Assembly: GCA_965207065.1 (NCBI GenBank)
Contig: OZ242260.1
Coordinates: forward strand, 2,560,001 to 2,624,000
Length of the DNA stretch: 64,000 nucleotides
DNA from: a bacterium
GTDB taxonomy: Bacteria > UBA8248
Direction of reading: 5' to 3'
Both the position numbers and the translations under genes were made by a program. Of this stretch, positions 1 through 64,000 are shown in pieces (the stretch's first letter is position 1; the number at the start of each line of letters is the position of its first letter). Below the pieces are notes generated by a model. That model did not search any database, had not been told where the DNA came from, and saw nothing but the letters and a program-made list of their open reading frames with translations.

Positions 1-1
1 C

Positions 2-301
2 GTGATGCACGTGGACGCCCCCGTGCTGGTGGTGTTGACCACGGAACTCACGCCCAGACGCCACCTTGGATCGGCGCTGGGCATTCAATCGGGTTTGGGT
101 TTTCTGCTTGGTTCTCTTGCGCCCATGGTAGTGGGGATATTTTTAGATATGAGTAATGATTCGAGTACTGGTGAACTGCCGCTCAATTGGGACTGGGCGT
201 TCATCGGGCCGGGAGTTGCCGCTATCCTGGGAGGGGTCGCCACGATTTTTGTCGCCCGGCGCTTCATTGGCGGGAAAAAGCCGCAGAAGGGCGAAGCATA
301 G
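2..301 (+). CDS. MFS transporter, C-terminal part (truncated by window edge)
   Basis: Hydrophobic helices with MFS-like 'ELTPRRHLGSALGIQSGLGFLLGSLAPMVVG' segment; stop at 299-301. Confidence 0.7.
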   Translation: MMHVDAPVLVVLTTELTPRRHLGSALGIQSGLGFLLGSLAPMVVGIFLDMSNDSSTGELPLNWDWAFIGPGVAAILGGVATIFVARRFIGGKKPQKGEA

Positions 302-507
302 GCTTCAAGATCATGATTATCTCCGTAGGCGCCTCATGCGAGAGTCCGTTACATAATTCCGTATGCTTGACGATATGAGTGGTTTTGATATGATTCGCTC
401 TACCATTTGAAAAGAACATTGTATACAGACTGTAACTGAACCGAGTGTATTCTGAAGAGAGGGTTTCTTCGCACTCTTTTGAACTGCTACTTAACGAGCA
501 GAGGAGA

Positions 508-1527
508 ATGAAAATGCTGAAAGGAATCATTGCTGGTCTGTTGGCGGTGGCTTTTCTGAGCGCGCCGGCGTTCGCCGCGGATGAGGCGACCATGCGCGCC
601 GCCAAGAAAGAAGGGAAAGTAACCTGGTATACTTCCATTACTCTGAACATCGCGCAGGATCTTTGCAACCGTTACAACAAGAAAAAAACGGGTGTTAAGT
701 GCATCGTACATCGTGACGGCTCGGGCAAGCTCTACCGCCGTTATCTGCAAGAGCGCAAGGGCGGCATTTACGTCGCAGACGTGATACACACATCGAACCT
801 GGGCCATTTCCTGAACTTAAAAGCCAAGAAAATCATCACCCCCTACAAACCGGCCGGAACGGACAACTTCAACGCGAAGTTCGTGACGAAGGATAACTCC
901 TGGACGATCCTTCGCGCGGGCGTTTTGATGCCCTTTTACAACACCAAGAAAGTCAGCGAGAAAGACGCGCCCAAGACGTATGCGGATTTCCTCGATCCCA
1001 AATGGAAGGGCAAAATAGTACATTCGCATCCCAGCTACAGCGGGTTTGTCACGAACGGCATGATCAACATCGTGAACAGATTCGGCTGGGATTATTACAA
1101 GAAGATGGCCAAGCAAAAGCCCAAGATCGTGCAATCGGCGGCCGGGGGCATTCCTCTCGTAGCGCGTGGGGAGGCTTGGCTGGGAGCGGGCACGACCTCG
1201 TATTCGCTACTCAAACTGATGCAGAAAGGCGAGCCGCTCAAGCCCGTCATCCCGCCGACGGGTCTGGCTTTGGTGACCTCGCCGAACGGCGTATTCACGA
1301 AGGCCCCGAACCCCAACGCCGCGCGCGTGTTCACTGATTATCTATTCAGCCGCGAGGCCATGCAGCTTCTGGCGGATTACTTCCTCTATGTGGGTGATCC
1401 CGGCGTGAAGTATCCCAAAGGATTGCCTGCGCTCAAGGACATCAACCTGATGGCCATCGGCGGAGATGAACTGAAGAAGAAGAACAAGCCGACGCGCAAA
1501 ATGTTCAAGAAGCTCTTCGGCGTATAA
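508..1527 (+). CDS. ABC transporter substrate-binding protein (Fe3+/thiamine/polyamine-like family)
   Basis: GAGGAG RBS before ATG 508; signal peptide ending APAFA; 'AAKKEGKVTWYTS', 'DFLDPKWKGKI', 'APNPNAARVFTDYLFS' motifs. Confidence 0.88.
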   Translation: MKMLKGIIAGLLAVAFLSAPAFAADEATMRAAKKEGKVTWYTSITLNIAQDLCNRYNKKKTGVKCIVHRDGSGKLYRRYLQERKGGIYVADVIHTSNLGHFLNLKAKKIITPYKPAGTDNFNAKFVTKDNSWTILRAGVLMPFYNTKKVSEKDAPKTYADFLDPKWKGKIVHSHPSYSGFVTNGMINIVNRFGWDYYKKMAKQKPKIVQSAAGGIPLVARGEAWLGAGTTSYSLLKLMQKGEPLKPVIPPTGLALVTSPNGVFTKAPNPNAARVFTDYLFSREAMQLLADYFLYVGDPGVKYPKGLPALKDINLMAIGGDELKKKNKPTRKMFKKLFGV

Positions 1528-1534
1528 ATCAAGT

Positions 1535-1584
1535 ATGAGCGGGAGCGGTTTCTTGCGTAAATCGAGGAATCGCTCCCGTTTCAT
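1535..1584 (+). terminator. Stem-loop between binding-protein and permease genes
   Basis: ATGAGCGGGAGCGGTTTCTT ... GAGGAATCGCTCCCGTTTCAT inverted repeat followed by T-run. Confidence 0.65.
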
Positions 1585-1645
1585 TTTAGTTTTGACAGAA
1601 TGAATTTTTTGAAAATGTTTGATTTCTAAAAGGAAAGATGAGGAT

Positions 1646-3391
1646 ATGACGCAAGATGCTCAACAGCTACCCGGAACGATATCGGGTGGCGAGCCCTCAG
1701 CCACCAAGAAATTCGACTATACTGTCATTGTCTGGGTAGTACTGCTCATCCTTCTGATCATCCTGGTGGCGAATCCCATCTTCCAGCTTTTTAAGGAAAG
1801 TTTCTTCGTTTCTGAAGATGAGGCAGGCGGCTTCACTTTCCAGAATTATATCGACGCTTTCGAAACCGATGAATACTACAAGCCGATGTACATCACGATG
1901 ATGCTTGCCGTCTCCGTGGGCAGCATTTCCCTGGTGGTGGGAGCCGTGATGGCCTGGGTGGTCAGCCGAACGGACATCCCATTTCCGAATTTAATCCGGA
2001 ACGGCATCCTGGCCTCTTTCGTGACGCCTCCCTTCCTGGGCGCCATCGCCTGGATATTCCTGGCGGGAAGAAACGAAGGGTGGCTGAATAAATGGATTCG
2101 CGGGATATTTCAGTTGAGTGACGAGTTTTATCTGTTCGATATTTTTACGATGAAGGGCGTCGTTTTCGCCATGTCGCTCTACACGTTCCCTCTCGTCTTT
2201 ATCGTTGTTTTAGCAGGCCTGAACAATATTTCCTCGGACGTGGAAGACGCGGCCAACGTAGCGGGCGGCGGCACGTTCAACACCATGTTCAGCATCACTT
2301 TGCCTCTGGTGGCGCCTTCTCTGTTCGCGGGTTTCATTCTGGCGGCGCTTGAGGCCATGATTCTTTTCGGCATCCCGGCCGTATTGGCGATACCGGCGGG
2401 CCAGCACACGATGACGACCCAGCTCCGCGCTTTTATGGTATCGGAAGACGACCTGCTTGGTTTGGCCTCCGCCTACGCAATGCCCATGCTGATTTTGGCG
2501 ATAGGGATGGTCTGGACTCGAGGCATTGTATTGGGCCGCAGGGGTTACGCTACCGTCGGCGGTAAGGGAGGGCAGAGGCGGCCGCAAAAGCTGGGCGTTT
2601 GGCGGCTCCCGATATTCGTGCTGTGCATGGTTCCGCTCGTGTGTGCCATTGTGTTGCCTTCGCTCGCTTTGCTTACCACGTCGTTCATGAAAAACCTGGG
2701 CGGCGGATTGGTATGGTCAAACTTCACCTTATGGAATTATCATTTCATATTGACGAATGATGCGGTGAGGGAATCCATATACAATACGATATTGCTGGCC
2801 ATCATGGCGGCGACCGGCGCCACTATCGTGGCTGCGATTTCCGCTTTCATCTCACAGCGCAAGCTCATCAAGGGACATCAATACATGGGGTTCATGGCGA
2901 CCGCGCCCATCGGGATTCCCGGCATCGTCCTGGCGGTGGGTCTGTTCGCGGCCTATACGAAACAGCCCTTTGTGCTGTATGGGACGCTGTGGATCATGTT
3001 CCTGGCCTATCTCACCAAATACTTGCCCCTTGCGTATCAGACGGCGAACGCAGGCCTCACGAGCATTCATCCCGAGCTCGAGGAGAGTTGCCGCATCATG
3101 GGGGCGAATCGGCTTCAGGTATTCAAGGACGTGACGATCCCCTTGTTCAAGACGGCCGTCATCGCGTCATGGATATTGGTGTTCATGCCCTCGCTCAGGG
3201 AATTGAGCGCGTCGGTTCTGCTTTGGACGACGAACACGAAGGTCATCTCGGTTGTCATCGTCGATTTCTATGAAGAAACGCTGTTGGGTCCCATATCGGC
3301 CCTGGGGGTTTTGCTCTTGCTCATCACCTTGGTGGCGATTGCAGTCGGTTTCCGCGTGGCGGGACGGGACTTCATGCGTTCCGCTGGATAA
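1646..3391 (+). CDS. ABC transporter permease, two fused TM modules (FbpB-like)
   Basis: Two EAA-type loops ('DVEDAANVAGG', 'ELEESCRIMGA'); many TM helices; operon position. Confidence 0.9.
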   Translation: MTQDAQQLPGTISGGEPSATKKFDYTVIVWVVLLILLIILVANPIFQLFKESFFVSEDEAGGFTFQNYIDAFETDEYYKPMYITMMLAVSVGSISLVVGAVMAWVVSRTDIPFPNLIRNGILASFVTPPFLGAIAWIFLAGRNEGWLNKWIRGIFQLSDEFYLFDIFTMKGVVFAMSLYTFPLVFIVVLAGLNNISSDVEDAANVAGGGTFNTMFSITLPLVAPSLFAGFILAALEAMILFGIPAVLAIPAGQHTMTTQLRAFMVSEDDLLGLASAYAMPMLILAIGMVWTRGIVLGRRGYATVGGKGGQRRPQKLGVWRLPIFVLCMVPLVCAIVLPSLALLTTSFMKNLGGGLVWSNFTLWNYHFILTNDAVRESIYNTILLAIMAATGATIVAAISAFISQRKLIKGHQYMGFMATAPIGIPGIVLAVGLFAAYTKQPFVLYGTLWIMFLAYLTKYLPLAYQTANAGLTSIHPELEESCRIMGANRLQVFKDVTIPLFKTAVIASWILVFMPSLRELSASVLLWTTNTKVISVVIVDFYEETLLGPISALGVLLLLITLVAIAVGFRVAGRDFMRSAG

Positions 3392-3407
3392 AGAAGGGAG
3401 ATTTACG

Positions 3408-4487
3408 TTGGCTGTTTTAGACTTAAAAGGTCTATTGAAGATTTTCGGCACTGACGTTCGGGCGGTGGATGAGATAGACCTGCACATCGAACACGGGGAG
3501 TTGATTTCTCTCTTGGGGCCATCGGGTTGCGGCAAGACGACGACGTTGCGCCTCGTGGCCGGTTTCATCGAGCCGAACGGCGGTGAAATCATCATGGATG
3601 GGGAGACCGTATCGAATGAAAGCAGTGTCATACCGCCCGAGCGCCGCAACATGAGTATGATTTTTCAGAGCTACGCAATCTGGCCGCACAAGACGGTGGC
3701 CCAGAATGTGGGTTATGGATTGAAATTCCGCGGTATTACGGGCGCCGAGGCGGACAAGCGCGTGAATAGCCTCCTTTCCGTCGTGCAAATGGATCATCTG
3801 GGCGCCCGGTATCCGGGAGAACTCTCGGGTGGCCAGCAGCAACGCGTGGCGCTGGCCCGCGCTCTCGTGGTCGAGCCGGCCGTGTTGCTGCTTGATGAGC
3901 CGCTCTCGAACCTCGACGCCAACCTGCGCGAGGAGATGCGCTTCGAGATCAGGCGCCTGCACGATGAATTTAACATAACGAGTATTTATGTGACCCACGA
4001 TCAGGCCGAGGCTATGGTCACCAGCGACAGAATCTGCGTCATGAACAGCGGGAAGATCGAGCAAGTGGGCAAGCCGTCTGATATTTACGATATTCCGGCG
4101 ACGAAGTTCGTAGCCGAATTTGTCGGCGTGACGAACTCGATTCCAGGAAAGATCAGTTCTCCGGAACTTTTCGAGGCCGACGACGGCGCAAAATTCATGA
4201 TGAACCCGGACGGCGGAAAAACGGGAGAGCTCGTCTCGATACGGCCCCACCGCATTCAGGTACATTCCGAGAATGCCGACGTGGGTGGCGCGGACGCCCA
4301 GAACGTGCTCGATGGCGAGGTGACGCGCGGCTATTATTTCGGCAGCACGGTGGATTACCTCGTAAAGGTGCCGGGTCTGAATGAACCGCTTCGCGTCATC
4401 GGCGATCCGCATGAGTTCTTCGGCGTAGGCAGCAAGGTCCGGTTGACGATCGAAAAAGCGGCGGTCATTCTCGTGAGCGACAGTTAA
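3408..4487 (+). CDS. ABC transporter ATP-binding protein (PotA/FbpC-like)
   Basis: Walker A GPSGCGKT, LSGGQQQ signature, LLLDEP; TTG start 3408 after GGGAG. Confidence 0.92.
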   Translation: MAVLDLKGLLKIFGTDVRAVDEIDLHIEHGELISLLGPSGCGKTTTLRLVAGFIEPNGGEIIMDGETVSNESSVIPPERRNMSMIFQSYAIWPHKTVAQNVGYGLKFRGITGAEADKRVNSLLSVVQMDHLGARYPGELSGGQQQRVALARALVVEPAVLLLDEPLSNLDANLREEMRFEIRRLHDEFNITSIYVTHDQAEAMVTSDRICVMNSGKIEQVGKPSDIYDIPATKFVAEFVGVTNSIPGKISSPELFEADDGAKFMMNPDGGKTGELVSIRPHRIQVHSENADVGGADAQNVLDGEVTRGYYFGSTVDYLVKVPGLNEPLRVIGDPHEFFGVGSKVRLTIEKAAVILVSDS

Positions 4488-4497
4488 AGACTCATCG

Positions 4498-5460
4498 ATG
4501 CAAATCGTTATTCCAGACGATTGCTACCAGTTGTTCGAAGGTTCCGAATCTCTCGGGCGATTGCGCGCCCTGGGCGACGTACATTACTACACTGACAATG
4601 CCGAAAGCGAAGAATTGCTCCGCGATCGCCTGCATAACGCGGAAATCATCCTCACGACCAGATATCAGACCGACTTCAAGACGACCGACTTGCTGGATCA
4701 TATTCCCCACCTCAAGATGATTTCCGTGATGGGCACGCGCCCGCGCATGATCGACATGGAGCGCGTGAACGAACGCGGGATCGTGGTGAGCACGACGCCG
4801 GCGGCGAGCGCCTCATCCGTGGCCGAGCACACGATGATGCTGATCCTGGCGTTGGTGAAAAGAATGCCGCTCATGTTCCCCGCCATGAGAGAGGGCGGCT
4901 GGCCCCAGGATCTAGGAATCGAACTTTCCGGAAAGACACTGGGACTCATCGGTTTCGGCCACATTGCTCGCCTGGTCTGCCGCATGGCCCTGGGCTTCGG
5001 GATGCGGGTCGTCACCTGCTCACCTTCGATGACGCCTGAGCGCGCGCAGGCGGAGGGGGCGGAAGCGGCATCCGTCGAGGAATGTCTCGCGTCAGACGTG
5101 GTGTCGCTCCATCTTCATCTGCCGGCGGGAGCCGCGCCATTCATGACCAGAGAGAAATTCGCGCAGATGAAGGAAACGGCGTTTTTCATCAATACGGCGC
5201 GCGCTCAGATTGTGGATGAGGATGCGCTGCTGGATGCCTTGCGAAACCGGCGCATCGCAGGCGCAGGCCTCGATGTATTCGAGCCTTTTGAGCCGTTGCC
5301 GAAGGATTCGATATATCGTTCTCTGGGTAACGTCATCATCACGCCGCATTCGGCGTGGATTACAGACGGCACCTACGCGAGGTTCCGCGACGTGCCCGTA
5401 GCGAACATCGAAGCGTTTTTGAGGGGTGCACCCGCCAACGTCGTGAGGGAAAACGCTTAG
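4498..5460 (+). CDS. D-isomer-specific 2-hydroxyacid dehydrogenase family protein
   Basis: GKTLGLIGFGHI NAD motif, FINTARA, AGLDVF, TPHSA. Confidence 0.9.
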   Translation: MQIVIPDDCYQLFEGSESLGRLRALGDVHYYTDNAESEELLRDRLHNAEIILTTRYQTDFKTTDLLDHIPHLKMISVMGTRPRMIDMERVNERGIVVSTTPAASASSVAEHTMMLILALVKRMPLMFPAMREGGWPQDLGIELSGKTLGLIGFGHIARLVCRMALGFGMRVVTCSPSMTPERAQAEGAEAASVEECLASDVVSLHLHLPAGAAPFMTREKFAQMKETAFFINTARAQIVDEDALLDALRNRRIAGAGLDVFEPFEPLPKDSIYRSLGNVIITPHSAWITDGTYARFRDVPVANIEAFLRGAPANVVRENA

Positions 5461-5474
5461 GCCACCAGAGGAAT

Positions 5475-5511
5475 CCGCCCCGGCAGGTAGAGTGCCGCCG
5501 GGGCGGTTTTT
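5475..5511. terminator. Intrinsic terminator between convergent genes
   Basis: CCGCCCCGGC ... GCCGGGGCGG stem followed by TTTTT. Confidence 0.75.
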
Positions 5512-5512
5512 A

Positions 5513-6193
5513 TTACTCTTTTTTGATCAGGATGTTGTTGTACACCAGGGCCGCAGCCACGCCGCCGATGATGGGCCCTATCCAATAGACGAGGTGGTTG
5601 ATACCGTCGAAGCCGCCCCCGGCCAGAGCGGGGCCGAATGTGCGCGCCGGATTCATGGATGCACCTGTGAGTGGACCTCCCATCAGAATGTCTGCTGCGA
5701 TGGTGAGACCGATCGCGAAGCCCCCCACATCGGGGTGTCTGTCGTCCACGGCGGAACCCCAGATAGCGGTGACGAGGAAGAACGTGAGAATGATCTCGAT
5801 CAGAATCCCCATGCCGAAGCTCACGTCACTCGCCAGGGTCGGGGTTCCCAGATTCACCTTTTGCCAAACGTCGGCGGCAAAGATGATTCTCAACAGAATT
5901 CCGGCCACGGTTCCACCGACCAGTTGGCTGATGATGTAGGAAATGCCTGTGCCGCCGTCTGTCCTTTTGGTGACCATAAAGCCGATTGTGACGGCCGGAT
6001 TGAAATGACCGCCCGATACGTGCCCCATGGCGGAAATCATAACCGAGAGGATCAATCCGTGGGCCAGGGCGATGCCGATGAGACCTACGGCTCCACCCGT
6101 CTTCTGATTTAAGATGATGGCGCCGGCGCCTATGAAGCACAGCGCAAACGTGCCGATGGCTTCCGCGACGCAGGCCCTTCCTGTAGGACTCAT
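5513..6193 (-). CDS. MIP family channel (aquaporin)
   Basis: Two NPA boxes (SGGHFNPAVT, GASMNPARTFGP), YWIGP; ATG 6193 after AAGGAG. Confidence 0.95.
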   Translation of the reverse strand: MSPTGRACVAEAIGTFALCFIGAGAIILNQKTGGAVGLIGIALAHGLILSVMISAMGHVSGGHFNPAVTIGFMVTKRTDGGTGISYIISQLVGGTVAGILLRIIFAADVWQKVNLGTPTLASDVSFGMGILIEIILTFFLVTAIWGSAVDDRHPDVGGFAIGLTIAADILMGGPLTGASMNPARTFGPALAGGGFDGINHLVYWIGPIIGGVAAALVYNNILIKKE

Positions 6194-6311
6194 TTTCTTC
6201 TCCTTATTCGTTCGGGCGAAAGAATTGGAGGAAAATTCATGCCGCCATAGACTCGATCCGAAGGACTCCAAGCGCTAAAAACAGTTTATCTATATGCCTC
6301 ATTATAGCAAA

Positions 6312-7271
6312 TCATGATGGATGCACCACGTTTTGAGGGTTGCCCGAGAATGCGGCGGCAATGTTTTCCACCGACATCAGAAGTCCTGCTTCCGTCACCT
6401 CGGGCGTGATGCCCGCATTGTGCGGGGAGAGAACCACGTTGTTCAGTTTCCCGAGTGGATGGTTCGGGGGCAGAGGCTCCTGGTCGAATACGTCGAGACC
6501 CGCCGCAGCCAGAGCTCCGTTTTCCAAAGCCGAAATGAGCGCCGCTTCATCTACTATGGGTCCACGGGCGGTGTTCACCAGAATGGTATCCGGCCCCATG
6601 CGGGAGAACGCCTCGGCGCCGACCATGCCGATTGTGTCCGCCGATTGCCGTACGTGTATCGAGACGACATCGGACCGTTCATACAAAGTGTTCAAGTTGA
6701 CGAACTCAAGACCTACCTCCGCAGCGAACTCATCGTCTGGATGAAAAGTCCAGGCGATGAGTTTCATTCCGATACCGGCGGCGATGCGGGCTGTCTGACG
6801 GCCGATGGCGCCAAGGCCGATGAGGCCGAGCGTTTTTCCGTTCAATTGCGTCATCTGCCCCCGCGGCCACTCGTCTGCCCGCATGGCGGTATCGTTTCCG
6901 GGTATCTGGCGCGCCGCCGCCATCATCAGGGCCAGGGTGTGCTCGGCCACGGAAACGGCGGCCACGCCCGGCGTGTTTGAAATAATGACGCCTGCGCTCT
7001 CGGCCGCGCCTAAATCGACGTGGTCCGTGCCCGTTCCCCAAATTGAAAGTACCTTGAGAGCACCGCAATTCGAGAAAAAATCCGCGTCGAACTTGCAAAA
7101 AGCACGGATGTTGATGATGCCGTCCGCGCCTGAAACGCGCTTCAGCAACTCTTCAGGCGTTTGCGGGTTTGAGGTGTGGATATCCGCGTCCCCGATTTCG
7201 CGTAGCCGGGCCTCGGCGGCGCTGCCCATGAAAACGGAAGGATAGTCATCTGGTACGACGATTCGGTTCAT
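6312..7271 (-). CDS. D-isomer-specific 2-hydroxyacid dehydrogenase family protein
   Basis: GKTLGLIGLGAIG, LVNTARG, AGLDVFDQEP, SPHNAG. Confidence 0.9.
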   Translation of the reverse strand: MNRIVVPDDYPSVFMGSAAEARLREIGDADIHTSNPQTPEELLKRVSGADGIINIRAFCKFDADFFSNCGALKVLSIWGTGTDHVDLGAAESAGVIISNTPGVAAVSVAEHTLALMMAAARQIPGNDTAMRADEWPRGQMTQLNGKTLGLIGLGAIGRQTARIAAGIGMKLIAWTFHPDDEFAAEVGLEFVNLNTLYERSDVVSIHVRQSADTIGMVGAEAFSRMGPDTILVNTARGPIVDEAALISALENGALAAAGLDVFDQEPLPPNHPLGKLNNVVLSPHNAGITPEVTEAGLLMSVENIAAAFSGNPQNVVHPS

Positions 7272-7391
7272 AAAATTGCCCCTTAATAATCACGAGAATA
7301 CGAGTGTTCCAGCGGTTCTCATACACAGCCCTTGCGTGCATAATATCGTCTTTCTTCCGCCATTCTTATGACACCAAAGGAGACAAAACAA

Positions 7392-7946
7392 GTGGAACCT
7401 CTTGATCCGCGTAAAGACAGTACTGTTCCCGGTGAGCGTGCCATCGACAAGCCCGAACTCCCCACGCAGGGCTATGCTTTCACCATGTCCGCCGACACCG
7501 AAACGATAGAGGGAAAGGGACAGCTCAAGTTGGGGACGCACAGGCATTTCGAAGTGTATTGCGACGAGCCGCCCCGCATCGGCGGGGAGGATTCCTACCC
7601 CCAACCGCTTTGCTATATCGCCATGGGAGTCGGGTTCTGACTCCTCACCCAGCTTGCGCGGTACGCGCATATGATGAAAGTGTCTTTTACGCACGCCAAG
7701 GTACAAGTAGATTTCGATTATTTTTTGAGGGGTTCCGTTCTCAAAGGCACGGTAAATTCCGGCTGCAACGAGGTCCGAACGCACTTTGAGGTGGAATCCG
7801 ATGAATCGGCGGAGAAAATACTCGCGGTGATCAAGAATGCGAAGCAAGGATGCTTCGCCGAACAAATGGTGACGGCCGCCGTTCCACTGAAAAGCACAGT
7901 GAACTTGAATGGCGAATCGGTCTCGCTGAGCGGCGTCACGGCATAA
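7392..7946 (+). CDS. OsmC/Ohr-family peroxiredoxin-like protein, probable selenoprotein (in-frame TGA 7638-7640 = Sec)
   Basis: ORFs 7368-7640 and 7671-7946 share a frame; joined they read 'CDEPPRIGGEDSYPQPLCYIAMGVGF-U-LLTQLARYA...KQGCFAE', the OsmC layout with TGA at the first catalytic Cys; GTG 7392 follows AAGGAG. Confidence 0.85.
7655..7669 (+). promoter_or_regulatory. Candidate bacterial SECIS hairpin
   Basis: TGCGCG-GTA-CGCGCA; G-starting loop about 20 nt 3' of the TGA. Confidence 0.7.
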
Positions 7947-8052
7947 AACGCATGACTTCCTGACTTTGGAAGCAAGCTTTTGCTTCTCGTGATTCCAGGA
8001 GCCCGCCACTTGAACCTGGAGAGGGCCGCTTCGTCCTCCCTGGAAGGGGGAT

Positions 8053-9561
8053 TTACGCGGTGTCCGCGTTCGCCTGGGCGGCGCATTGTCCCGCTGCGGT
8101 GCCCGCCAGCTTGCCGTAGACGGAGCCCAGGGTAAGCCCCGCGCCTCCCGGGTAGTTGAAGTAGTAGACGCCGCCCACGAGTTCGCCCGCAGCGAACAGC
8201 CCGGGGATTATTTCATTTTCGGTGCTCATGACTTCCGCTTTGGGCGTCACGCGGATGCCGCCGAAGGTGAACGTGATTCCCGTGGTGACTGCGAATCCGA
8301 TGTAGGGCGGTTCGTCGATGGGAAGCGCCCAGTTCGATTTCGGGGGGTCGATGCCTTTCGTGCCTTTTCCGTCTTTGATGGTCGGGTTGTATTCACCCGG
8401 CTGGATGGCGGCGTTGTATTCCTGAACGGTTTTGACGAACTCGTCGACATCGATCTCGAGTTGACTCGCGAGTTCTTCCAGCGTGTTGGCCTCGCCCTTG
8501 GTGACTTCGCGGATACGATATTCGTCGCGCAGCATATGAACCGTTTTCTGGTCGAATATCTGAAAGGCGGCCCGCTGGGGTTGCTGGAGAATGTTCCGGC
8601 CGTATTTGGCGTAGGTATAGTTTCTGAAATCGGCTCCCTCATCCACGAAGCGCTTCCCCTCGATGTTCACGATGATGCCGAACGGATAGGAGTGTTTCTG
8701 GTAGGATTCTCCTACCGTGAGGTCACCGAAGGGCGGGGCGTTCAAGTCCCAGGCGACGGCGTGGCACCCGCTCCAGTTGCCATAGGGCTGCGCTCCGATA
8801 TCGAGCGCCATCTTGATGCCGTCGCCCGTGTTGTAAGGGGTGCCGCGGACTTTTGCGAGTTCCCAGCCCGGACCCAGGTAGCGGCAGCGCATCTCCGCGT
8901 TCGCCTCGAAACCGCCCGACGCCAGAACGACCCCGTGGGTTTCGACCGTGTAGGGTCCATCGGGGCCTTTGACTTCCACACCCGTCACGCCGCCCATCGG
9001 GTCCGTGATGAGACGCATCGCCTTCGAAGCGTAGCGAATATCCACTCCGGCATTGTTCGCGGCATCGAGGAGTGAATCGATGAGGCCCCGTCCACCGCCG
9101 ACGATCTCGAGAACCAGTCCTCCCCAGAAGCGCATCTTGCCGTCGACTTTGAATGCCTGCCGCCCGCTTGCGAGGATGAGCCGCAGGCCCTTGGACTGCA
9201 TCCATTTCAGTGTCGGAAACGACTCGTGGATGAGGACGGAGGCGAGGTCGCCGTCGGTCTGGTATTCGGTCAGCAGGGCAAGATCGTCAAAGAATTTCTC
9301 CGACGTGTAGGGGTCGATCTCGATGTTTTCCTTCTCGGCGTCGGAAAGATCGGGTACGAGCGAGTAGATGTCTTCGATACTGTTGAAGGCAAAGCGGAAG
9401 AGGCCTCCCGAGAAAGCGGAATTCCCGCCGCGCCATGCTTCGGGCGCTTTCTCGAGCACCAGCACATTGGCCCCCTGGTCCCGCGCCGCCAGCGATGCGC
9501 AAAGAGCGGCGTTGCCGCAGCCCACGACGACGACATCATATTTCTCTGTAGCTTTCGGCAT
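8053..9561 (-). CDS. tcuA: FAD-dependent tricarballylate dehydrogenase TcuA-family flavoprotein
   Basis: 'DVVVVGCGNAALCAS', 'RGGNS', 'VRGTPYNTGDG', 'RFVDEGADFRNYTYAKYG', 'GITFTFGG', 'NYPGGAGL' motifs typical of TcuA/CobZ. Confidence 0.8.
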   Translation of the reverse strand: MPKATEKYDVVVVGCGNAALCASLAARDQGANVLVLEKAPEAWRGGNSAFSGGLFRFAFNSIEDIYSLVPDLSDAEKENIEIDPYTSEKFFDDLALLTEYQTDGDLASVLIHESFPTLKWMQSKGLRLILASGRQAFKVDGKMRFWGGLVLEIVGGGRGLIDSLLDAANNAGVDIRYASKAMRLITDPMGGVTGVEVKGPDGPYTVETHGVVLASGGFEANAEMRCRYLGPGWELAKVRGTPYNTGDGIKMALDIGAQPYGNWSGCHAVAWDLNAPPFGDLTVGESYQKHSYPFGIIVNIEGKRFVDEGADFRNYTYAKYGRNILQQPQRAAFQIFDQKTVHMLRDEYRIREVTKGEANTLEELASQLEIDVDEFVKTVQEYNAAIQPGEYNPTIKDGKGTKGIDPPKSNWALPIDEPPYIGFAVTTGITFTFGGIRVTPKAEVMSTENEIIPGLFAAGELVGGVYYFNYPGGAGLTLGSVYGKLAGTAAGQCAAQANADTA

Positions 9562-9839
9562 TTCTCAAAACCTCCTCGAGGCCTTGGGTTCAAGGCGACT
9601 CATGTTTTGCGGATATGGGGGTGAGACCATTCCATGGGGGTTTTCCATCAAATCCGGCAGTCGGAAAAACAGCTTCTTAACTAGCATATTGTCGGGGCTT
9701 GGTCAAAAACACCCGGAATGAGGTGACTATTCACTGCATCGCGCTATCACAAGTAGCGTGGAGCCGCCCGTCATCTGTTCGGTTGACCATCCCGGTCGGC
9801 TCCCATAGAATTTTCACTTCACCTTCATGAAGGAGAGTC

Positions 9840-11156
9840 ATGGAAGCAACTGCCTACCAGAGTTTCATGGAAGAGCGAATCACCCATATCACCGAAGCCT
9901 GTACGCACTGCGGAAAGTGTTACGAAGTCTGCCCGATGGTCACGTATTCAGAAGCCAAGGGAGCAGAACCCGAGCGGGTGACGAAATCGGTGATCGACAT
10001 CATCAATGATCGCCCTCATGAGCCGGATGGGGCGCTTTGGGCCAAAGCCTGTCAGAAAAGCGGCGTTTGCATCGAGGCCTGCCCGGAGGACGTCAACCCG
10101 CGTGAAATGCTCTCCTACGCCAAGCTCAAACTCCAGAACGTCGAATCTGAGAAAGCGGACATTCAAGAGGCCGGCAAGACTTATTTTCAGGATATGAGCC
10201 GCAAGATCCGTTTCATGGCCGCGCTCCAGCTCGAACCCGAGCTATTCAGAGGTCTCACTGCCGTGCGGGGACCCGGGGCAAGCAAAGTGGATGCGGTGTT
10301 TTATTTCGGATGCAACATCCTCCAGACGCCTCACATCCTGCTCTCCTGTATCGATGTTTTCGACCGGCTCGGGCTGGACTATGAGGTCGCCGGCGGCGTG
10401 GGCCATTGTTGCGGCATCAACCACATCAGGCGAGGGGATCTTGAGGCGGGAGGAGAGATGGGGGCGCGTTCGCTTGCGCATTTCAAATCTTATGAGCCGG
10501 AACGGGTCATTACGTTTTGCCCCACTTGCCAGATGCAGTATTCCGAATATCAACACCTCTACACTGGAAAGCCGGTTCTCCCGATGGCGGGTGACTCTGA
10601 TCATATCGAGGAGGAAATCCTGCCGTTCATCCACATTACGCAATACCTGGTGGATAATCTGGAAACTTTACGGGGAGAATTCACGCAAAAGGTGGAAAAG
10701 CGCGTGGCCGTGCACCTGCACGGGGGAACCGATGGCGTCGAGGAAAACGTCATAAAAATCCTGCGAGCGGTCCCCGGACTCGAGTTCGTGGAGATTGAAC
10801 AGTTATCGGATCATGCCTATCAGTGCCCTACGCTCGTCATTCCCGAGGCGAAAGCGGCGATGCGCGAGAAGCTTATGGACTCTGCGCGCCGCGCCGGGGT
10901 GGATTCCCTGCTCACCGTTTACCATAGCTGCCACCGGGAGCTATGTGATCTCGAAAAGGGGGAGCCCTTTGAAATCGAGAATTTCATGACGATTCTCGGC
11001 CAGGCCATGGGTTTTGAGTATCCCGATTACACGAAGACGTACAAAATTTATGAGGATATCGATCTGGTCATCCAGGAGGCGGAGGACACGCTGCGCGCCT
11101 TTGGCATGGCGCCCGAGAAAATGCGGGAGCAGCTTCAAACGGCGCTCTACGGCTGA
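9840..11156 (+). CDS. Fe-S oxidoreductase (4Fe-4S dicluster plus CCG domains; HdrD/GlpC-like)
   Basis: CTHCGKCYEVCP, CQKSGVCIEACP, FYFGC, HCCG, FCPTC, YHSC motifs. Confidence 0.85.
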   Translation: MEATAYQSFMEERITHITEACTHCGKCYEVCPMVTYSEAKGAEPERVTKSVIDIINDRPHEPDGALWAKACQKSGVCIEACPEDVNPREMLSYAKLKLQNVESEKADIQEAGKTYFQDMSRKIRFMAALQLEPELFRGLTAVRGPGASKVDAVFYFGCNILQTPHILLSCIDVFDRLGLDYEVAGGVGHCCGINHIRRGDLEAGGEMGARSLAHFKSYEPERVITFCPTCQMQYSEYQHLYTGKPVLPMAGDSDHIEEEILPFIHITQYLVDNLETLRGEFTQKVEKRVAVHLHGGTDGVEENVIKILRAVPGLEFVEIEQLSDHAYQCPTLVIPEAKAAMREKLMDSARRAGVDSLLTVYHSCHRELCDLEKGEPFEIENFMTILGQAMGFEYPDYTKTYKIYEDIDLVIQEAEDTLRAFGMAPEKMREQLQTALYG

Positions 11157-11206
11157 GAACCGGTCAATCCAGCTTTTCTAACATGTTGAAAACGCGCGGA
11201 TATTCC

Positions 11207-11893
11207 TTATTTGCGCGCCAGAACGATGTCGAAATTTCCCAGTTGATAGGTTTTTCCCCAGGAGACTTTCTTGAGCGAAATGATCAGAGAGGGTCTCGAG
11301 CGTTCATGGTCGCCCAGTCTCGGGTCGCCCCGGAAATACAACTGCGTCACCAGGGGCTGATAATCGGGATGGCGGATATAGAAATGGATGTGTGAGGGCC
11401 TCGCCCAGAAGCCGAATCCGTAACGTCCCGGATGCACGGTCTCGAACTGATACAGGCCACGCCTTGTGGTGCGCATACGCGCCCTGTAGAGGTAATTCTC
11501 CCTCTCGTCCATGCCGTGGTAGCTGCCGCCGTCATCCGCCTGCCAGACGTCCACAGTCGCGCCCTCGAGCGTTTTCTGGGTGTCGTGTCCATATACGTGG
11601 CCGCGGATGATCATGGGCGTGCCCGGCGCGCCCTGGGGCATCAGGCGGCCGCGGAAAGGAGCCCCTTCCTTGTAGTAGGGTCCCATGGAGTCCGCGGCGG
11701 TCGGCTTTCGCGCTATTGGAGGCGCCTCATCCGGTTTCTCGCCTTGCGCAATCAGAAACTTCCCGAATTCCCCCAGTTCCCCGTAGGCGGGCGTGGGAGC
11801 GAGGGTTTGCCTGAACGCGAAGGCGCCCGCGCCCAGCGCAGTGAGGCCGATCAGGGTGTTTTTCAGCAGTTCCCGTCTGTTCCATTTCTTCAT
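11207..11893 (-). CDS. Intradiol ring-cleavage dioxygenase family protein with Tat signal
   Basis: NRRELLK twin-arginine leader; GPYY, VDVWQADDGGSY, ETVHPGRY, RPSHIH, TQLYF motifs. Confidence 0.85.
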   Translation of the reverse strand: MKKWNRRELLKNTLIGLTALGAGAFAFRQTLAPTPAYGELGEFGKFLIAQGEKPDEAPPIARKPTAADSMGPYYKEGAPFRGRLMPQGAPGTPMIIRGHVYGHDTQKTLEGATVDVWQADDGGSYHGMDERENYLYRARMRTTRRGLYQFETVHPGRYGFGFWARPSHIHFYIRHPDYQPLVTQLYFRGDPRLGDHERSRPSLIISLKKVSWGKTYQLGNFDIVLARK

Positions 11894-12090
11894 GGCGAAA
11901 TACCTGCGGCGGCGGGGCCAAGTTTCTTGAAGCAGACTATCACTTCAGAGCGGGAAGGTTCCAGTGCCGGAAATTCACACGGCATATTGACGCGATGGCG
12001 TCACCTCGCCACCGGCGCGAGAGTGCTTGAAAATACTGGCTTTCCGGCGTAATCTCCTCCCCGGCGCGCCTCATCGTGGATACGACGGAA

Positions 12091-12477
12091 TCAACCCCGC
12101 TGCGCCATCTCGATGCTGATGTTGTCAGGCCCCTTGATGAAGGCGATCTTCACGCCCGGGCGTATCTCCCAGGGCTCGCAAATCCACTCGGCGCCCTTTT
12201 CGGTCAGCTCTTTTTGCGCCTCGTCCATGTCGTCGACCCGGAGCCCGAAATGGTCCAGCCCGTAGCGGGGGTCTGAGCCCGTCCGCACCGGGTCTTCTCC
12301 CTCCGCCCGGCCCGAGACGAGGAACACCATGCCGTTCAGGTCCATGTTGAACGAGGGCGCGCCGCCCAGCTTTCGCTCCTCCACGACGGTGGCGCCGAAC
12401 ATGTCGATCCAGAAATCGCGTGCGGCGTGCGGGTCTTCGCTCCTGAAGTGAAGGTGGTCGTATGAGTATCTGGCCAT
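12091..12477 (-). CDS. VOC/glyoxalase family protein
   Basis: YDHLH, GLDHFGLRVDDMD, AFIKGPDNISIE. Confidence 0.9.
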   Translation of the reverse strand: MARYSYDHLHFRSEDPHAARDFWIDMFGATVVEERKLGGAPSFNMDLNGMVFLVSGRAEGEDPVRTGSDPRYGLDHFGLRVDDMDEAQKELTEKGAEWICEPWEIRPGVKIAFIKGPDNISIEMAQRG

Positions 12478-12602
12478 GCGGGAATCCCCTCTCGATAAGC
12501 TGTGAACCTCGTGTCTGACGACGAGTCCGGTTGTCTATCGGCTTGATAAGCCTTGGATTGTAAGGATGGCGGCCGGGAGTGGCAAGGGGCTGGAAGCCAG
12601 GT

Positions 12603-13244
12603 CTAGCCGGGCCCGCCCTCTTCTTCCTGTATGAGTTTCTCCGCCTCGGCCATCTCGTGGAAAAGCGCGCAAGTAGCTGAAAAATCACGTTCCAGCTTGT
12701 CGAAAAGCTCCCTGATTTGCCCGGGCGAGGCGACTTTCGAGAGCTGGCCGTGAACCGCCTCCCAGGAGAGCGTCCCGTGCTCTCCGCGCTTGAAATCCGT
12801 CTCCTCGCTCGCCGTGATGGCGTCGTACAGCTCGTTTTCGTGTTCGAGTATATCCCGGAGCACCGGCTCGTAGTTCGGGTCGTTCGATTCCAGGTAGCGC
12901 TTGAGGTAGTGCCTGAAAGCGGGCTCTTTTTCCACCGGCTGCGGGTCGGACATCTCGCGCATGACCCGGCAGGTGACGGAGAAATCCTTCTCCAGACGCT
13001 CGAAGAGCTGCTCGATGTGGAAGGGGGTGAGAATGTCCGTAAGTTCAGTAAAAACAACGTGCCACATGTGGGAAAGCCGCTCTCCGCGGGCCGATTCCGC
13101 GCCCTCGCCGATGGTGCTCTCGTCATAGATTTCGTGCTCGTGTTCGAGCAAGTCCATGAGCACCGGCTCGTAGTTCGGGTCGGCCGAATGGAGGTAGCGC
13201 ATGAGATAGGGCTTGTATTTCCGTACTTTATGGCGTCTGGGCAT
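12603..13244 (-). CDS. Hypothetical acidic protein made of two tandem ~100-aa repeats
   Basis: 'YLMRYLHSADPNYEPVLMDLLEHEHEIYD...LFERLEKDFSVTC' repeated as 'YLKRYLESNDPNYEPVLRDILEHENELYD...LFDKLERDFSATC'; GAGGA RBS. Confidence 0.75.
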   Translation of the reverse strand: MPRRHKVRKYKPYLMRYLHSADPNYEPVLMDLLEHEHEIYDESTIGEGAESARGERLSHMWHVVFTELTDILTPFHIEQLFERLEKDFSVTCRVMREMSDPQPVEKEPAFRHYLKRYLESNDPNYEPVLRDILEHENELYDAITASEETDFKRGEHGTLSWEAVHGQLSKVASPGQIRELFDKLERDFSATCALFHEMAEAEKLIQEEEGGPG

Positions 13245-13906
13245 TGCGGGTTCCTCTGATGAAAAGCTACCGGATATGACGTCCCATTATACCACCAAAC
13301 CGGGGCGCCTCGCTACGGGGTGATGCGCGTCGCCGGGGCGATTCCCCGTAACCTGCTGATATGAAAGAGGATACTGTCTCTAAAAAAAATGGAAGCCGGT
13401 TTTCGTGTCCGGGGGAATATCACCGCAGCATTTGCGCGCATTTGCCGTCATCGCGCAAGGCGCGGCTCATGGCAGAATTCCCCTGCGCCGCACTTCCGCG
13501 GCGTCATTTCCCAAAAAATTCAATTTCCGGAAATTTATCGAAAAACCCCGTGAATTTATCGATATTTATCTAATTTATCGGTTACAAAACCCGACCGATG
13601 AGGAAGGGTTTGACCCGGCCGGGGAGGGTTTCCCTGTTCTCGAACGAACCGCGCGGCTCCGACATCATACGCGGTTTCTTCCTCCGGCCCTTGACCGCAA
13701 ATGCGGGAAATTGCGCGCCGGACGCTGCCGGGAAACTCGATTCCGACTGGAGAAGCAGGGGCTGCAACGCCCCCGGGAGGAGCCATCATACGGCGCGCCA
13801 ACCCCTCAGGATACCTCCTTGCGATTCATCCCGGCGCACCGCAAATGCGGGGTAATGCGCGCCCCGCGTGTTGTGGCAGGTCCATGAAGAGGCAATCTCG
13901 ACGGAG

Positions 13907-14112
13907 GGGGATGTTGAAAAAGCCCCCTTTTTCGGGGATAGAGGAGACGCCCCTATCGACCTGAAAACCAACCCCCCCTACCCCCCCTTGTCAGGGGGGT
14001 AAGAAAAAACAAAAGCCTCTCTACCCGGTGGGGGGTGTTGCCTTTTTATACCCCCCTGACAAGGGGGGGTAGGGGGGGTTGCTCTTTGGACAAAGGCTTT
14101 TCCAACAGCTCC
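13907..14112. mobile_element. Miniature inverted-repeat element with internal palindrome
   Basis: Terminal IRs GGGGATGTTGAAAAAGCC / GGCTTTTCCAACAGCTCC (15/18 match) enclosing the long palindrome 13969-14081. Confidence 0.65.
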
Positions 14113-14124
14113 GAAGAGGGGGGG

Positions 14125-14151
14125 TGATCCTCAGGCGGCGGCGCCGCTCGC
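14125..14151 (+). repeat. 27-bp direct repeat, copy 1
   Basis: TGATCCTCAGGCGGCGGCGCCGCTCGC, identical at 22115-22141. Confidence 0.9.
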
Positions 14152-14472
14152 CGTGGCCGCAGGCCGCCTATTGCCCGCCGCGGGTATGAAGCGCACCGGC
14201 GGAGGTGTTTCTCGGCCTCTCCTGGCGAAGGTTAAGCCTGACTGGAGGCAGGCTGTTGCGGGTCGAGATTTGGAAGACGCTCCGACAGGGACTCGCCGGG
14301 ATGCGCGGGAATGATAATGAATCCGCTTTCGCTTTGATAACATGGCATGCAAGGCGGGTTTCGAACGAAAATGTGATTAAAGAACTTTACCTCATGATAT
14401 CAATGGGATAGAAGGGTACTACCGCCGATGAAGAAGACTCGACGCATGTAAGCGGGTCAAACAGACATACAA

Positions 14473-14790
14473 ACGCCCTCCTGCGAACTCTGGCAAGTAT
14501 CACAGGAGGGCGCTATGAGGCCGCTCCCTTGTGCGGCCGTTTCCGTCCGGTATTCAGGAGGACTCAACTCCTTGAAACACGGGACAGCATTTCGTGAAGG
14601 GGAGCCGGAAATCAGGCATCGTGAAGGAAGGCTGCGACACATTCCATGCGAGGCGCAGTTTCCGGCTCCCAAAAGCGTGTTGAACAGGGGCTGCCCGTTG
14701 TTCCCGTTCCCGGCTCGAGGACTCAAACTCATAGCAAGGAGCGGTACAGTTTGCTCTATCACGAGGGAAGCAACCAACGGGCAACCCCCT
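14473..14790 (-). ncRNA. Candidate structured RNA (five consecutive stems)
   Basis: Back-to-back inverted repeats whose C.A mismatches on + become G.U pairs on -; motif GAGT(T)TGAGTCCTC occurs twice. Confidence 0.45.
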
Positions 14791-14850
14791 TTTTCGCTCT
14801 CCGCCCTGGCCCTGGGCTCTAAGCCCCGGGGCCATAGGCGTTGTTCTCTG

Positions 14851-16509
14851 TTACCTGTTCGCACCGAACGCCCCGATGAAGGCGGCGTCACCCCCTGATT
14901 CGGTTTGCTTGGTAGCGTAAAATGTTCCCGCGACCGAACCGGGAGCATCGGGAGTGTACATTGTTGTTTCGGTTGTTATTGGAGGAACTGCGGTATTCGT
15001 CATCCTGTCCGTTTCTGGTTTAGCTCTAAGCCCGAAAAACTGGCCTTTCCAGTTGCCGACGTAGGGGACACCCGCGACAGTTCCGGCAGTCCCAGCCGTA
15101 AATGACTCGGCTATACCAGTGTCTGCAAGATCAACTTTTTGTAATTCGATGCTGCCCGGAATCGTTTGTCCGCCGGCGTTGATGCTCGTGACCTTGCCCT
15201 CGATGCTGCCGGTAGCGGCACTATTTACTGGATTCTGAAATTCTGCGGTGAGTTCAACGCTCGCTTGGAAATAACTCGTATCTCCTCCCGTGAGGTAGGC
15301 ACCGTTCGCATCCCCTCGATAGGTGGCTGTTATGGCATCGCCCGCTTCAACAAAACTGCTGATTGTGCCGAAACCTGTAGTCGTTTCACACGTACTAGTG
15401 GTGGTTGATGAGGCTCGCATTCCACTATTTTGAGACACGGTACAGAAGTTTTTGCTGCCGGTGATGGGTTCACTCCCATATGCAAAAGCCGTTATTCCGG
15501 AACTTGTAAGCCATATTCCGGCGAGCATGTAATCGGTGTCGTTAAGTACGTGATCAGTTTCTTTTCCAGTATCTTGTCCATCTCCATCATATAAGGGGGT
15601 GGCGGGATTATCTCCCAATTTGGTTTGCGCAATGTCCGTGTAGGCATTCACGAAAACAGTGTCATCGGCATTTTTCATATCGAAGCCATATTGAAGCTTG
15701 CTCGGTCCATTAAGGGTGTCCCTCGTATTTGATCCGAAAGGACTTCCTGAAATCTCTAGCTGGACCGACCGAACCCCCGGTTTCCTGGTTGAACCGGTCA
15801 CGGTATCCGCAGGATATAGAGCACAAGGTGCGGCGCATGAGGTGCCGTCCGTAGTAGTGCCGGTCTCTGATATAACAAGGCTATCTGGCGTAAGATCGCC
15901 TATAATGGTGTCAACGACGCGCTTGTTGTCTATCAACTCCATGATGAGCGAGGAGTTGTTCGTGAATGCCGTTACAGTTTGTCCGGGAGGGGGAGTCATA
16001 GGGGTTTGCAAGGCAATTTGGATGCTCTCCACCCCCGTTTGCGCCGTCAACAGGTCTGCCAGCGCCGTCCTCGCTTCCGCCAACGCCATTCCAGCCGCCT
16101 CAGGCGTGGTGGCCGCATTCACCGCGGCGTTCGCGGCCGTGATGTCCGCCAGGGCGTCCTGCGCGGCGAGCAGATAATTGATCGCGAGATCTATCTGCGC
16201 ATCCGTGGCGTCCAGGTGGGCATACACCGCATTCGCCGCCGTGCGCGCCGCTCCCTCCCGCCTACGGGCGTCGTCGACGATGACGCCGAGATCATCCTGC
16301 GCTTTTTCAATCTTTTCCTCGTCCGTCGGCCCCGGGTCCATGCAGTCCGGGTACGTTCCGACTTGAGGCGACGTGCATTCCATCACGGGCGGCATCTCTT
16401 CTTCTTCCATCATGGCGCTGCCGCCCCCGCCGCCGCCGCCGCAACCGGAGGCAAATGCCGCAATGCACACGACAAATACCATCAATCCCAAATTTCTGAG
16501 CATTCTCAT
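14851..16509 (-). CDS. Surface lipoprotein with TbpB-like C-terminal beta-barrel
   Basis: Lipobox ASG-C plus poly-Gly; Ala-rich helical stalk; ends 'GNWKGQFFG...VAGTF...IGAFGANR'. Confidence 0.8.
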   Translation of the reverse strand: MRMLRNLGLMVFVVCIAAFASGCGGGGGGGSAMMEEEEMPPVMECTSPQVGTYPDCMDPGPTDEEKIEKAQDDLGVIVDDARRREGAARTAANAVYAHLDATDAQIDLAINYLLAAQDALADITAANAAVNAATTPEAAGMALAEARTALADLLTAQTGVESIQIALQTPMTPPPGQTVTAFTNNSSLIMELIDNKRVVDTIIGDLTPDSLVISETGTTTDGTSCAAPCALYPADTVTGSTRKPGVRSVQLEISGSPFGSNTRDTLNGPSKLQYGFDMKNADDTVFVNAYTDIAQTKLGDNPATPLYDGDGQDTGKETDHVLNDTDYMLAGIWLTSSGITAFAYGSEPITGSKNFCTVSQNSGMRASSTTTSTCETTTGFGTISSFVEAGDAITATYRGDANGAYLTGGDTSYFQASVELTAEFQNPVNSAATGSIEGKVTSINAGGQTIPGSIELQKVDLADTGIAESFTAGTAGTVAGVPYVGNWKGQFFGLRAKPETDRMTNTAVPPITTETTMYTPDAPGSVAGTFYATKQTESGGDAAFIGAFGANR

Positions 16510-16630
16510 TAATTGCCCCCCAAGGCTGGTTCCTTCCAGGAAAACGGAAGGGGCGAGCGGATAAAACGAGATTCAATTTACTGCTTGCGCTTGCGCGGCG
16601 ACGGAACGCCGCGCTCTTAACATCCCCCCG

Positions 16631-16659
16631 GCCACGGGCGTCATGCAGACGCCCGTGGC
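16631..16659 (-). terminator. Perfect 12-bp stem-loop after lipoprotein gene
   Basis: GCCACGGGCGTC-5nt-GACGCCCGTGGC, just 3' of the stop at 16678. Confidence 0.6.
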
Positions 16660-16677
16660 TGAAGGCGTAGTGCTCTA

Positions 16678-18585
16678 CTAGTCAGCCTTCCGCGCGCCGA
16701 ACGCGCCCAGGATGCTGGTCCCGGGAATGACCGAGTTGGCGCCGAAGGTGCCTGCCGCGGTCGTGGGGAATTCGGTTCGAACCGCCACTCCGGCTGCCCT
16801 GTTGGGACCGTAGAACTGTCCGTGCCAGGCGCCCGACATGGCCCTGCCGCCCAAGGTGCCTCCCGTACTACCGCTGAACGTGGTGGCCGCAGCAACACCA
16901 TCGGCGCTAAGCACCGGCGCCCTTCCGAGCGTCAGCGAGCCGTCAACGTCCATGCCGCCAGCCTTGATGTTGGTGATGGATCCGGTGACGGCGCCGAAGA
17001 GTAACGTGTCGGCAACATTGTTTCTGGGATTGGAATCAACACCGCTTCGGCCACCGAAATTGGCCATCAGGCTGGCGTCCGCCTCGAAATACTCGACCAT
17101 ACCGGCCGCCGAATACAGGCCGGTCGCGGCACCATTGTACGTGGCCGAGCCCGTAAGAGCGGCCGGTACGGCGAACGGGTTGTTACCAGCCGCGAAAGCG
17201 GCGGCCGTGGCGGGATTGGTCGGACCATTAGCGTCCGTCCCGGGTACTGCGTTCGGAACGCTCACCCAAACGCCCCAAGCCAGATAGTCGGAGTCTGGCC
17301 TCGTGATAACACCGGGTATGGCGGGCTGGAACACGTAGCCCTGGATCGCCCTGACAACGCCCGTGGCATCCACGCTAATGGAGCAATCAAGTATGGCACC
17401 ACAAAAGAATCGTCCCGACCGAGCCGGATTACCGTCAGTAGGATTCTCATTATACGTTGCCGCAAAATGGCTTCCGTCTCCCGGAATTTCTCCGGTAATT
17501 ACAGCCTGGTCCACTACGGTGTCTAAGTTGCCGTTTGCGTCTGGTGCTTCGTCCAAGGCGTTGTTCCCATTGAGATCTCTCAGATTAATAGCACCCGCAG
17601 CATTGTAGGCCTGTCCAGGCGGATTGATGTCCGTGTAGATGACGGCATTCTCTCTCCAGCCGGCTGGGCCCGATCGGGACCTGGTCATTTCGGCGCCTTC
17701 CCAGCCGCCGCCCGGCTTCTCGCCGCTCATCACCAGCGCCGCCGGGGTTTCGCCTCTCCTCAGCGTGTTGACGGCGAGTGGGGCGGGGGGGGCGTTGCCG
17801 TTGTTGCCGGTGACCGCGTTTACCGTAAATCTGGGTGCGGTACCGGTATGACTCGCCGCTACCGTGACCTGTCCGATGTGAACGGGAGGGACAGCATTAT
17901 TTACTCTGCCTTGGTTGATGGTCGCGATAGTTTCAGCACCATTGTCAGCATCGTTATCGGTATTGACTCCGGCATTGTTCGCGATAGCCGCTCCCGCCGC
18001 GCTATTCAAGGCCGCGCCCACTCTTCCCGCATTGGATATCGGAGCGGGAGCAGGTACGCCAATGAGCGCTGCGCTGTCGATGGCGCTTTTGTTCGCGGCC
18101 GCGTTCGCCACTGTCGTGATTCCCAAACCGCGCGTCATGCCGGCTTCCACCGCCATGTCGCGGGCCGCCTCGGCCGCCATCTGGTGCGTCATGGCGTCTT
18201 CAGAAGTCGTGGCCGCCTGCGCCGCTGCGTTGGCTGTACCGGCCGCCGCAGCTTGCACTTGAGCGTTTGCCATCGCCACGGGGTCCACCGCGCCGTACAC
18301 GGCCGCCATCGCCGCCGTAAACGCCGCCATGGCCGCATCCTGCGCGTCGCTCAGAGCCGTTGCTTCGGCCATTTCCGCGGCAACGTCTGCGGCGGAAGTG
18401 CAGGAACCGTCCGCGTTATACCGGCCGCCGTCACCCTCGCACATTTCCTGCGGGGTGGGGTCCGGCATGGCGGGCGGCTCTTCAACGGCAGCCGTTCCGC
18501 CGCCGCCGCCGCAGCCGGCAATCGCGAAGCTCGCCGCAATCAGAAGGGCGATAAAGATGTTTCCGAACTTTCCTGAGTTTCTCAT
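16678..18585 (-). CDS. Surface lipoprotein with TbpB-like C-terminal beta-barrel
   Basis: ATG 18585 after AAGGAG; lipobox IAG-C plus poly-Gly; 'DSDYLAWGVW', 'ATYNGAATG', 'GAWHGQFYG', 'LGAFGARKAD'. Confidence 0.82.
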   Translation of the reverse strand: MRNSGKFGNIFIALLIAASFAIAGCGGGGGTAAVEEPPAMPDPTPQEMCEGDGGRYNADGSCTSAADVAAEMAEATALSDAQDAAMAAFTAAMAAVYGAVDPVAMANAQVQAAAAGTANAAAQAATTSEDAMTHQMAAEAARDMAVEAGMTRGLGITTVANAAANKSAIDSAALIGVPAPAPISNAGRVGAALNSAAGAAIANNAGVNTDNDADNGAETIATINQGRVNNAVPPVHIGQVTVAASHTGTAPRFTVNAVTGNNGNAPPAPLAVNTLRRGETPAALVMSGEKPGGGWEGAEMTRSRSGPAGWRENAVIYTDINPPGQAYNAAGAINLRDLNGNNALDEAPDANGNLDTVVDQAVITGEIPGDGSHFAATYNENPTDGNPARSGRFFCGAILDCSISVDATGVVRAIQGYVFQPAIPGVITRPDSDYLAWGVWVSVPNAVPGTDANGPTNPATAAAFAAGNNPFAVPAALTGSATYNGAATGLYSAAGMVEYFEADASLMANFGGRSGVDSNPRNNVADTLLFGAVTGSITNIKAGGMDVDGSLTLGRAPVLSADGVAAATTFSGSTGGTLGGRAMSGAWHGQFYGPNRAAGVAVRTEFPTTAAGTFGANSVIPGTSILGAFGARKAD

Positions 18586-18917
18586 CTTGTTGTTCTCCTT
18601 GTTGATGGTAAGTAAAACTGCCGCTTCTCTTTTTGCTTCATTAGTCTTGGTGGCTCCGGTACGCCAAAACGCACCACGTCCTGGCCAGAAGTCATTTACA
18701 ATTTCAGTCAAGTATACAATATTGATATGTATTTAATATGAGGATATGGATATAAATAATGTTATTATCGTGAGGATTTGCGTTTTAGTGCATTTTTGCC
18801 GCCGACATGGCTTCTCCTGTACAGGGAACCGCTCTCTCCAGTGCGGTCCGGGCGTGGCCGTCGACAGGCAGGGGCGGGGTGAATTTCGCCCCGGCGCGCA
18901 AAGCAGCGTGCGGTGCC

Positions 18918-19250
18918 CAGGGAAACCGGCCGGCCGAGGCGGGAGATCGGGACGCTACGCACGCCGGGTCCGCTCCGCGGTGGAACTGCGCAGGGCGCCG
19001 GCATTGCGCCTCGACGACGGACGCGAGGTAATCCTCGAGAATCCCAGGAACGCCGGGACGCTGCGCGCCGCGCAGGTCGAACTTCCGGTACACGACGGGC
19101 GCAACATCCGGATGCCGATCAACGCGATCCCGATCCGCTCAGGCGACGCTGAGGTCAATTCGGTGACGGTCACCATGCAGGACCTGGCGCCGCTCGGGGA
19201 ACTCGAGCGGTTGCGGGCGGAGCACCCCGACATGCTGAGCTGCGAACCGA
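18918..19250 (+). pseudogene. Internally deleted relic of a paralogue of the downstream hybrid kinase
   Basis: 'DGREVILE...LRAAQVELPVHDGRNIRMPINAIPIRSGDAEVNSVTVTMQDLAPLGELERLRAE' parallels the PAS-HisKA junction of 19425-21773; N-terminal 'ETGRPRREIGTLR' relic lies in another frame. Confidence 0.85.
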
Positions 19251-19424
19251 CCGCGGCGAACGGCCGCCAATCCGCCCTGCAACCACGCAAACGACTTCCG
19301 CCATTGCATAGAAGTATACGAAAGTGATATGCAATAAACGTGTTATACTGGTTTTAGATAGTGTATTTATCGTGAGGAAAGGATACGAACGCTTTTTTGT
19401 CCTCATTCCGTGGGGGGTGCGGCG

Positions 19425-21773
19425 TTGAAGGAAACCGACCGGCTGAAGCAGGAAATCAAGGTGCTGCGCGAGCGGATCTCCAAGCTGAGCACCGCAAGCT
19501 TGCGTATCAGCGCCAGCCTCGACCTCGACACCGTGTTCAACGAGATCGCGGAAAGCGCCCGCACGCTGACCGGCGCACGCTACTGCGCCATCGCCACCAT
19601 GGACGAGGCGGGAGAACCCGTGGACTTCGTCACCTCGGGCTTCACCGCCGACGAGCACCGGGCCATGCTGGAGTGGGCCGACGGGCCGCGGCTGTTCGAA
19701 CACCTCCGCGACCTGGAAGGCCCGTACCGGATCGACGACTGGCCGAGTCACGTACGCGCGCTCGGCTTCTCCCCGGACCGGTTGCCGTGGGGAACCTTCC
19801 AGGGCACCCCGATGCGCCACCGGGGCGTCCACGTCGGCAACTTCTACCTGGCCGAGAAGGAAGGCGGCGAGCCGTTCACCGATGAGGACGAGGAGGTCCT
19901 GGTGCTGTTCGCGTCGCAGGCGGCGGCGGCCATCGCGCATGCGCGCGCCTTTGAGGAGGAGCGTCACGCGCGGGCGGGTCTGGAGGCGCTGGTGGAGACC
20001 TCGCCGGTGGGGGTGGCCGTGTTCGACGCGCAAACCGGGCGCCCGACCTCCATGAACCGCGAGGCGCGCCGGATCGTCGAGGACCTCCGCCTGCCGGGTC
20101 GTCCGGTATTGGAGTCGCTCGAGGTGCTGACCTGCCGGTTCGTCGACGGTCGCGAAATCGCGCTCGAGGAGTTTCCGCTCGCGAGCTTGATGGGCAGAGC
20201 CGAGACGGTGCGGGCCGAGGAGATCGAGCTTTCAATACCCGACGGACGGAGCGTGCGGGTGCTGGTGAACGCGACCCCGATCCGCTCGGAAGAGGACGCG
20301 GTCTCCTCGGTGGTGGTGACCATGCAGGACCTCAAGCCGCTCGATGATCTCGAACGGCTGCGGGCGGAGTTCCTGGGGATGGTGAGCCACGAACTGCGCG
20401 CGCCGCTGACTGCCATCAAGGGTTCCGCCAGCACCGTGCTGGACGCCCCGCTGGTCCCGAACCCTGCCGAGATGCTCCAGTTCTTCCGCATCATCAACGT
20501 GCAGGCCGACCACATGCGGGACCTGATCAGCAACCTGCTCGACGCGGGGCGCATCGACGCGGGCACGCTGTCGGTCTCACCGGAGCTTTCGGAGGTGACA
20601 GCGCTCGTGGACCGGGCGAGGAACACGTTCCTGAGCAGCGGCGGACGGCACACCGTGCTCATCGACCTGCCGCCGGACCTGCCCCGGGTGATGGCGGACC
20701 GCCAGCGCATTGTGCAGGTCCTGAACAACCTCCTCTCGAACGCGGCGAGGAACTCGCCGGAATCCTCTCCCATCCGGATCGCCGCGGCCCGCGAGGAGGC
20801 GCACGTCGCGATCTCGGTCACCGACGAGGGCCGGGGCGTGGCGCCCGAGGTACTGCCCCGCCTGTTCGAGAAGCGCACCGGCATCGACGGTAAAGGCGGT
20901 TACGCCGGGATCGGCCTGGGTCTCGCCATCTGCAAGGGCCTGGTGGAGGCGCACGGGGGCCGGATCCGGGCGGAGAGCGATGGGCCGGGCCAGGGGACCT
21001 GCTTCACCTTCACCATCGCGGTGGCCGGGGAGAAGGGCGAGAGCGCTGAGGACGGCAGCCCGGGCCCGCCCAGGGAAACGCGCACGCCGGCGCGCATCCT
21101 CGTGGTGGACGACGACCCGCAGACGCTGCGCTTCGTTCGCGACGCGCTGGGGGTTGCGGGCTACGCCACGATCGTCACGGGCGAGGCGGGGGAGCTGTCC
21201 CGGCTCATCCGGGTCGAGAAGCCCCGCCTGGTCCTGCTCGACCTGGTGCTGCCCGAGACCGACGGGATCGAGCTGATGGAAACCGTGCCCGAGCTCGCCG
21301 AGTTGCCGGTGATCTTCATTTCGGGCTACGGACGGGACGAAACCATCGCCAGGGCGCTTGAGATCGGAGCCGTGGACTACATCGTCAAGCCCTTCTCGGC
21401 GACCGAGCTGACCGCGCGTGTCGGAGCGGCGCTGCGCCGCAGCGCCGAGCCCGAACCCTTCCTCCTCGGAGATATGGCCATCCACTACGAGCAGCGCCTG
21501 GTGACGATGGCCGGGCGCCGGGTGGAACTGACTGCGACCGAATACGAACTCCTGCGCCTGCTCTCGATGAACGCGGGACGGGTGGTGACGAACGAATCGC
21601 TGCTGCGCCGGGTGTGGGGCAACCACGACTCGAACGACGCGAAGCCGGTGCGCACGTTCGTGAAGCAGCTGCGCCGCAAGCTCGGCGACGACGCGTCCCG
21701 GCCCGCCTACATCCTGACCGAGCGCGGGGTCGGCTACCGGATGGTCCGGCCCGGCGAGCCACCCACGCCCTGA
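19425..21773 (+). CDS. Cytoplasmic hybrid regulator: GAF-PAS-histidine kinase-receiver-OmpR-type winged helix
   Basis: VSHELRAPL H-box, QVLNNLLSNA, DEGRG, GLGLAI, ILVVDDD, LLDLVLP, YIVKPF, LTATEYELL, TERGVGY; no TM segment; probable TTG start. Confidence 0.92.
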   Translation: MKETDRLKQEIKVLRERISKLSTASLRISASLDLDTVFNEIAESARTLTGARYCAIATMDEAGEPVDFVTSGFTADEHRAMLEWADGPRLFEHLRDLEGPYRIDDWPSHVRALGFSPDRLPWGTFQGTPMRHRGVHVGNFYLAEKEGGEPFTDEDEEVLVLFASQAAAAIAHARAFEEERHARAGLEALVETSPVGVAVFDAQTGRPTSMNREARRIVEDLRLPGRPVLESLEVLTCRFVDGREIALEEFPLASLMGRAETVRAEEIELSIPDGRSVRVLVNATPIRSEEDAVSSVVVTMQDLKPLDDLERLRAEFLGMVSHELRAPLTAIKGSASTVLDAPLVPNPAEMLQFFRIINVQADHMRDLISNLLDAGRIDAGTLSVSPELSEVTALVDRARNTFLSSGGRHTVLIDLPPDLPRVMADRQRIVQVLNNLLSNAARNSPESSPIRIAAAREEAHVAISVTDEGRGVAPEVLPRLFEKRTGIDGKGGYAGIGLGLAICKGLVEAHGGRIRAESDGPGQGTCFTFTIAVAGEKGESAEDGSPGPPRETRTPARILVVDDDPQTLRFVRDALGVAGYATIVTGEAGELSRLIRVEKPRLVLLDLVLPETDGIELMETVPELAELPVIFISGYGRDETIARALEIGAVDYIVKPFSATELTARVGAALRRSAEPEPFLLGDMAIHYEQRLVTMAGRRVELTATEYELLRLLSMNAGRVVTNESLLRRVWGNHDSNDAKPVRTFVKQLRRKLGDDASRPAYILTERGVGYRMVRPGEPPTP

Positions 21774-22114
21774 CGGCCGGTTCAGCCGCCGTCCCCTCGC
21801 AGGCCTGCCGCCGCGAGAAAGAACGCGGATAGAGAATCACATCCACGTAAACCGCCCGTTTATGGACACCAGGACTTTTCCCATGGTTTTGAGATCTTTG
21901 TAGTTCATTGAAATTACAATGAATGCCCGTTTTTAGGTTCTCGTACAGATTTTGCTTGCTGCAACCTGTTGTCAATACGAAAACGGACCAGTTCAAACTC
22001 TTGCGCGTAACGGCGGGTTACTGGCGGGTAAAGGTTCGCTTACGAGTAAATCGCAGCAAGTGGTCCATTCTCTATTTTTTGGGATTTTTTCAACGACCAC
22101 GGAGAAGAATGGTT

Positions 22115-22141
22115 TGATCCTCAGGCGGCGGCGCCGCTCGC
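22115..22141 (+). repeat. 27-bp direct repeat, copy 2
   Basis: Identical to 14125-14151. Confidence 0.9.
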
Positions 22142-22418
22142 TGCGGTCTTCGGCGCCTGCTCGCGGAAGGGCGTGAAGCGACGGATTACCGGGGAAGCGA
22201 ACGTGAGAGAGAGGTTGTTCGATGGAAAGACCCGCAATAGCCCGAAACCGGGATATTCAACAGCCCCCGAAGCGGTGTCCGGCGTCTTTCGCCGGCGCCC
22301 TTTTTTGTTTATTGTAGCCGATGGCGGCGTGCCGGGACCTTCGTTTCAGAACCATTTGGCGCGGCAGGCGCGTCGCAACCGCCTCTTCATGTATCCCTTA
22401 TTCCGAGGATGATGGAAA

Positions 22419-23612
22419 ATGAAAGTGACTCGAAGTTTTATGGCGATCGCGTTCCTGGGGGCGGCGACGCTCCTCACCGGCTCGGCCCTGGCGGCCGGTG
22501 AAATCACCATCGGCGGGTCCATCTCCCATACGGGCCGTTACGCGGAGCCGGCTGGCCGGTTCGTCAACGCCTATCGTCTGTTCGCCGAGCGGCAAAACGC
22601 GAGAGGCGGCCTGCTGGGCAGGAAGGTGAACCTGGTTCTCCTGGACGACAAATCGGACAAGCAGACCAGCATCAAGCTCTATGAGAGGCTCATCACGCAG
22701 GAGAAGATCGATTTCACGCTCGGTCCCTACTCCAGCGGCATCACCGACGCGGTGGCCAACCTCTTTGAAAGGCACGAATACCCCACGCTGGCGCCGGGCG
22801 CTTCCTCGAGAGGGCTGTGGGAGAAGGGGAGGAAATACCTTTTCAACCAAAACGCCGTAGCCCAGAAAAACCACAAGGGCGCACTGCACATCGCCAGGGA
22901 CATCGGGGTGAAGCGAATCGCCATCATCGGCGAGGACAGCCTCTTTCCCCGGCAGTCGGCGGAGGGCGCCGTGGAGTGGGCGAAGGAACTCGGCCTCCAG
23001 GTGGTGCTGAACGAGAACTATCCGCGCAAGCAGACCGACTTCACCGCGCTGCTGCAGAAAATCAAGGCGCGCCGGGCGGAGGCGCTTTTCTCGAACAGCT
23101 ACTTCGCGGACGCCGCCGCGCAGATCCGCCAGCTCAGGGAGCTCAACATCAACCTTGAGATTTTCGCCGGAACCATCGGCCCCGGCCTCCCTGAATTCGC
23201 CAGGCAACTCGGCGCCACGGCAGAGTACGTTCTGGGCTTCAGCCAGTGGGAGCCGCAACCCGGCGCCCTGAAGTTTCCGGGTATGAGAGAACTCATCGCC
23301 TCCTATGAGAAGCGCTACGGGGTGAAGCCCAGCGATCATGTCGCCATGGCCTACGGGGCGATTGAGGTGGTGAGTCAGGCGATTCTGAAAGCAGGGTCCC
23401 ATGACCGCGAAAAAGTCTGGAAGACGCTGCGCGCCTCGGCGTTCCAGACCGTGATGGGAAGATGGAAGGTGGATGAGAACAACCTCAATGATCGCGACGG
23501 CCTGACGTTCCAGATTCTCGACGGCAGGCGCAGAATCGTCTGGCCGAAAGAACTCGCGGAAGTTCCCTACAAGCTGCCGATGCCCGGATGGAAGGAGAGA
23601 GACAAACGCTGA
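22419..23612 (+). CDS. Branched-chain amino acid-type ABC substrate-binding protein (orphan)
   Basis: Signal peptide; 'ITIGGSISHTGRYA', 'NARGGLLGRKV', 'LGPYSSG'; no permease adjacent. Confidence 0.88.
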   Translation: MKVTRSFMAIAFLGAATLLTGSALAAGEITIGGSISHTGRYAEPAGRFVNAYRLFAERQNARGGLLGRKVNLVLLDDKSDKQTSIKLYERLITQEKIDFTLGPYSSGITDAVANLFERHEYPTLAPGASSRGLWEKGRKYLFNQNAVAQKNHKGALHIARDIGVKRIAIIGEDSLFPRQSAEGAVEWAKELGLQVVLNENYPRKQTDFTALLQKIKARRAEALFSNSYFADAAAQIRQLRELNINLEIFAGTIGPGLPEFARQLGATAEYVLGFSQWEPQPGALKFPGMRELIASYEKRYGVKPSDHVAMAYGAIEVVSQAILKAGSHDREKVWKTLRASAFQTVMGRWKVDENNLNDRDGLTFQILDGRRRIVWPKELAEVPYKLPMPGWKERDKR

Positions 23613-23846
23613 AGATGATTTTCCGGGACGCTTCGCGACTCGTTGACCACGCGGGCGGAAGCCTTCGTTTCGTCCTGCCGGGAAAAATTCGAGAGGAGGC
23701 TTTGCGCCTGATGACCATCCACGGGATCGGTGCTGGTCGTCTGCACGGCCGGCGCGTGGATAAGGCCGGGAGGATGTGAGCAGGACGGAGGACAGGTAAG
23801 GGCAACCGATGGGGATGCGCAGGAATGCGCAACAGATGCAATTCGT

Positions 23847-23935
23847 CCGCTTCCGGTTTGATTGCGTATTCCAGATAAGCAAATCCTCAACCAAGCTCGA
23901 TAAAATTAATACTTGCAATAAATTCAATTAACTAC
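23847..23935 (+). repeat. 89-bp AT-rich intergenic repeat, copy 1
   Basis: CCGCTTCCG-TTTGATT-CGTATTCCAGATAAGCAAATCC-CAACCAAGCTCGA...TTCAATTAACTAC also at 42239-42327. Confidence 0.85.
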
Positions 23936-24291
23936 AAAGAATTCACTGCCGTCGGACAATACGAAATGTCTGTAAACATGCGAAATAGGCGTAAATTCAT
24001 TAGATTTATCTTGTTTTATCGAATTATTTAAAACTTCATTTCACGGACAGACCCCCTCAGTTCCACCATCATACGTACATTCTCCCTTCTTCCACTATCG
24101 TAATTGCGAGGGAATGATATGGATGCACTTTTGTCTGGAAGATTCCAAATCAAGACCGTTTCATATTAACATCGGCCCGACAACCGGAATTCCATGTCGA
24201 TGATGGCGGCTCGACGCGTTGGAGGCGGGAGATGCCGCCGTCCGCAAGAACGCCTGGCGCGCTGGTCTGCGGCGGGAAAGGGAGATTGGAA

Positions 24292-25224
24292 GTGGCGAAT
24301 GGTTCTGGTGCGGAACTCATCACCCTCGCAGAAGGCGTTCACGCGTTCATCGGCGAGGGTGGAGACTCGAACGCGGGCGCGTTCTCGACGCCCCAGGGCT
24401 GGATAGTCCTCGACGCGCAGCAGCACGTCCCCCTCGCGGAGAAGTTCCGCGCTGATCTCGAGGGGACGGGCGAGCGCTCTTTTGTCTGCCTCGCGCTGAC
24501 GCATTACCATCTCGACCACACGGCGGGCGGCCCGGTGTTTGCCGCAAACGCTCCCGTACTGGCGCACGAGATCACGCTGGATAAATTCCGCGAGGTCCTG
24601 GGCGCAGGCGTGAAACGGGGAGATTCCTTCACCGACTTCGAAACGAAGGTCGCTTGCATGTTCGGGCCCAACATCGCCGAACTCATTCCCGCCGGAGATT
24701 CCGCCTGGGAGTGGTTCCGGGGCCGGCTCGGCGGGCCGGAGTACACGGCCTACGTCGCCGCTCCGCCGACCGTAACCTTCGCAGATACGTTCACCTTCCA
24801 TCTGGCGCGGCGCTCCATCGTCCTGGAGTACGCGGGTCCCGCCCACTGCGACGGGGACGTCATCGCCTATCTCCCCGAAGACGGGATCGTGTTCGTGGGC
24901 GACCTGCTGTTCGTCGGCCGCTTCCCGTGGCTTGGGGACGGCGACGTGGACGGGTGGATAGCGGCGCTCAACCACGTCTGCGCGCTGAGCGTGGAGCAGG
25001 TGATTCCGGGCCACGGAAAGCCCGTGGGCCTGAAGGAGGTTGCGGATTTCCGCGACATGCTCGCCGCTCTTCAGGAAGGCGTATCGGACGCGTTCGGGGC
25101 GGGCATGAGCGAGGACGAGGCGGTCGCCCGCGTACGGCTCGCTGATTACGAGCATCTGCCCCGCTACCCGGAGTGGATGCCCTGGAACGTGAGGAACGTC
25201 TACCGGGCGTTGAGCGCCCGATGA
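24292..25224 (+). CDS. MBL-fold metallo-hydrolase
   Basis: THYHLDH, GPAHCDGD, FVGDLL, IPGHG; GTG start after GGGAG. Confidence 0.9.
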   Translation: MANGSGAELITLAEGVHAFIGEGGDSNAGAFSTPQGWIVLDAQQHVPLAEKFRADLEGTGERSFVCLALTHYHLDHTAGGPVFAANAPVLAHEITLDKFREVLGAGVKRGDSFTDFETKVACMFGPNIAELIPAGDSAWEWFRGRLGGPEYTAYVAAPPTVTFADTFTFHLARRSIVLEYAGPAHCDGDVIAYLPEDGIVFVGDLLFVGRFPWLGDGDVDGWIAALNHVCALSVEQVIPGHGKPVGLKEVADFRDMLAALQEGVSDAFGAGMSEDEAVARVRLADYEHLPRYPEWMPWNVRNVYRALSAR

Positions 25225-26225
25225 GAATCGACGCCCACGCGCATTTCTACCCGGAGCGCTTTCTCGATCTCATCGAAGGACAGGGCGAGGGACACGCCAT
25301 CTCGATCAGGCGGGAGGACGCGGGCGGAGAGCGCAAGCTCATCGTGGCGGGGCGTGAGTTCTTCACCTTCTCCCCCGATTTTTTCGACCTCGACGTCCGC
25401 CTGGAGCAGGTGGCCGCCTCGGGAGTGGACATGCAGGTCATCTCCCTCGGCCCGCCGATGGTCTATTGGGCCGAACCGGAACTGGGCGCGGAACTTTGCC
25501 GCGCGTTCAACGACGAGATGGCCCATATCGTCCGGCGGCATCCGGACAAGTTCGTCGCCTTGGCCGCCGTACCGCTTCAGGACGTAGACGCCGCGATTCT
25601 GGAGCTTGAGCGCGCCGCGCGCGATCTGGAAGTTCGGGGCGCGATGATTCCCACCGTCGTCGGGACCAAAGACCTCGATTCGCCCGAATTCGAGCCCTTC
25701 TACGAAGCGGCGGCGAGGATGGACCTTCCGCTCTTCATGCACCCCATGCCGCGCCCCGGACCCGAGGGCCTGCGCATGCGTGACTATCGTCTCGACGTCA
25801 CGGTGGGCTTCGTGATGGACACCACCCTGGCGGCCGCGCGACTCGTGCTGAGTGGCATCCTTCCGAAGCTGCCGGGGCTTCGCGTGATGCTCTCCCACCT
25901 GGGCGGAACGATTCCCTTCCTCTGGGGCCGGTTGAGCGAGGGTTTCCGGATGTTCGCGGGCGACTGGGAGTGGGGGGAACCGAGGGATTACTTCGCGCGG
26001 TTTCATATCGACGCCATCAGCTATCGCCCCGATCCACTGGAGTACGCCGCAGGGATAATGGGTGCGGAGAAGATTCTCTACGGCAGCGACGACCCGTTTT
26101 TCGGCGCGGAGAACATGCGCCAGAGCGCAGAGACGATTCTCGCCTGCCCGAACTTCGACGAGAAAACGAGGGATCTGATTTTCGAGAAAAACGCCGCGCG
26201 CCTGTTCCGGATCGACTCGGAATAG
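25221..26225 (+). CDS. Amidohydrolase 2 family (ACMSD-like)
   Basis: IDAHAH, PLFMHP, SHLGGTIP, YGSDDP; ATGA overlap with upstream gene. Confidence 0.9.
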   Translation: MRIDAHAHFYPERFLDLIEGQGEGHAISIRREDAGGERKLIVAGREFFTFSPDFFDLDVRLEQVAASGVDMQVISLGPPMVYWAEPELGAELCRAFNDEMAHIVRRHPDKFVALAAVPLQDVDAAILELERAARDLEVRGAMIPTVVGTKDLDSPEFEPFYEAAARMDLPLFMHPMPRPGPEGLRMRDYRLDVTVGFVMDTTLAAARLVLSGILPKLPGLRVMLSHLGGTIPFLWGRLSEGFRMFAGDWEWGEPRDYFARFHIDAISYRPDPLEYAAGIMGAEKILYGSDDPFFGAENMRQSAETILACPNFDEKTRDLIFEKNAARLFRIDSE

Positions 26226-26299
26226 CCCGTACGGTTTATCATCGTAGAGACGTCATTCGATTCGCATCCATGCGGGGAATATAGACAGAGGAGCAGGAA

Positions 26300-27454
26300 A
26301 TGGCGAAATACGGACCGTTCGGACTGAACAAGGGCTTCAGGTCGGTAGCGCGAATCGACGACATGCCGGGCGCGGGCCAGGTAGTCGTGGAGGGGAACTA
26401 CGCTTATCTTTCCCACATGCGCCCGCCCGATGGTACGACCATCCTGGACATTTCGGACCGCAGGAATCCCAGGGTCGTCTGTCGTCTGGAAGTCCCGCCC
26501 AACATCCATTCGCACAAGGTCCGCGTGGACGGGGATCTCATGCTGGTGAACTACGAGAAATTCCGCTTCTACGAGGGTCCGGAAACGCCCCGGGGCGGCC
26601 TCAAGATATTCGACATATCTGACAGGGCGAACCCCAGAGAGATAGCGTTCGTGGAAGCCGGGGAATGGGGCTACCACCGCTTTACCTACGATGGGCGTTA
26701 TTGTTACGGCTCTCCCGCCCCTGAGGGTTATGTGGGCAATATCCTGGGCATTCTGGATTTGAAGGACCCCGAAAAACCCGAATACACCGCGCTTTGGTGG
26801 GTGCCCGGCCAATGGGTGGGCGGTGGAGAAGAACCCCTGCCCGAAGGAAGGCGCGTGCGCTGCCACCACCCGTTCCGGCTGGGGAACCGCCTCTACAGCG
26901 GCTGGTGGCATCACGGTTGGTACATCCACGACGTCTCGGACCTCTCAAAGCCCGAACCCATCGTCCACGTCGACTGGAGTCCGCCCTTCCCCTGCCCCAC
27001 ACACACGGCGATGCCCCTGCCCTATACGATCAAGGGACGGAAAATTCTTATCGTGAACGACGAGGAAGTTTCCGACAGGCTCGCGCCGACGCCCAACGCC
27101 TTCTTATGGATCGTCGACGCTACCGAGGAGACCAACCCCGTCCCCATCGCCACCTACCGCGCGCGCAAGGACGACGAACCCTACGATCCGAAGTTCTGGT
27201 ATGGGTGCCACCAGCCCCAGGAGCAGATATACGGGGAGCAGACCCGCTTCGCCGTGGCCTGGTTCGGGGGCGGCCTGCGCATGATCGACATCTCGGACCC
27301 CTGGAGCGTGGAGGAACTCGGTTACTACATCCCCGAACCGGGCAAGGGATACGAGGCCACCCAGACGAACGACGTTTTCCAGGACGTCGACGGCCTCTAC
27401 TATATCGTCGACAGAAACGGTGGGTTCGACATTCTCGAGTGGATCGGGAGCTAG
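26300..27454 (+). CDS. LVIVD-repeat beta-propeller protein
   Basis: Repeated 'TILDISD..NP', 'KIFDISD..NP', 'GILDLKDP.KP', 'RMIDISDP' blades. Confidence 0.82.
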   Translation: MAKYGPFGLNKGFRSVARIDDMPGAGQVVVEGNYAYLSHMRPPDGTTILDISDRRNPRVVCRLEVPPNIHSHKVRVDGDLMLVNYEKFRFYEGPETPRGGLKIFDISDRANPREIAFVEAGEWGYHRFTYDGRYCYGSPAPEGYVGNILGILDLKDPEKPEYTALWWVPGQWVGGGEEPLPEGRRVRCHHPFRLGNRLYSGWWHHGWYIHDVSDLSKPEPIVHVDWSPPFPCPTHTAMPLPYTIKGRKILIVNDEEVSDRLAPTPNAFLWIVDATEETNPVPIATYRARKDDEPYDPKFWYGCHQPQEQIYGEQTRFAVAWFGGGLRMIDISDPWSVEELGYYIPEPGKGYEATQTNDVFQDVDGLYYIVDRNGGFDILEWIGS

Positions 27455-28125
27455 TCGATAATCGCCACGATCCGACACGGCGCGGCTGTGGCCCCTTTGA
27501 TGGCGAGGGGTGCGGCGATCATCCGGATACGGCGGGGCAATTCGACCACGGCGGGCCAGAGCGCCAGGTTTTCGATAATATAGAACTCGTTTTCCCGGAG
27601 CATCTTATGCGCGGGCCATCCGATCGGGTCGGTGTCGATTTCCGGCGCATCCACTCCGAAAAGCCGCACGCCGCGTTCGAGCAGCCAGCTCACCGCCGCC
27701 GGGGCGAGCGGCCTGACGCCGTGGCGATAGTCCGGCCGCCCCCATTTCTTCGAACAACCCGTGTAGATCAAAACAGCGTCACCGGGATTCACCGCCTCGT
27801 CTGAGGATTCGGTGTCTTCTTCAAGTTCTTCTGCTCCGATTTCCTCTCCCGGCTTCCGGCTAGAACAATCGAGCCAGACAGCTTCTGTTTCCAGAAAAAG
27901 CTCAGGCGGCATTTCGTCTATCGTCTTGCCATCAGGGTGAAAATGAGCGGGCGCGTCGATGTGAGTCGCCACATGGTCGCTGAAGGCAAGCATCGACGTC
28001 TGGACGAGCTTCGTCTCCGACAGCAGACTCCAGCCGAGCACCGCCCCTCTCCCGAAAGTCTCCGCTTGGGCGAAGGTGGGTTCCTTCGGGATGCTTTGGG
28101 ACAGATCGACGAGTCGGCGCGTCAC
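27451..28125 (-). CDS. Cyclase family (kynurenine formamidase-like) metal hydrolase
   Basis: VDLSQ, HVATHIDAPAH, LIYTG, GVD, IIENL, APCR. Confidence 0.9.
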   Translation of the reverse strand: MTRRLVDLSQSIPKEPTFAQAETFGRGAVLGWSLLSETKLVQTSMLAFSDHVATHIDAPAHFHPDGKTIDEMPPELFLETEAVWLDCSSRKPGEEIGAEELEEDTESSDEAVNPGDAVLIYTGCSKKWGRPDYRHGVRPLAPAAVSWLLERGVRLFGVDAPEIDTDPIGWPAHKMLRENEFYIIENLALWPAVVELPRRIRMIAAPLAIKGATAAPCRIVAIID

Positions 28126-28134
28126 GGCGTCTCC

Positions 28135-28875
28135 TTAGTCCAGAATCGCCATGGCGCGAATCGGCGAGCAGGGCCCATCCGCCCACTTGAGAGGGAAACC
28201 GGCGAAGCGAAACCTGCTCTGCGAAATGAGACTTAAATTTCTCAGGTTTTCCATGTGCATGGAGTAGCGCTTGCGCATGTTGAGGTGCGGGAGGTCGTAG
28301 CCGGGAATCACGTCCACCGTGATTTGGTCCATCCCGAAGAGTTTGACGCCCCGATCGATCATCCAGTCCACCGCCTCGACCCGAAAGGGAACGAAATGGA
28401 AATGATATTCCTTGTGTGGCCATTGCCGCTCGGCCCCGGTGCGTATCAAGACGATATCGTCGGCGCGAAGCTCCTCGCCTGCCCGCTCCAGGGCCTCCTC
28501 GATGGCTTCGGGGGTTATCCAGTCCGTTTCGAGTATTTTCTTCTCATACGGATTGTACCGGATGGGTGTGAGGTGGGTGAGGTCGAGAATCACCGCCTCG
28601 CCGTAGAACCGCTCGAGATCGACCTCCGCAATCCGCTCCCCCAGAGGGTTGAAGTGATAGGTCGCATCCACGTGGGTGCCGCCGTTGTCGCTCATGACGA
28701 CAAAGCAGGTTCGGAACAACTCCTCTTCACGCCCGTGGGTCCGCAAAAAGGCGGTGGTCTCGTAATCCTCCCAGTCAGAGACGATGGTTTTGGCGAGGCC
28801 GAAGCCACCGCCCATTTCCACCCAGGCGGGAATGCCCGTATCAATCGGATGGGAAAGATCTATGAATTCCGGCAA
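28135..28875 (-). CDS. Cyclase family metal hydrolase
   Basis: IDLSH, NGGTHVDATYH, LIRTG, HMENL, SPIRA. Confidence 0.88.
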   Translation of the reverse strand: MPEFIDLSHPIDTGIPAWVEMGGGFGLAKTIVSDWEDYETTAFLRTHGREEELFRTCFVVMSDNGGTHVDATYHFNPLGERIAEVDLERFYGEAVILDLTHLTPIRYNPYEKKILETDWITPEAIEEALERAGEELRADDIVLIRTGAERQWPHKEYHFHFVPFRVEAVDWMIDRGVKLFGMDQITVDVIPGYDLPHLNMRKRYSMHMENLRNLSLISQSRFRFAGFPLKWADGPCSPIRAMAILD

Positions 28876-29056
28876 TTATTACTCCACCTGTAAATATCCG
28901 TCCCGCTAACCATGCGAACCGGCTGTTTTGACCATCCGTGGTTCGTATGGCGAGTAATTGTTGAAATGTTACATCGGTAGTATAATCTTTATCATTACCA
29001 AATAGCCAAAGAGCAGATTTTGTAGGCCTAAGCGGAATCCATGAGGAATCGCGCCT

Positions 29057-29911
29057 ATGAAAGCCGATAAGGTGGGTGCCGGATTTATCCTATTCCGTAG
29101 CGAGTACTGGTCTCGGGATCGGATGGTTAGAGCCGCCTCTTATCTGTTTGCTCTCATCGCCTGGGAAGTGACGGGCCGCGTCGTCGGTCCGCTTTTCCTC
29201 GCAGGCCCCTCCCAGGTCGCCGTGGCGTTGTCCGAAGTGGTTCTCTCGGGCGAACTGCCTCTTGCGCTCCTGGTGAGCCTCCAGGCTTTCGCCGTGGGGT
29301 TCGTCGTCGCGATGGTATCGGCGATTCCGCTCGGCATGCTCATGGGCCGGTTCGAATCCGTCGAGCGTTTCTTCGAGCCCTACATTGCGGCATTTTTCGT
29401 CACGCCTGTCTCAGCCCTGATCCCCATGGTCATCATCTGGTTCGGGATCGGCATCGAGGCCCGCGTCGTCGTCGTATTCTCATTCTGTTTTTTCGACATC
29501 GTCATCAACACGTTCAACGGCGTCCGCGATGTCCGCTACGAGTTGGTGGAGCCGGTTCGCTCGTTGGGCGCCACCCAGAAACAGATTTTTATGAAAGTCA
29601 TTCTCCCGGCGGCCGCTCCGTTCGTCATGTCCGGAATACGGCTGGGGCTGGGGAGAGCGATTCGAGGCATGGTGATCGCTGAACTGCTCCTCGCCACGAC
29701 GGGGCTGGGCGGGATGATAGTCACATACAGCGCTGTGTTTCGCACGGACGTAATCTTCGCCGTCCTGGTGGTGATAGTGGTACTCGGAGTCGGCTCGGTG
29801 CGCCTCATCAAGGCGATGGAAAGCCGCCTGTTCCCCTGGAAGGAGACGAGCACTATCCGGGGAGGCTTCGAGGGCAGCGCGCGTACGGCTCCCGCGCCCG
29901 CCGAGGGATAG
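29057..29911 (+). CDS. NitT/TauT-family ABC permease
   Basis: 'PLGMLMG', 'IIWFGIG', 'RSLGATQKQIFMKVILPAAAP', 'VIAEL'. Confidence 0.9.
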   Translation: MKADKVGAGFILFRSEYWSRDRMVRAASYLFALIAWEVTGRVVGPLFLAGPSQVAVALSEVVLSGELPLALLVSLQAFAVGFVVAMVSAIPLGMLMGRFESVERFFEPYIAAFFVTPVSALIPMVIIWFGIGIEARVVVVFSFCFFDIVINTFNGVRDVRYELVEPVRSLGATQKQIFMKVILPAAAPFVMSGIRLGLGRAIRGMVIAELLLATTGLGGMIVTYSAVFRTDVIFAVLVVIVVLGVGSVRLIKAMESRLFPWKETSTIRGGFEGSARTAPAPAEG

Positions 29912-29993
29912 ACGCAACGAACCGCAAGAAATGCGGGTCGTTTATTGCAAGAGGGCATCTTTTCCGATTTCAAAACTTTGAGGGAGGAAAGAC

Positions 29994-31028
29994 ATGAGGC
30001 ACTTCGCAAGATTCAAAACCCGATTCGGCTTGTTTCTCACGGTGGCGACGATGACCCTGGGGCTCTTGTTCGTGACGACGCCCGCGCCTGTCCACGCGGC
30101 CAAAACGATACAGGTGGTCTACCCTGCCGGCTTGGACATGGAAAAAGGCGCCATGGTCGTCGGCTGGGATCTGTTCATGAAAGACGTCAAGGTCAATCCG
30201 GTGATCCTGAAAGGCCAGGGTTCGGTGGCAAGGGCGTTGGCGTCCGGCAAGGTAGATGTCGGGTATCTCACCTTCTCCGTATTCGCCCGGGTAGTGGCCA
30301 AGGGGGCGAAACTCGTTTCGCTCGCCGTCTCCGAGCAGAAGCTCGTCTGGGGCGTGATAGCGAAAAAAGACATCAAATCCGTCAAGGCCCTCAAGGGGAA
30401 GCGAGTCGCCGTCCATGCGCCTGCGGGCATCAGCGCCTCGATCATCGACTACTACGCCGCTACGTCCGGCTATAACAGGAAAGATTTCCAAATGTACTAC
30501 ATCCGGGGGGGTGAGAACCGCATCGCGGCCCTCCTCGCCGGAAAGCTGGACGCCACGGTCGCCGCTCTCATCGACGCGAACGAGGCGATCAACACAGGCA
30601 AGTACAAGGTGCTTTCTGTTTTCGGCGAGGTCGCCCCCGATGTCGTCGGCCCCATGCTGGTCGCCACGCAGAAGTTCGTGAAGGAAAATCCCGGCACCGC
30701 GCAAAAGCTCGTGACCGCCGCGATCCAGGGGATGCGCCTCGCGTATGACGATCCCAAGAGATTCGCAGCGGCTCTCAAAAAGCGCGCGCCCTACAACAAC
30801 GAAAAACTCCTGTGGCAAGGGCATAAGGGTTTCGTCAAATACCAGCTCTGGCCGAGAAACGGCGGTGCGCCGCTCCTGAAAACGCTGCAGAAGAGCCTCG
30901 CCTGGTTCGGGAAGAACGCGGCGGGCGAAGCCAAGAAAATGCAGTACGACAAGGGGTTCCGCATCACGAAAGATCACGTGGCTCCCCAGTTCCTGGGAGC
31001 GGCGCTCAAGAAACTGGGCGGGAAATAA
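29994..31028 (+). CDS. NitT/TauT-family ABC substrate-binding protein
   Basis: Signal peptide; 'ALASGKVD', 'IKSVKALKGKRVAV', 'ALLAGKLDA'. Confidence 0.88.
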   Translation: MRHFARFKTRFGLFLTVATMTLGLLFVTTPAPVHAAKTIQVVYPAGLDMEKGAMVVGWDLFMKDVKVNPVILKGQGSVARALASGKVDVGYLTFSVFARVVAKGAKLVSLAVSEQKLVWGVIAKKDIKSVKALKGKRVAVHAPAGISASIIDYYAATSGYNRKDFQMYYIRGGENRIAALLAGKLDATVAALIDANEAINTGKYKVLSVFGEVAPDVVGPMLVATQKFVKENPGTAQKLVTAAIQGMRLAYDDPKRFAAALKKRAPYNNEKLLWQGHKGFVKYQLWPRNGGAPLLKTLQKSLAWFGKNAAGEAKKMQYDKGFRITKDHVAPQFLGAALKKLGGK

Positions 31029-31037
31029 GGGGATTTT

Positions 31038-31844
31038 GTGGGTTCGAAAATCGTCGTTCGAAACATTTCGAAGACGTTCGTAAAAAAGAGCGGCGGGAAG
31101 GGTGACAGCGCAGTAGAGGCGCTCAAGGACGTATCCTTCGAGGTGATGGAGCAGGAATTCGTCTGCATCGTGGGTCCCAGCGGCTGCGGGAAGACGACGC
31201 TCTTGCGCATCATCGACGGGCTGATTCCCGCCGATGCTGGAGATATCCTGATCGACGGACGCATTGTCGGCGCGCCGGCCCAGGACCGGGGGATGGTTTT
31301 CCAGACCTTCGGCCTGCTCCCTTGGCGGACGGTGGCGGACAACGTCGCCATCGGGCTCGAGATAGCGGGCATGGAAGCGCAGAAACAAAGGTCCATCGTC
31401 CAGCGGTGGATTAAGGTCGTGGGTCTGGCCGGGTTCGAACACTACTATCCTCATGAGCTTTCGGGCGGCATGCAGCAGCGCGTCGGTCTCGCGAGGGTGC
31501 TCGCCATCGATCCGGTGGTCATCCTGATGGATGAACCCTTCGGCGCGCTCGACGCTCAGACGCGCGAACTCATGCAGGAAGAGTTGCTGCGCATTTGGAA
31601 CCAGGAGAAGAAGACGGTTATCTTCATCACTCACAGCATCGATGAGGCCATCTATCTCGCAGATCGCGTGGTCGTCATGTCGGCCCGGCCTGGCAGAATC
31701 GCGGAAATCCTCCGGGTCGACATTCCCCGCCCGAGGTGGGAGCGCGACGTGCGGGGCACGAAGGCATTCGCCGAACTAAGAGCGCACATCTGGAAAGAGT
31801 TAAGAAAAGACACACCGAGGGTCGGTGCGCCCTCCGGTGATTGA
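31038..31844 (+). CDS. NitT/TauT-family ABC ATP-binding protein
   Basis: GPSGCGKT, LSGGMQQR, MDEPFGALDAQTR. Confidence 0.93.
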   Translation: MGSKIVVRNISKTFVKKSGGKGDSAVEALKDVSFEVMEQEFVCIVGPSGCGKTTLLRIIDGLIPADAGDILIDGRIVGAPAQDRGMVFQTFGLLPWRTVADNVAIGLEIAGMEAQKQRSIVQRWIKVVGLAGFEHYYPHELSGGMQQRVGLARVLAIDPVVILMDEPFGALDAQTRELMQEELLRIWNQEKKTVIFITHSIDEAIYLADRVVVMSARPGRIAEILRVDIPRPRWERDVRGTKAFAELRAHIWKELRKDTPRVGAPSGD

Positions 31845-31875
31845 ATCATCACTCGTAGAGAGGACACGGCGAGAA

Positions 31876-32865
31876 TTGATAATTGACCTCCACTCCCATT
31901 ACATTCCACCGGCTTATCTTGAACTCGTCCGTGACGAGGGAAACCCCTACGGCCGCCATGTGACGAAACTCCCTTCGGGAGAACCCGCCCTGTTCGGCGA
32001 CAACCGCCTGATTCCCTTGCTTGCGGGTTTTCACGACGTGGGCGTGAAGATACGGGACATGGAGAAACAGGGGGTGGAGAGGCAGGTCGTATCTCCGCCC
32101 CCGTTTCTTTTCCAGTACGATCTTCCCGATTCCCTCGGCGCGGAAATGGCGAGGCTGCTGAATGACGAGGCGCACGCTCTGGAAAAATCGCGGCCCGAAG
32201 ACTTCGTCGCGATGGCTACGGTTCCGCTTCAGAATCCCGAAGCCGCCGCGGTGGAGCTAGAGCGGGCTGTCACGAAACTCGGCATGCGCTCTGTAGAAAT
32301 CGGCGCGAGCGCGGGCGAGCGCGAACTAGACGATCCGGCGCTTGCACCCTTCTGGGAGACGGCGGAGCGGCTCGGCGCGCTCGTGCTCATCCACCCCATC
32401 CGCCCACCCGGACGCGAGCGGATGGGCGATTACTATCTCTTCAACCTCATCGGTTTTCTCGTGGAGACCACCCTCGCCGCCGCGCGTATGATCTTCGCAG
32501 GCGTGCTGGAGAAATACTCGGATCTCAAACTTTGTCTGTCGCACGCGGGGGGAATGGCGCTCTGGATACAGGGCCGTTTCGACCACGGGCTTCGCGCGCT
32601 GCCCGCCTGCCAGGGAATTATCGAGCGCCCGCCGAGCGAGTATCTGAAACGCATGTATTTCGACACCATCACCCACAGTCCCGAGGCGCTTCGCTACGTC
32701 ATCGAAAGGGTCGGGGCGGACCGCGTGATGCTCGGTACGGACTATCCCTTCGCCGTGGCGGACTTCGATCCCATGGGCACGGTGGACGCCATACCGAATA
32801 TCACTGAGGATGAACGCGCGTCCATAACGGGAGGAGCGGCGTCGGGCCTCTTGGGGTTGGCGTAG
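31876..32865 (+). CDS. Amidohydrolase 2 family (ACMSD-like)
   Basis: IDLHSH, VLIHP, SHAGG, LGTDYPF; start codon approximate (TTG 31876). Confidence 0.88.
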   Translation: MIIDLHSHYIPPAYLELVRDEGNPYGRHVTKLPSGEPALFGDNRLIPLLAGFHDVGVKIRDMEKQGVERQVVSPPPFLFQYDLPDSLGAEMARLLNDEAHALEKSRPEDFVAMATVPLQNPEAAAVELERAVTKLGMRSVEIGASAGERELDDPALAPFWETAERLGALVLIHPIRPPGRERMGDYYLFNLIGFLVETTLAAARMIFAGVLEKYSDLKLCLSHAGGMALWIQGRFDHGLRALPACQGIIERPPSEYLKRMYFDTITHSPEALRYVIERVGADRVMLGTDYPFAVADFDPMGTVDAIPNITEDERASITGGAASGLLGLA

Positions 32866-33142
32866 ACGTTTTCCATCAAAACCCAAATACGGCGCATGAC
32901 GCTCAAATTACGTGATAGCGAAGAGCTATGATCTACTTCAGAAGATAAGCGCTCCGGCAGCGACGCGCAGGTTCGCGCTGACCTTTGAATTTATCCGCTT
33001 CCGATTTGATGACGTACCGGGGAAGATGGATGCCGAATGAAGTCTGGAAAAGTAAACTACTCCCATGATATCAACGAAATAGCGGAATTCCCCACCCGTC
33101 GGATATCCCCCACTGTCTATAAACGTGCGGGATCTACCATCC

Positions 33143-36100
33143 TCAAAAGCTGAATTTCATTTTCATTTCCGCGAGGAAGTCGTAGGTGCTGTTTCCCGCC
33201 GTCGTGAACCCGAGCTGCCCCTGAAGGAGCGGCACGCGAGCACCCAGTCGCATGCTGCCGCCGAGACCCAAGCGGACCCGGGTCGGGTGGGCGCGCGCCG
33301 ACAATTTCGTGCTCGCGACGATAATCGATTTCTCTGCGCCCAGGAACTTGTGCTCGATGTCCACCGACGCGAACAGGCGGCGCGTATCCTCCTCGCCCTT
33401 CTCCACAAGAAGGCCCACGCGGCCCACCATGCTCTCGGCGTCTTCCACCGAGATCGCGCCGCCTCCGGTGGACGCCCCGGCGGTGAATTCATCCAGTGAG
33501 AACGAAGAAAAGGAGAGTCCTGTTCTCGGCGTAAGGAGCAGACCGCCCATTTTGGTGCGGCGGCCGACCTCGATTCCCAACGCATAGTCGGAACCGGAAA
33601 CGTCCGACGCGATGGCGCCCAGGGAGGCGGCATTCATATCCAGGCGGTGCCAGCCTATCGCAATCTGGCCGTCGACATAGTAGCGCCCGTTATCCATAGT
33701 GCCGGAAAGACTCAACCCCTCGCCCGCCAGCGTAATTTCGCCGACGCCTCCGACATCCACGGAACTGCGGCGGTGATGCGCCGCTACGCCGAGAGTGACG
33801 TGCTTGCCTGTGGGAATGTCGAGCCCGCCTTCCAGCCGATAGCCATCGTAATCGTAGGTGGTCCCGCCGTATGTCGAGGTCTTGGCGCTCCACTTGCCGC
33901 CGCCGTATGTGGGACGGACCCAGAAACCCTGGGTGTTGCGCACGGCAAGCATCCTCTCCTGGTAAGTCGCGAGGCGGGCCTGATCCATCAACACGAATGG
34001 CAGCGCCTCGTACACCTGCGCACGCGAGCCGTATTCGCTTGTCACGGAGATGTCACCGTTATCATCTTGCAGGCTGACGTCCCAGACGCCGAGCGGCATC
34101 TTGCTTCCTTCAGTCAGTGGCAGGGCGCGATTGCCCGGCTGAAGGTATATCCGGGGGGCGCGCGAGGTTCCGTCGGCGCCAGGAAGATTCCTGATTGCGC
34201 CCTGAATCCGTTGTTCGATGTTCCCGCCCGGTTCAATCACCACTGCGACGTCGGCGGGCGCGTTGGGCCTTGTGCTCCATGGTTCGCCGAGGATCGCCAC
34301 ACCCGATTGCGCCGAGATCCGCGCGTGCGGACCGACGATCACCGTACCGCCGCCTTCGAGTTTGATTCCTGCGTGTCTGACGTTGGTTACTTCCCGGGTC
34401 AGGGGGTCCGTTATCGTCTGGAGCAAGGGGCCGGTCGACTCCACCTCGCCGAACACCCTCGCCACGTTGTTCGTGACGGGGAAATCACCGTTGCCCGTGC
34501 CTTCGGCAAAATAAATGCCGGTATATCCGGATACCCTGCCGGTGCGCGCGACCGTCACGTCGCCGCCTGCGACCGGATGAACACCGACGCCGAACTGCCC
34601 GGTGACTTCACCTGCGACGTGAACGAAGTGTTGGCGCCTGCCGTCGACAATGCCGCCCGTGGCCAGCCTGATGCCGTCAATAAAACCTGTCACGGAGGCT
34701 CCCTGCGATACGGAAACGCGAACCTCGCCGTTTCTCATACTGCTCGGTATGGGATAGCCGGTGTGAATGCCATAGCCGTCGAAGGACGTGATGCTTCCGC
34801 CCGTCACTTCAATCAGGATGTCGCCGGCGTTGTAGCTCACCTCGAATTCACGGGCTCTGTTCTTGTAGGCTTCCGTGTACTCGGGTGACGTCGCCAACGT
34901 CAAGTTATCGAGCACCTCCTTCAGACGATCCTCGCCGGTGTCATCCAGGATTTCGCGAATGACCTCCGCTTCCGCAGGCGAGAGGACCTTTACGGGAAGA
35001 GGATTTCCTCGTGCGTCGACTGCGCCGAGCGCACCCGCCAGCACTTGCGCAGGCGTGAGTTCGGGGGGAGAAGGGATCTGCAGCTGAGCGGCAAGGATCG
35101 TCAACTCGTCAGGCGTCAGGATTTTTGGCGTGGCGACATGAACCAGCAGATCCACCAGGTCGACCGCGTATGCCCGGATCCCCGCTCCGGCAGGTGGAAT
35201 TGGTGGTTTGAGGAGTCCATTGACGATGCCGAGGTTGATCCCGAGGGAGAGCGATTGTGGGTCCTGCTGGCCCGGCAGGCCAATGATATCCGGATCACCG
35301 ACCCGTATCGTTCCGCTCGAGACGATATGGATCAGGGGCTCCTCACGGGCCCCGTCGTTCATTATCTCCACGGGAGCTTGCCTCCCGCCGTCCTCTCTGG
35401 TGTAGCCGATATGTCCGCTTCTGCGGCGGGCCCATGCGAGGATGCCCTCCGTCAAGGAACCACCCAGGATTGTCCCTTTGTTGTCGATTACGATGCGGCC
35501 GCTGTTCACATCGTTCGTCAAGAAGGCGGCAATGCCCCTGCCAAGTCCTGGCGCTCCTCTCAAGACGGCGCCTTCCTCGACCCGAACGGTTACGGAGCCG
35601 TCGTGATGCTGGAATCCTTGCACGGCGCTGCTTCCCTCGCGTTTCGCCGTGATGTCGGCGCCCTTTCCGACTGTGATGGAGATGTCGCCTTTGCCCAGAT
35701 GCTCGGCGTTCACGCCATAAGCGTTCTGGCCCCCCGTGATGATCGGGCCGCCGTTCACCGTGACGTCCAACGAGCCGGCCCGGTACTGTCTCACGTTGAT
35801 GCCGTGGCCTCCTACACCGTCAGTCTGGATTCGCGTGTGACCTTCGAGCGTTACGGAAACGGCGGAATCCGCCGCAGACTCCACGGAAATGCCGTGATCC
35901 ATCACCTCGATGCTTTGTCCGTTCGGCAACGGCGCCTGGAGGCCCTGTCCGATGATCGTAATGGTGCCCGCCTCATCCGAGCCGCCCATGATCGTCAGGT
36001 CCAGTCCATCCTGCGGCACGTCCTGCGGGGAGTAATGGATGCCGGTGTAATCAGACCCCGTGCAGACCTGAGCAGCGGGATTCCCGCCGACGGGCTCGCA

Positions 36101-36286
36101 AATCGCTTCACGGTTCTGCGCCAGGGCTGGTCCGGCTGCCAGGAAGGATACGAGAACCACGGTCGCGATACTTCGCACCGGAATCCGCGATTCGAAGCAT
36201 CTCATTGTGGCTCTCGCTCTGCAGAAGAGATTCCAGGAGACAAAGGTTCGCAACCGGCAGCTCATGAGAGAGGTGGTTTTTTTCAA
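33143..36286 (-). CDS. Autotransporter (type Va) with beta-helical passenger
   Basis: Extended signal peptide ending ALA-Q; Gly/Ile/Val beta-helix repeats; 'RAQVYEALP' linker; beta-barrel ending MKFSF. Confidence 0.9.
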   Translation of the reverse strand: MKKTTSLMSCRLRTFVSWNLFCRARATMRCFESRIPVRSIATVVLVSFLAAGPALAQNREAICEPVGGNPAAQVCTGSDYTGIHYSPQDVPQDGLDLTIMGGSDEAGTITIIGQGLQAPLPNGQSIEVMDHGISVESAADSAVSVTLEGHTRIQTDGVGGHGINVRQYRAGSLDVTVNGGPIITGGQNAYGVNAEHLGKGDISITVGKGADITAKREGSSAVQGFQHHDGSVTVRVEEGAVLRGAPGLGRGIAAFLTNDVNSGRIVIDNKGTILGGSLTEGILAWARRRSGHIGYTREDGGRQAPVEIMNDGAREEPLIHIVSSGTIRVGDPDIIGLPGQQDPQSLSLGINLGIVNGLLKPPIPPAGAGIRAYAVDLVDLLVHVATPKILTPDELTILAAQLQIPSPPELTPAQVLAGALGAVDARGNPLPVKVLSPAEAEVIREILDDTGEDRLKEVLDNLTLATSPEYTEAYKNRAREFEVSYNAGDILIEVTGGSITSFDGYGIHTGYPIPSSMRNGEVRVSVSQGASVTGFIDGIRLATGGIVDGRRQHFVHVAGEVTGQFGVGVHPVAGGDVTVARTGRVSGYTGIYFAEGTGNGDFPVTNNVARVFGEVESTGPLLQTITDPLTREVTNVRHAGIKLEGGGTVIVGPHARISAQSGVAILGEPWSTRPNAPADVAVVIEPGGNIEQRIQGAIRNLPGADGTSRAPRIYLQPGNRALPLTEGSKMPLGVWDVSLQDDNGDISVTSEYGSRAQVYEALPFVLMDQARLATYQERMLAVRNTQGFWVRPTYGGGKWSAKTSTYGGTTYDYDGYRLEGGLDIPTGKHVTLGVAAHHRRSSVDVGGVGEITLAGEGLSLSGTMDNGRYYVDGQIAIGWHRLDMNAASLGAIASDVSGSDYALGIEVGRRTKMGGLLLTPRTGLSFSSFSLDEFTAGASTGGGAISVEDAESMVGRVGLLVEKGEEDTRRLFASVDIEHKFLGAEKSIIVASTKLSARAHPTRVRLGLGGSMRLGARVPLLQGQLGFTTAGNSTYDFLAEMKMKFSF

Positions 36287-36407
36287 TTTGATTACTCCTG
36301 AGTTCCCGTGTTCGCTGAATTAATGATGGTTGAAAGATGCAGACCGGGCATGGGGACGCGCCTCATGACGCCCGCTTCCTGGCGGCAGAGACCGACGACG
36401 TCGATTC

Positions 36408-37262
36408 CTACTCGCGGTTCGCGCCGAAGGCGCCGAGAATATGCCTTCGCTCGAAAACGCCGCTCACTTCTTCATGGTTCGGGCCAAAGAAATATCCGGA
36501 TAATGAATCCGTATCGGCTCCCTCGCTGAAATGACCATCCGTGACCTGCACGTCATTCCAGTTCATATCGTCGTATTTTCTGCCGTCATCAAGAGTGGCG
36601 ATATTCGTGAAAGCCAGATCGAGAACCTGGCGCGCCATATTGAATGTAATCGTGGCGTCTCCGATGAGCGGATCTTCGTCGGCCAGCTTATCGAGGCCGG
36701 ACATGGCGCCCGTCCACGTGAAAGATCCCGACACCGGATTCGTGCCGCTGTGTTGCCCGACCAATGCGCCTCCAATCCACCGGATGCCACCGGTGAATGT
36801 GCTCCGGTCTGCGCTGAAAACACTATATTTCATCCATCCGCCCAGTCCCCGGAAATCAATCACGTCAAACGCTTTATCACTCCCTACCGTTTCTCTCAGA
36901 TTGACGCCGTTTCGTATTCCAATGGTTTTCGAATCCTGCTCCGATGTGAAAGTGGTGGCCTCCACGGTGTTGTAATGCAGTGGACCGGTCGGCAGCATTG
37001 CGGTGCAGCTATCCTCAGCGCACGCTACCGGGAAGCGCTCGGCCGGTAATGGTATCGGGCTGGCGGTCACCACCAGATCCGTGCTGATTATCCGGGTAGC
37101 TTTCATTCCAATCTCGCCGTTTCGATCATGAATTTCCTGTTCCATCGGTACAGGCGCCGTCACGTCGCCGCCGCTACTGCCGCTGCCGCCACCACTACCG
37201 CCGCAGCCCGACAAGATCGCGGCGATTAAAATACTCAGTCCAATGGAAATCCATTGACGCAT
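36408..37262 (-). CDS. Short TbpB-like surface lipoprotein
   Basis: Lipobox LSG-C plus Gly/Ser linker; 'SGTNPVSGSFTWTGAM', 'GYFFGPNHEEVSGVF', 'LGAFGANRE'. Confidence 0.85.
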   Translation of the reverse strand: MRQWISIGLSILIAAILSGCGGSGGGSGSSGGDVTAPVPMEQEIHDRNGEIGMKATRIISTDLVVTASPIPLPAERFPVACAEDSCTAMLPTGPLHYNTVEATTFTSEQDSKTIGIRNGVNLRETVGSDKAFDVIDFRGLGGWMKYSVFSADRSTFTGGIRWIGGALVGQHSGTNPVSGSFTWTGAMSGLDKLADEDPLIGDATITFNMARQVLDLAFTNIATLDDGRKYDDMNWNDVQVTDGHFSEGADTDSLSGYFFGPNHEEVSGVFERRHILGAFGANRE

Positions 37263-37416
37263 GATGTCTCCTCTTTCTTTGGAACGTGAAAAAATATCCT
37301 TGGATGCTCAGAAAAAAGAGCGTGGACTTGACATCCGATGTATCCCGGGCGAGAAGAGCGCGCACTATAATTCCATCTCGTTGATATGACACCAATAAGA
37401 ATCAGGCGCCGGCTAG

Positions 37417-38811
37417 TTATGCGGAACGGGACGCCAGCAACGCCACAACCTCTTCGGCCGCGTCCTCGCCGCTTGCCAGGGCGCCGTTCACCGAGGGCAT
37501 CCGCATGCAATCGCCCGCAAGAAAAAGGTTCTTCACGTTCAAGCTTTTTTGTCGTCGCAATTCCGCAATCTCTCTCAAAATCCCGGGCGGCCCGATGCAC
37601 AGGGCCTCCGGCCAGCGGTACACACGGGTGAACAGCCCATCATTGTCGCCGGGGAGGTTGCTCCCGGGGGGGAGGGGATGACGGCGCACGTCGGCGAGCA
37701 TCCGGCGCTTGATCTCCTCGTCGTCGAGGGGAAACAACTCCTCGGCGCGGTCGCGACCGACGAGCAAGTCGAGAGTGCTCTTGCCCGGCGGCGCACAGGC
37801 GGGCAGGTTGATGGATCTGTCCAGCAGCAAGGGCGTTTCGTCTTCGGGGTACAACACGCAGTTCCAGCCGGGGGGAAGCGGCCGATGGTCGAGTCCGATT
37901 ACCACCCGGCACCCGCGCGCGTACTTAACCCTGCGGAACACGCGTTGAATGGCCTCAGGCAGGTCGGGAATGATCTTCAGGGTCGTGGAGGTGGTAGTAG
38001 TGCAGATGACGGCGTCTGCCTCCATGGGCCCGTCATCCACGACCACGCCGGTCACGCCGCCGTTTTGGATGACGACGCGCTTGACGGGCGATGAGACGCG
38101 AATGTCGGCTCCACAAGCGTCGGCCAGGGCGTGGGTCAGGGAGCCGATGCCTTCCTCCGGCACGTACAGCTCATCGGTCTTCATCATGATTTGCGTCATG
38201 AACGTCAGGGCGAACGCGGCGCTCATTTCATCCAGCTCACCCATCGTCATTTCGAGGAGTCCCCGCAAGGCCAGACGCATATCCTCCGGCACGCCTATCC
38301 GCTTCATGTAGTCGTTGGCGCTCTCTTCCTCATCGATCTCGGCGATCATCGAGTTGCTCGCGAAACTCAGGTGCTCCGGCTTATTCTTGATGGTCTTGGA
38401 CATCTTCATGCTCGCCCGGATCGCCCGGGGTGAGATTAACCCCAGATTCCACAGCGCCGGCAGGTTGCTGATAACGCCGGCCAATGTTTGCTCCGGCGTA
38501 GTGGTGAAGAAGCGGCCGTTCTTATACCAGCCGAGCTTCATCATCGAACGAACCAGGGGCAATCCCAACTCCTCGCACAAGCGCAAGGCTACGTCGTGGG
38601 AAGCGGTGAAAAAGTCCGCGCCCTCATCCAGGAGAAAGCCGTCCACCCTGTCGCCGCCCAGCCGTCCTCCTACCCTGTCGCCTGCTTCGAGCAAGATGGC
38701 TCTGATGCCGTGTTTCTTGAGGGTGTAGGCGGCGCACAGCCCGGATGTTCCTCCTCCAATGATGATTATATTTTTCGTATTATTTTTGTCTCTTTGTGTC
38801 GATTGCGGCAA
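37417..38811 (-). CDS. FAD-dependent oxidoreductase (amine oxidase/protoporphyrinogen oxidase superfamily)
   Basis: IIGGGTSGL, LEAGDRVGGR, DEGADF, LFLAGD, NGALASG. Confidence 0.88.
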   Translation of the reverse strand: MPQSTQRDKNNTKNIIIIGGGTSGLCAAYTLKKHGIRAILLEAGDRVGGRLGGDRVDGFLLDEGADFFTASHDVALRLCEELGLPLVRSMMKLGWYKNGRFFTTTPEQTLAGVISNLPALWNLGLISPRAIRASMKMSKTIKNKPEHLSFASNSMIAEIDEEESANDYMKRIGVPEDMRLALRGLLEMTMGELDEMSAAFALTFMTQIMMKTDELYVPEEGIGSLTHALADACGADIRVSSPVKRVVIQNGGVTGVVVDDGPMEADAVICTTTTSTTLKIIPDLPEAIQRVFRRVKYARGCRVVIGLDHRPLPPGWNCVLYPEDETPLLLDRSINLPACAPPGKSTLDLLVGRDRAEELFPLDDEEIKRRMLADVRRHPLPPGSNLPGDNDGLFTRVYRWPEALCIGPPGILREIAELRRQKSLNVKNLFLAGDCMRMPSVNGALASGEDAAEEVVALLASRSA

Positions 38812-38949
38812 TTATGAGTCCTCTCTCGTCAAAGATGTGTTATCGAGTCCTCCTGTCGATGGCGTTCAGCAGAATCGGCGGAAGCAGGAAATTCCCCGTC
38901 GCCTGAATACGGACGAAAAGCATTCATGTGCGATCCAACAGGAGGAACA

Positions 38950-39264
38950 CTACCGGGTGATCGCGCCACCGGGATCGGTCGTGCTGGAGCTGACGTTAAT
39001 GTCGATGTTCCCGTCGCCTTCATGCTTGGCGTGTACGGTCGATTGATTGTTGCCGGTCGTATCGATGTCCACGTTTGCAGCGTCGATGTCGCTCGTGGAA
39101 ATGGCATCCTTCGTGCATTCGATCCTCTCGCCCGCCCCGGGCGTGTTGCTGCATACGGCGGTCTGCGCTTGGGCGGTGGCCACACCGAAAACGAGCGCGA
39201 AGAATAGGGTGAGGCAGTCCAGACCGAAATGGGCAAGCCGACGGCTGCAAAGGTGTCTATCCAT
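38950..39264 (-). pseudogene. N-terminal fragment of an autotransporter-like surface protein
   Basis: Signal peptide ..AQA-Q, Cys pair 'VCSNTPGAGERIEC' and 'HAKHEGDGNIDINV' resembling 'ICEPVGGNPAAQVC' and 'NAEHLGKGDISITV' of the 33143-36286 protein; stops after 104 aa. Confidence 0.75.
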
Positions 39265-39407
39265 TTCTGTTCTGCGCGTTCAGGTCGACTGCCAATAATT
39301 AAAATATAGATAAGCGTGAGTTAATTTTCGCCCCCAACATTGGGGGATTACAGCAAGTTTTTCGCCAAATCCTGGGATTTTTCGGGAAGGTGGACGACGT
39401 CGGCGCC
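39256..39407 (-). repeat. 152-bp leader/promoter repeat, copy 1, with palindrome CCCCCAACATTGGGGG (39331-39346)
   Basis: Colinear, near-identical to 40958-41109. Confidence 0.92.
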
Positions 39408-39410
39408 GGC

Positions 39411-40577
39411 CTAGGGCTGCTTCCGCATTCGGTCACGATACTCCGAAGAGTTGGACAGCGACAACACAAGCCGCACCAGCTCGGCCTCCCGCGAGAGGCC
39501 GTGCTTGGCGAACATGCGTTTCACGTGCCAGCGGATCGTGCTTTCCTTTCGGCCCGTCGCCGCGGCGATCTCACGGACGCTCATTCCATCGGCCATCAGC
39601 ACCGCCACCCGGCTTTCCGCCTCCGAGAAGCCGAAGACCTCCCCGGCCATGGCCGGAACAATGAGGGTCCGGCTCGCCGGGTCCACGACCAGCACGAGCG
39701 CCGCGACCGGCCAAACGTGGGAGTCCGTACTCTGCATTTCCACCGGATTGATGTGCATCAGAAGCGGCAGGGCCGATTCACGTCTCACCACCGTGGAACC
39801 GCCGACGCCCTGAGTCCTGAACGACGGCAGGGCGCGCTTCAGCAGTTCCTGGAGATGGGCGTTGTCCTCAGGCCTTCGGGCGAACAGAAAACCGCGCCGG
39901 TCGAACAGATCGTCTCCTTTCCGCAGCAAATCCCTGGCACTGTCGTTCACTTCCACGATCCGTCCGCGTGGGTCGAGCTGGATAATACTCAACCCGGTGG
40001 TGTCAAGCAGTTCCGTGAGGGACGCACTCAGAGCGCCCGCGTTGGCAAGCGCCTGCCTGACACTCATGTATTGGCGGATATGAGGCAGGAGACGCCGGAT
40101 AAAATCGAGTCGTGCGGACGTCCAGTCTTCACCGTCAACCGGATCGTGGACAATCCAGCAAATGTTCAAGTCATCGGGTCCGTCCAGGCGCACGTTGATG
40201 CAATTCTGTCCATGCACACGAGGCAAATATTCATTATATAATAGGGAGGACTTCAACTCCTCCGCTGTGTAGAACTCCGACATATGGTTCAGTCGGCTGT
40301 GTGGTAATTCCCGTAAGCGGGGGACCCGCTCGTCTAGGGGGTAGTAGACCTCGAAATACTCGCGTTCAAACTCGCGGTTCCGTTGACCGTGCAAGAAGAG
40401 TCCCAAATAATTAACCTGGATGTCCTCACTGGAGCGTACGTCGATGATCGCCAGACTGTTTCCGTGCACGCCGAGGGCATCGTCGATCAGCGCGGAGGCT
40501 GTCGGCCAGCGGGTATCGTCCAGCGCCGCCTCGTGCAACGATGCCAGGATGCGCTCGAATGTATCTCGTTCACTCAT
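39411..40577 (-). CDS. PAS-containing LuxR-type HTH transcriptional regulator
   Basis: 'LLPHIRQ', PAS 'IIQLDPRGRIVEVNDSARDLL', C-terminal 'FGFSEAESRVAVLMADGMSVREIAAATGRKESTIRWHVKRMFAKHG'. Confidence 0.9.
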   Translation of the reverse strand: MSERDTFERILASLHEAALDDTRWPTASALIDDALGVHGNSLAIIDVRSSEDIQVNYLGLFLHGQRNREFEREYFEVYYPLDERVPRLRELPHSRLNHMSEFYTAEELKSSLLYNEYLPRVHGQNCINVRLDGPDDLNICWIVHDPVDGEDWTSARLDFIRRLLPHIRQYMSVRQALANAGALSASLTELLDTTGLSIIQLDPRGRIVEVNDSARDLLRKGDDLFDRRGFLFARRPEDNAHLQELLKRALPSFRTQGVGGSTVVRRESALPLLMHINPVEMQSTDSHVWPVAALVLVVDPASRTLIVPAMAGEVFGFSEAESRVAVLMADGMSVREIAAATGRKESTIRWHVKRMFAKHGLSREAELVRLVLSLSNSSEYRDRMRKQP

Positions 40578-40789
40578 GACGGCATCCTCGCTTGCGGACG
40601 CTCGAACAGCCCATATCCCATTGTTACGAGCGGAAAGGGCTCTCCTTTTTGCCCGAATGCCCCACTACAATCATGGACACTGACATCGCCGAGACCGAAC
40701 CGAACTGTATCACCCTCTGCCGAGCAAAATTGACGGCGTTTTGCACGCGCAACCAGGACGCGACAGGTGTTGCCCCGGAAGCAGGAACG

Positions 40790-40914
40790 CACCGTACCAC
40801 CAGAGAATAAAGGCCCCGGAGCACATTGCCCTGGCGGAACTGCTGGTGGTCGGCAAGCAGGTTGATCCGTGAGAATTGCTCAAGCAACTTATCGAGAGCG
40901 ATCCGACATTCCAC
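40790..40914 (-). pseudogene. Cytochrome P450 extreme C-terminal fragment
   Basis: 'ECRIALDKLLEQFSRINL...VLRGLYSLVVR' matches the post-heme L helix and terminal RG-L-V strand of bacterial P450s; rest missing. Confidence 0.6.
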
Positions 40915-40957
40915 ATCCCCGGTATTCTACTCCGTTTCACCTTCCAGTGTAGAGAGA

Positions 40958-41109
40958 TCTATCCATTTCTGTTCTGCGTGTTCAGGTCGACTGCCAATAA
41001 TTAAAATATAGGTAAGTGTGAGCTTATTTTCGCCCCCAACGTTGGGGGATTTTAGCGAAATTTTCGCCATATCTTGGGATTTTTCGGGAAGGTAGACGTC
41101 GTCGGCGCC
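40958..41109 (-). repeat. 152-bp leader/promoter repeat, copy 2, with perfect palindrome CCCCCAACGTTGGGGG (41033-41048)
   Basis: Near-identical to 39256-39407; similarity ends three codons after the ATG. Confidence 0.92.
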
Positions 41110-41129
41110 AGACGGCGAGCACGCTCTCT

Positions 41130-41814
41130 TGCTCCTCGATGCTGAAGTGCGTTCCCACGAGTTCGAGTATCTGAGCAATTGCATCGAGAAGATGGCGATG
41201 GCCAGGCTTCAGTTCGCCGCGCTCAGCGGCGTGCCCCAGGCTTCAAAGTCCCATTCGCCTGATTTCACTAGCAGGCTCCTGATGCGCGCATGCACGAACC
41301 GGACGCACGTGGAGAGCTTCCAGTCGTCGCCGTCTCTCAGCAGGCCGCCCGGGAAGAATATCTCCATTAACTGGCGGTTGTTCTGCATGAGGCGTCTGGG
41401 GGTTGCGGCCACCCGCCCGGTCGTGTTGAAGGATTTGGCGATGAGCGTCAATAAGCCCTCCACCAGCACCCCCGTCACGAACGCCACGAGCATGAGGTCG
41501 ACGTTCAGGTTGAAAGACCGGGCCCCCGGCTCGATGGCTTCATGGTCGAGCCAGGCGGGTTCTTAAAAAATCCAGAAGAAATCGCGCAGGGGTTGCGGCG
41601 CATCTCACAGAACGCCGTCATGCTGCTCGATGCCGGCCTCGACGAACGCATGGAGTTCATAGACGGGCAGGGAGGATATCTCCTCCATGATCGGGTCTAG
41701 GAGGGGATCGCCGATAGTGGTGTGCCGGATGTAGAGATCCGCCAGGTCGGGATCGTGGGAACGGGCTTTTTGCTCGTAGCCTTGTAAGTATGTAGATGGG
41801 ATTTGTAGAGGCAT
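41130..41814 (-). pseudogene. MpaB/DUF2236-like oxygenase pseudogene
   Basis: One frame 'GDPLLD...PAWLD...VRFVHARIR...WDFEAWGTPLSAA' broken by TGA 41605-41607, a TAA near 41563 and TGA 41209-41211; 3' part lost. Confidence 0.75.
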
Positions 41815-42059
41815 CAGGGTCTCTTAAGGCAATTCAGTGCATCCACGAATCTTCGGTGAGATGAAGAGTAAATTCATCCGCAGAAGATTCGTCCGTTTAC
41901 TCATTGAGACACGCTGGAGCGAAGCGATGAGTAGAAGCTACCGAAAAGCCGTCAAGATACCCTCTCTAACTTGGTGGCTATACAACGGCTTGGTTCACCA
42001 TCTATTTGAGTTTCCTGCAATTTCTTGACATTTATTGTCAAGCAAAATCCCCCTGATAT

Positions 42060-42134
42060 GGGGTTGTTGAAAAAGTCCTTGCGGTTCTGTCGGGATTCTC
42101 CTGTAGGTAGTGCTCCCTTCTTGGGAGCGCTACA
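42060..42134. repeat. IS-end-like motif plus GTAG hairpin
   Basis: GGGGTTGTTGAAAAAG (cf. 13907) followed by TGTAGGTAGTGCTCCC...GGGAGCGCTACA hairpin. Confidence 0.45.
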
Positions 42135-42238
42135 GATATGCGGCCCTCCCCGTCCAGCATACGGGTCGATGGGGTGGATGCGCCCTCCCATCGCTTACCG
42201 ACATAGACCCGCCGGAATGCGCAGGAGTTTGAATCCCA

Positions 42239-42327
42239 CCGCTTCCGTTTTGATTACGTATTCCAGATAAGCAAATCCCCAACCAAGCTCGAAAAAACCA
42301 ATATCTACAACAGTTTCAATTAACTAC
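42239..42327 (+). repeat. 89-bp AT-rich intergenic repeat, copy 2
   Basis: Colinear with 23847-23935. Confidence 0.85.
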
Positions 42328-42596
42328 GCAAATTCCCCACCCGCCGAAAACCCCCCGCCGCCTGAAAACGGGCGTTATCGGTTCGAGATGAATCACTCGT
42401 TGCCTGAAATTGACTCCTCTGACTCGACTCAAGGCTTTTATTGGCGTCTACGAAGTTTTTCGCGTGGAAATTGAAAGTATACCCCCGGTGCGTTTAGGCC
42501 TCCTCCCGAAACCTGCTAAGATGCGCCCAAACACTCATAAATCGTGAAAGTTGCTCAAAACCCGGATGTTCCCTCACATCAGGTGGAGTCTCCATC

Positions 42597-43784
42597 GTGA
42601 CCGAACCGTATCTGCCGCTCGCTCGTTTCAAGGTGCTCGACCTCACACAGGCCCGCTCTGGACCCACGGCGGTGCGCCAACTCGCCGACTGGGGAGCGGA
42701 GGTCGTCAAGATAGAGCTTCCCGCCTCGATGGGGGTCGACGTGATGGGCGGGCGCAGGCATGGCTTTGATTTCCAGAACTTACACCGCAACAAGAAAAGC
42801 CTCACGCTGAACTTGAAGACCGAAAAGGGCAGGGAGATTTTCTTGGCGCTCGCGAAACGCGCCGACGTCATCGTCGAGAACTATCGCCCCCGCGTGAAGG
42901 AGCGGCTCGGAATCGACTATGAGGCGGTTCGGCGGGTGAATCCTGGAATCGTCTACGGGAGCATCTCCGGTTTCGGGCAGGCGGGCCCATATGCCGAGCG
43001 GCCGGGGCTCGACCAGATAGCCCAGGGCATGAGCGGGCTGATGTCGGTCACGGGCGCGCCGGGGGGCGGGCCGATGCGCGTGGGGGTTGCGGTATCTGAT
43101 TTATCCGCCGGGATGATTCTCGCCCAGGGGATTTTAATCGCCCTGCTCGACCGAGAGAGGACAGGTGAGGGACGCTGGGTGCACACCTCCCTTTTAGAGG
43201 CGCAGATCCAGATGATGGACTTGCAGATGGCTCGCTACCTGATGGCGGGGGAGGTCCCCGGCCAGGCGGGCAACAACCACCCCACGTTCATCCCCACCGG
43301 AGTGTTCGAGACGGCGGACGGCCTCATCAACATCCAGGCGGGCGGGCAGCGCCTGTGGGAGCGTCTGACCCGCGCGATCGGCGCACCGGAGTTGGCGGAG
43401 AATCCCGACTACGCGGACAGGGAGAGCCGCCTCGTGAACCGTGACGCCCTGAATGCGCGCATCAACGCCCTGACATCTCGGAAAATAACCGGGGAATGGG
43501 TGGCGCTCCTGAACGAGGCGGGGATTCCATGCGGCCCCATCTATTCGGTGGATCAGACGATGGCCGACCCTCAGGTGGAGACGCTGGGCATGGCGCCAGA
43601 GGTCCATCATCCCAAACTCGGGGAGATGCGGGTCGTGGGCCAGGCGCTCAAGATGGGCGAAAGTCCCCAGCCCATGCGCTCCGCCGCGCCCGAGCCGGGC
43701 GAGCACACCGAGGCGTTGCTGCAGGAGCATTTTGGGTATGACGCCGCGCAAATCGAGGCGTTGCGCGAGGAGGGCGTGGTGTGA
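42597..43784 (+). CDS. CaiB/BaiF class III CoA transferase
   Basis: VLDLTQARSGP, LADWGAEVVKIE, RNKKSLTLNLK, VENYRP, SISGFG. Confidence 0.93.
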   Translation: MTEPYLPLARFKVLDLTQARSGPTAVRQLADWGAEVVKIELPASMGVDVMGGRRHGFDFQNLHRNKKSLTLNLKTEKGREIFLALAKRADVIVENYRPRVKERLGIDYEAVRRVNPGIVYGSISGFGQAGPYAERPGLDQIAQGMSGLMSVTGAPGGGPMRVGVAVSDLSAGMILAQGILIALLDRERTGEGRWVHTSLLEAQIQMMDLQMARYLMAGEVPGQAGNNHPTFIPTGVFETADGLINIQAGGQRLWERLTRAIGAPELAENPDYADRESRLVNRDALNARINALTSRKITGEWVALLNEAGIPCGPIYSVDQTMADPQVETLGMAPEVHHPKLGEMRVVGQALKMGESPQPMRSAAPEPGEHTEALLQEHFGYDAAQIEALREEGVV

Positions 43785-43936
43785 AGCCGGTTACCGGGAA
43801 GATGCTGGCGAAGGTCGAGGACGGCGTCGGCTGGATGATCTTCAACAACCCGGCGAAGAGAAATGCCGTGAGCCTCGATATGTGGGAAGCGATTCCGCAG
43901 CTCAGCGAGATGCAGGTGACGAACGAGCGCATATAG
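43781..43936 (+). pseudogene. Enoyl-CoA hydratase N-terminal fragment
   Basis: GTGA overlap; 'KVEDGVGWMIFNNPAKRNAVSLDMWEAIP' then loss of homology and TAG at 43934-43936. Confidence 0.8.
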
Positions 43937-43959
43937 TTTCCGGGAAAAAATTCGTGCAT
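43895..43959 (-). pseudogene. N-terminal fragment of a gene following the cupin (alpha/beta hydrolase-like start)
   Basis: GAGGA RBS, 'MHEFFPGNYMRSFVTCISLSCG' resembles the start of some alpha/beta hydrolases; runs into the antisense of the hydratase fragment. Confidence 0.45.
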
Positions 43960-43992
43960 GGCTCTTCCTCTTGGAATAGGTTTCGGTGCGGA

Positions 43993-44373
43993 TCAGAAAG
44001 GATCGTCTTCGGGCGGCGCGTCGGGAGCCGCCTCGCCGGCGGGCACGCCCTTGAGGCTCCAGGAGGTATCCTTGACGTAGATGGTTTCCATGTCTTCGAG
44101 TGCAAGGGTGGAGTGCACGGCGTTCGGTGGTATGTGTATGACGTCCCCCGGCCCCGCCAGATGCTCTTCACCATCGACGGTAATTCGCTGGCGTCCTTTG
44201 AGCACGTAGATGAACTGCTCGCAGGGGTGATAGTGCGGCTCGGCACTCGTGCCCCCGGGACGCTTCCTGTGGCAGAAATACATGCGCTCGCCCTTGATGG
44301 ACTCCCCCCGGTTGCTGGAGAGATTCGGGTTTTGCTGCACTGTGGGCAAATCCTCGAAACGATAGACGGGCAT
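43993..44373 (-). CDS. Cupin domain protein
   Basis: PHYHPCEQFIYVLKG and GPGDVIHIPPNAVH; GAGGGGAG RBS before ATG 44373. Confidence 0.9.
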   Translation of the reverse strand: MPVYRFEDLPTVQQNPNLSSNRGESIKGERMYFCHRKRPGGTSAEPHYHPCEQFIYVLKGRQRITVDGEEHLAGPGDVIHIPPNAVHSTLALEDMETIYVKDTSWSLKGVPAGEAAPDAPPEDDPF

Positions 44374-44557
44374 GGCGCTCCCCTCAGGATATGGCCGGTA
44401 AATTTGCCGCAGACGGCGATGTCCACCCCGCCGGGGTGGGCGCCTCGGCGTGACGCGGCATCTCAATGACGATTCCCGGCAACCTAGCGAGGGGAGGTTT
44501 GCGTGTCAAGAAGAGCGCACCCCTGCGGCCTCCCGACGCAGGTTACCGGCGCCATCG

Positions 44558-45064
44558 CTACTCGGCGCTCATGACGAACTGATGAACGGGGCTCAACGCC
44601 GTCTTCTCGCTCAGGCAGTTCCTCGTCTTCGCCGTTCGCAGCCGGATGGTGGCGAAGGTCGATTCGATGGGGTTCGTCGTCCGAAGACTCCGCCAGTACG
44701 CCGCCGGGCAATCGGCGGTTTTTGGGTACTTCGCCTCCCAGGTGGCACAGAAGCGCTCAAACGCCTCCTTTGCATGCGCGCGGGTGTCCGGCCCCATATC
44801 TCGTGCAGCATCGACTTTGCTTCGCCCTGAACCCGTTTGGGCAGCCTGTCGAGCATGTTCGCCGTCTTGGGCGCCCCCAGCAGCGCGGCGCACCAGTTCG
44901 CTCAACTCGTCCTGGAAGGCTGGATTCCGTAAGGGAATCGTCGTATCTTCTCTCATGGTGGAGCATCTTCTGTGTGCTGAATGACCGGGCTCTGGACAAC
45001 CCTGTTTCAGCAGGATGCGCCGCCTTCTTCAATTCAGCTCATACACAACTTCTGACAGCAACTC
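44558..45064 (-). mobile_element. IS256-family relic with multiple internal deletions
   Basis: 'DELSELVR', 'AKYPKTADC', 'YWRSLRTTNPIESTFATIRLRT' motifs compressed into about 400 bp; end-like sequence GAGTTGCTGTCAGAAGTTGTGTAT at 45064-45041. Confidence 0.85.
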
Positions 45065-45078
45065 GTCGGGGAGTGCCC

Positions 45079-46824
45079 ATGGATCCAGGCTGCGACCGAA
45101 TCACCACCGAGGTCATCGCGCACCGCTTCGCCGCCGCGGCCGACGAGATGATGGCCACCCTCGTCAAGACCGCGTATTCCCCGAACATCAAGGAGCGGCG
45201 TGACTGCTCGGTCGCGATCTTCGACACTGCGGGCAACCTCCTCGCCCTGACCGCCATCGCCCCCCTTCACCTGAGCTCGCTCCTCGGCCTCGTGGAGAAC
45301 ATCACCCGGCGATACCCCCTCGACCGCTTTCGCCCCGGCGACGGCTTCCTTACGAACGATCCGTACGTGGGAGGCGGCTCGCACCTGCCGGACCTGACGC
45401 TCGCAAGCCCCGTCTTCTTCGATGGCCGGCCGGTCGCGTTCGTCGCCAACATCGCCCACCACTCCGACATCGGCGGCAAGGTGGCGGGGAGCGAGAGCGC
45501 CGACTGCACGAGCATCTTCCAGGAAGGGCTGCGAATCCCTCCCGTCAAGCTGCTGGACGAGGGGGAGCTGTGCACCGACATACTCGCGTTCGTGCTCCTC
45601 AACTCGCGCACCCCGCGCGAGCGCGAGGGCGATCTGCGGGCCCAGATCGCGACCAACGCCACCGGGGTCCGCCGGGTGCAGGAGTGCTTTGCTCGCTTCG
45701 GAGCCGATAGCGTGCACCGGGGCGCGAGAGCCCTCCTCGACTACGCCGAGTCGCGCACGCGCGCCGAGATCGCGAGGCTGCCGGACGGAACCTACGAGAA
45801 CGAAGAAGTGGTCGACAACGACGGCGTGGCCGACGGCATCGTCCGCCTCCGCGTCAAGATCACCATTCGCGTCGATAGCATTCACTTCGACTTCACGGGC
45901 ACCGACGGACAGATCGCAGGGGCCCGGAACATGCCGCTCGCGGCCACCCTGTCCGGCGTCTACTACGCGGTCAAGGCGGTGACGGACCCGGCGCTGCCGC
46001 CCAACTCCGGGTACTTCCGCGCCATCAGCGTCACCGCGCCGGAAGGCACGGTCCTCAACTGCCGCCCCCCCGCCGCCGTCGGGGATCGGGGCGCGACCGG
46101 CAACGTGCTCGGCGACCTGCTGCTGGGCGCGCTCGCCGACGCGGCGCCGGACCGGGTGATGGCCGGCTGCGGTCCGCTTCACGGGCTTATCTTCAGCGGC
46201 GTCGACCCGCGCCGGAACGAGTACTTCGTCGACTACGAGACCTACGCGGGAGCGTCCGGCGCGCTTTCCGCGCTCGACGGAAAAGACGCGGTCCGGGTCC
46301 ACGTTTCGGGCGCGGCCAACCTGCCCATCGAATCCGTGGAGCAGGAGTTCCCGCTGACCGTCGGCCGCTACGAGCTGATCGCCGACTCGGGAGGTCCCGG
46401 ACGGCATCGCGGCGGCCTCGCGACGCGCCGCGACGTCACCATCTGGGCGGAGCGGGCGAGGCTCGCAGGCCGCGGACTGCGCCAATCCCGAGGCGCGTCC
46501 GGGCTGTTTGGCGGAAGTTCGGGGTGTCCCGGCGTCTTCGTTCTGGACCCGGGCGGAAACCGCGAGACGAAGCTTCCGGGCTCGTTCTCGGAGCTCAAGG
46601 TGGACGCGGGAACGACGGTTCGGGTCGACACCCCGTCCGGCGCCGGCTTCGGCGACCCGTGGGAACGCGATCCGGAGAGGGTGCGCGACGACGTGGCCGC
46701 CGGTAAGGTGACCGCACCCGCGGCGGAGCAGAGCTACGGCGTCGCGCTCGTCCGCGGAAGCGTCGACGCCTCCCGGACCGCGGCCTTGCGGGAGGCCCGC
46801 CAAGATTCGAACCGTGGCGCCTGA
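45079..46824 (+). CDS. Hydantoinase B/oxoprolinase family protein
   Basis: TAYSPNIKERRDCS, NDPYVGGSHLPD, HHSDIGG, FQEGLRIPP, DSGGPGRHRGG; ATG 45079 after GGGGAG. Confidence 0.93.
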   Translation: MDPGCDRITTEVIAHRFAAAADEMMATLVKTAYSPNIKERRDCSVAIFDTAGNLLALTAIAPLHLSSLLGLVENITRRYPLDRFRPGDGFLTNDPYVGGGSHLPDLTLASPVFFDGRPVAFVANIAHHSDIGGKVAGSESADCTSIFQEGLRIPPVKLLDEGELCTDILAFVLLNSRTPREREGDLRAQIATNATGVRRVQECFARFGADSVHRGARALLDYAESRTRAEIARLPDGTYENEEVVDNDGVADGIVRLRVKITIRVDSIHFDFTGTDGQIAGARNMPLAATLSGVYYAVKAVTDPALPPNSGYFRAISVTAPEGTVLNCRPPAAVGDRGATGNVLGDLLLGALADAAPDRVMAGCGPLHGLIFSGVDPRRNEYFVDYETYAGASGALSALDGKDAVRVHVSGAANLPIESVEQEFPLTVGRYELIADSGGPGRHRGGLATRRDVTIWAERARLAGRGLRQSRGASGLFGGSSGCPGVFVLDPGGNRETKLPGSFSELKVDAGTTVRVDTPSGAGFGDPWERDPERVRDDVAAGKVTAPAAEQSYGVALVRGSVDASRTAALREARQDSNRGA

Positions 46825-48916
46825 GCGTTACGTCCTCGGCGTCGACGTCGGCGGGACGTTCACCGACTTCGCACTCGTCCGCCTCTCGGACGGCAAGACG
46901 TGGTTCCTGAAGACACCCTCGACCCCGGACGACCCGTCCCGGGCGATTGCGGCCGGCATTCCGGAGCTATTGGACCGTGCAGCCGCCGGTGCCGGGAACG
47001 TCCGCTACTTCGGCCACGGAACGACGGTCGCCACCAACGCGCTCATCACGGGGGACACGGCGGTCACGGGCCTCATCACCACCGAAGGGTTTCGCGACAT
47101 CCTGGAGATCCGCCGCCAGCGCCAACCCCACAACTACGACATTCGGATGCCGAAGCCCCCGCCCCTCGTCGCGCGCCACCTCCGGCGCGAGATCGAGGAG
47201 CGCACCTATCTCCTCGGGCCTTCCGACGTGCCGCCGGACCTCGAAGCGCTCGATGGAATCCTCGACGACTTCCGCCGCGAAGGCGTGGAGGCAGTGGCCG
47301 TCTGCTTCCTGCACAGCTACCACAATCCGGCCCACGAGGCCGCCGTCGCGGCCGCGGTGCGCGAGCACCTTCCCGGTGCATTCACCTGCGCATCCCACGA
47401 AGTCGTGGCCGAGTTCCGCGAGTACGAGAGGACCACGACCACCGTGCTGAACGCATCGCTGGGCCCGGTCGTGAGCCGCTATCTCGATCGCCTCGGGGAA
47501 CGGTCCCGCGCCCTGGGCATCGTGGGCCCGAAGATCCTCCAGTCCCACGGCGGCGTCGCCTCGCTTCAGGATGCGGGTGCGATGGCGGGCCGCTGCCTCA
47601 TGTCGGGGCCGGCGGCGGGAGTCACCGGCGCGGGCTTTCTCGCCGGAAGAGCCGAGTGTCCGGACGTCATCACCTTCGACGTCGGGGGAACGAGCACCGA
47701 CGTCTGCCTCATCGAAGGCAACCGGCCGCTCGTCGCAAAGGAGCGGGAGGTGCGGGGGCATCCCATCCGCTTTCCGATGGTCGATGTGCATTCGGTGGGA
47801 GCCGGAGGGGGCAGCATCGCGCGCGTGGACACGGGCGGCTTCGTGCACGTGGGCCCCCGGAGCGCCGGCGCCGCGCCCGGTCCCGCTTGCTACGGCCTCG
47901 GGGGAACCGAGCCCACCGTGACCGATGCCAACGTCGTGCTCGGCCGCCTTTCCGGCGAATCCCTGCTGGGCGGCCGCATGAGCCTCCGTCCCGACCTCGC
48001 GCACCGCGCAATCGCCGACAAGGTGGCGGCCCCGATGGGGCTAGGTGCCGAGGAGGCGGCCGAAGCGGTGCTCACCATCCTCAACGAAAACCTGGTTCAG
48101 GCGATACGCGTGATCTCGGTGGAGAAGGGTTTCGATCCGCGGCACTTCACCCTGGTGGCGTTCGGGGGGGCGGGGCCTCTCCTCGCCTCCGCGCTCGCCC
48201 GCGAGCTGGGCATGACCCGGGTTATGGTGCCTCCCGGACCGGGTCTCCTGTGCGCGCTCGGGCTCCTCGTCGCCGACGTGCGCTCGGATTTCAGCCTGAC
48301 GCGGATCGCCGATCTCGAGGAAACCGGCGCCGCCGGCATCAACGTCACCTTCACGGAGGTCGGACAGCGAGCGCTCGAATGGTTCGACCGGGAGGGGGTG
48401 GAGCCCGGCGAGCGCACGGTGCAACGCGCCATCGACATGCGCTACGTCGGACAGAGCCACGAGATCACGGTGGCGGTTCAGGAGCGGGAATTCGCCGACC
48501 ACGACCTCTCGGCGCTGGTCGACGCTTTCCGGCGCGAGCACGAAAGAGTGTACGGCTACGCGCCGGACGCGCCGGTTCAACTGGTCACCTTTCGCGTCAC
48601 CGCCCTCGCCCGGGTGACGGCGCCCCCGGTCGCGGGCGCCGCCGGGACGGGCGGCGACCTGCGCGCGGCGGAGCGAGGGAGGCGACGGGTGCATTTTTCA
48701 GAGCTCGGCGGATTCGTCGATTGCCCGATCTACGCCCGGGAGGGTCTCCCCCGGGGTGCCGATCTCGAAGGCCCCGCGATCCTCGAGCAGATGGACTCGA
48801 CGACCGTCGTGCTGCCCGGACAGGTCGCCCGCAGCGACGAGCAGGGCAACCTGAACCTCACGGTCGTGTCGGCCCCGCACGACGCAGGGAGCGGCGGTAG
48901 CGGGAGGCTCGCATGA
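46814..48916 (+). CDS. Hydantoinase A/oxoprolinase family protein
   Basis: GVDVGGTFTD, HGTTVATNA, SGPAAG, DVGGTSTD, GAGGGS, AFGGAG. Confidence 0.93.
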   Translation: MAPERYVLGVDVGGTFTDFALVRLSDGKTWFLKTPSTPDDPSRAIAAGIPELLDRAAAGAGNVRYFGHGTTVATNALITGDTAVTGLITTEGFRDILEIRRQRQPHNYDIRMPKPPPLVARHLRREIEERTYLLGPSDVPPDLEALDGILDDFRREGVEAVAVCFLHSYHNPAHEAAVAAAVREHLPGAFTCASHEVVAEFREYERTTTTVLNASLGPVVSRYLDRLGERSRALGIVGPKILQSHGGVASLQDAGAMAGRCLMSGPAAGVTGAGFLAGRAECPDVITFDVGGTSTDVCLIEGNRPLVAKEREVRGHPIRFPMVDVHSVGAGGGSIARVDTGGFVHVGPRSAGAAPGPACYGLGGTEPTVTDANVVLGRLSGESLLGGRMSLRPDLAHRAIADKVAAPMGLGAEEAAEAVLTILNENLVQAIRVISVEKGFDPRHFTLVAFGGAGPLLASALARELGMTRVMVPPGPGLLCALGLLVADVRSDFSLTRIADLEETGAAGINVTFTEVGQRALEWFDREGVEPGERTVQRAIDMRYVGQSHEITVAVQEREFADHDLSALVDAFRREHERVYGYAPDAPVQLVTFRVTALARVTAPPVAGAAGTGGDLRAAERGRRRVHFSELGGFVDCPIYAREGLPRGADLEGPAILEQMDSTTVVLPGQVARSDEQGNLNLTVVSAPHDAGSGGSGRLA

Positions 48917-48941
48917 CAGGGCCGAGAGAGACGGAGGGAGC

Positions 48942-49041
48942 ATGAGCAAGGATTCGGAGCGATTCCAGGTCTGGTCGACGGCGGCATGGTCGCGCCCGAG
49001 GACGCCAAGGTGAGCGTCCTCACCGCGACGGCCAGGCGCGG
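48942..49041 (+). pseudogene. Class IV (branched-chain) aminotransferase N-terminal fragment
   Basis: GGAGGGAG RBS and ATG 48942; frameshifted 'VDGGMVAPEDAKVSVLTATARRG' resembles the IlvE N-terminus; cut off before the convergent antiporter. Confidence 0.6.
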
Positions 49042-49079
49042 GTCCTGGTGGCGACCGATATCGCGGCCTGGACATCCGT

Positions 49080-50717
49080 CTAGGACGAACCTATTTCGTC
49101 GAGGCATGCGCTGACGATCACGGCGCTGGTCGTGGCTTCCGCCGTGATGACTCTGGTGGCGCCGGCGTTTCGCAGAGACTCCTCGTCCATGTCGTACATG
49201 GCGCGTGCGATGATGGGGGTGTCGGGAGCCGTCCGACGAATCGTAAGGGTCGCAAGCTCCGTGGCGCGGGTGTCGTTGATGGTCACCACCACCAGACGGG
49301 CATTCCTGCAGCCGAGTTCTTCCAGCACCTCCTTTTGCGTGACGTCACCGAAGACGGCCAGATCTCCCGCCGCTCTTGCCGCGCGCACGTTATCGACGTT
49401 CACGTCGACCGCAATACAGGCGTACCCCGCAGCGCGGGCGGCCTGACACACCTCTCGGCCCGCCCGGCCGTATCCGGCGACAATGATGTGGTCGCTGTGC
49501 GGTTCGTGAGCGTCGATTCCGGGAGGTTCGGCGCCCAGGAGCCGGTTCAGCCATGGGACGCGGTCCGCGCCGAGAGCCAGGTGCGGAGCGAATGCGATGA
49601 ACATCGGCGTGAGCAGCATGGAGAGGATGATCGCCACCAGGAGATTGTGGGATAAAACGTCGCCGAGAAGGCCGGTTCCCGAAGCCGCGTTCAGAAGCAC
49701 GAACGAAAACTCGCCGATTTGACATAAAGCCGCCGCCGACAGGATAGCCACGCGAAGCGGCAGTCGCAGAACGAACCCCGTCACGAGCATGATCGTGAAT
49801 TTACCGGCGAGGATGAGGCCGAGCAGCCGGAGAGTCGGCACGAAATGTTCGAGCACATCCGAAACGTCGAGCAGCATGCCCACGGAAACGAAAAATACGC
49901 TGGCGAATACTTCCCGCACGGGAATCAGATCCGACATTGCCTGGTGGCGAAACTCACTCCCGGCGACGACCAGACCGGCGAGGAATGCCCCGAGCGCGAG
50001 CGATATTCCCGCCTGCGAAAGTCCCCATGCGATTCCGAAGCATCCGAGAAAGACGGTCAGAACGAAAAGTTCCCTCTCTTTCGTCTTGGCCACGAAAGTG
50101 AGCAAATACGGAACGACGCGGACTGCTGCAACCAGCACCCCCACGAGGATGAGAAGACCGGTGATGGCCGCGAGTGCGACTTCATGAGTGGAGCTCTCTT
50201 GTCCGGCCAGGACAGGCACCGCCAGCAGCATGGGAACCACGCACAAATCCTGGAAGACAAGAATGCCGACGGCCAGACGGCCATGCGGCGAATCCAGTTC
50301 ACCCCGCGTAGACAGGCCGCGTAACACGACGGCGGTGCTGGATATGGCTACGACGCAGCCGAGAAATACCGCAGTCCCCGTTGGGAGTCCGAACCAGACG
50401 GCCAGGGCGGCTGTGCAGGCGACGGTGGCCGTCACCTGAATGCTTCCGGCCAGCAGGATGGCTTTCCAGAGGCGCCGCAGATGGCCGAGGGAGAGTTCCA
50501 GGCCAATCCCGAACAGAAGAAGCACGATGCCGATTTCGGCCAGCACCTCGACCTGATGGGTATCGTCTACGAGGCTCAACGCCGTGGGTCCGGCCAGGGC
50601 GCCTGCCAGGATAAACCCGGCGATGGATGGAACGCCCACGCGGCGCAATACCGTTGCGACCACGACCGCCAGGCCGAGTACGATTACCAGATCCCAGAGA
50701 TACTCGATTGCAGGCAA
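49080..50717 (-). CDS. CPA2 cation:proton antiporter with TrkA-N domain (KefC-like)
   Basis: LAEIGIVLLLFGIGLE, SSTAVV, GILVFQD, QIGEFSFVL, IVAGYGRAG; start codon approximate. Confidence 0.92.
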   Translation of the reverse strand: MPAIEYLWDLVIVLGLAVVVATVLRRVGVPSIAGFILAGALAGPTALSLVDDTHQVEVLAEIGIVLLLFGIGLELSLGHLRRLWKAILLAGSIQVTATVACTAALAVWFGLPTGTAVFLGCVVAISSTAVVLRGLSTRGELDSPHGRLAVGILVFQDLCVVPMLLAVPVLAGQESSTHEVALAAITGLLILVGVLVAAVRVVPYLLTFVAKTKERELFVLTVFLGCFGIAWGLSQAGISLALGAFLAGLVVAGSEFRHQAMSDLIPVREVFASVFFVSVGMLLDVSDVLEHFVPTLRLLGLILAGKFTIMLVTGFVLRLPLRVAILSAAALCQIGEFSFVLLNAASGTGLLGDVLSHNLLVAIILSMLLTPMFIAFAPHLALGADRVPWLNRLLGAEPPGIDAHEPHSDHIIVAGYGRAGREVCQAARAAGYACIAVDVNVDNVRAARAAGDLAVFGDVTQKEVLEELGCRNARLVVVTINDTRATELATLTIRRTAPDTPIIARAMYDMDEESLRNAGATRVITAEATTSAVIVSACLDEIGSS

Positions 50718-50984
50718 GCGTTTTCGCCTCCACGGCGCGGCGGCGTAGGCGGATGGTTTCATGGTCGGGGCGGAAACGGCGGACCATAGCGACTGATCGG
50801 CATACGACGAAGAACAGCTTATCATATTCGTAAATGACCCGCTCTGCATCGGAGATCATGAGTCGGCCTGCGCAATGTTTTCCTGGGAATCTACGTGCTG
50901 TGCGGCGCGGGTGGAAGGAATATCCGTCGATGATTCGAGCGGCAATAACGCTTCACCCGTTACGCCATCCATCGGCTTGAAAAC

Positions 50985-51098
50985 CAACCCCCCCTACCCC
51001 CCCTTGTCAGGGGGGTATAAAAAGGCGATGCGCCCCCGCCGGGCAGAGGGGGTTTTGCTTTTTCTTACCCCCCTGACAAGGGGGGGTAGGGGGGGTTG
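50985..51098. repeat. Long palindromic element, second copy of 13969-14081
   Basis: CAACCCCCCCTACCCCCCCTTGTCAGGGGGGTA arms in inverted orientation around a ~50-bp core. Confidence 0.9.
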
Positions 51099-51424
51099 CT
51101 TTTGTAGCGGGGGCGAGGCGCGGGTGGCGCGGTGGTTTTGCAGCCGTAGTGAAAGCCCCTCCTCGGGGCTGTCCCACAGGTCGCGACTCCGGACAACCTG
51201 GATAAGGGCCGTACGGCTACAGCCCCTCCCTCATCGGTTGCAATGCCGCTTCAAGGGGGGAGTAGTGCCGCTGGGACAGAACTCGATTTCCCATGAACCA
51301 CCACCCCGATTTGTTGTATGATGGCGGAAGGATTCATCGCGGCCCCGCATCGCCCGGTTGGGCCGTGAATCGAGTGAAGCCGTCTACAGCATTACCGGAA
51401 CAAATCATTACGGGAGAGAAAGCG

Positions 51425-52546
51425 ATGGAAGATGTACGCGTGGAGCGGATGGCGGAGATCATCACGGGGTATTCCTCAAAAATAAAGCGAGACGATCTCG
51501 TGGGCATCCGGGGCAGCACGGCCGCCGCTCCCCTGATTCGCGCGCTCTACGCCGAGTGCGTCCGGCGCGGCGCTCACGTTCATGCCGAGGTGTCGCTGCC
51601 GGGGCTGGAAGAGATTTTCTATGAGCACGCGAGCCGCAGGCAGATTTCCTTCCTCTCGCCCATGAGGCAATTCGAAGTCGAGAACGTGGACGTCGTCATC
51701 TCCATCCTCTCTGAGACGAACACCCGGCGGCTCTCGGGCGCGGACCCCAAAAAACAGGCGCTGGCTTCCAAGGCCAGACAGCCCATCATGGAAACCTTCA
51801 TGAAGCGCGCCGCCGAGCATGAAACGAAGGGGAAGGGGGGCCTCCGGTGGACGCTCACCCTGTTTCCCACGGACGCCTACGCCCAGGACGCCGAGATGGG
51901 GATCAGGGAATATGAGGATTTCGTCTTCGGCGCGTGTTTCGCAAATGAGGCGGGCGGCATCAGGCGCTGGCGGGCGCAGGACAGGCGTCAGGCGCGGGTC
52001 ATCCGCTACCTGAAGGGCCGCAAGGTGGTGGAAATCGGCGCGCCGGGCACTGATTTGAGAGTCGGCATCGCGGGGCGTCCGTTCATGAACTGCTCGGGGC
52101 ACAACAATTTCCCGGACGGCGAAGTCTTCACCGGCCCCCAGGAGAACAGGATCGACGGAAAAATCCGCTACTCCTTCCCCGCCTGCATCCAGGGGCGCGA
52201 GGTGGACGGCGTGGAACTCGAGTTCGAGAAGGGCGAGGTCGTAAAGGCGGCGGCCGAGAAGAACGAGGCGTTCCTGAAATCCATGATCGGCATGGACGAA
52301 GGCGCGAAGAGAGTGGGGGAATTCGCATTCGGCCTGAACGCCGGCATCCAGCGTTTTACGAAGAACACGCTGTTCGACGAGAAGATAGGCGGCACCCTGC
52401 ACCTGGCCCTGGGCAAGGGCTACCCCCAGAGCGGATCGAAAAACAACTCCGCGCTTCACTGGGACATGGTGTGCGATTTAAGGGGCGGCGGCGAGGTCTA
52501 CGTGGACGGAAAGCTCTTCTCGAAGGACGGGGAACTAAAGATTTAG
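51425..52546 (+). CDS. Aminopeptidase, peptidase M29 (AmpS/PepS type)
   Basis: NFPDGEVFTGP, GEFAFG, LFDEKIGGTLHLALG, SALHWDMV. Confidence 0.93.
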   Translation: MEDVRVERMAEIITGYSSKIKRDDLVGIRGSTAAAPLIRALYAECVRRGAHVHAEVSLPGLEEIFYEHASRRQISFLSPMRQFEVENVDVVISILSETNTRRLSGADPKKQALASKARQPIMETFMKRAAEHETKGKGGLRWTLTLFPTDAYAQDAEMGIREYEDFVFGACFANEAGGIRRWRAQDRRQARVIRYLKGRKVVEIGAPGTDLRVGIAGRPFMNCSGHNNFPDGEVFTGPQENRIDGKIRYSFPACIQGREVDGVELEFEKGEVVKAAAEKNEAFLKSMIGMDEGAKRVGEFAFGLNAGIQRFTKNTLFDEKIGGTLHLALGKGYPQSGSKNNSALHWDMVCDLRGGGEVYVDGKLFSKDGELKI

Positions 52547-52634
52547 CCGTGCCAGTAAAAAGCGGATACTCATCGGCTCCGGGGGTTGGTCGCCGGACAC
52601 TCAAAATGCTATTCTCCACGCGCCATTTCTAGAC

Positions 52635-52710
52635 GGGCGGGTAGCTCAGCTGGAAGAGCGGTGCCCTTACAAGGCATAGGTCGGAGGTTCGAACCCTCTC
52701 CCGCCCACCA
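52635..52710 (+). tRNA. tRNA-Val (anticodon TAC)
   Basis: GGGCGGG/CCCGCCC acceptor stem, D arm, GTGCC-CTTACAA-GGCAT anticodon arm, GTTCGAA T loop, encoded CCA. Confidence 0.97.
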
Positions 52711-52770
52711 CGTAACAGATCTGTCTTTGACACTTGACTACGCCGTATTCCTGAATTATCGACAGTTCCG

Positions 52771-53511
52771 TCAATTCCTGATTCCACTCCGTTGACTGAC
52801 GTGATTCAGGCGATGTTCAAAATACCTGCGGAACACCTCGTTTTCGGGATAAGCTTCCGGATCTGCCCAACTCGCTCCAATTCGTCCGACCAGCCCCGCA
52901 ATCCAATCGGCAGCCTGTATGGTTTGATAGCGGTGGCTCTCCAGATGGAACGGCTGCTCAATCAGACATCGATACGACTGAATTCCATACATGCTTTGCG
53001 CCGCCTTTGTAAGTAACGCCGAGCTGTGATCGTGTTCATCAAGTATCAAAAGAAAATTTTCCGGTGGCTCGCAATCTTCAGAGCAGAACCCATTGATCCG
53101 CTTGATGGCCTCAACAAGAATCCGTTCGTAGAGTAGATTTGGCTTGTGATTATCAGGTCTGGCGCTTTTCTTAATCCCAACATAGAAAACATAACCGCCG
53201 AGTTTATCGATCTTGCTCAAAAGGCGGTTTGTGAACCTTCGCAATTCAGGGTACTTGTTTACGTTGGTTACCGTATAAAGACTGGCTCCCTTTTTCTCCC
53301 ACTGGGCAGGATTTTTCCCCGACCGTTTAATCTCGAAATCGAGTAGTTCGCATTTGCGCTGAAAAAACCATGTCCCGAACCCACGTACTTCATCGGATGG
53401 AAGTACGAAGCCGGCAAGGCCGAACACGGGGCTGTCGTTGTGGGTCGGATGACCCCGGTTGATGTAAGGCCCGATATGTCCAAATTCGTCGAGATAGGCG
53501 ATGTAAGTCAA
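52771..53511 (-). CDS. DUF3800-family protein
   Basis: N-terminal 'AYLDEFG', 'FGLAGFV', C-terminal 'SHRYQTIQAADWIAG'; probable TTG start 53511; visibly lower GC than neighbours. Confidence 0.8.
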   Translation of the reverse strand: MTYIAYLDEFGHIGPYINRGHPTHNDSPVFGLAGFVLPSDEVRGFGTWFFQRKCELLDFEIKRSGKNPAQWEKKGASLYTVTNVNKYPELRRFTNRLLSKIDKLGGYVFYVGIKKSARPDNHKPNLLYERILVEAIKRINGFCSEDCEPPENFLLILDEHDHSSALLTKAAQSMYGIQSYRCLIEQPFHLESHRYQTIQAADWIAGLVGRIGASWADPEAYPENEVFRRYFEHRLNHVSQRSGIRN

Positions 53512-53534
53512 TGATCGACCCAAGAACGGAAAAA

Positions 53535-53608
53535 CGCGAAAACCCACGCCGGAGCGTGGGTCTCGGAATGAAGGGCAATCCTGTATTGACACCTAGGATT
53601 GCGTCTCA
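53535..53608 (-). ncRNA. Candidate small RNA / structured leader upstream of DUF3800 gene
   Basis: Hairpin GCAATCCT-aggtgtcaatac-AGGATTGC (53602-53575), then terminator-like GAGACCCACGC-TCCG-GCGTGGGTTTT; TTGACT-17nt-TATATA promoter-like boxes at 53643-53615. Confidence 0.55.
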
Positions 53609-53706
53609 AGGAAATATATAAGTCATCATATTGACATAGTCAACCAGCATCTTCAGGTGAAGAAATAGAGCCTGTATGTCCAGAGTTTAACTATGCCGCT
53701 TGCAAA

Positions 53707-53736
53707 CCGGGGGTGGGGAATCTCTCCCCACCCCCG
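53707..53736. terminator. GC-rich stem-loop after hcmA
   Basis: CGGGGGTGGGGA-atctc-TCCCCACCCCCG; a similar hairpin lies at about 58549-58580 after the CocE gene. Confidence 0.6.
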
Positions 53737-53820
53737 ATGATTTTCAACTTAAGCGGCTTGGGCTGTTCCTGAACCGCTTTCTGCGACTTGCCTCGCCACC
53801 GCGCCAGGCCGTCGTCTGAA

Positions 53821-55512
53821 TCAGAAAACCGGCGTTTCCCGGTAAGTGCCCCAGACTGTCTTCAGTTTCCCGGTGATTTCTCCCATCGTTGCGCCCTCGC
53901 GCACGAGTTCAACCGTGACGGGCATGATGTTCCGCGTCTCGTCCTTTGCGTCCGAGACGAGTTTTTCCAGAAGCGTCCCGACCTTGGCGTTGTCGCGCTC
54001 GGCGCGCACCCTCCTCGTCCGCGCGATCTGCCGCTCGGCGGTCGAGTAGTCATAGGGATGGGTCTCGATCTCCTGGTTCTCGTCCTCCTCGACCAGGGTG
54101 TTGACCCCGATGACCGGCTTCTCGCCGGATTGCTTGCGCAGGGCGGTCTCATAGGCGAAGTCGGCGATCTGCTTCTGGAACCAGCCTTCCTCGATCAGTT
54201 TGACCGTGCCGCCGTTTTCATCCACATAGTCGAGAATCTCGAATATGCGCTTCTCGAACTCGTTGGTCAGGCTCTCGAGGTAGTAGGAGCCGCCCACCGG
54301 ATCGATGACGTTGGCGACGTTCGTTTCCTCTGCGATTACCTGCTGCGTGCGCAAGGCCAGCCGCATGGCGTCTTCGGTCGGAATCGCGAACGCTTCGTCA
54401 TAGCCGTTCGTGTGCAGCGACTGGCAACCGCCCAGTACCGCGGCGAGAGCCTGGAACGCGGTGCGCACGATGTTGATCCGGAATTGCGGCTTGGTCAGGG
54501 TCGCGGCCGCGGTCTGGCAGTGGAAGCGAAGCCGCATCGATTCGGGGTTCTTTGCGCCGAATCGCTCCTTCATGATCCTGGCGTAACAGCGGCGCAGCGC
54601 CCGGAACTTGGCGACCTCCTCGAACAGGTCCGCCTGCGAGACGTAGAAGAAAGCGAGCCTCGGCGCGAACTCGTCGACGTCCATGCCGGTCTTCAGCACC
54701 TCCTCCACGTAGACGATCAGGTTGGCCATGGTGAAGGCGGCCTCCTGCAGGGGCGAGGCGCCGGCTTCGGAGATGTGATAACCCGAGATGTTGATCGGGT
54801 TGTAGCGCTTCATGTTGCGGCCGCAGAAGGATATGCAGTCGCGCACGATGCGGACCGACGGCGCGATGGGGTAGATGAACTCCTTCTGCGCCATATACTC
54901 TTTGAGTATGTCCGCCTGGATGGTGCCCGAGAGCCTGTTCAGGTCGAGGCCGCGCTTCTCGGCCAGCGCCACGTACATGGCGAGCAGGATCCAGGCGCTG
55001 GGGTTGATGGTCATCGACACGGAGATGTTCTCGAGGTCGATGCCGTCGTAGAGCGCCTCCATGTCGGCGAGCGTATCCACGGCCACGCCTTCGCGGCCCA
55101 CCTCGCCCTCGCTCATCGGATGGTCGGAGTCGTAGCCCATGAGCGTGGGCATGTCGAAGTCGGTCGACAGGCCCGTCTGCCCCTGCGAGATCAGGTATTT
55201 GAAGCGTTCGTTGGTGTCTTCGCCGGTGCCGAAACCGGCGATCTGGCGCATGGTCCACACCCGGCTGCGGTACATCGTCGGGTAGGGCCCGCGCGTAAAG
55301 GGGTAGCGCCCCGGCAGGCCGATATCTTCGAGCGGCGTTTCTTCGGTATCGGCGGCGGTATAGACGCGCTGCACCGGAAAATCGCCGGTTGTGAAGAACT
55401 GCTCCTTGCGCTCGGCCTGTTTGTTCAGGAAGGCGGCGACCTCGTTGCTCTCCCAATCCTCGATCTCGCCCCGTAGTTTCTCAAGCGGATTTTGAGTGAA
55501 CATCTCGTTCAT
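53821..55512 (-). CDS. hcmA: 2-hydroxyisobutyryl-CoA mutase large subunit (B12-dependent acyl-CoA mutase)
   Basis: WTMRQIAGFG (Ile where MCM has Tyr and ICM Phe), STDFDMPTLMG (Asp), C-terminus WGTYRETPVF as in characterised HcmA. Confidence 0.92.
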   Translation of the reverse strand: MNEMFTQNPLEKLRGEIEDWESNEVAAFLNKQAERKEQFFTTGDFPVQRVYTAADTEETPLEDIGLPGRYPFTRGPYPTMYRSRVWTMRQIAGFGTGEDTNERFKYLISQGQTGLSTDFDMPTLMGYDSDHPMSEGEVGREGVAVDTLADMEALYDGIDLENISVSMTINPSAWILLAMYVALAEKRGLDLNRLSGTIQADILKEYMAQKEFIYPIAPSVRIVRDCISFCGRNMKRYNPINISGYHISEAGASPLQEAAFTMANLIVYVEEVLKTGMDVDEFAPRLAFFYVSQADLFEEVAKFRALRRCYARIMKERFGAKNPESMRLRFHCQTAAATLTKPQFRINIVRTAFQALAAVLGGCQSLHTNGYDEAFAIPTEDAMRLALRTQQVIAEETNVANVIDPVGGSYYLESLTNEFEKRIFEILDYVDENGGTVKLIEEGWFQKQIADFAYETALRKQSGEKPVIGVNTLVEEDENQEIETHPYDYSTAERQIARTRRVRAERDNAKVGTLLEKLVSDAKDETRNIMPVTVELVREGATMGEITGKLKTVWGTYRETPVF

Positions 55513-56485
55513 GGTCTCCCTCTCTTTCGAGCGTCGTCGAGAGCAATTCCTCCGCCAGCGTATAGGGGTCGCTCTCCCGGCGCATGAGCTGTCCGGCGAG
55601 TTTAGCACTCGCCGACGCTGCAGCGGTGTTGAATCGATCATACAACAGGTTTTCGGCGGTCTTGCGCAGCCGGAATTCCGCGATGCTTTGGCGCCGCGCC
55701 AGGCCCGCATCGGTATCCGTGGTCAGGTCGCGATGCCGGGTGATCGCCTCCAGCAGCTCATCGAGTCCTTCTCCGGTAACAGCGCTGGTGCCGATCACGG
55801 GGGCGGCCCGGTCGGATGGTTCGTGCCCGCCCGTTCCCAGCGTCAGCATCTGCTTCAAGTCGGTCAGCGTCCGGTTGGCGTCGCTGCGGTCGCATTTCGA
55901 CACGACGTGGATGTCTGCGATCTCCAGGAGGCCCGCCTTGATCGCCTGGACATCGTCGCCGAGGCCGGGCGCGGAGACCACCACCGTGGTGTGGGAAGCT
56001 TGTACGATCTCGACCTCGTCCTGGCCCACGCCGACGGTTTCCAGAATGATGACCCCGAAACCGGCGGCATCGAGAATATCGGCCGCCTCGAGGGCCGCGC
56101 GCGCCATGCCGCCGGTCGCCCCGTGCGTGGCCATGCTGCGGATATAGACGCCGGGGTCGGCGCTCAATTCGCTCATGCGGATGCGGTCTCCCAGGATGGA
56201 GCCGCCCGAATACGGAGAGGACGGATCGATCGCGATGACGCCGACCTTCTCGCCGCCCGAACGCAGTCTTTGCGCCAGCCCGCTGACGAGTGTGGATTTT
56301 CCGCTGCCGGGCACCCCGGTCACCCCGACGACGTGCGCTCGTCCGGCGAGCTTGTGAATCCGGGCGAGTGCGTCGCGCGCTTCCGCCAGGCCCGACTCCG
56401 CGCGCGAAATGAGGCGGCCGATCGCGGCCGTCTCGCCTGCCTGAACGCGGGCGATGAGTTCCACCGAAGGGACGTAGACGCCCAT
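55481..56485 (-). CDS. meaB: MeaB-family G-protein chaperone of the mutase
   Basis: GVTGVPGSGKSTL, IDPSSPYSGGSILGDRIRM, ETVGVGQ. Confidence 0.95.
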   Translation of the reverse strand: MGVYVPSVELIARVQAGETAAIGRLISRAESGLAEARDALARIHKLAGRAHVVGVTGVPGSGKSTLVSGLAQRLRSGGEKVGVIAIDPSSPYSGGSILGDRIRMSELSADPGVYIRSMATHGATGGMARAALEAADILDAAGFGVIILETVGVGQDEVEIVQASHTTVVVSAPGLGDDVQAIKAGLLEIADIHVVSKCDRSDANRTLTDLKQMLTLGTGGHEPSDRAAPVIGTSAVTGEGLDELLEAITRHRDLTTDTDAGLARRQSIAEFRLRKTAENLLYDRFNTAAASASAKLAGQLMRRESDPYTLAEELLSTTLEREGDHERDVHSKSA

Positions 56486-57915
56486 CAGCGGTTTTCTTCA
56501 TCCAGTTGCGTCTGCATCTCCTGAAAGACGTCCCTGTCGTCGATCACGCGGCGCGCCTTGAAATCCGTCCGGGGTATCGAACCCGGCTCGGCGATCTCCA
56601 CGCCCGTCCGCAGCCCGAGCACCATCTGCAATTTATGCGCCACCTCGGTGCAGAACCGGGCGGTGTCCTCGGGGTCGGCGAAGGTTTCGGCGTCGGCCTC
56701 GACGCGCAGCAGCAACTCGTCCATCGCCGCCTCGCGGCTGATCACGATCCGGTGCTCTCCGCCATAGTGAGCCAGTTCGTTGAGCGCGGCGTCTATCTCG
56801 CTGGGATACACATTCTCGCCGCGGATCGTGAACATGTCGTCGATGCGCCCGAAAATACCGTGCGGCAGGCGCGGATAGGTGCGTCCGCACGGGTTCGGTT
56901 CGTCCACCCACCGGGTCAGGTCTCCCGACACCAGGCGGATCATCGGCTGGGAGGCTCGTTCGAGGTGGGTGTACACGGGCGTTCCCCGTTCTCCGTAGGG
57001 GACCCGGCGCATGGTTTCGGGGTCGCACACTTCCGTGTAGACGACGTCCTGCCAGCAGAGCATTCCGTCCGTCTCGATCGAACTCGCCACGTTCATCCAC
57101 GGGCTCATCTCGGCCATGGAACCGCTGTCGTACACCTTGGCCCCGTAGATCCCCTCGATGCGCTCGCGGATGGCCGGTATCGAGGCGCCGGGCTCACCGG
57201 AGAAGAACATGATCTTGAGCTGCATGTCGCGCGGGTCCAGGCCCTCGTCTTCCGCGACCTGGGCGAGGTGCAGGGCGTAGGTCGGCGTACCGTAGAAGGC
57301 GGTGGGCTTCAGCATGTCGAGCCATTGCACGCAGCGCGCCGACATGCCGGACGCGCCGGCGCCGAACGGGAACGCTCTTGCGCCGAGGCGTTCCGCGCCG
57401 GCGAGCGCCCCCCAGCTCCCCATGTAGAGGGAGAACACGGCGGCGACGCAAATCGTATCCCCGGGGCGCAGGCCCATGCCCCACATGACGCGCGCATGCG
57501 CGTTGGCGATGGCGCGCCAGTCGCCCTGCGAGATGGCGAAGGCGGTAGGCCGCCCGGTCGTGCCGCTCGTGCCGTGGATGTGATAGACGTCGCTCTCGCC
57601 CACGCAGAGATAATCGCCAAAGGGCGGATGGCGTTCCTGGGCTTCGCGCAGGTCCTTCTTGGTCAGGACCGGGACCTTCTCCTCGAAGTCCTCGAGCGAT
57701 TTGAGTTGGCTCGGGTGAAAACCGGCCTCATCCCATTTGCGGCGATAGAGGGGAGCATGTTCGTAGGCATAGGAGCAGACCTGGCAGAGGCGCTCCAGGA
57801 TGGCCTTCTCCCGGTCTCCCGCCGGCATCGTCTCCCGCCGGGGGAACCAGTAGCGGCTATCCGGAGGCGGCAGAAAGTTCTCGTCGTAAGCGGGTGGGAA
57901 TGACCAGGACTCCAT
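56485..57915 (-). CDS. hcl: PaaK-like acyl-CoA ligase, probable 2-hydroxyisobutyrate-CoA ligase
   Basis: HGTSGTTGRP, SGEPG, GRIDDMFTIRGENVYP; position inside hcm operon. Confidence 0.8.
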   Translation of the reverse strand: MESWSFPPAYDENFLPPPDSRYWFPRRETMPAGDREKAILERLCQVCSYAYEHAPLYRRKWDEAGFHPSQLKSLEDFEEKVPVLTKKDLREAQERHPPFGDYLCVGESDVYHIHGTSGTTGRPTAFAISQGDWRAIANAHARVMWGMGLRPGDTICVAAVFSLYMGSWGALAGAERLGARAFPFGAGASGMSARCVQWLDMLKPTAFYGTPTYALHLAQVAEDEGLDPRDMQLKIMFFSGEPGASIPAIRERIEGIYGAKVYDSGSMAEMSPWMNVASSIETDGMLCWQDVVYTEVCDPETMRRVPYGERGTPVYTHLERASQPMIRLVSGDLTRWVDEPNPCGRTYPRLPHGIFGRIDDMFTIRGENVYPSEIDAALNELAHYGGEHRIVISREAAMDELLLRVEADAETFADPEDTARFCTEVAHKLQMVLGLRTGVEIAEPGSIPRTDFKARRVIDDRDVFQEMQTQLDEENR

Positions 57916-57925
57916 GGGTGCCTGC

Positions 57926-58333
57926 TTAGCGCGCGCCGCGCTCCTCCACGAGACGGGTCAGCGTGTCGATGATCGTTTGCGGCGGCGTATCCTGGAGCAA
58001 CACCTTGCTGACCCCCATTTTCTTGAGGCTGACCACGTCTTCGTCCGGCATGACGCCGCCGGCCACGACGATCATGTCATCGGCGCCGCTGGCCCGGAGC
58101 ATGTCGAATATCTTGGGGAACACCGTCATCTGCACCCCGGACAGGAGACTTACGCCCAGCACGTCGACGTCTTCCTGCACGGCGGCGGTCACCACCTCTT
58201 CCGGTGTGCGGTGCAGGCCGGTGTAGATCACGTCCATGCCGGCGTCGCGAAGGGCGCGGGCGACGATCTTGACGCCCCGGTCGTGACCGTCGAGACCCAC
58301 CTTCGCCAGCAGGACGCGAATTGGCTGACTCAT
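57926..58333 (-). CDS. hcmB: Cobalamin-binding small subunit of the mutase
   Basis: KVGLDGHDRG (DxHxxG), GVSLLSG, VAGG. Confidence 0.9.
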   Translation of the reverse strand: MSQPIRVLLAKVGLDGHDRGVKIVARALRDAGMDVIYTGLHRTPEEVVTAAVQEDVDVLGVSLLSGVQMTVFPKIFDMLRASGADDMIVVAGGVMPDEDVVSLKKMGVSKVLLQDTPPQTIIDTLTRLVEERGAR

Positions 58334-58618
58334 GAGGCGTTCCTCATCGGGTTCTGATTTGTTTACGGAATCAGTATACAACCAGCACGGGAAAAACCAT
58401 ACCGTCAAGGAGAAACAGAATCGGCTCGGGGGGATCGACCTCGAGGACATTCTCGACTACCTGGAGAAAACCGCCCTGAAGGGACAAAAATCATTTCGGA
58501 TTCGCAATTGTTTTGCTTCGCCACGGCGTTTATCCGGGAGCAGGGACGCCGGGGGTGAAGAGAAATCCCCCCACCCCCGGTGTGTTACATCCTGAACCTT
58601 AAGCAGCTATTTTGCGTT

Positions 58619-60346
58619 CTACTTCGCCACCGCGCCGGGCCGACGTTTCGGGATGATCGGCACGAGCAGGTAGGACTGGTGGTTCGGTCCCGAGTGCAGG
58701 GTGGTGCGCCCGCCGAATACCTCCTTGCAGCGGTCGACGGGATGGTCGTGCAGGAACGGTCCCGAACCGCGCGAGGGCACGTAGGCCTCCACCGCGGGAC
58801 CGGGCCGGTCGAAGTCCTGTCCAGCGATGTTGATCGAGAGCTGGAAACCTTTCGGCAGCACGATGCACTGGGGCCAGATTTCCACGTCGAGCTGGTAGAT
58901 CCGATCCGGCGTGAGCGGCTGCTTGTCATCGTGCGTGTGGTAGGGCCGCCAGGGATCGGACAGCTCCTCGTCCAGCTTCCGGTGCGAGGCGCGCAGCCAG
59001 CCCTGGGCGAGCGGCGTCTTGGGGTCGACCGTGCCCTGGAAGTACACTTCCCGCCCCTTGGGCGAGAACGCCTGGACAGTGACGAACAGGTCCGCATCCA
59101 CCGTGGACGAGGAAATGAAGAGCTTGGCCGACATCGGGCCGGTGATCTCGGTCTCCTCCTTGAGCGGCGCCGTCCTGAGCGTGATGCCGCGCGTGAGCGC
59201 CCGGAAGGTCTTGGAGCGTTTGGCCTTGGGCGGTTTGGCGTCCAGCTTCCCCTTGCCGCCCGCGTGGAGATAGAGCTTCGTCCACTTCGTGCCCTTGAGC
59301 GGCCACTCGTGCTCCTTGCGCAGCTCCACCTCGTCGGTGAACGGCCGCCGGAGGTTCAGCCATACGCGGGGCTCTTTCTCCCAGCCGTTCTGCTCGCCCT
59401 TGAGGTAGTAGTCGAAGAAGCGCTTCTGGAGTTCCATGCCGTATTCGAGGTAGAACCACTCCTCGTGCCTGCCCGGATGGCCTTCGAGCCACTTTTCTTC
59501 AGACGCCGCCTGCGTGTAGGCCTCGAAGTTCCCGCGCGGGTGCAGGCCGAAGCCCGCCCAGCTCCCCGCGCTCAGGAAGGGAACCTTCACCTTCGACCAG
59601 TCGGGCGAGCGGGAGCGGTACCAGTCGTCATCCATCTCGCGCGCCAGGAAGTTCGCGAGCGTGTCGGCGCGGTTGTCCTTGAGTTCTTCCTTCGAAAGCG
59701 TCGCCGGGCCCGTCGAGCGCGTCTCCATCCAGTGGTCGCGCGGGCCGTTGGGATTGCCATGCTGCACCGCCTCGACCTGGCGCGGATACCAGATTTCCAT
59801 GAACTTGTTGGAGAGGATGCCCCCGTGCCGCGCCCAGTCGCGGTAGTGGTCGGCGGCGCCCTCCCAGGGGATCATCGCCGTCAGGTGCTTGGGCTGAAGC
59901 TCTGCGACCTGCCACTGGTTGATGGCGTAGTAGGAGACGCCGTTCAGGCCCACCTTGCCGTTTGACCACTTCTGCTGCCCCGCCCACTCGATGGCGATGG
60001 CGAAGTCCTTGGTCTCGCGCGGGGAGAAGATGTCCAGATAGCCGGGCGAGCGTCCCGCGCCGCGCGAATCGACCCGCACGCAGGCGTAGCCCCAGGGCAC
60101 CCATATCTCGGGGTCCACCGTCTCCCAGGTGAGCCAGCGGTGCTGCGAGCCTTCCAGGATGTCGGGGTGCATCTTCACCAGCGAATCCCAGAGCGGCTTG
60201 TAGTGTTCCTGGTATTTGACGCCCTTGCCGTAGGGGCCGCCGGCAAGGACGACGGGCACCTTCTCCTTGGTGTCGGGCCGGAATACGTCGACCCGCAGCA
60301 CCACCCCGTCATCCATCTCGACGGGCAGATCACGTTCGATAATCAT
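58619..60346 (-). CDS. CocE/NonD family hydrolase
   Basis: MDDGVVLRVDVFRP, GPYGK, DSRGAGRSPG, WSNGKVGLNGVSYY nucleophile; AGGAGG RBS. Confidence 0.92.
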   Translation of the reverse strand: MIIERDLPVEMDDGVVLRVDVFRPDTKEKVPVVLAGGPYGKGVKYQEHYKPLWDSLVKMHPDILEGSQHRWLTWETVDPEIWVPWGYACVRVDSRGAGRSPGYLDIFSPRETKDFAIAIEWAGQQKWSNGKVGLNGVSYYAINQWQVAELQPKHLTAMIPWEGAADHYRDWARHGGILSNKFMEIWYPRQVEAVQHGNPNGPRDHWMETRSTGPATLSKEELKDNRADTLANFLAREMDDDWYRSRSPDWSKVKVPFLSAGSWAGFGLHPRGNFEAYTQAASEEKWLEGHPGRHEEWFYLEYGMELQKRFFDYYLKGEQNGWEKEPRVWLNLRRPFTDEVELRKEHEWPLKGTKWTKLYLHAGGKGKLDAKPPKAKRSKTFRALTRGITLRTAPLKEETEITGPMSAKLFISSSTVDADLFVTVQAFSPKGREVYFQGTVDPKTPLAQGWLRASHRKLDEELSDPWRPYHTHDDKQPLTPDRIYQLDVEIWPQCIVLPKGFQLSINIAGQDFDRPGPAVEAYVPSRGSGPFLHDHPVDRCKEVFGGRTTLHSGPNHQSYLLVPIIPKRRPGAVAK

Positions 60347-60641
60347 ACGCACCTCCTGGGTTTGAGAATGAGGCTGCGGCGCCCGAGAAGGGGCCGCCTG
60401 CTCTTTCCGCGTTTCCACATGGTTAGAATGTGGGGAAATTATGCGACAATGCCCCGCATATTTCAATTTGAAGAGTTTATGGCTTTCGTATCTCTCCCGC
60501 TCAAGTGTCGGACGGGAAGAGTGGATAAATCCTCTCACCTGAATCATTTTATGGCCTCGGGCGATTTTCCCGCACTCGATAAACGGCTATATTCGCAGAT
60601 GCAGTCGCGCTCCTATTCCCGCCGCCGGGCCGGAGTTCCCT

Positions 60642-61094
60642 TTGCTCACATACATCGACCAAATCGATCGCCGCATCTCGGGCTGGATGAACCGCTACGG
60701 CAGGCTGTTTCTCCGAATATCGCTCGCCGTCGTCTTCATCTGGTTCGGGGCACTGAAACCCTTGGGGTTGAGCGCAGCGGCCGAGCTCGTGCGCCGCACG
60801 GTCTACTGGCTGCCGCCCGATTTCTTCATCCCCCTGCTCGGCTGGTGGGAGGTGGCGATAGGGGTGGGGCTGCTCTTCCGCCCGCTCATCCGCGTCGCCC
60901 TGTTCCTGCTTTTTCTGCAAATGCCGGGGACGATTCTGCCGCTGTTCCTGCTGCCTGAGGTCTGCTTCACGCAGATACCCTTCGCCCCCACGCTGGAGGG
61001 GCAATACATCATCAAGAACCTCATTCTCCTGAGCGCGGCGATCGCCGTTGGCGGCACGGTGCGGCGGGAGGAGAGTGGGAATTCGTGTACCTGA
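60642..61094 (+). CDS. DoxX-like inner membrane protein
   Basis: LRISLAVVFIWFGALK, WEVAIG, GQYIIKN. Confidence 0.8.
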   Translation: MLTYIDQIDRRISGWMNRYGRLFLRISLAVVFIWFGALKPLGLSAAAELVRRTVYWLPPDFFIPLLGWWEVAIGVGLLFRPLIRVALFLLFLQMPGTILPLFLLPEVCFTQIPFAPTLEGQYIIKNLILLSAAIAVGGTVRREESGNSCT

Positions 61095-61130
61095 CGAAGC
61101 GGCCCGTACCTTTAGTTGTCACAGGTTATT

Positions 61131-61206
61131 TGTAGGGACAACCCTCCGTGTTTGTCCTTTTTCAGGATGGTTGCAATCAGGACAGGCACGGAGGCCTGTC
61201 CCTACA
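61131..61206. repeat. GTAG-type REP doublet
   Basis: TGTAGGGACAACCCTCCGTGTTTGTCCT ... AGGACAGGCACGGAGGCCTGTCCCTACA inverted pair. Confidence 0.75.
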
Positions 61207-61326
61207 GCAAAAGCAAATCCTCCCGCATTGGATTTATTCAACAACCCCTTCAAGGGGGAGTGAGTTGTCTCACCAAAGTGGCGGGTGGGTCTGGCGCGTC
61301 CGTTATCCAGACCTTAAAGTGTCCCC

Positions 61327-62184
61327 ATGACTTTCCTTGCCCTTTCGCTTGTGCTTACCGCCGCATTCTGTCACGCCACCTGGAACCTGCTGGTCAAGCG
61401 CATCAACGGCGGGCCGGAACTCGTATGGCTGTTTTCCGTCTTCTCGGTCCTGATCTACCTGCCGGTCGTAGTGGTCGTTTATGTTATCGAACGCCCCCTC
61501 ATGGAGTGGCGCGAGGTCGGGTTTTACGTCGGCAGCGCCGCTCTGCATATGGCCTACTTCCTGCTTCTCCAGCAGGGCTACCGCAGGGGCGATTTGTCCC
61601 TGGTCTACCCGGTTGCGCGGGCTACCGGACCGTTCCTCTCCACCCTGTTCGCCGTCTCCGTCCTGGGCGAGAATCTCACCATACAGACTGCCCTCGGCGG
61701 CCTGGCGATCATCGTCGGCATCGTGTTCCTGACGGGCGGCTTCGACTGGTCCTCGACGCGGCGGGTGAGTTCGCTGCTGTTCGGGGTTTCCACCGGCGTG
61801 CTCATCGGCAGCTATACGGTATGGGACGCCTATGCCGTGAGTGCGCTCGCCATGCCGCCGATACTGCTCGATTACGGGTCGAACCTGGCGCGCGCTGTGT
61901 TCCTGGTGCCCTACGCCGTCACGCGCAGGGAGGCCGTCGCGAAGCACTGGCGCGAACACAAGCTCGCCGTGCTCGGAATCGCCGTGTTCACCCCGCTTGC
62001 GTATATGCTGGTGCTGACGGCGCTCGTCTTCACGCCGATCGTCTACGTCGCGCCCGGGCGCGAGGTCAGCGTCCTGATCACGGTGGCGATGGGGTCGATC
62101 CTGCTGGGCGAGGGCGAGCTGCGCAAGCGCATGGGATGGGCCTGTCTGATCCTCCTGGGCATGGTGATGCTGGCGTCGGGCTAG
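61327..62184 (+). CDS. DMT/EamA family transporter
   Basis: AAFCHATWNLLVK, GDLSLVYPVARATGP, REVSV, LLGE. Confidence 0.9.
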   Translation: MTFLALSLVLTAAFCHATWNLLVKRINGGPELVWLFSVFSVLIYLPVVVVVYVIERPLMEWREVGFYVGSAALHMAYFLLLQQGYRRGDLSLVYPVARATGPFLSTLFAVSVLGENLTIQTALGGLAIIVGIVFLTGGFDWSSTRRVSSLLFGVSTGVLIGSYTVWDAYAVSALAMPPILLDYGSNLARAVFLVPYAVTRREAVAKHWREHKLAVLGIAVFTPLAYMLVLTALVFTPIVYVAPGREVSVLITVAMGSILLGEGELRKRMGWACLILLGMVMLASG

Positions 62185-62299
62185 CGGTGAACGGAGCATC
62201 CTTGCGATGCCCCCGAGCCGCTGGCCGGCGCGATGAAAAGTGCTATAGTGCCCCGGCCATAAATCGAAATGACAATCATCCCCTTCACAGGAGCGAAGC

Positions 62300-62692
62300 A
62301 TGAGCGAGCCGCAAATCACTGCGCAGGACATCCTGAACGCAAGCGCGGGCTGTCTGCAAAAGCAGATGTACGTCTATTTCACCACGCCCGTGAACGGCCT
62401 GGGACCGGTGATGGAGAATCTCGAAGATCACCTGAAGTTCCAGATCGAACTCGAGCAGAAGGGCATCATGTTCGGCGCGGGGCCATTCTGGACCGACGAC
62501 GAGCAGCGCTGGGAGGGGGAGGGGATGATCATCATCCGCGCCGGTTCCCTGGCCGAGGCGCGGAAGATCGCCGAATCGGACCCCATGCACGCGAGCGGCG
62601 CGCGGGCGTTCACCATACGCCCCTGGCTCATGAACGAAGGCGCGGTGACGATGAAGATCACCTATTCCGACGGAGGACGCGAGGTCATATGA
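62300..62692 (+). CDS. YciI-family protein
   Basis: DHL, GAGP, GMIIIRAGSLAEARKIAESDPMH, IRPW. Confidence 0.85.
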   Translation: MSEPQITAQDILNASAGCLQKQMYVYFTTPVNGLGPVMENLEDHLKFQIELEQKGIMFGAGPFWTDDEQRWEGEGMIIIRAGSLAEARKIAESDPMHASGARAFTIRPWLMNEGAVTMKITYSDGGREVI

Positions 62693-63549
62693 ACTGGACG
62701 CCAAGAAGAGAGAAATTCCGCGCCCTGCTCGCAGGCGATAAATGCGTGCACCCAGGTTCGGTGTATGACCCCCTCACCGCGCGCATGGCGGAGGACCTGG
62801 GCTTCGAGGTCGGGATGTTCGCAGGCTCCACCGCCTCGCTCACCGTGCTGGGCGCGCCCGACTTCATCCTGCTCACCATGACGGAATTCGCCGACCAGGC
62901 GCTGCGCATCAACCGCGCGACCGGGATGCCCCTGATGGTGGATGCCGATCACGGCTACGGCAACGCGCTGAACGTGAAGCGCACCGTCCAGGAACTGGAA
63001 ACGGCGGGCGTGTCGGGCCTCTCCATCGAGGACACGGTGCTCCCCCAGCCCTTCGGCGCGGATGGCGCGCAGCTCAGCACGATTGAAGAGGGCGTGGGCA
63101 AGATGCGCGCCGCCCTCGAGGGACGCCAGGACCCGAATCTCGTTATCGCCGGCCGGACGAGCGCGCCGCGCGTCACGAGCACCGAGGACGCCATCGCGCG
63201 CGTCACGGCGTATGAGTCGGCGGGGGTGGACGCCATCTTCGTGGTGGGCGTCCGGAGCCGCGCGCAACTGGAGGCTATCTCGGCTACTGTGAATCTTCCT
63301 ATCATCCTGGGCGGGAGTGCTAAGGAGGTGCGGGGACTGGATTATCTCGGGAGCCTCGGCGTGCGCGTCGCACTCCAGGGCCACCAGCCCATCATGGCGG
63401 CGGCGGGGGCGGCCTATTCCACCTTAAAGGCCCTCAAGGACGGCGTAGAGCCTGAAGACCTGGAAAACGTGCCCGCAGGCGATTTCATGAAAAAATACAT
63501 GAACGACGCGGACTATAGACGGCAGATAAGCTCGTTTCTCGACGGATGA
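62689..63549 (+). CDS. Isocitrate lyase/PEP mutase family (oxaloacetate decarboxylase-like)
   Basis: PGSVYDP, MFAGS, VDADHGYGNALNV, IEDT; ATGA overlap with upstream gene. Confidence 0.9.
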   Translation: MNWTPRREKFRALLAGDKCVHPGSVYDPLTARMAEDLGFEVGMFAGSTASLTVLGAPDFILLTMTEFADQALRINRATGMPLMVDADHGYGNALNVKRTVQELETAGVSGLSIEDTVLPQPFGADGAQLSTIEEGVGKMRAALEGRQDPNLVIAGRTSAPRVTSTEDAIARVTAYESAGVDAIFVVGVRSRAQLEAISATVNLPIILGGSAKEVRGLDYLGSLGVRVALQGHQPIMAAAGAAYSTLKALKDGVEPEDLENVPAGDFMKKYMNDADYRRQISSFLDG

Positions 63550-63607
63550 AGTTCGCGAACATGTAGTTATGTCCGGCTTGCGGGTTTTCTCCACAAGGGA
63601 AGCGCTC

Positions 63608-63841
63608 ATGAGGGTGAAATACACGGTCGTTATCGAGAAATCGCCTGACAACTACGCGGCCTATGCTCCCGACCTGCCGGGCTGCGTCGCGACGGGCCGC
63701 ACCCGGGAGGAGACGCTGGCGGATATCCGCGAAGCGGTCGAACTGCATCTCGAAAGCCTGTGCGAGCACGGCGAGCCTGCGCCACAGCCTCAAGCGACCG
63801 CCGACACCGTGGAAGTGGCGGCGGCGGGAACATCGGAGTGA
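63608..63841 (+). CDS. hicB: HicB-family antitoxin-like protein
   Basis: 'YTVVIEK...YAAYAPDLPGCVATGRTREETLADIREAVELHL'. Confidence 0.85.
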   Translation: MRVKYTVVIEKSPDNYAAYAPDLPGCVATGRTREETLADIREAVELHLESLCEHGEPAPQPQATADTVEVAAAGTSE

Positions 63842-64000
63842 CTGTGCGGCTATATCTCCTGCTGAGGCGCATGAAGATGACAGCGATCCGTATCGGGAAC
63901 CTGTCCTGAGCATGTCGAAGGAATCTGTCCCGAGCGCTTCGAAAAAGCCTGTTCCGATCCCGCGTCGAGATGCCCGCGCTCAAAACCCCGATCTCATGTG

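Follow-up and report, generated by a model that had tools for sequence, protein, structure and literature searches.

Selenocysteine-containing relatives of the OsmC proteins have been on record since 2005, when an "OsmC-like protein" was listed among 15 new selenoprotein families in the Sargasso Sea selenoproteome (Zhang, Fomenko and Gladyshev 2005; PMC1088965). Tables 1–3 of that paper give these proteins a UxxT motif and place them in COG1765, and SECIS-like hairpins whose small apical loop contains a G are described there in general terms. Two reviews list the OsmC-like family with the same motif (PMC9312934; PMC13188914). Members combine a selenocysteine (Sec) in the first redox position with a second, conserved cysteine, and the family is curated in NCBIfam as NF041052, "OsmC-related (seleno)protein". 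In Table 2 of BSepDB (PMC13326102), three metagenome-assembled genomes labelled Nitrospinota, Nitrospinaceae or Nitrospinae (GTDB UBA8248), with 48–54 selenoprotein genes, stand among the ten bacteria richest in such genes, as do two Dehalococcoidia with 46–49.

Two other systems offer a comparison for the locus described here, the Ohr/OsmC hydroperoxide reductases and the SECIS element of Escherichia coli fdhF. Peroxidase activity is established for Ohr/OsmC proper. The fdhF SECIS has an essential loop G and U at +23 and +24 from the UGA and, like the hairpin considered below, it lies in the coding region just 3′ of the UGA and presents a G and a U at its apex.

The segment 7392–7946 on the plus strand of the 64 kb stretch of bacterial DNA analysed in this study (the window) is very probably a single gene for a 184-residue OsmC-family selenoprotein of NF041052, in the COG1765/YhfA-like branch, in which an internal UGA does not act as a stop (Table 1). 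It is a member of a selenoprotein family that is already described and curated, and is not new. On the plus strand an ORF at 7368–7640 (90 aa) and a second at 7671–7946 (91 aa) share one frame and are separated only by the TGA and ten sense codons, LLTQLARYAH, so that the sequence at the UGA reads U-L-L-T and conforms to the UxxT motif. No Shine-Dalgarno-like purine run could be seen by eye upstream of ATG 7671. The preliminary description of this DNA had noticed the two ORFs in one frame, the missing ribosome-binding site of the second, the perfect hairpin TGCGCG-GTA-CGCGCA and the second cysteine, and we confirm all four in the sequence; the hairpin was also recovered by folding.

Two start codons come into question. 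An alternative start at ATG 7368 would give a protein of 192 aa, and this codon has no purine-rich stretch upstream. The exact start is likely to be GTG 7392, which we prefer because it is preceded by AAGGAG, because one orthologous locus (L016) has an in-frame TGA between the equivalents of ATG 7368 and GTG 7392, and because the start of a paralogue, an ATG preceded by GGAGG, lies one codon off the GTG 7392 position. An arrangement of the form aaaggagac...GTG is found in nearly all of the 22 orthologous loci. One of them (L021) seems to start at the upstream ATG, and the start is therefore not uniform among orthologues. The best-supported start agrees with the 184-residue protein with Sec83 and Cys154 proposed in the preliminary description. 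A promoter upstream of the OsmC-like gene is weakly suggested by the consensus match listed in Table 1.

Table 1. Position of the OsmC-like selenoprotein gene, its elements and its neighbours in the window
Feature	Position	Strand	Details
2-Hydroxyacid dehydrogenase gene	6312-7271	-	upstream, divergent
Sigma-70-like promoter match TTCTCA-17-CATAAT (putative)	7316..7344	+	9/12, consensus scan only; divergent intergenic region
Shine-Dalgarno-like AAGGAG	7377..7382	+	9 nt ahead of GTG 7392
OsmC-like selenoprotein CDS (predicted)	7392..7946	+	184 aa from GTG 7392; stop TAA 7944-7946
UGA read as selenocysteine (predicted)	7638..7640	+	Sec83 from GTG 7392; residue 91 from ATG 7368
SECIS-like hairpin	7655..7669	+	stem 7655-7660 / 7664-7669, loop GUA 7661-7663
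Second, presumed resolving, cysteine Cys154 (KQGCF)	7851..7853	+	TGC codon, 71 codons past the TGA
TcuA-like FAD-dependent dehydrogenase gene	8053-9561	-	downstream, convergent; 582 bits vs cut-off 369
CCG/4Fe-4S protein gene	9840-11156	+	next after the TcuA-like gene

Family searches were made with the 192-aa translation read through the TGA (P0001). This joined protein matched NF041052 at 181 bits against a cut-off of 95 (E = 1.1e-53), and the match covers model positions 2–144 of 144, running across the TGA and taking in both halves. The Pfam OsmC profile (PF02566) was matched over positions 1–98 of 100 at 47.7 bits (gathering threshold 27.5; E = 2.1e-12). By sequence the nearest solved structure is an OsmC-like protein, PDB 3cje (E = 3.4e-8, residues 59–175); it is a Cys form, and its cysteines align with both redox positions, that of the TGA and that of the cysteine in KQGCF. 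An AlphaFold2 model computed from a 26-row alignment (A4) of 21 read-through genomic sequences and five Cys homologues reached a mean pLDDT of 85.4. The best Foldseek matches of this model in the PDB were all OsmC/Ohr proteins (2onf, 1lql, 6mjn and 1ml8; TM-score on target 0.71–0.82), and 1n2f, 1nye and others were further matches to the OsmC/Ohr fold, at a probability of 1.00. In the model, position 83 lies on the long central helix 72–94 and Cys154 at the junction of helices 140–153 and 155–161. Column 83 holds Sec or Cys, and column 154 Cys, in all 26 rows of A4, and the residue at the position of Cys154 is Cys in 79/79 aligned relatives.

The predicted protein thus shares with the Ohr/OsmC reductases (P. 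aeruginosa Ohr, 1n2f; E. coli OsmC, 1nye/1qwi) the fold (TM-score on target 0.58–0.82), a redox residue on a long helix and a second cysteine some 70 residues later. It differs from them in that identity is only 12–20%, the first redox residue is Sec instead of Cys, and it belongs to a different branch (COG1765). With the OsmC-like selenoproteins it has in common the UxxT motif, the order of Sec and second cysteine and the SECIS-like hairpin, and we find no essential difference from that family; the window copy adds about 30 residues N-terminal to the NF041052 model, which include a conserved PGERxIDKPELP (window 7413–7451). As PGER(A/P/L)IDKPELP this motif is conserved in the two paralogues and recurs in the linker that belongs to the tandem protein P0003 (see below); model confidence over it is low to moderate.

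Genomic relatives were collected by a scan of one genome per species, which yielded 115 confirmed relatives, and the best 80 were kept. Together with the window these make 81 sequences, and all 81 have TGA at the column. Since one of the two back-translated patterns used for the scan carried a Cys codon at the TGA column, TGA forms were not favoured by the procedure. A strict motif located 71 of the 80 loci, and inspection together with a looser motif the other nine. Protein identity to the window ranges from 38 to 97% among the 80 loci, with conservation on both sides of the TGA; few parts of the gene are as well conserved as the ten codons past the TGA, which agree with the Cys homologues residue by residue. 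The labelled lineages represented are Nitrospinota/Nitrospinaceae, Dehalococcoidia/SAR202/Chloroflexota, Myxococcota, Acidimicrobiales, Candidatus Binatia and Candidatus Rokuibacteriota. In one locus (L080) the frame is disrupted further downstream, and another (L075) is ended by the edge of its contig.

A word-indexed protein search returned six matches, five of them full-length proteins with Cys at the column (GFCLLTQ) and the sixth P0003. HMMER, run against 1.84 billion cluster representatives, returned 636 at E ≤ 0.001, 184 of them at ≤ 1e-10 and 12 at ≤ 1e-30. Among the best 150 of these 636, 112 span the column, and they carry Cys (95), Ser (12), Ala (3) or Gly (2) there, and never Trp. 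Most of the 17 spanning homologues without Cys are two-domain proteins of about 400 aa, and the same is true of most of the Ser and Ala rows. Those of the best 150 that do not span the column comprise 13 that end exactly at it, 21 that begin just after it and four other partial sequences. Such a pattern is the one expected at the sequence level for a Sec/Cys pair whose Sec forms have been halved by gene callers.

These searches bear on several claims of the preliminary description. Its assignment of the protein to the OsmC family is upheld by two profiles above their cut-offs and by the fold matches of the model, and its statement that Sec-containing OsmC-like proteins had been described is borne out by the curated NF041052 and by the tables of the 2005 paper (PMC1088965). 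The comparison of homologues that it proposed for the TGA column gave Cys in 95 of the 112 spanning representatives (best 150 of 636), alongside the invariant TGA of the genomic sequences. Its prediction that standard annotation would split the gene in two holds for many public records: 34 of the best 150 database representatives comprise just one half, cut at the column.

The hairpin begins 14 nt past the UGA and places its loop G and U at +24 and +25 from the U of the UGA, near the positions of the essential G and U in fdhF. It differs from the fdhF element in its shorter stem (6 bp here, up to nine positions in Dehalococcoidia relatives) and its loop of 3 nt; no bulged U is evident, and the recruitment of SelB is here a prediction. 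When the 63 nt that follow the TGA are folded, the hairpin forms the core of the minimum-energy structure, and the energy of that structure is ordinary (z = 0.16 against shuffles). Perfect 6-bp hairpins number 22–34 in the window for each loop size from 3 to 7, and 18 of the 920 plus-strand TGA triplets are followed within 8–25 nt by a 6-bp hairpin with a G early in the loop. By themselves, then, the local features of the sequence are not beyond chance, and it is the comparative data that lift them beyond it. Because these local features are ordinary, the case rests on family and comparative evidence.

That comparative evidence comes from the 60 nt surrounding the TGA, aligned without gaps (A3; 81 sequences, 71 of them distinct), and the hairpin keeps a fixed register there. 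Pair 26–36 occurs as AU in 31 sequences, CG in 21, GC in 16 and GU in one, and is unpaired in two; pair 24–38 is GC in 33, UA in 30 and CG in one, with seven unpaired; and pair 25–37 is GC in 36, AU in eight and UG in one, with 26 unpaired. In the unpaired state of 25–37 A faces A, as is typical of the copies from Dehalococcoidia, in which the stem is extended by two or three pairs below. The covariation score of 0.317 compares with a shuffle mean of 0.077 and was attained in none of 500 shuffles (0/500), while controls in which the 3′ partners were slid by 1–3 columns scored at most 0.111. In the Nitrospinota paralogues a change of the 5′ arm from GCG to GGG, which replaces Ala by Gly, is compensated by a synonymous change of the 3′ arm from GCG to GCC. 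Unaided, RNAalifold recovered no more than the inner four pairs. A permissive Rfam scan of 7560–7760 matched no family, its sole output being a chance RsmY fragment (E = 1.2); to our knowledge Rfam holds no model of a bacterial SECIS.

To separate constraint on the RNA from constraint on the protein, synonymous codon use was compared over 79 distinct coding sequences, a set that excludes L075 and L080. Among 86 conserved degenerate codon columns only two, Arg+7 and Tyr+8, are without synonymous variation: the first is CGG in 79/79 and the second TAC in 78/78. The other three conserved Arg columns use five or six codons each, and the other four Tyr columns use both codons, in ratios from 28:25 to 65:14. 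The two frozen codons form the closing pairs and the loop of the hairpin (CGGUAC). Part of the conservation of the apex comes from the protein, as the apex also encodes the conserved Arg-Tyr. The SECIS-like hairpin that the preliminary description placed 3′ of the UGA is thus conserved, with compensatory changes and frozen apex codons, and its reading of the in-frame UGA as selenocysteine finds support, at the sequence level, in the invariant TGA, the Cys homologues and the constrained hairpin. We regard this as strong evidence that the UGA codes for Sec and that its SECIS is functional, as far as sequence comparison can provide it.

Other readings of the locus have to be weighed against this one. 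Translation could stop at UGA 7638 and restart at ATG 7671, yielding two separate small proteins that associate as the halves of an OsmC domain. Gene callers do list the halves separately, as in the 34 halves among the best 150 of the 636 representatives, and many relatives keep an ATG (MMK) where the second half begins. We nevertheless consider two proteins very improbable, since ATG 7671 lacks a ribosome-binding site and the codons for LLTQLxRYAx are conserved as protein, unlike an untranslated spacer; the break would moreover cut the central helix of the AlphaFold2 model, precisely at the column of the catalytic Cys, and the constraint on the hairpin also argues against a plain stop.

Decoding of the UGA might also yield one of the standard amino acids (Trp, Gly or Cys), whether by reassignment of the code or by near-cognate read-through. 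UGA is indeed reassigned in some bacteria, and the window holds no Sec machinery: NCBIfam and Pfam scans found no selA, selB or selD among its 57 ORFs, ARAGORN found no tRNA-Sec in the 64 kb or in the 40 Nitrospinota loci (L001–L040), and an Rfam scan of the window at gathering thresholds returned tRNA-Val only. Against this, TGA terminates 10 of the 23 family-supported genes in the window and is therefore not reassigned genome-wide; the homologues have Cys at the column and never Trp, the family is curated as a selenoprotein family and a conserved hairpin follows the codon. Little credence can be given to decoding as a standard amino acid on these grounds. The negative searches for Sec machinery in the 64 kb and in L001–L040 count against the Sec reading as well; indirect support for a Sec system in the genome comes from the wealth of selenoprotein genes reported for Nitrospinota-labelled genomes (PMC13326102).

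A pseudogene, or an error of sequencing or assembly, would require a nonsense change at a former Cys codon, TGC or TGT to TGA. The change is of a single base, Cys homologues exist and the relative L080 does carry its downstream frame disruption, yet the chance of this is close to nil: the TGA stands at the same column in 81/81 independently assembled sequences from six labelled lineages, and the protein downstream of it is conserved, the next ten codons being among the best conserved. The sequencing error that the preliminary description had named as a possible refutation is effectively refuted by these sequences. Finally, the 239-aa ORF at 7290–8009 on the minus strand is the longest table-11 ORF here and spans the whole selenoprotein gene, but that it should be the real gene and the plus-strand frames incidental is scarcely credible, given that it has no Pfam or NCBIfam match, that stops interrupt its counterpart in 76 of 79 relatives, near-identical ones included, and that the strong family matches are on the plus strand.

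Returning to a single selenoprotein gene, a working scheme can be proposed. The hairpin at 7655–7669 would recruit a SelB-type elongation factor carrying Sec-tRNA(Sec), and selenocysteine would be inserted at UGA 7638–7640, which would give the long central helix its active-site motif, U-L-L-T; we infer this insertion from the comparative evidence set out above. By analogy with the two-cysteine Ohr/OsmC hydroperoxide reductases, Sec83 would attack a hydroperoxide or another oxidised substrate, Cys154 would resolve the resulting selenenic acid to a selenenylsulfide, and a cellular thiol reductant would regenerate the enzyme. For the OsmC-like selenoprotein, both the peroxidase chemistry and the thiol reductant are suggested by that analogy.

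The Nitrospinota-labelled relatives fall into two gene types, the window type (22 loci, 85–97% identical to the window) and a second type (18 loci, about 67%). All 18 loci of the second type (L022–L039, for example L022:6010–6573) come from assemblies that also gave a window-type locus. The TGA of the second type is at the same column, and its hairpin is compensated, with GGG/CCC in place of the GCG/CGC of the window type. A tRNA-Phe encoded on the opposite strand (for example L022:6592–6667, minus strand) comes after the gene in 16 of the 18 loci, and a gene of the AIR-synthase fold, PurM-like (for example L022:6671–7873, plus strand), likewise in 16 of 18. This latter gene was tried as SelD or HypE and rejected, scoring 89 bits against a cut-off of 125 for SelD and 102 against 252 for HypE; as it is below these cut-offs and the opposite-strand tRNA-Phe separates it from the OsmC-like gene, we do not count it as Sec machinery.

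Tandem forms were also encountered. P0003 (180 aa, from a Nitrospinaceae metagenome-assembled genome) consists of the C-terminal half of an OsmC-like domain, a linker and the N-terminal half of a second such domain, which ends in GVGF; most probably it was cut from the middle of a tandem protein whose gene has two UGA codons. A tandem of the Cys form also exists (P0010, 322 aa). A further thought, to which we would give only a small chance, is that the OsmC-like Sec clade may consist of obligate selenoenzymes whose task is not the general removal of peroxides. It is prompted by the best 80 of the 115 genomic relatives, which are all Sec and none Cys, by the 18 assemblies that keep two diverged Sec paralogues (about 67% identical), and by the Nitrospinaceae relative that appears to fuse two Sec-bearing domains. 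To the same idea belong the hairpin apex CGGUAC, which is frozen across six labelled lineages and would fit a gene that spreads together with its SECIS, and the PurM/SelD-like gene close to the second paralogue (16 of 18 loci), which may point to a role in selenium or sulfur handling.

The genes around the locus were compared among the relatives as well. The TcuA-like gene is kept in 23 of 23 close orthologues; the arrangement is not kept in paralogue or Dehalococcoidia loci. Being kept only in close orthologues, it says little about function. The largest cluster of neighbours was discarded, as it lumped the adjacent dehydrogenase together with antisense ORFs. Of the 40 loci outside the Nitrospinota, 20 have an NHL-repeat beta-propeller gene behind the OsmC-like Sec gene and on its strand (Dehalococcoidia loci, L041–L077; for example L041:6499–8079), and 19 have a 222-aa gene of no known family following it.

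Elsewhere in the window, a list of TGA-joined frames drawn up in the search for a second selenoprotein ran to 210 entries and is uninformative in DNA so rich in GC. The most striking of its candidates, on the plus strand at 33500–36298 (462 and 470 codons around a TGA), was rejected as a selenoprotein: it matches no family and is antisense to an autotransporter gene. The latter is a 1047-aa ORF at 33143–36286 on the minus strand with a C-terminal autotransporter beta-domain (Pfam PF03797, 6.1e-28), and the open frames opposite it look like an artefact of GC-rich sequence. A match to the loose motif at about 34833 lies inside the same antisense region. At 44722–48916 on the plus strand there is a pair of genes for caprolactamase/hydantoinase-like subunits (NF050157 and NF050156), the first of which has a frame that stays open for some 690 codons beyond its TGA stop and there overlaps the second gene, which is read in a different frame. 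Five sizeable ORFs (160–677 aa) at 12125–19327 had no NCBIfam or Pfam match at E ≤ 1e-5.

In conclusion, the locus matters chiefly for annotation. Table-11 gene callers will report it as two fragments of about 90 aa, or as a spurious antisense ORF of 239 aa, where the true product is very probably one selenoprotein of 184 aa, and the same split recurs in many public records (34 of the best 150). Beyond this, the gene adds a well-supported example of an OsmC-like selenoprotein from lineages labelled Nitrospinota and Dehalococcoidia, and it offers a clean case of a probable SECIS element in which the synonymous sites of the apex are fixed.
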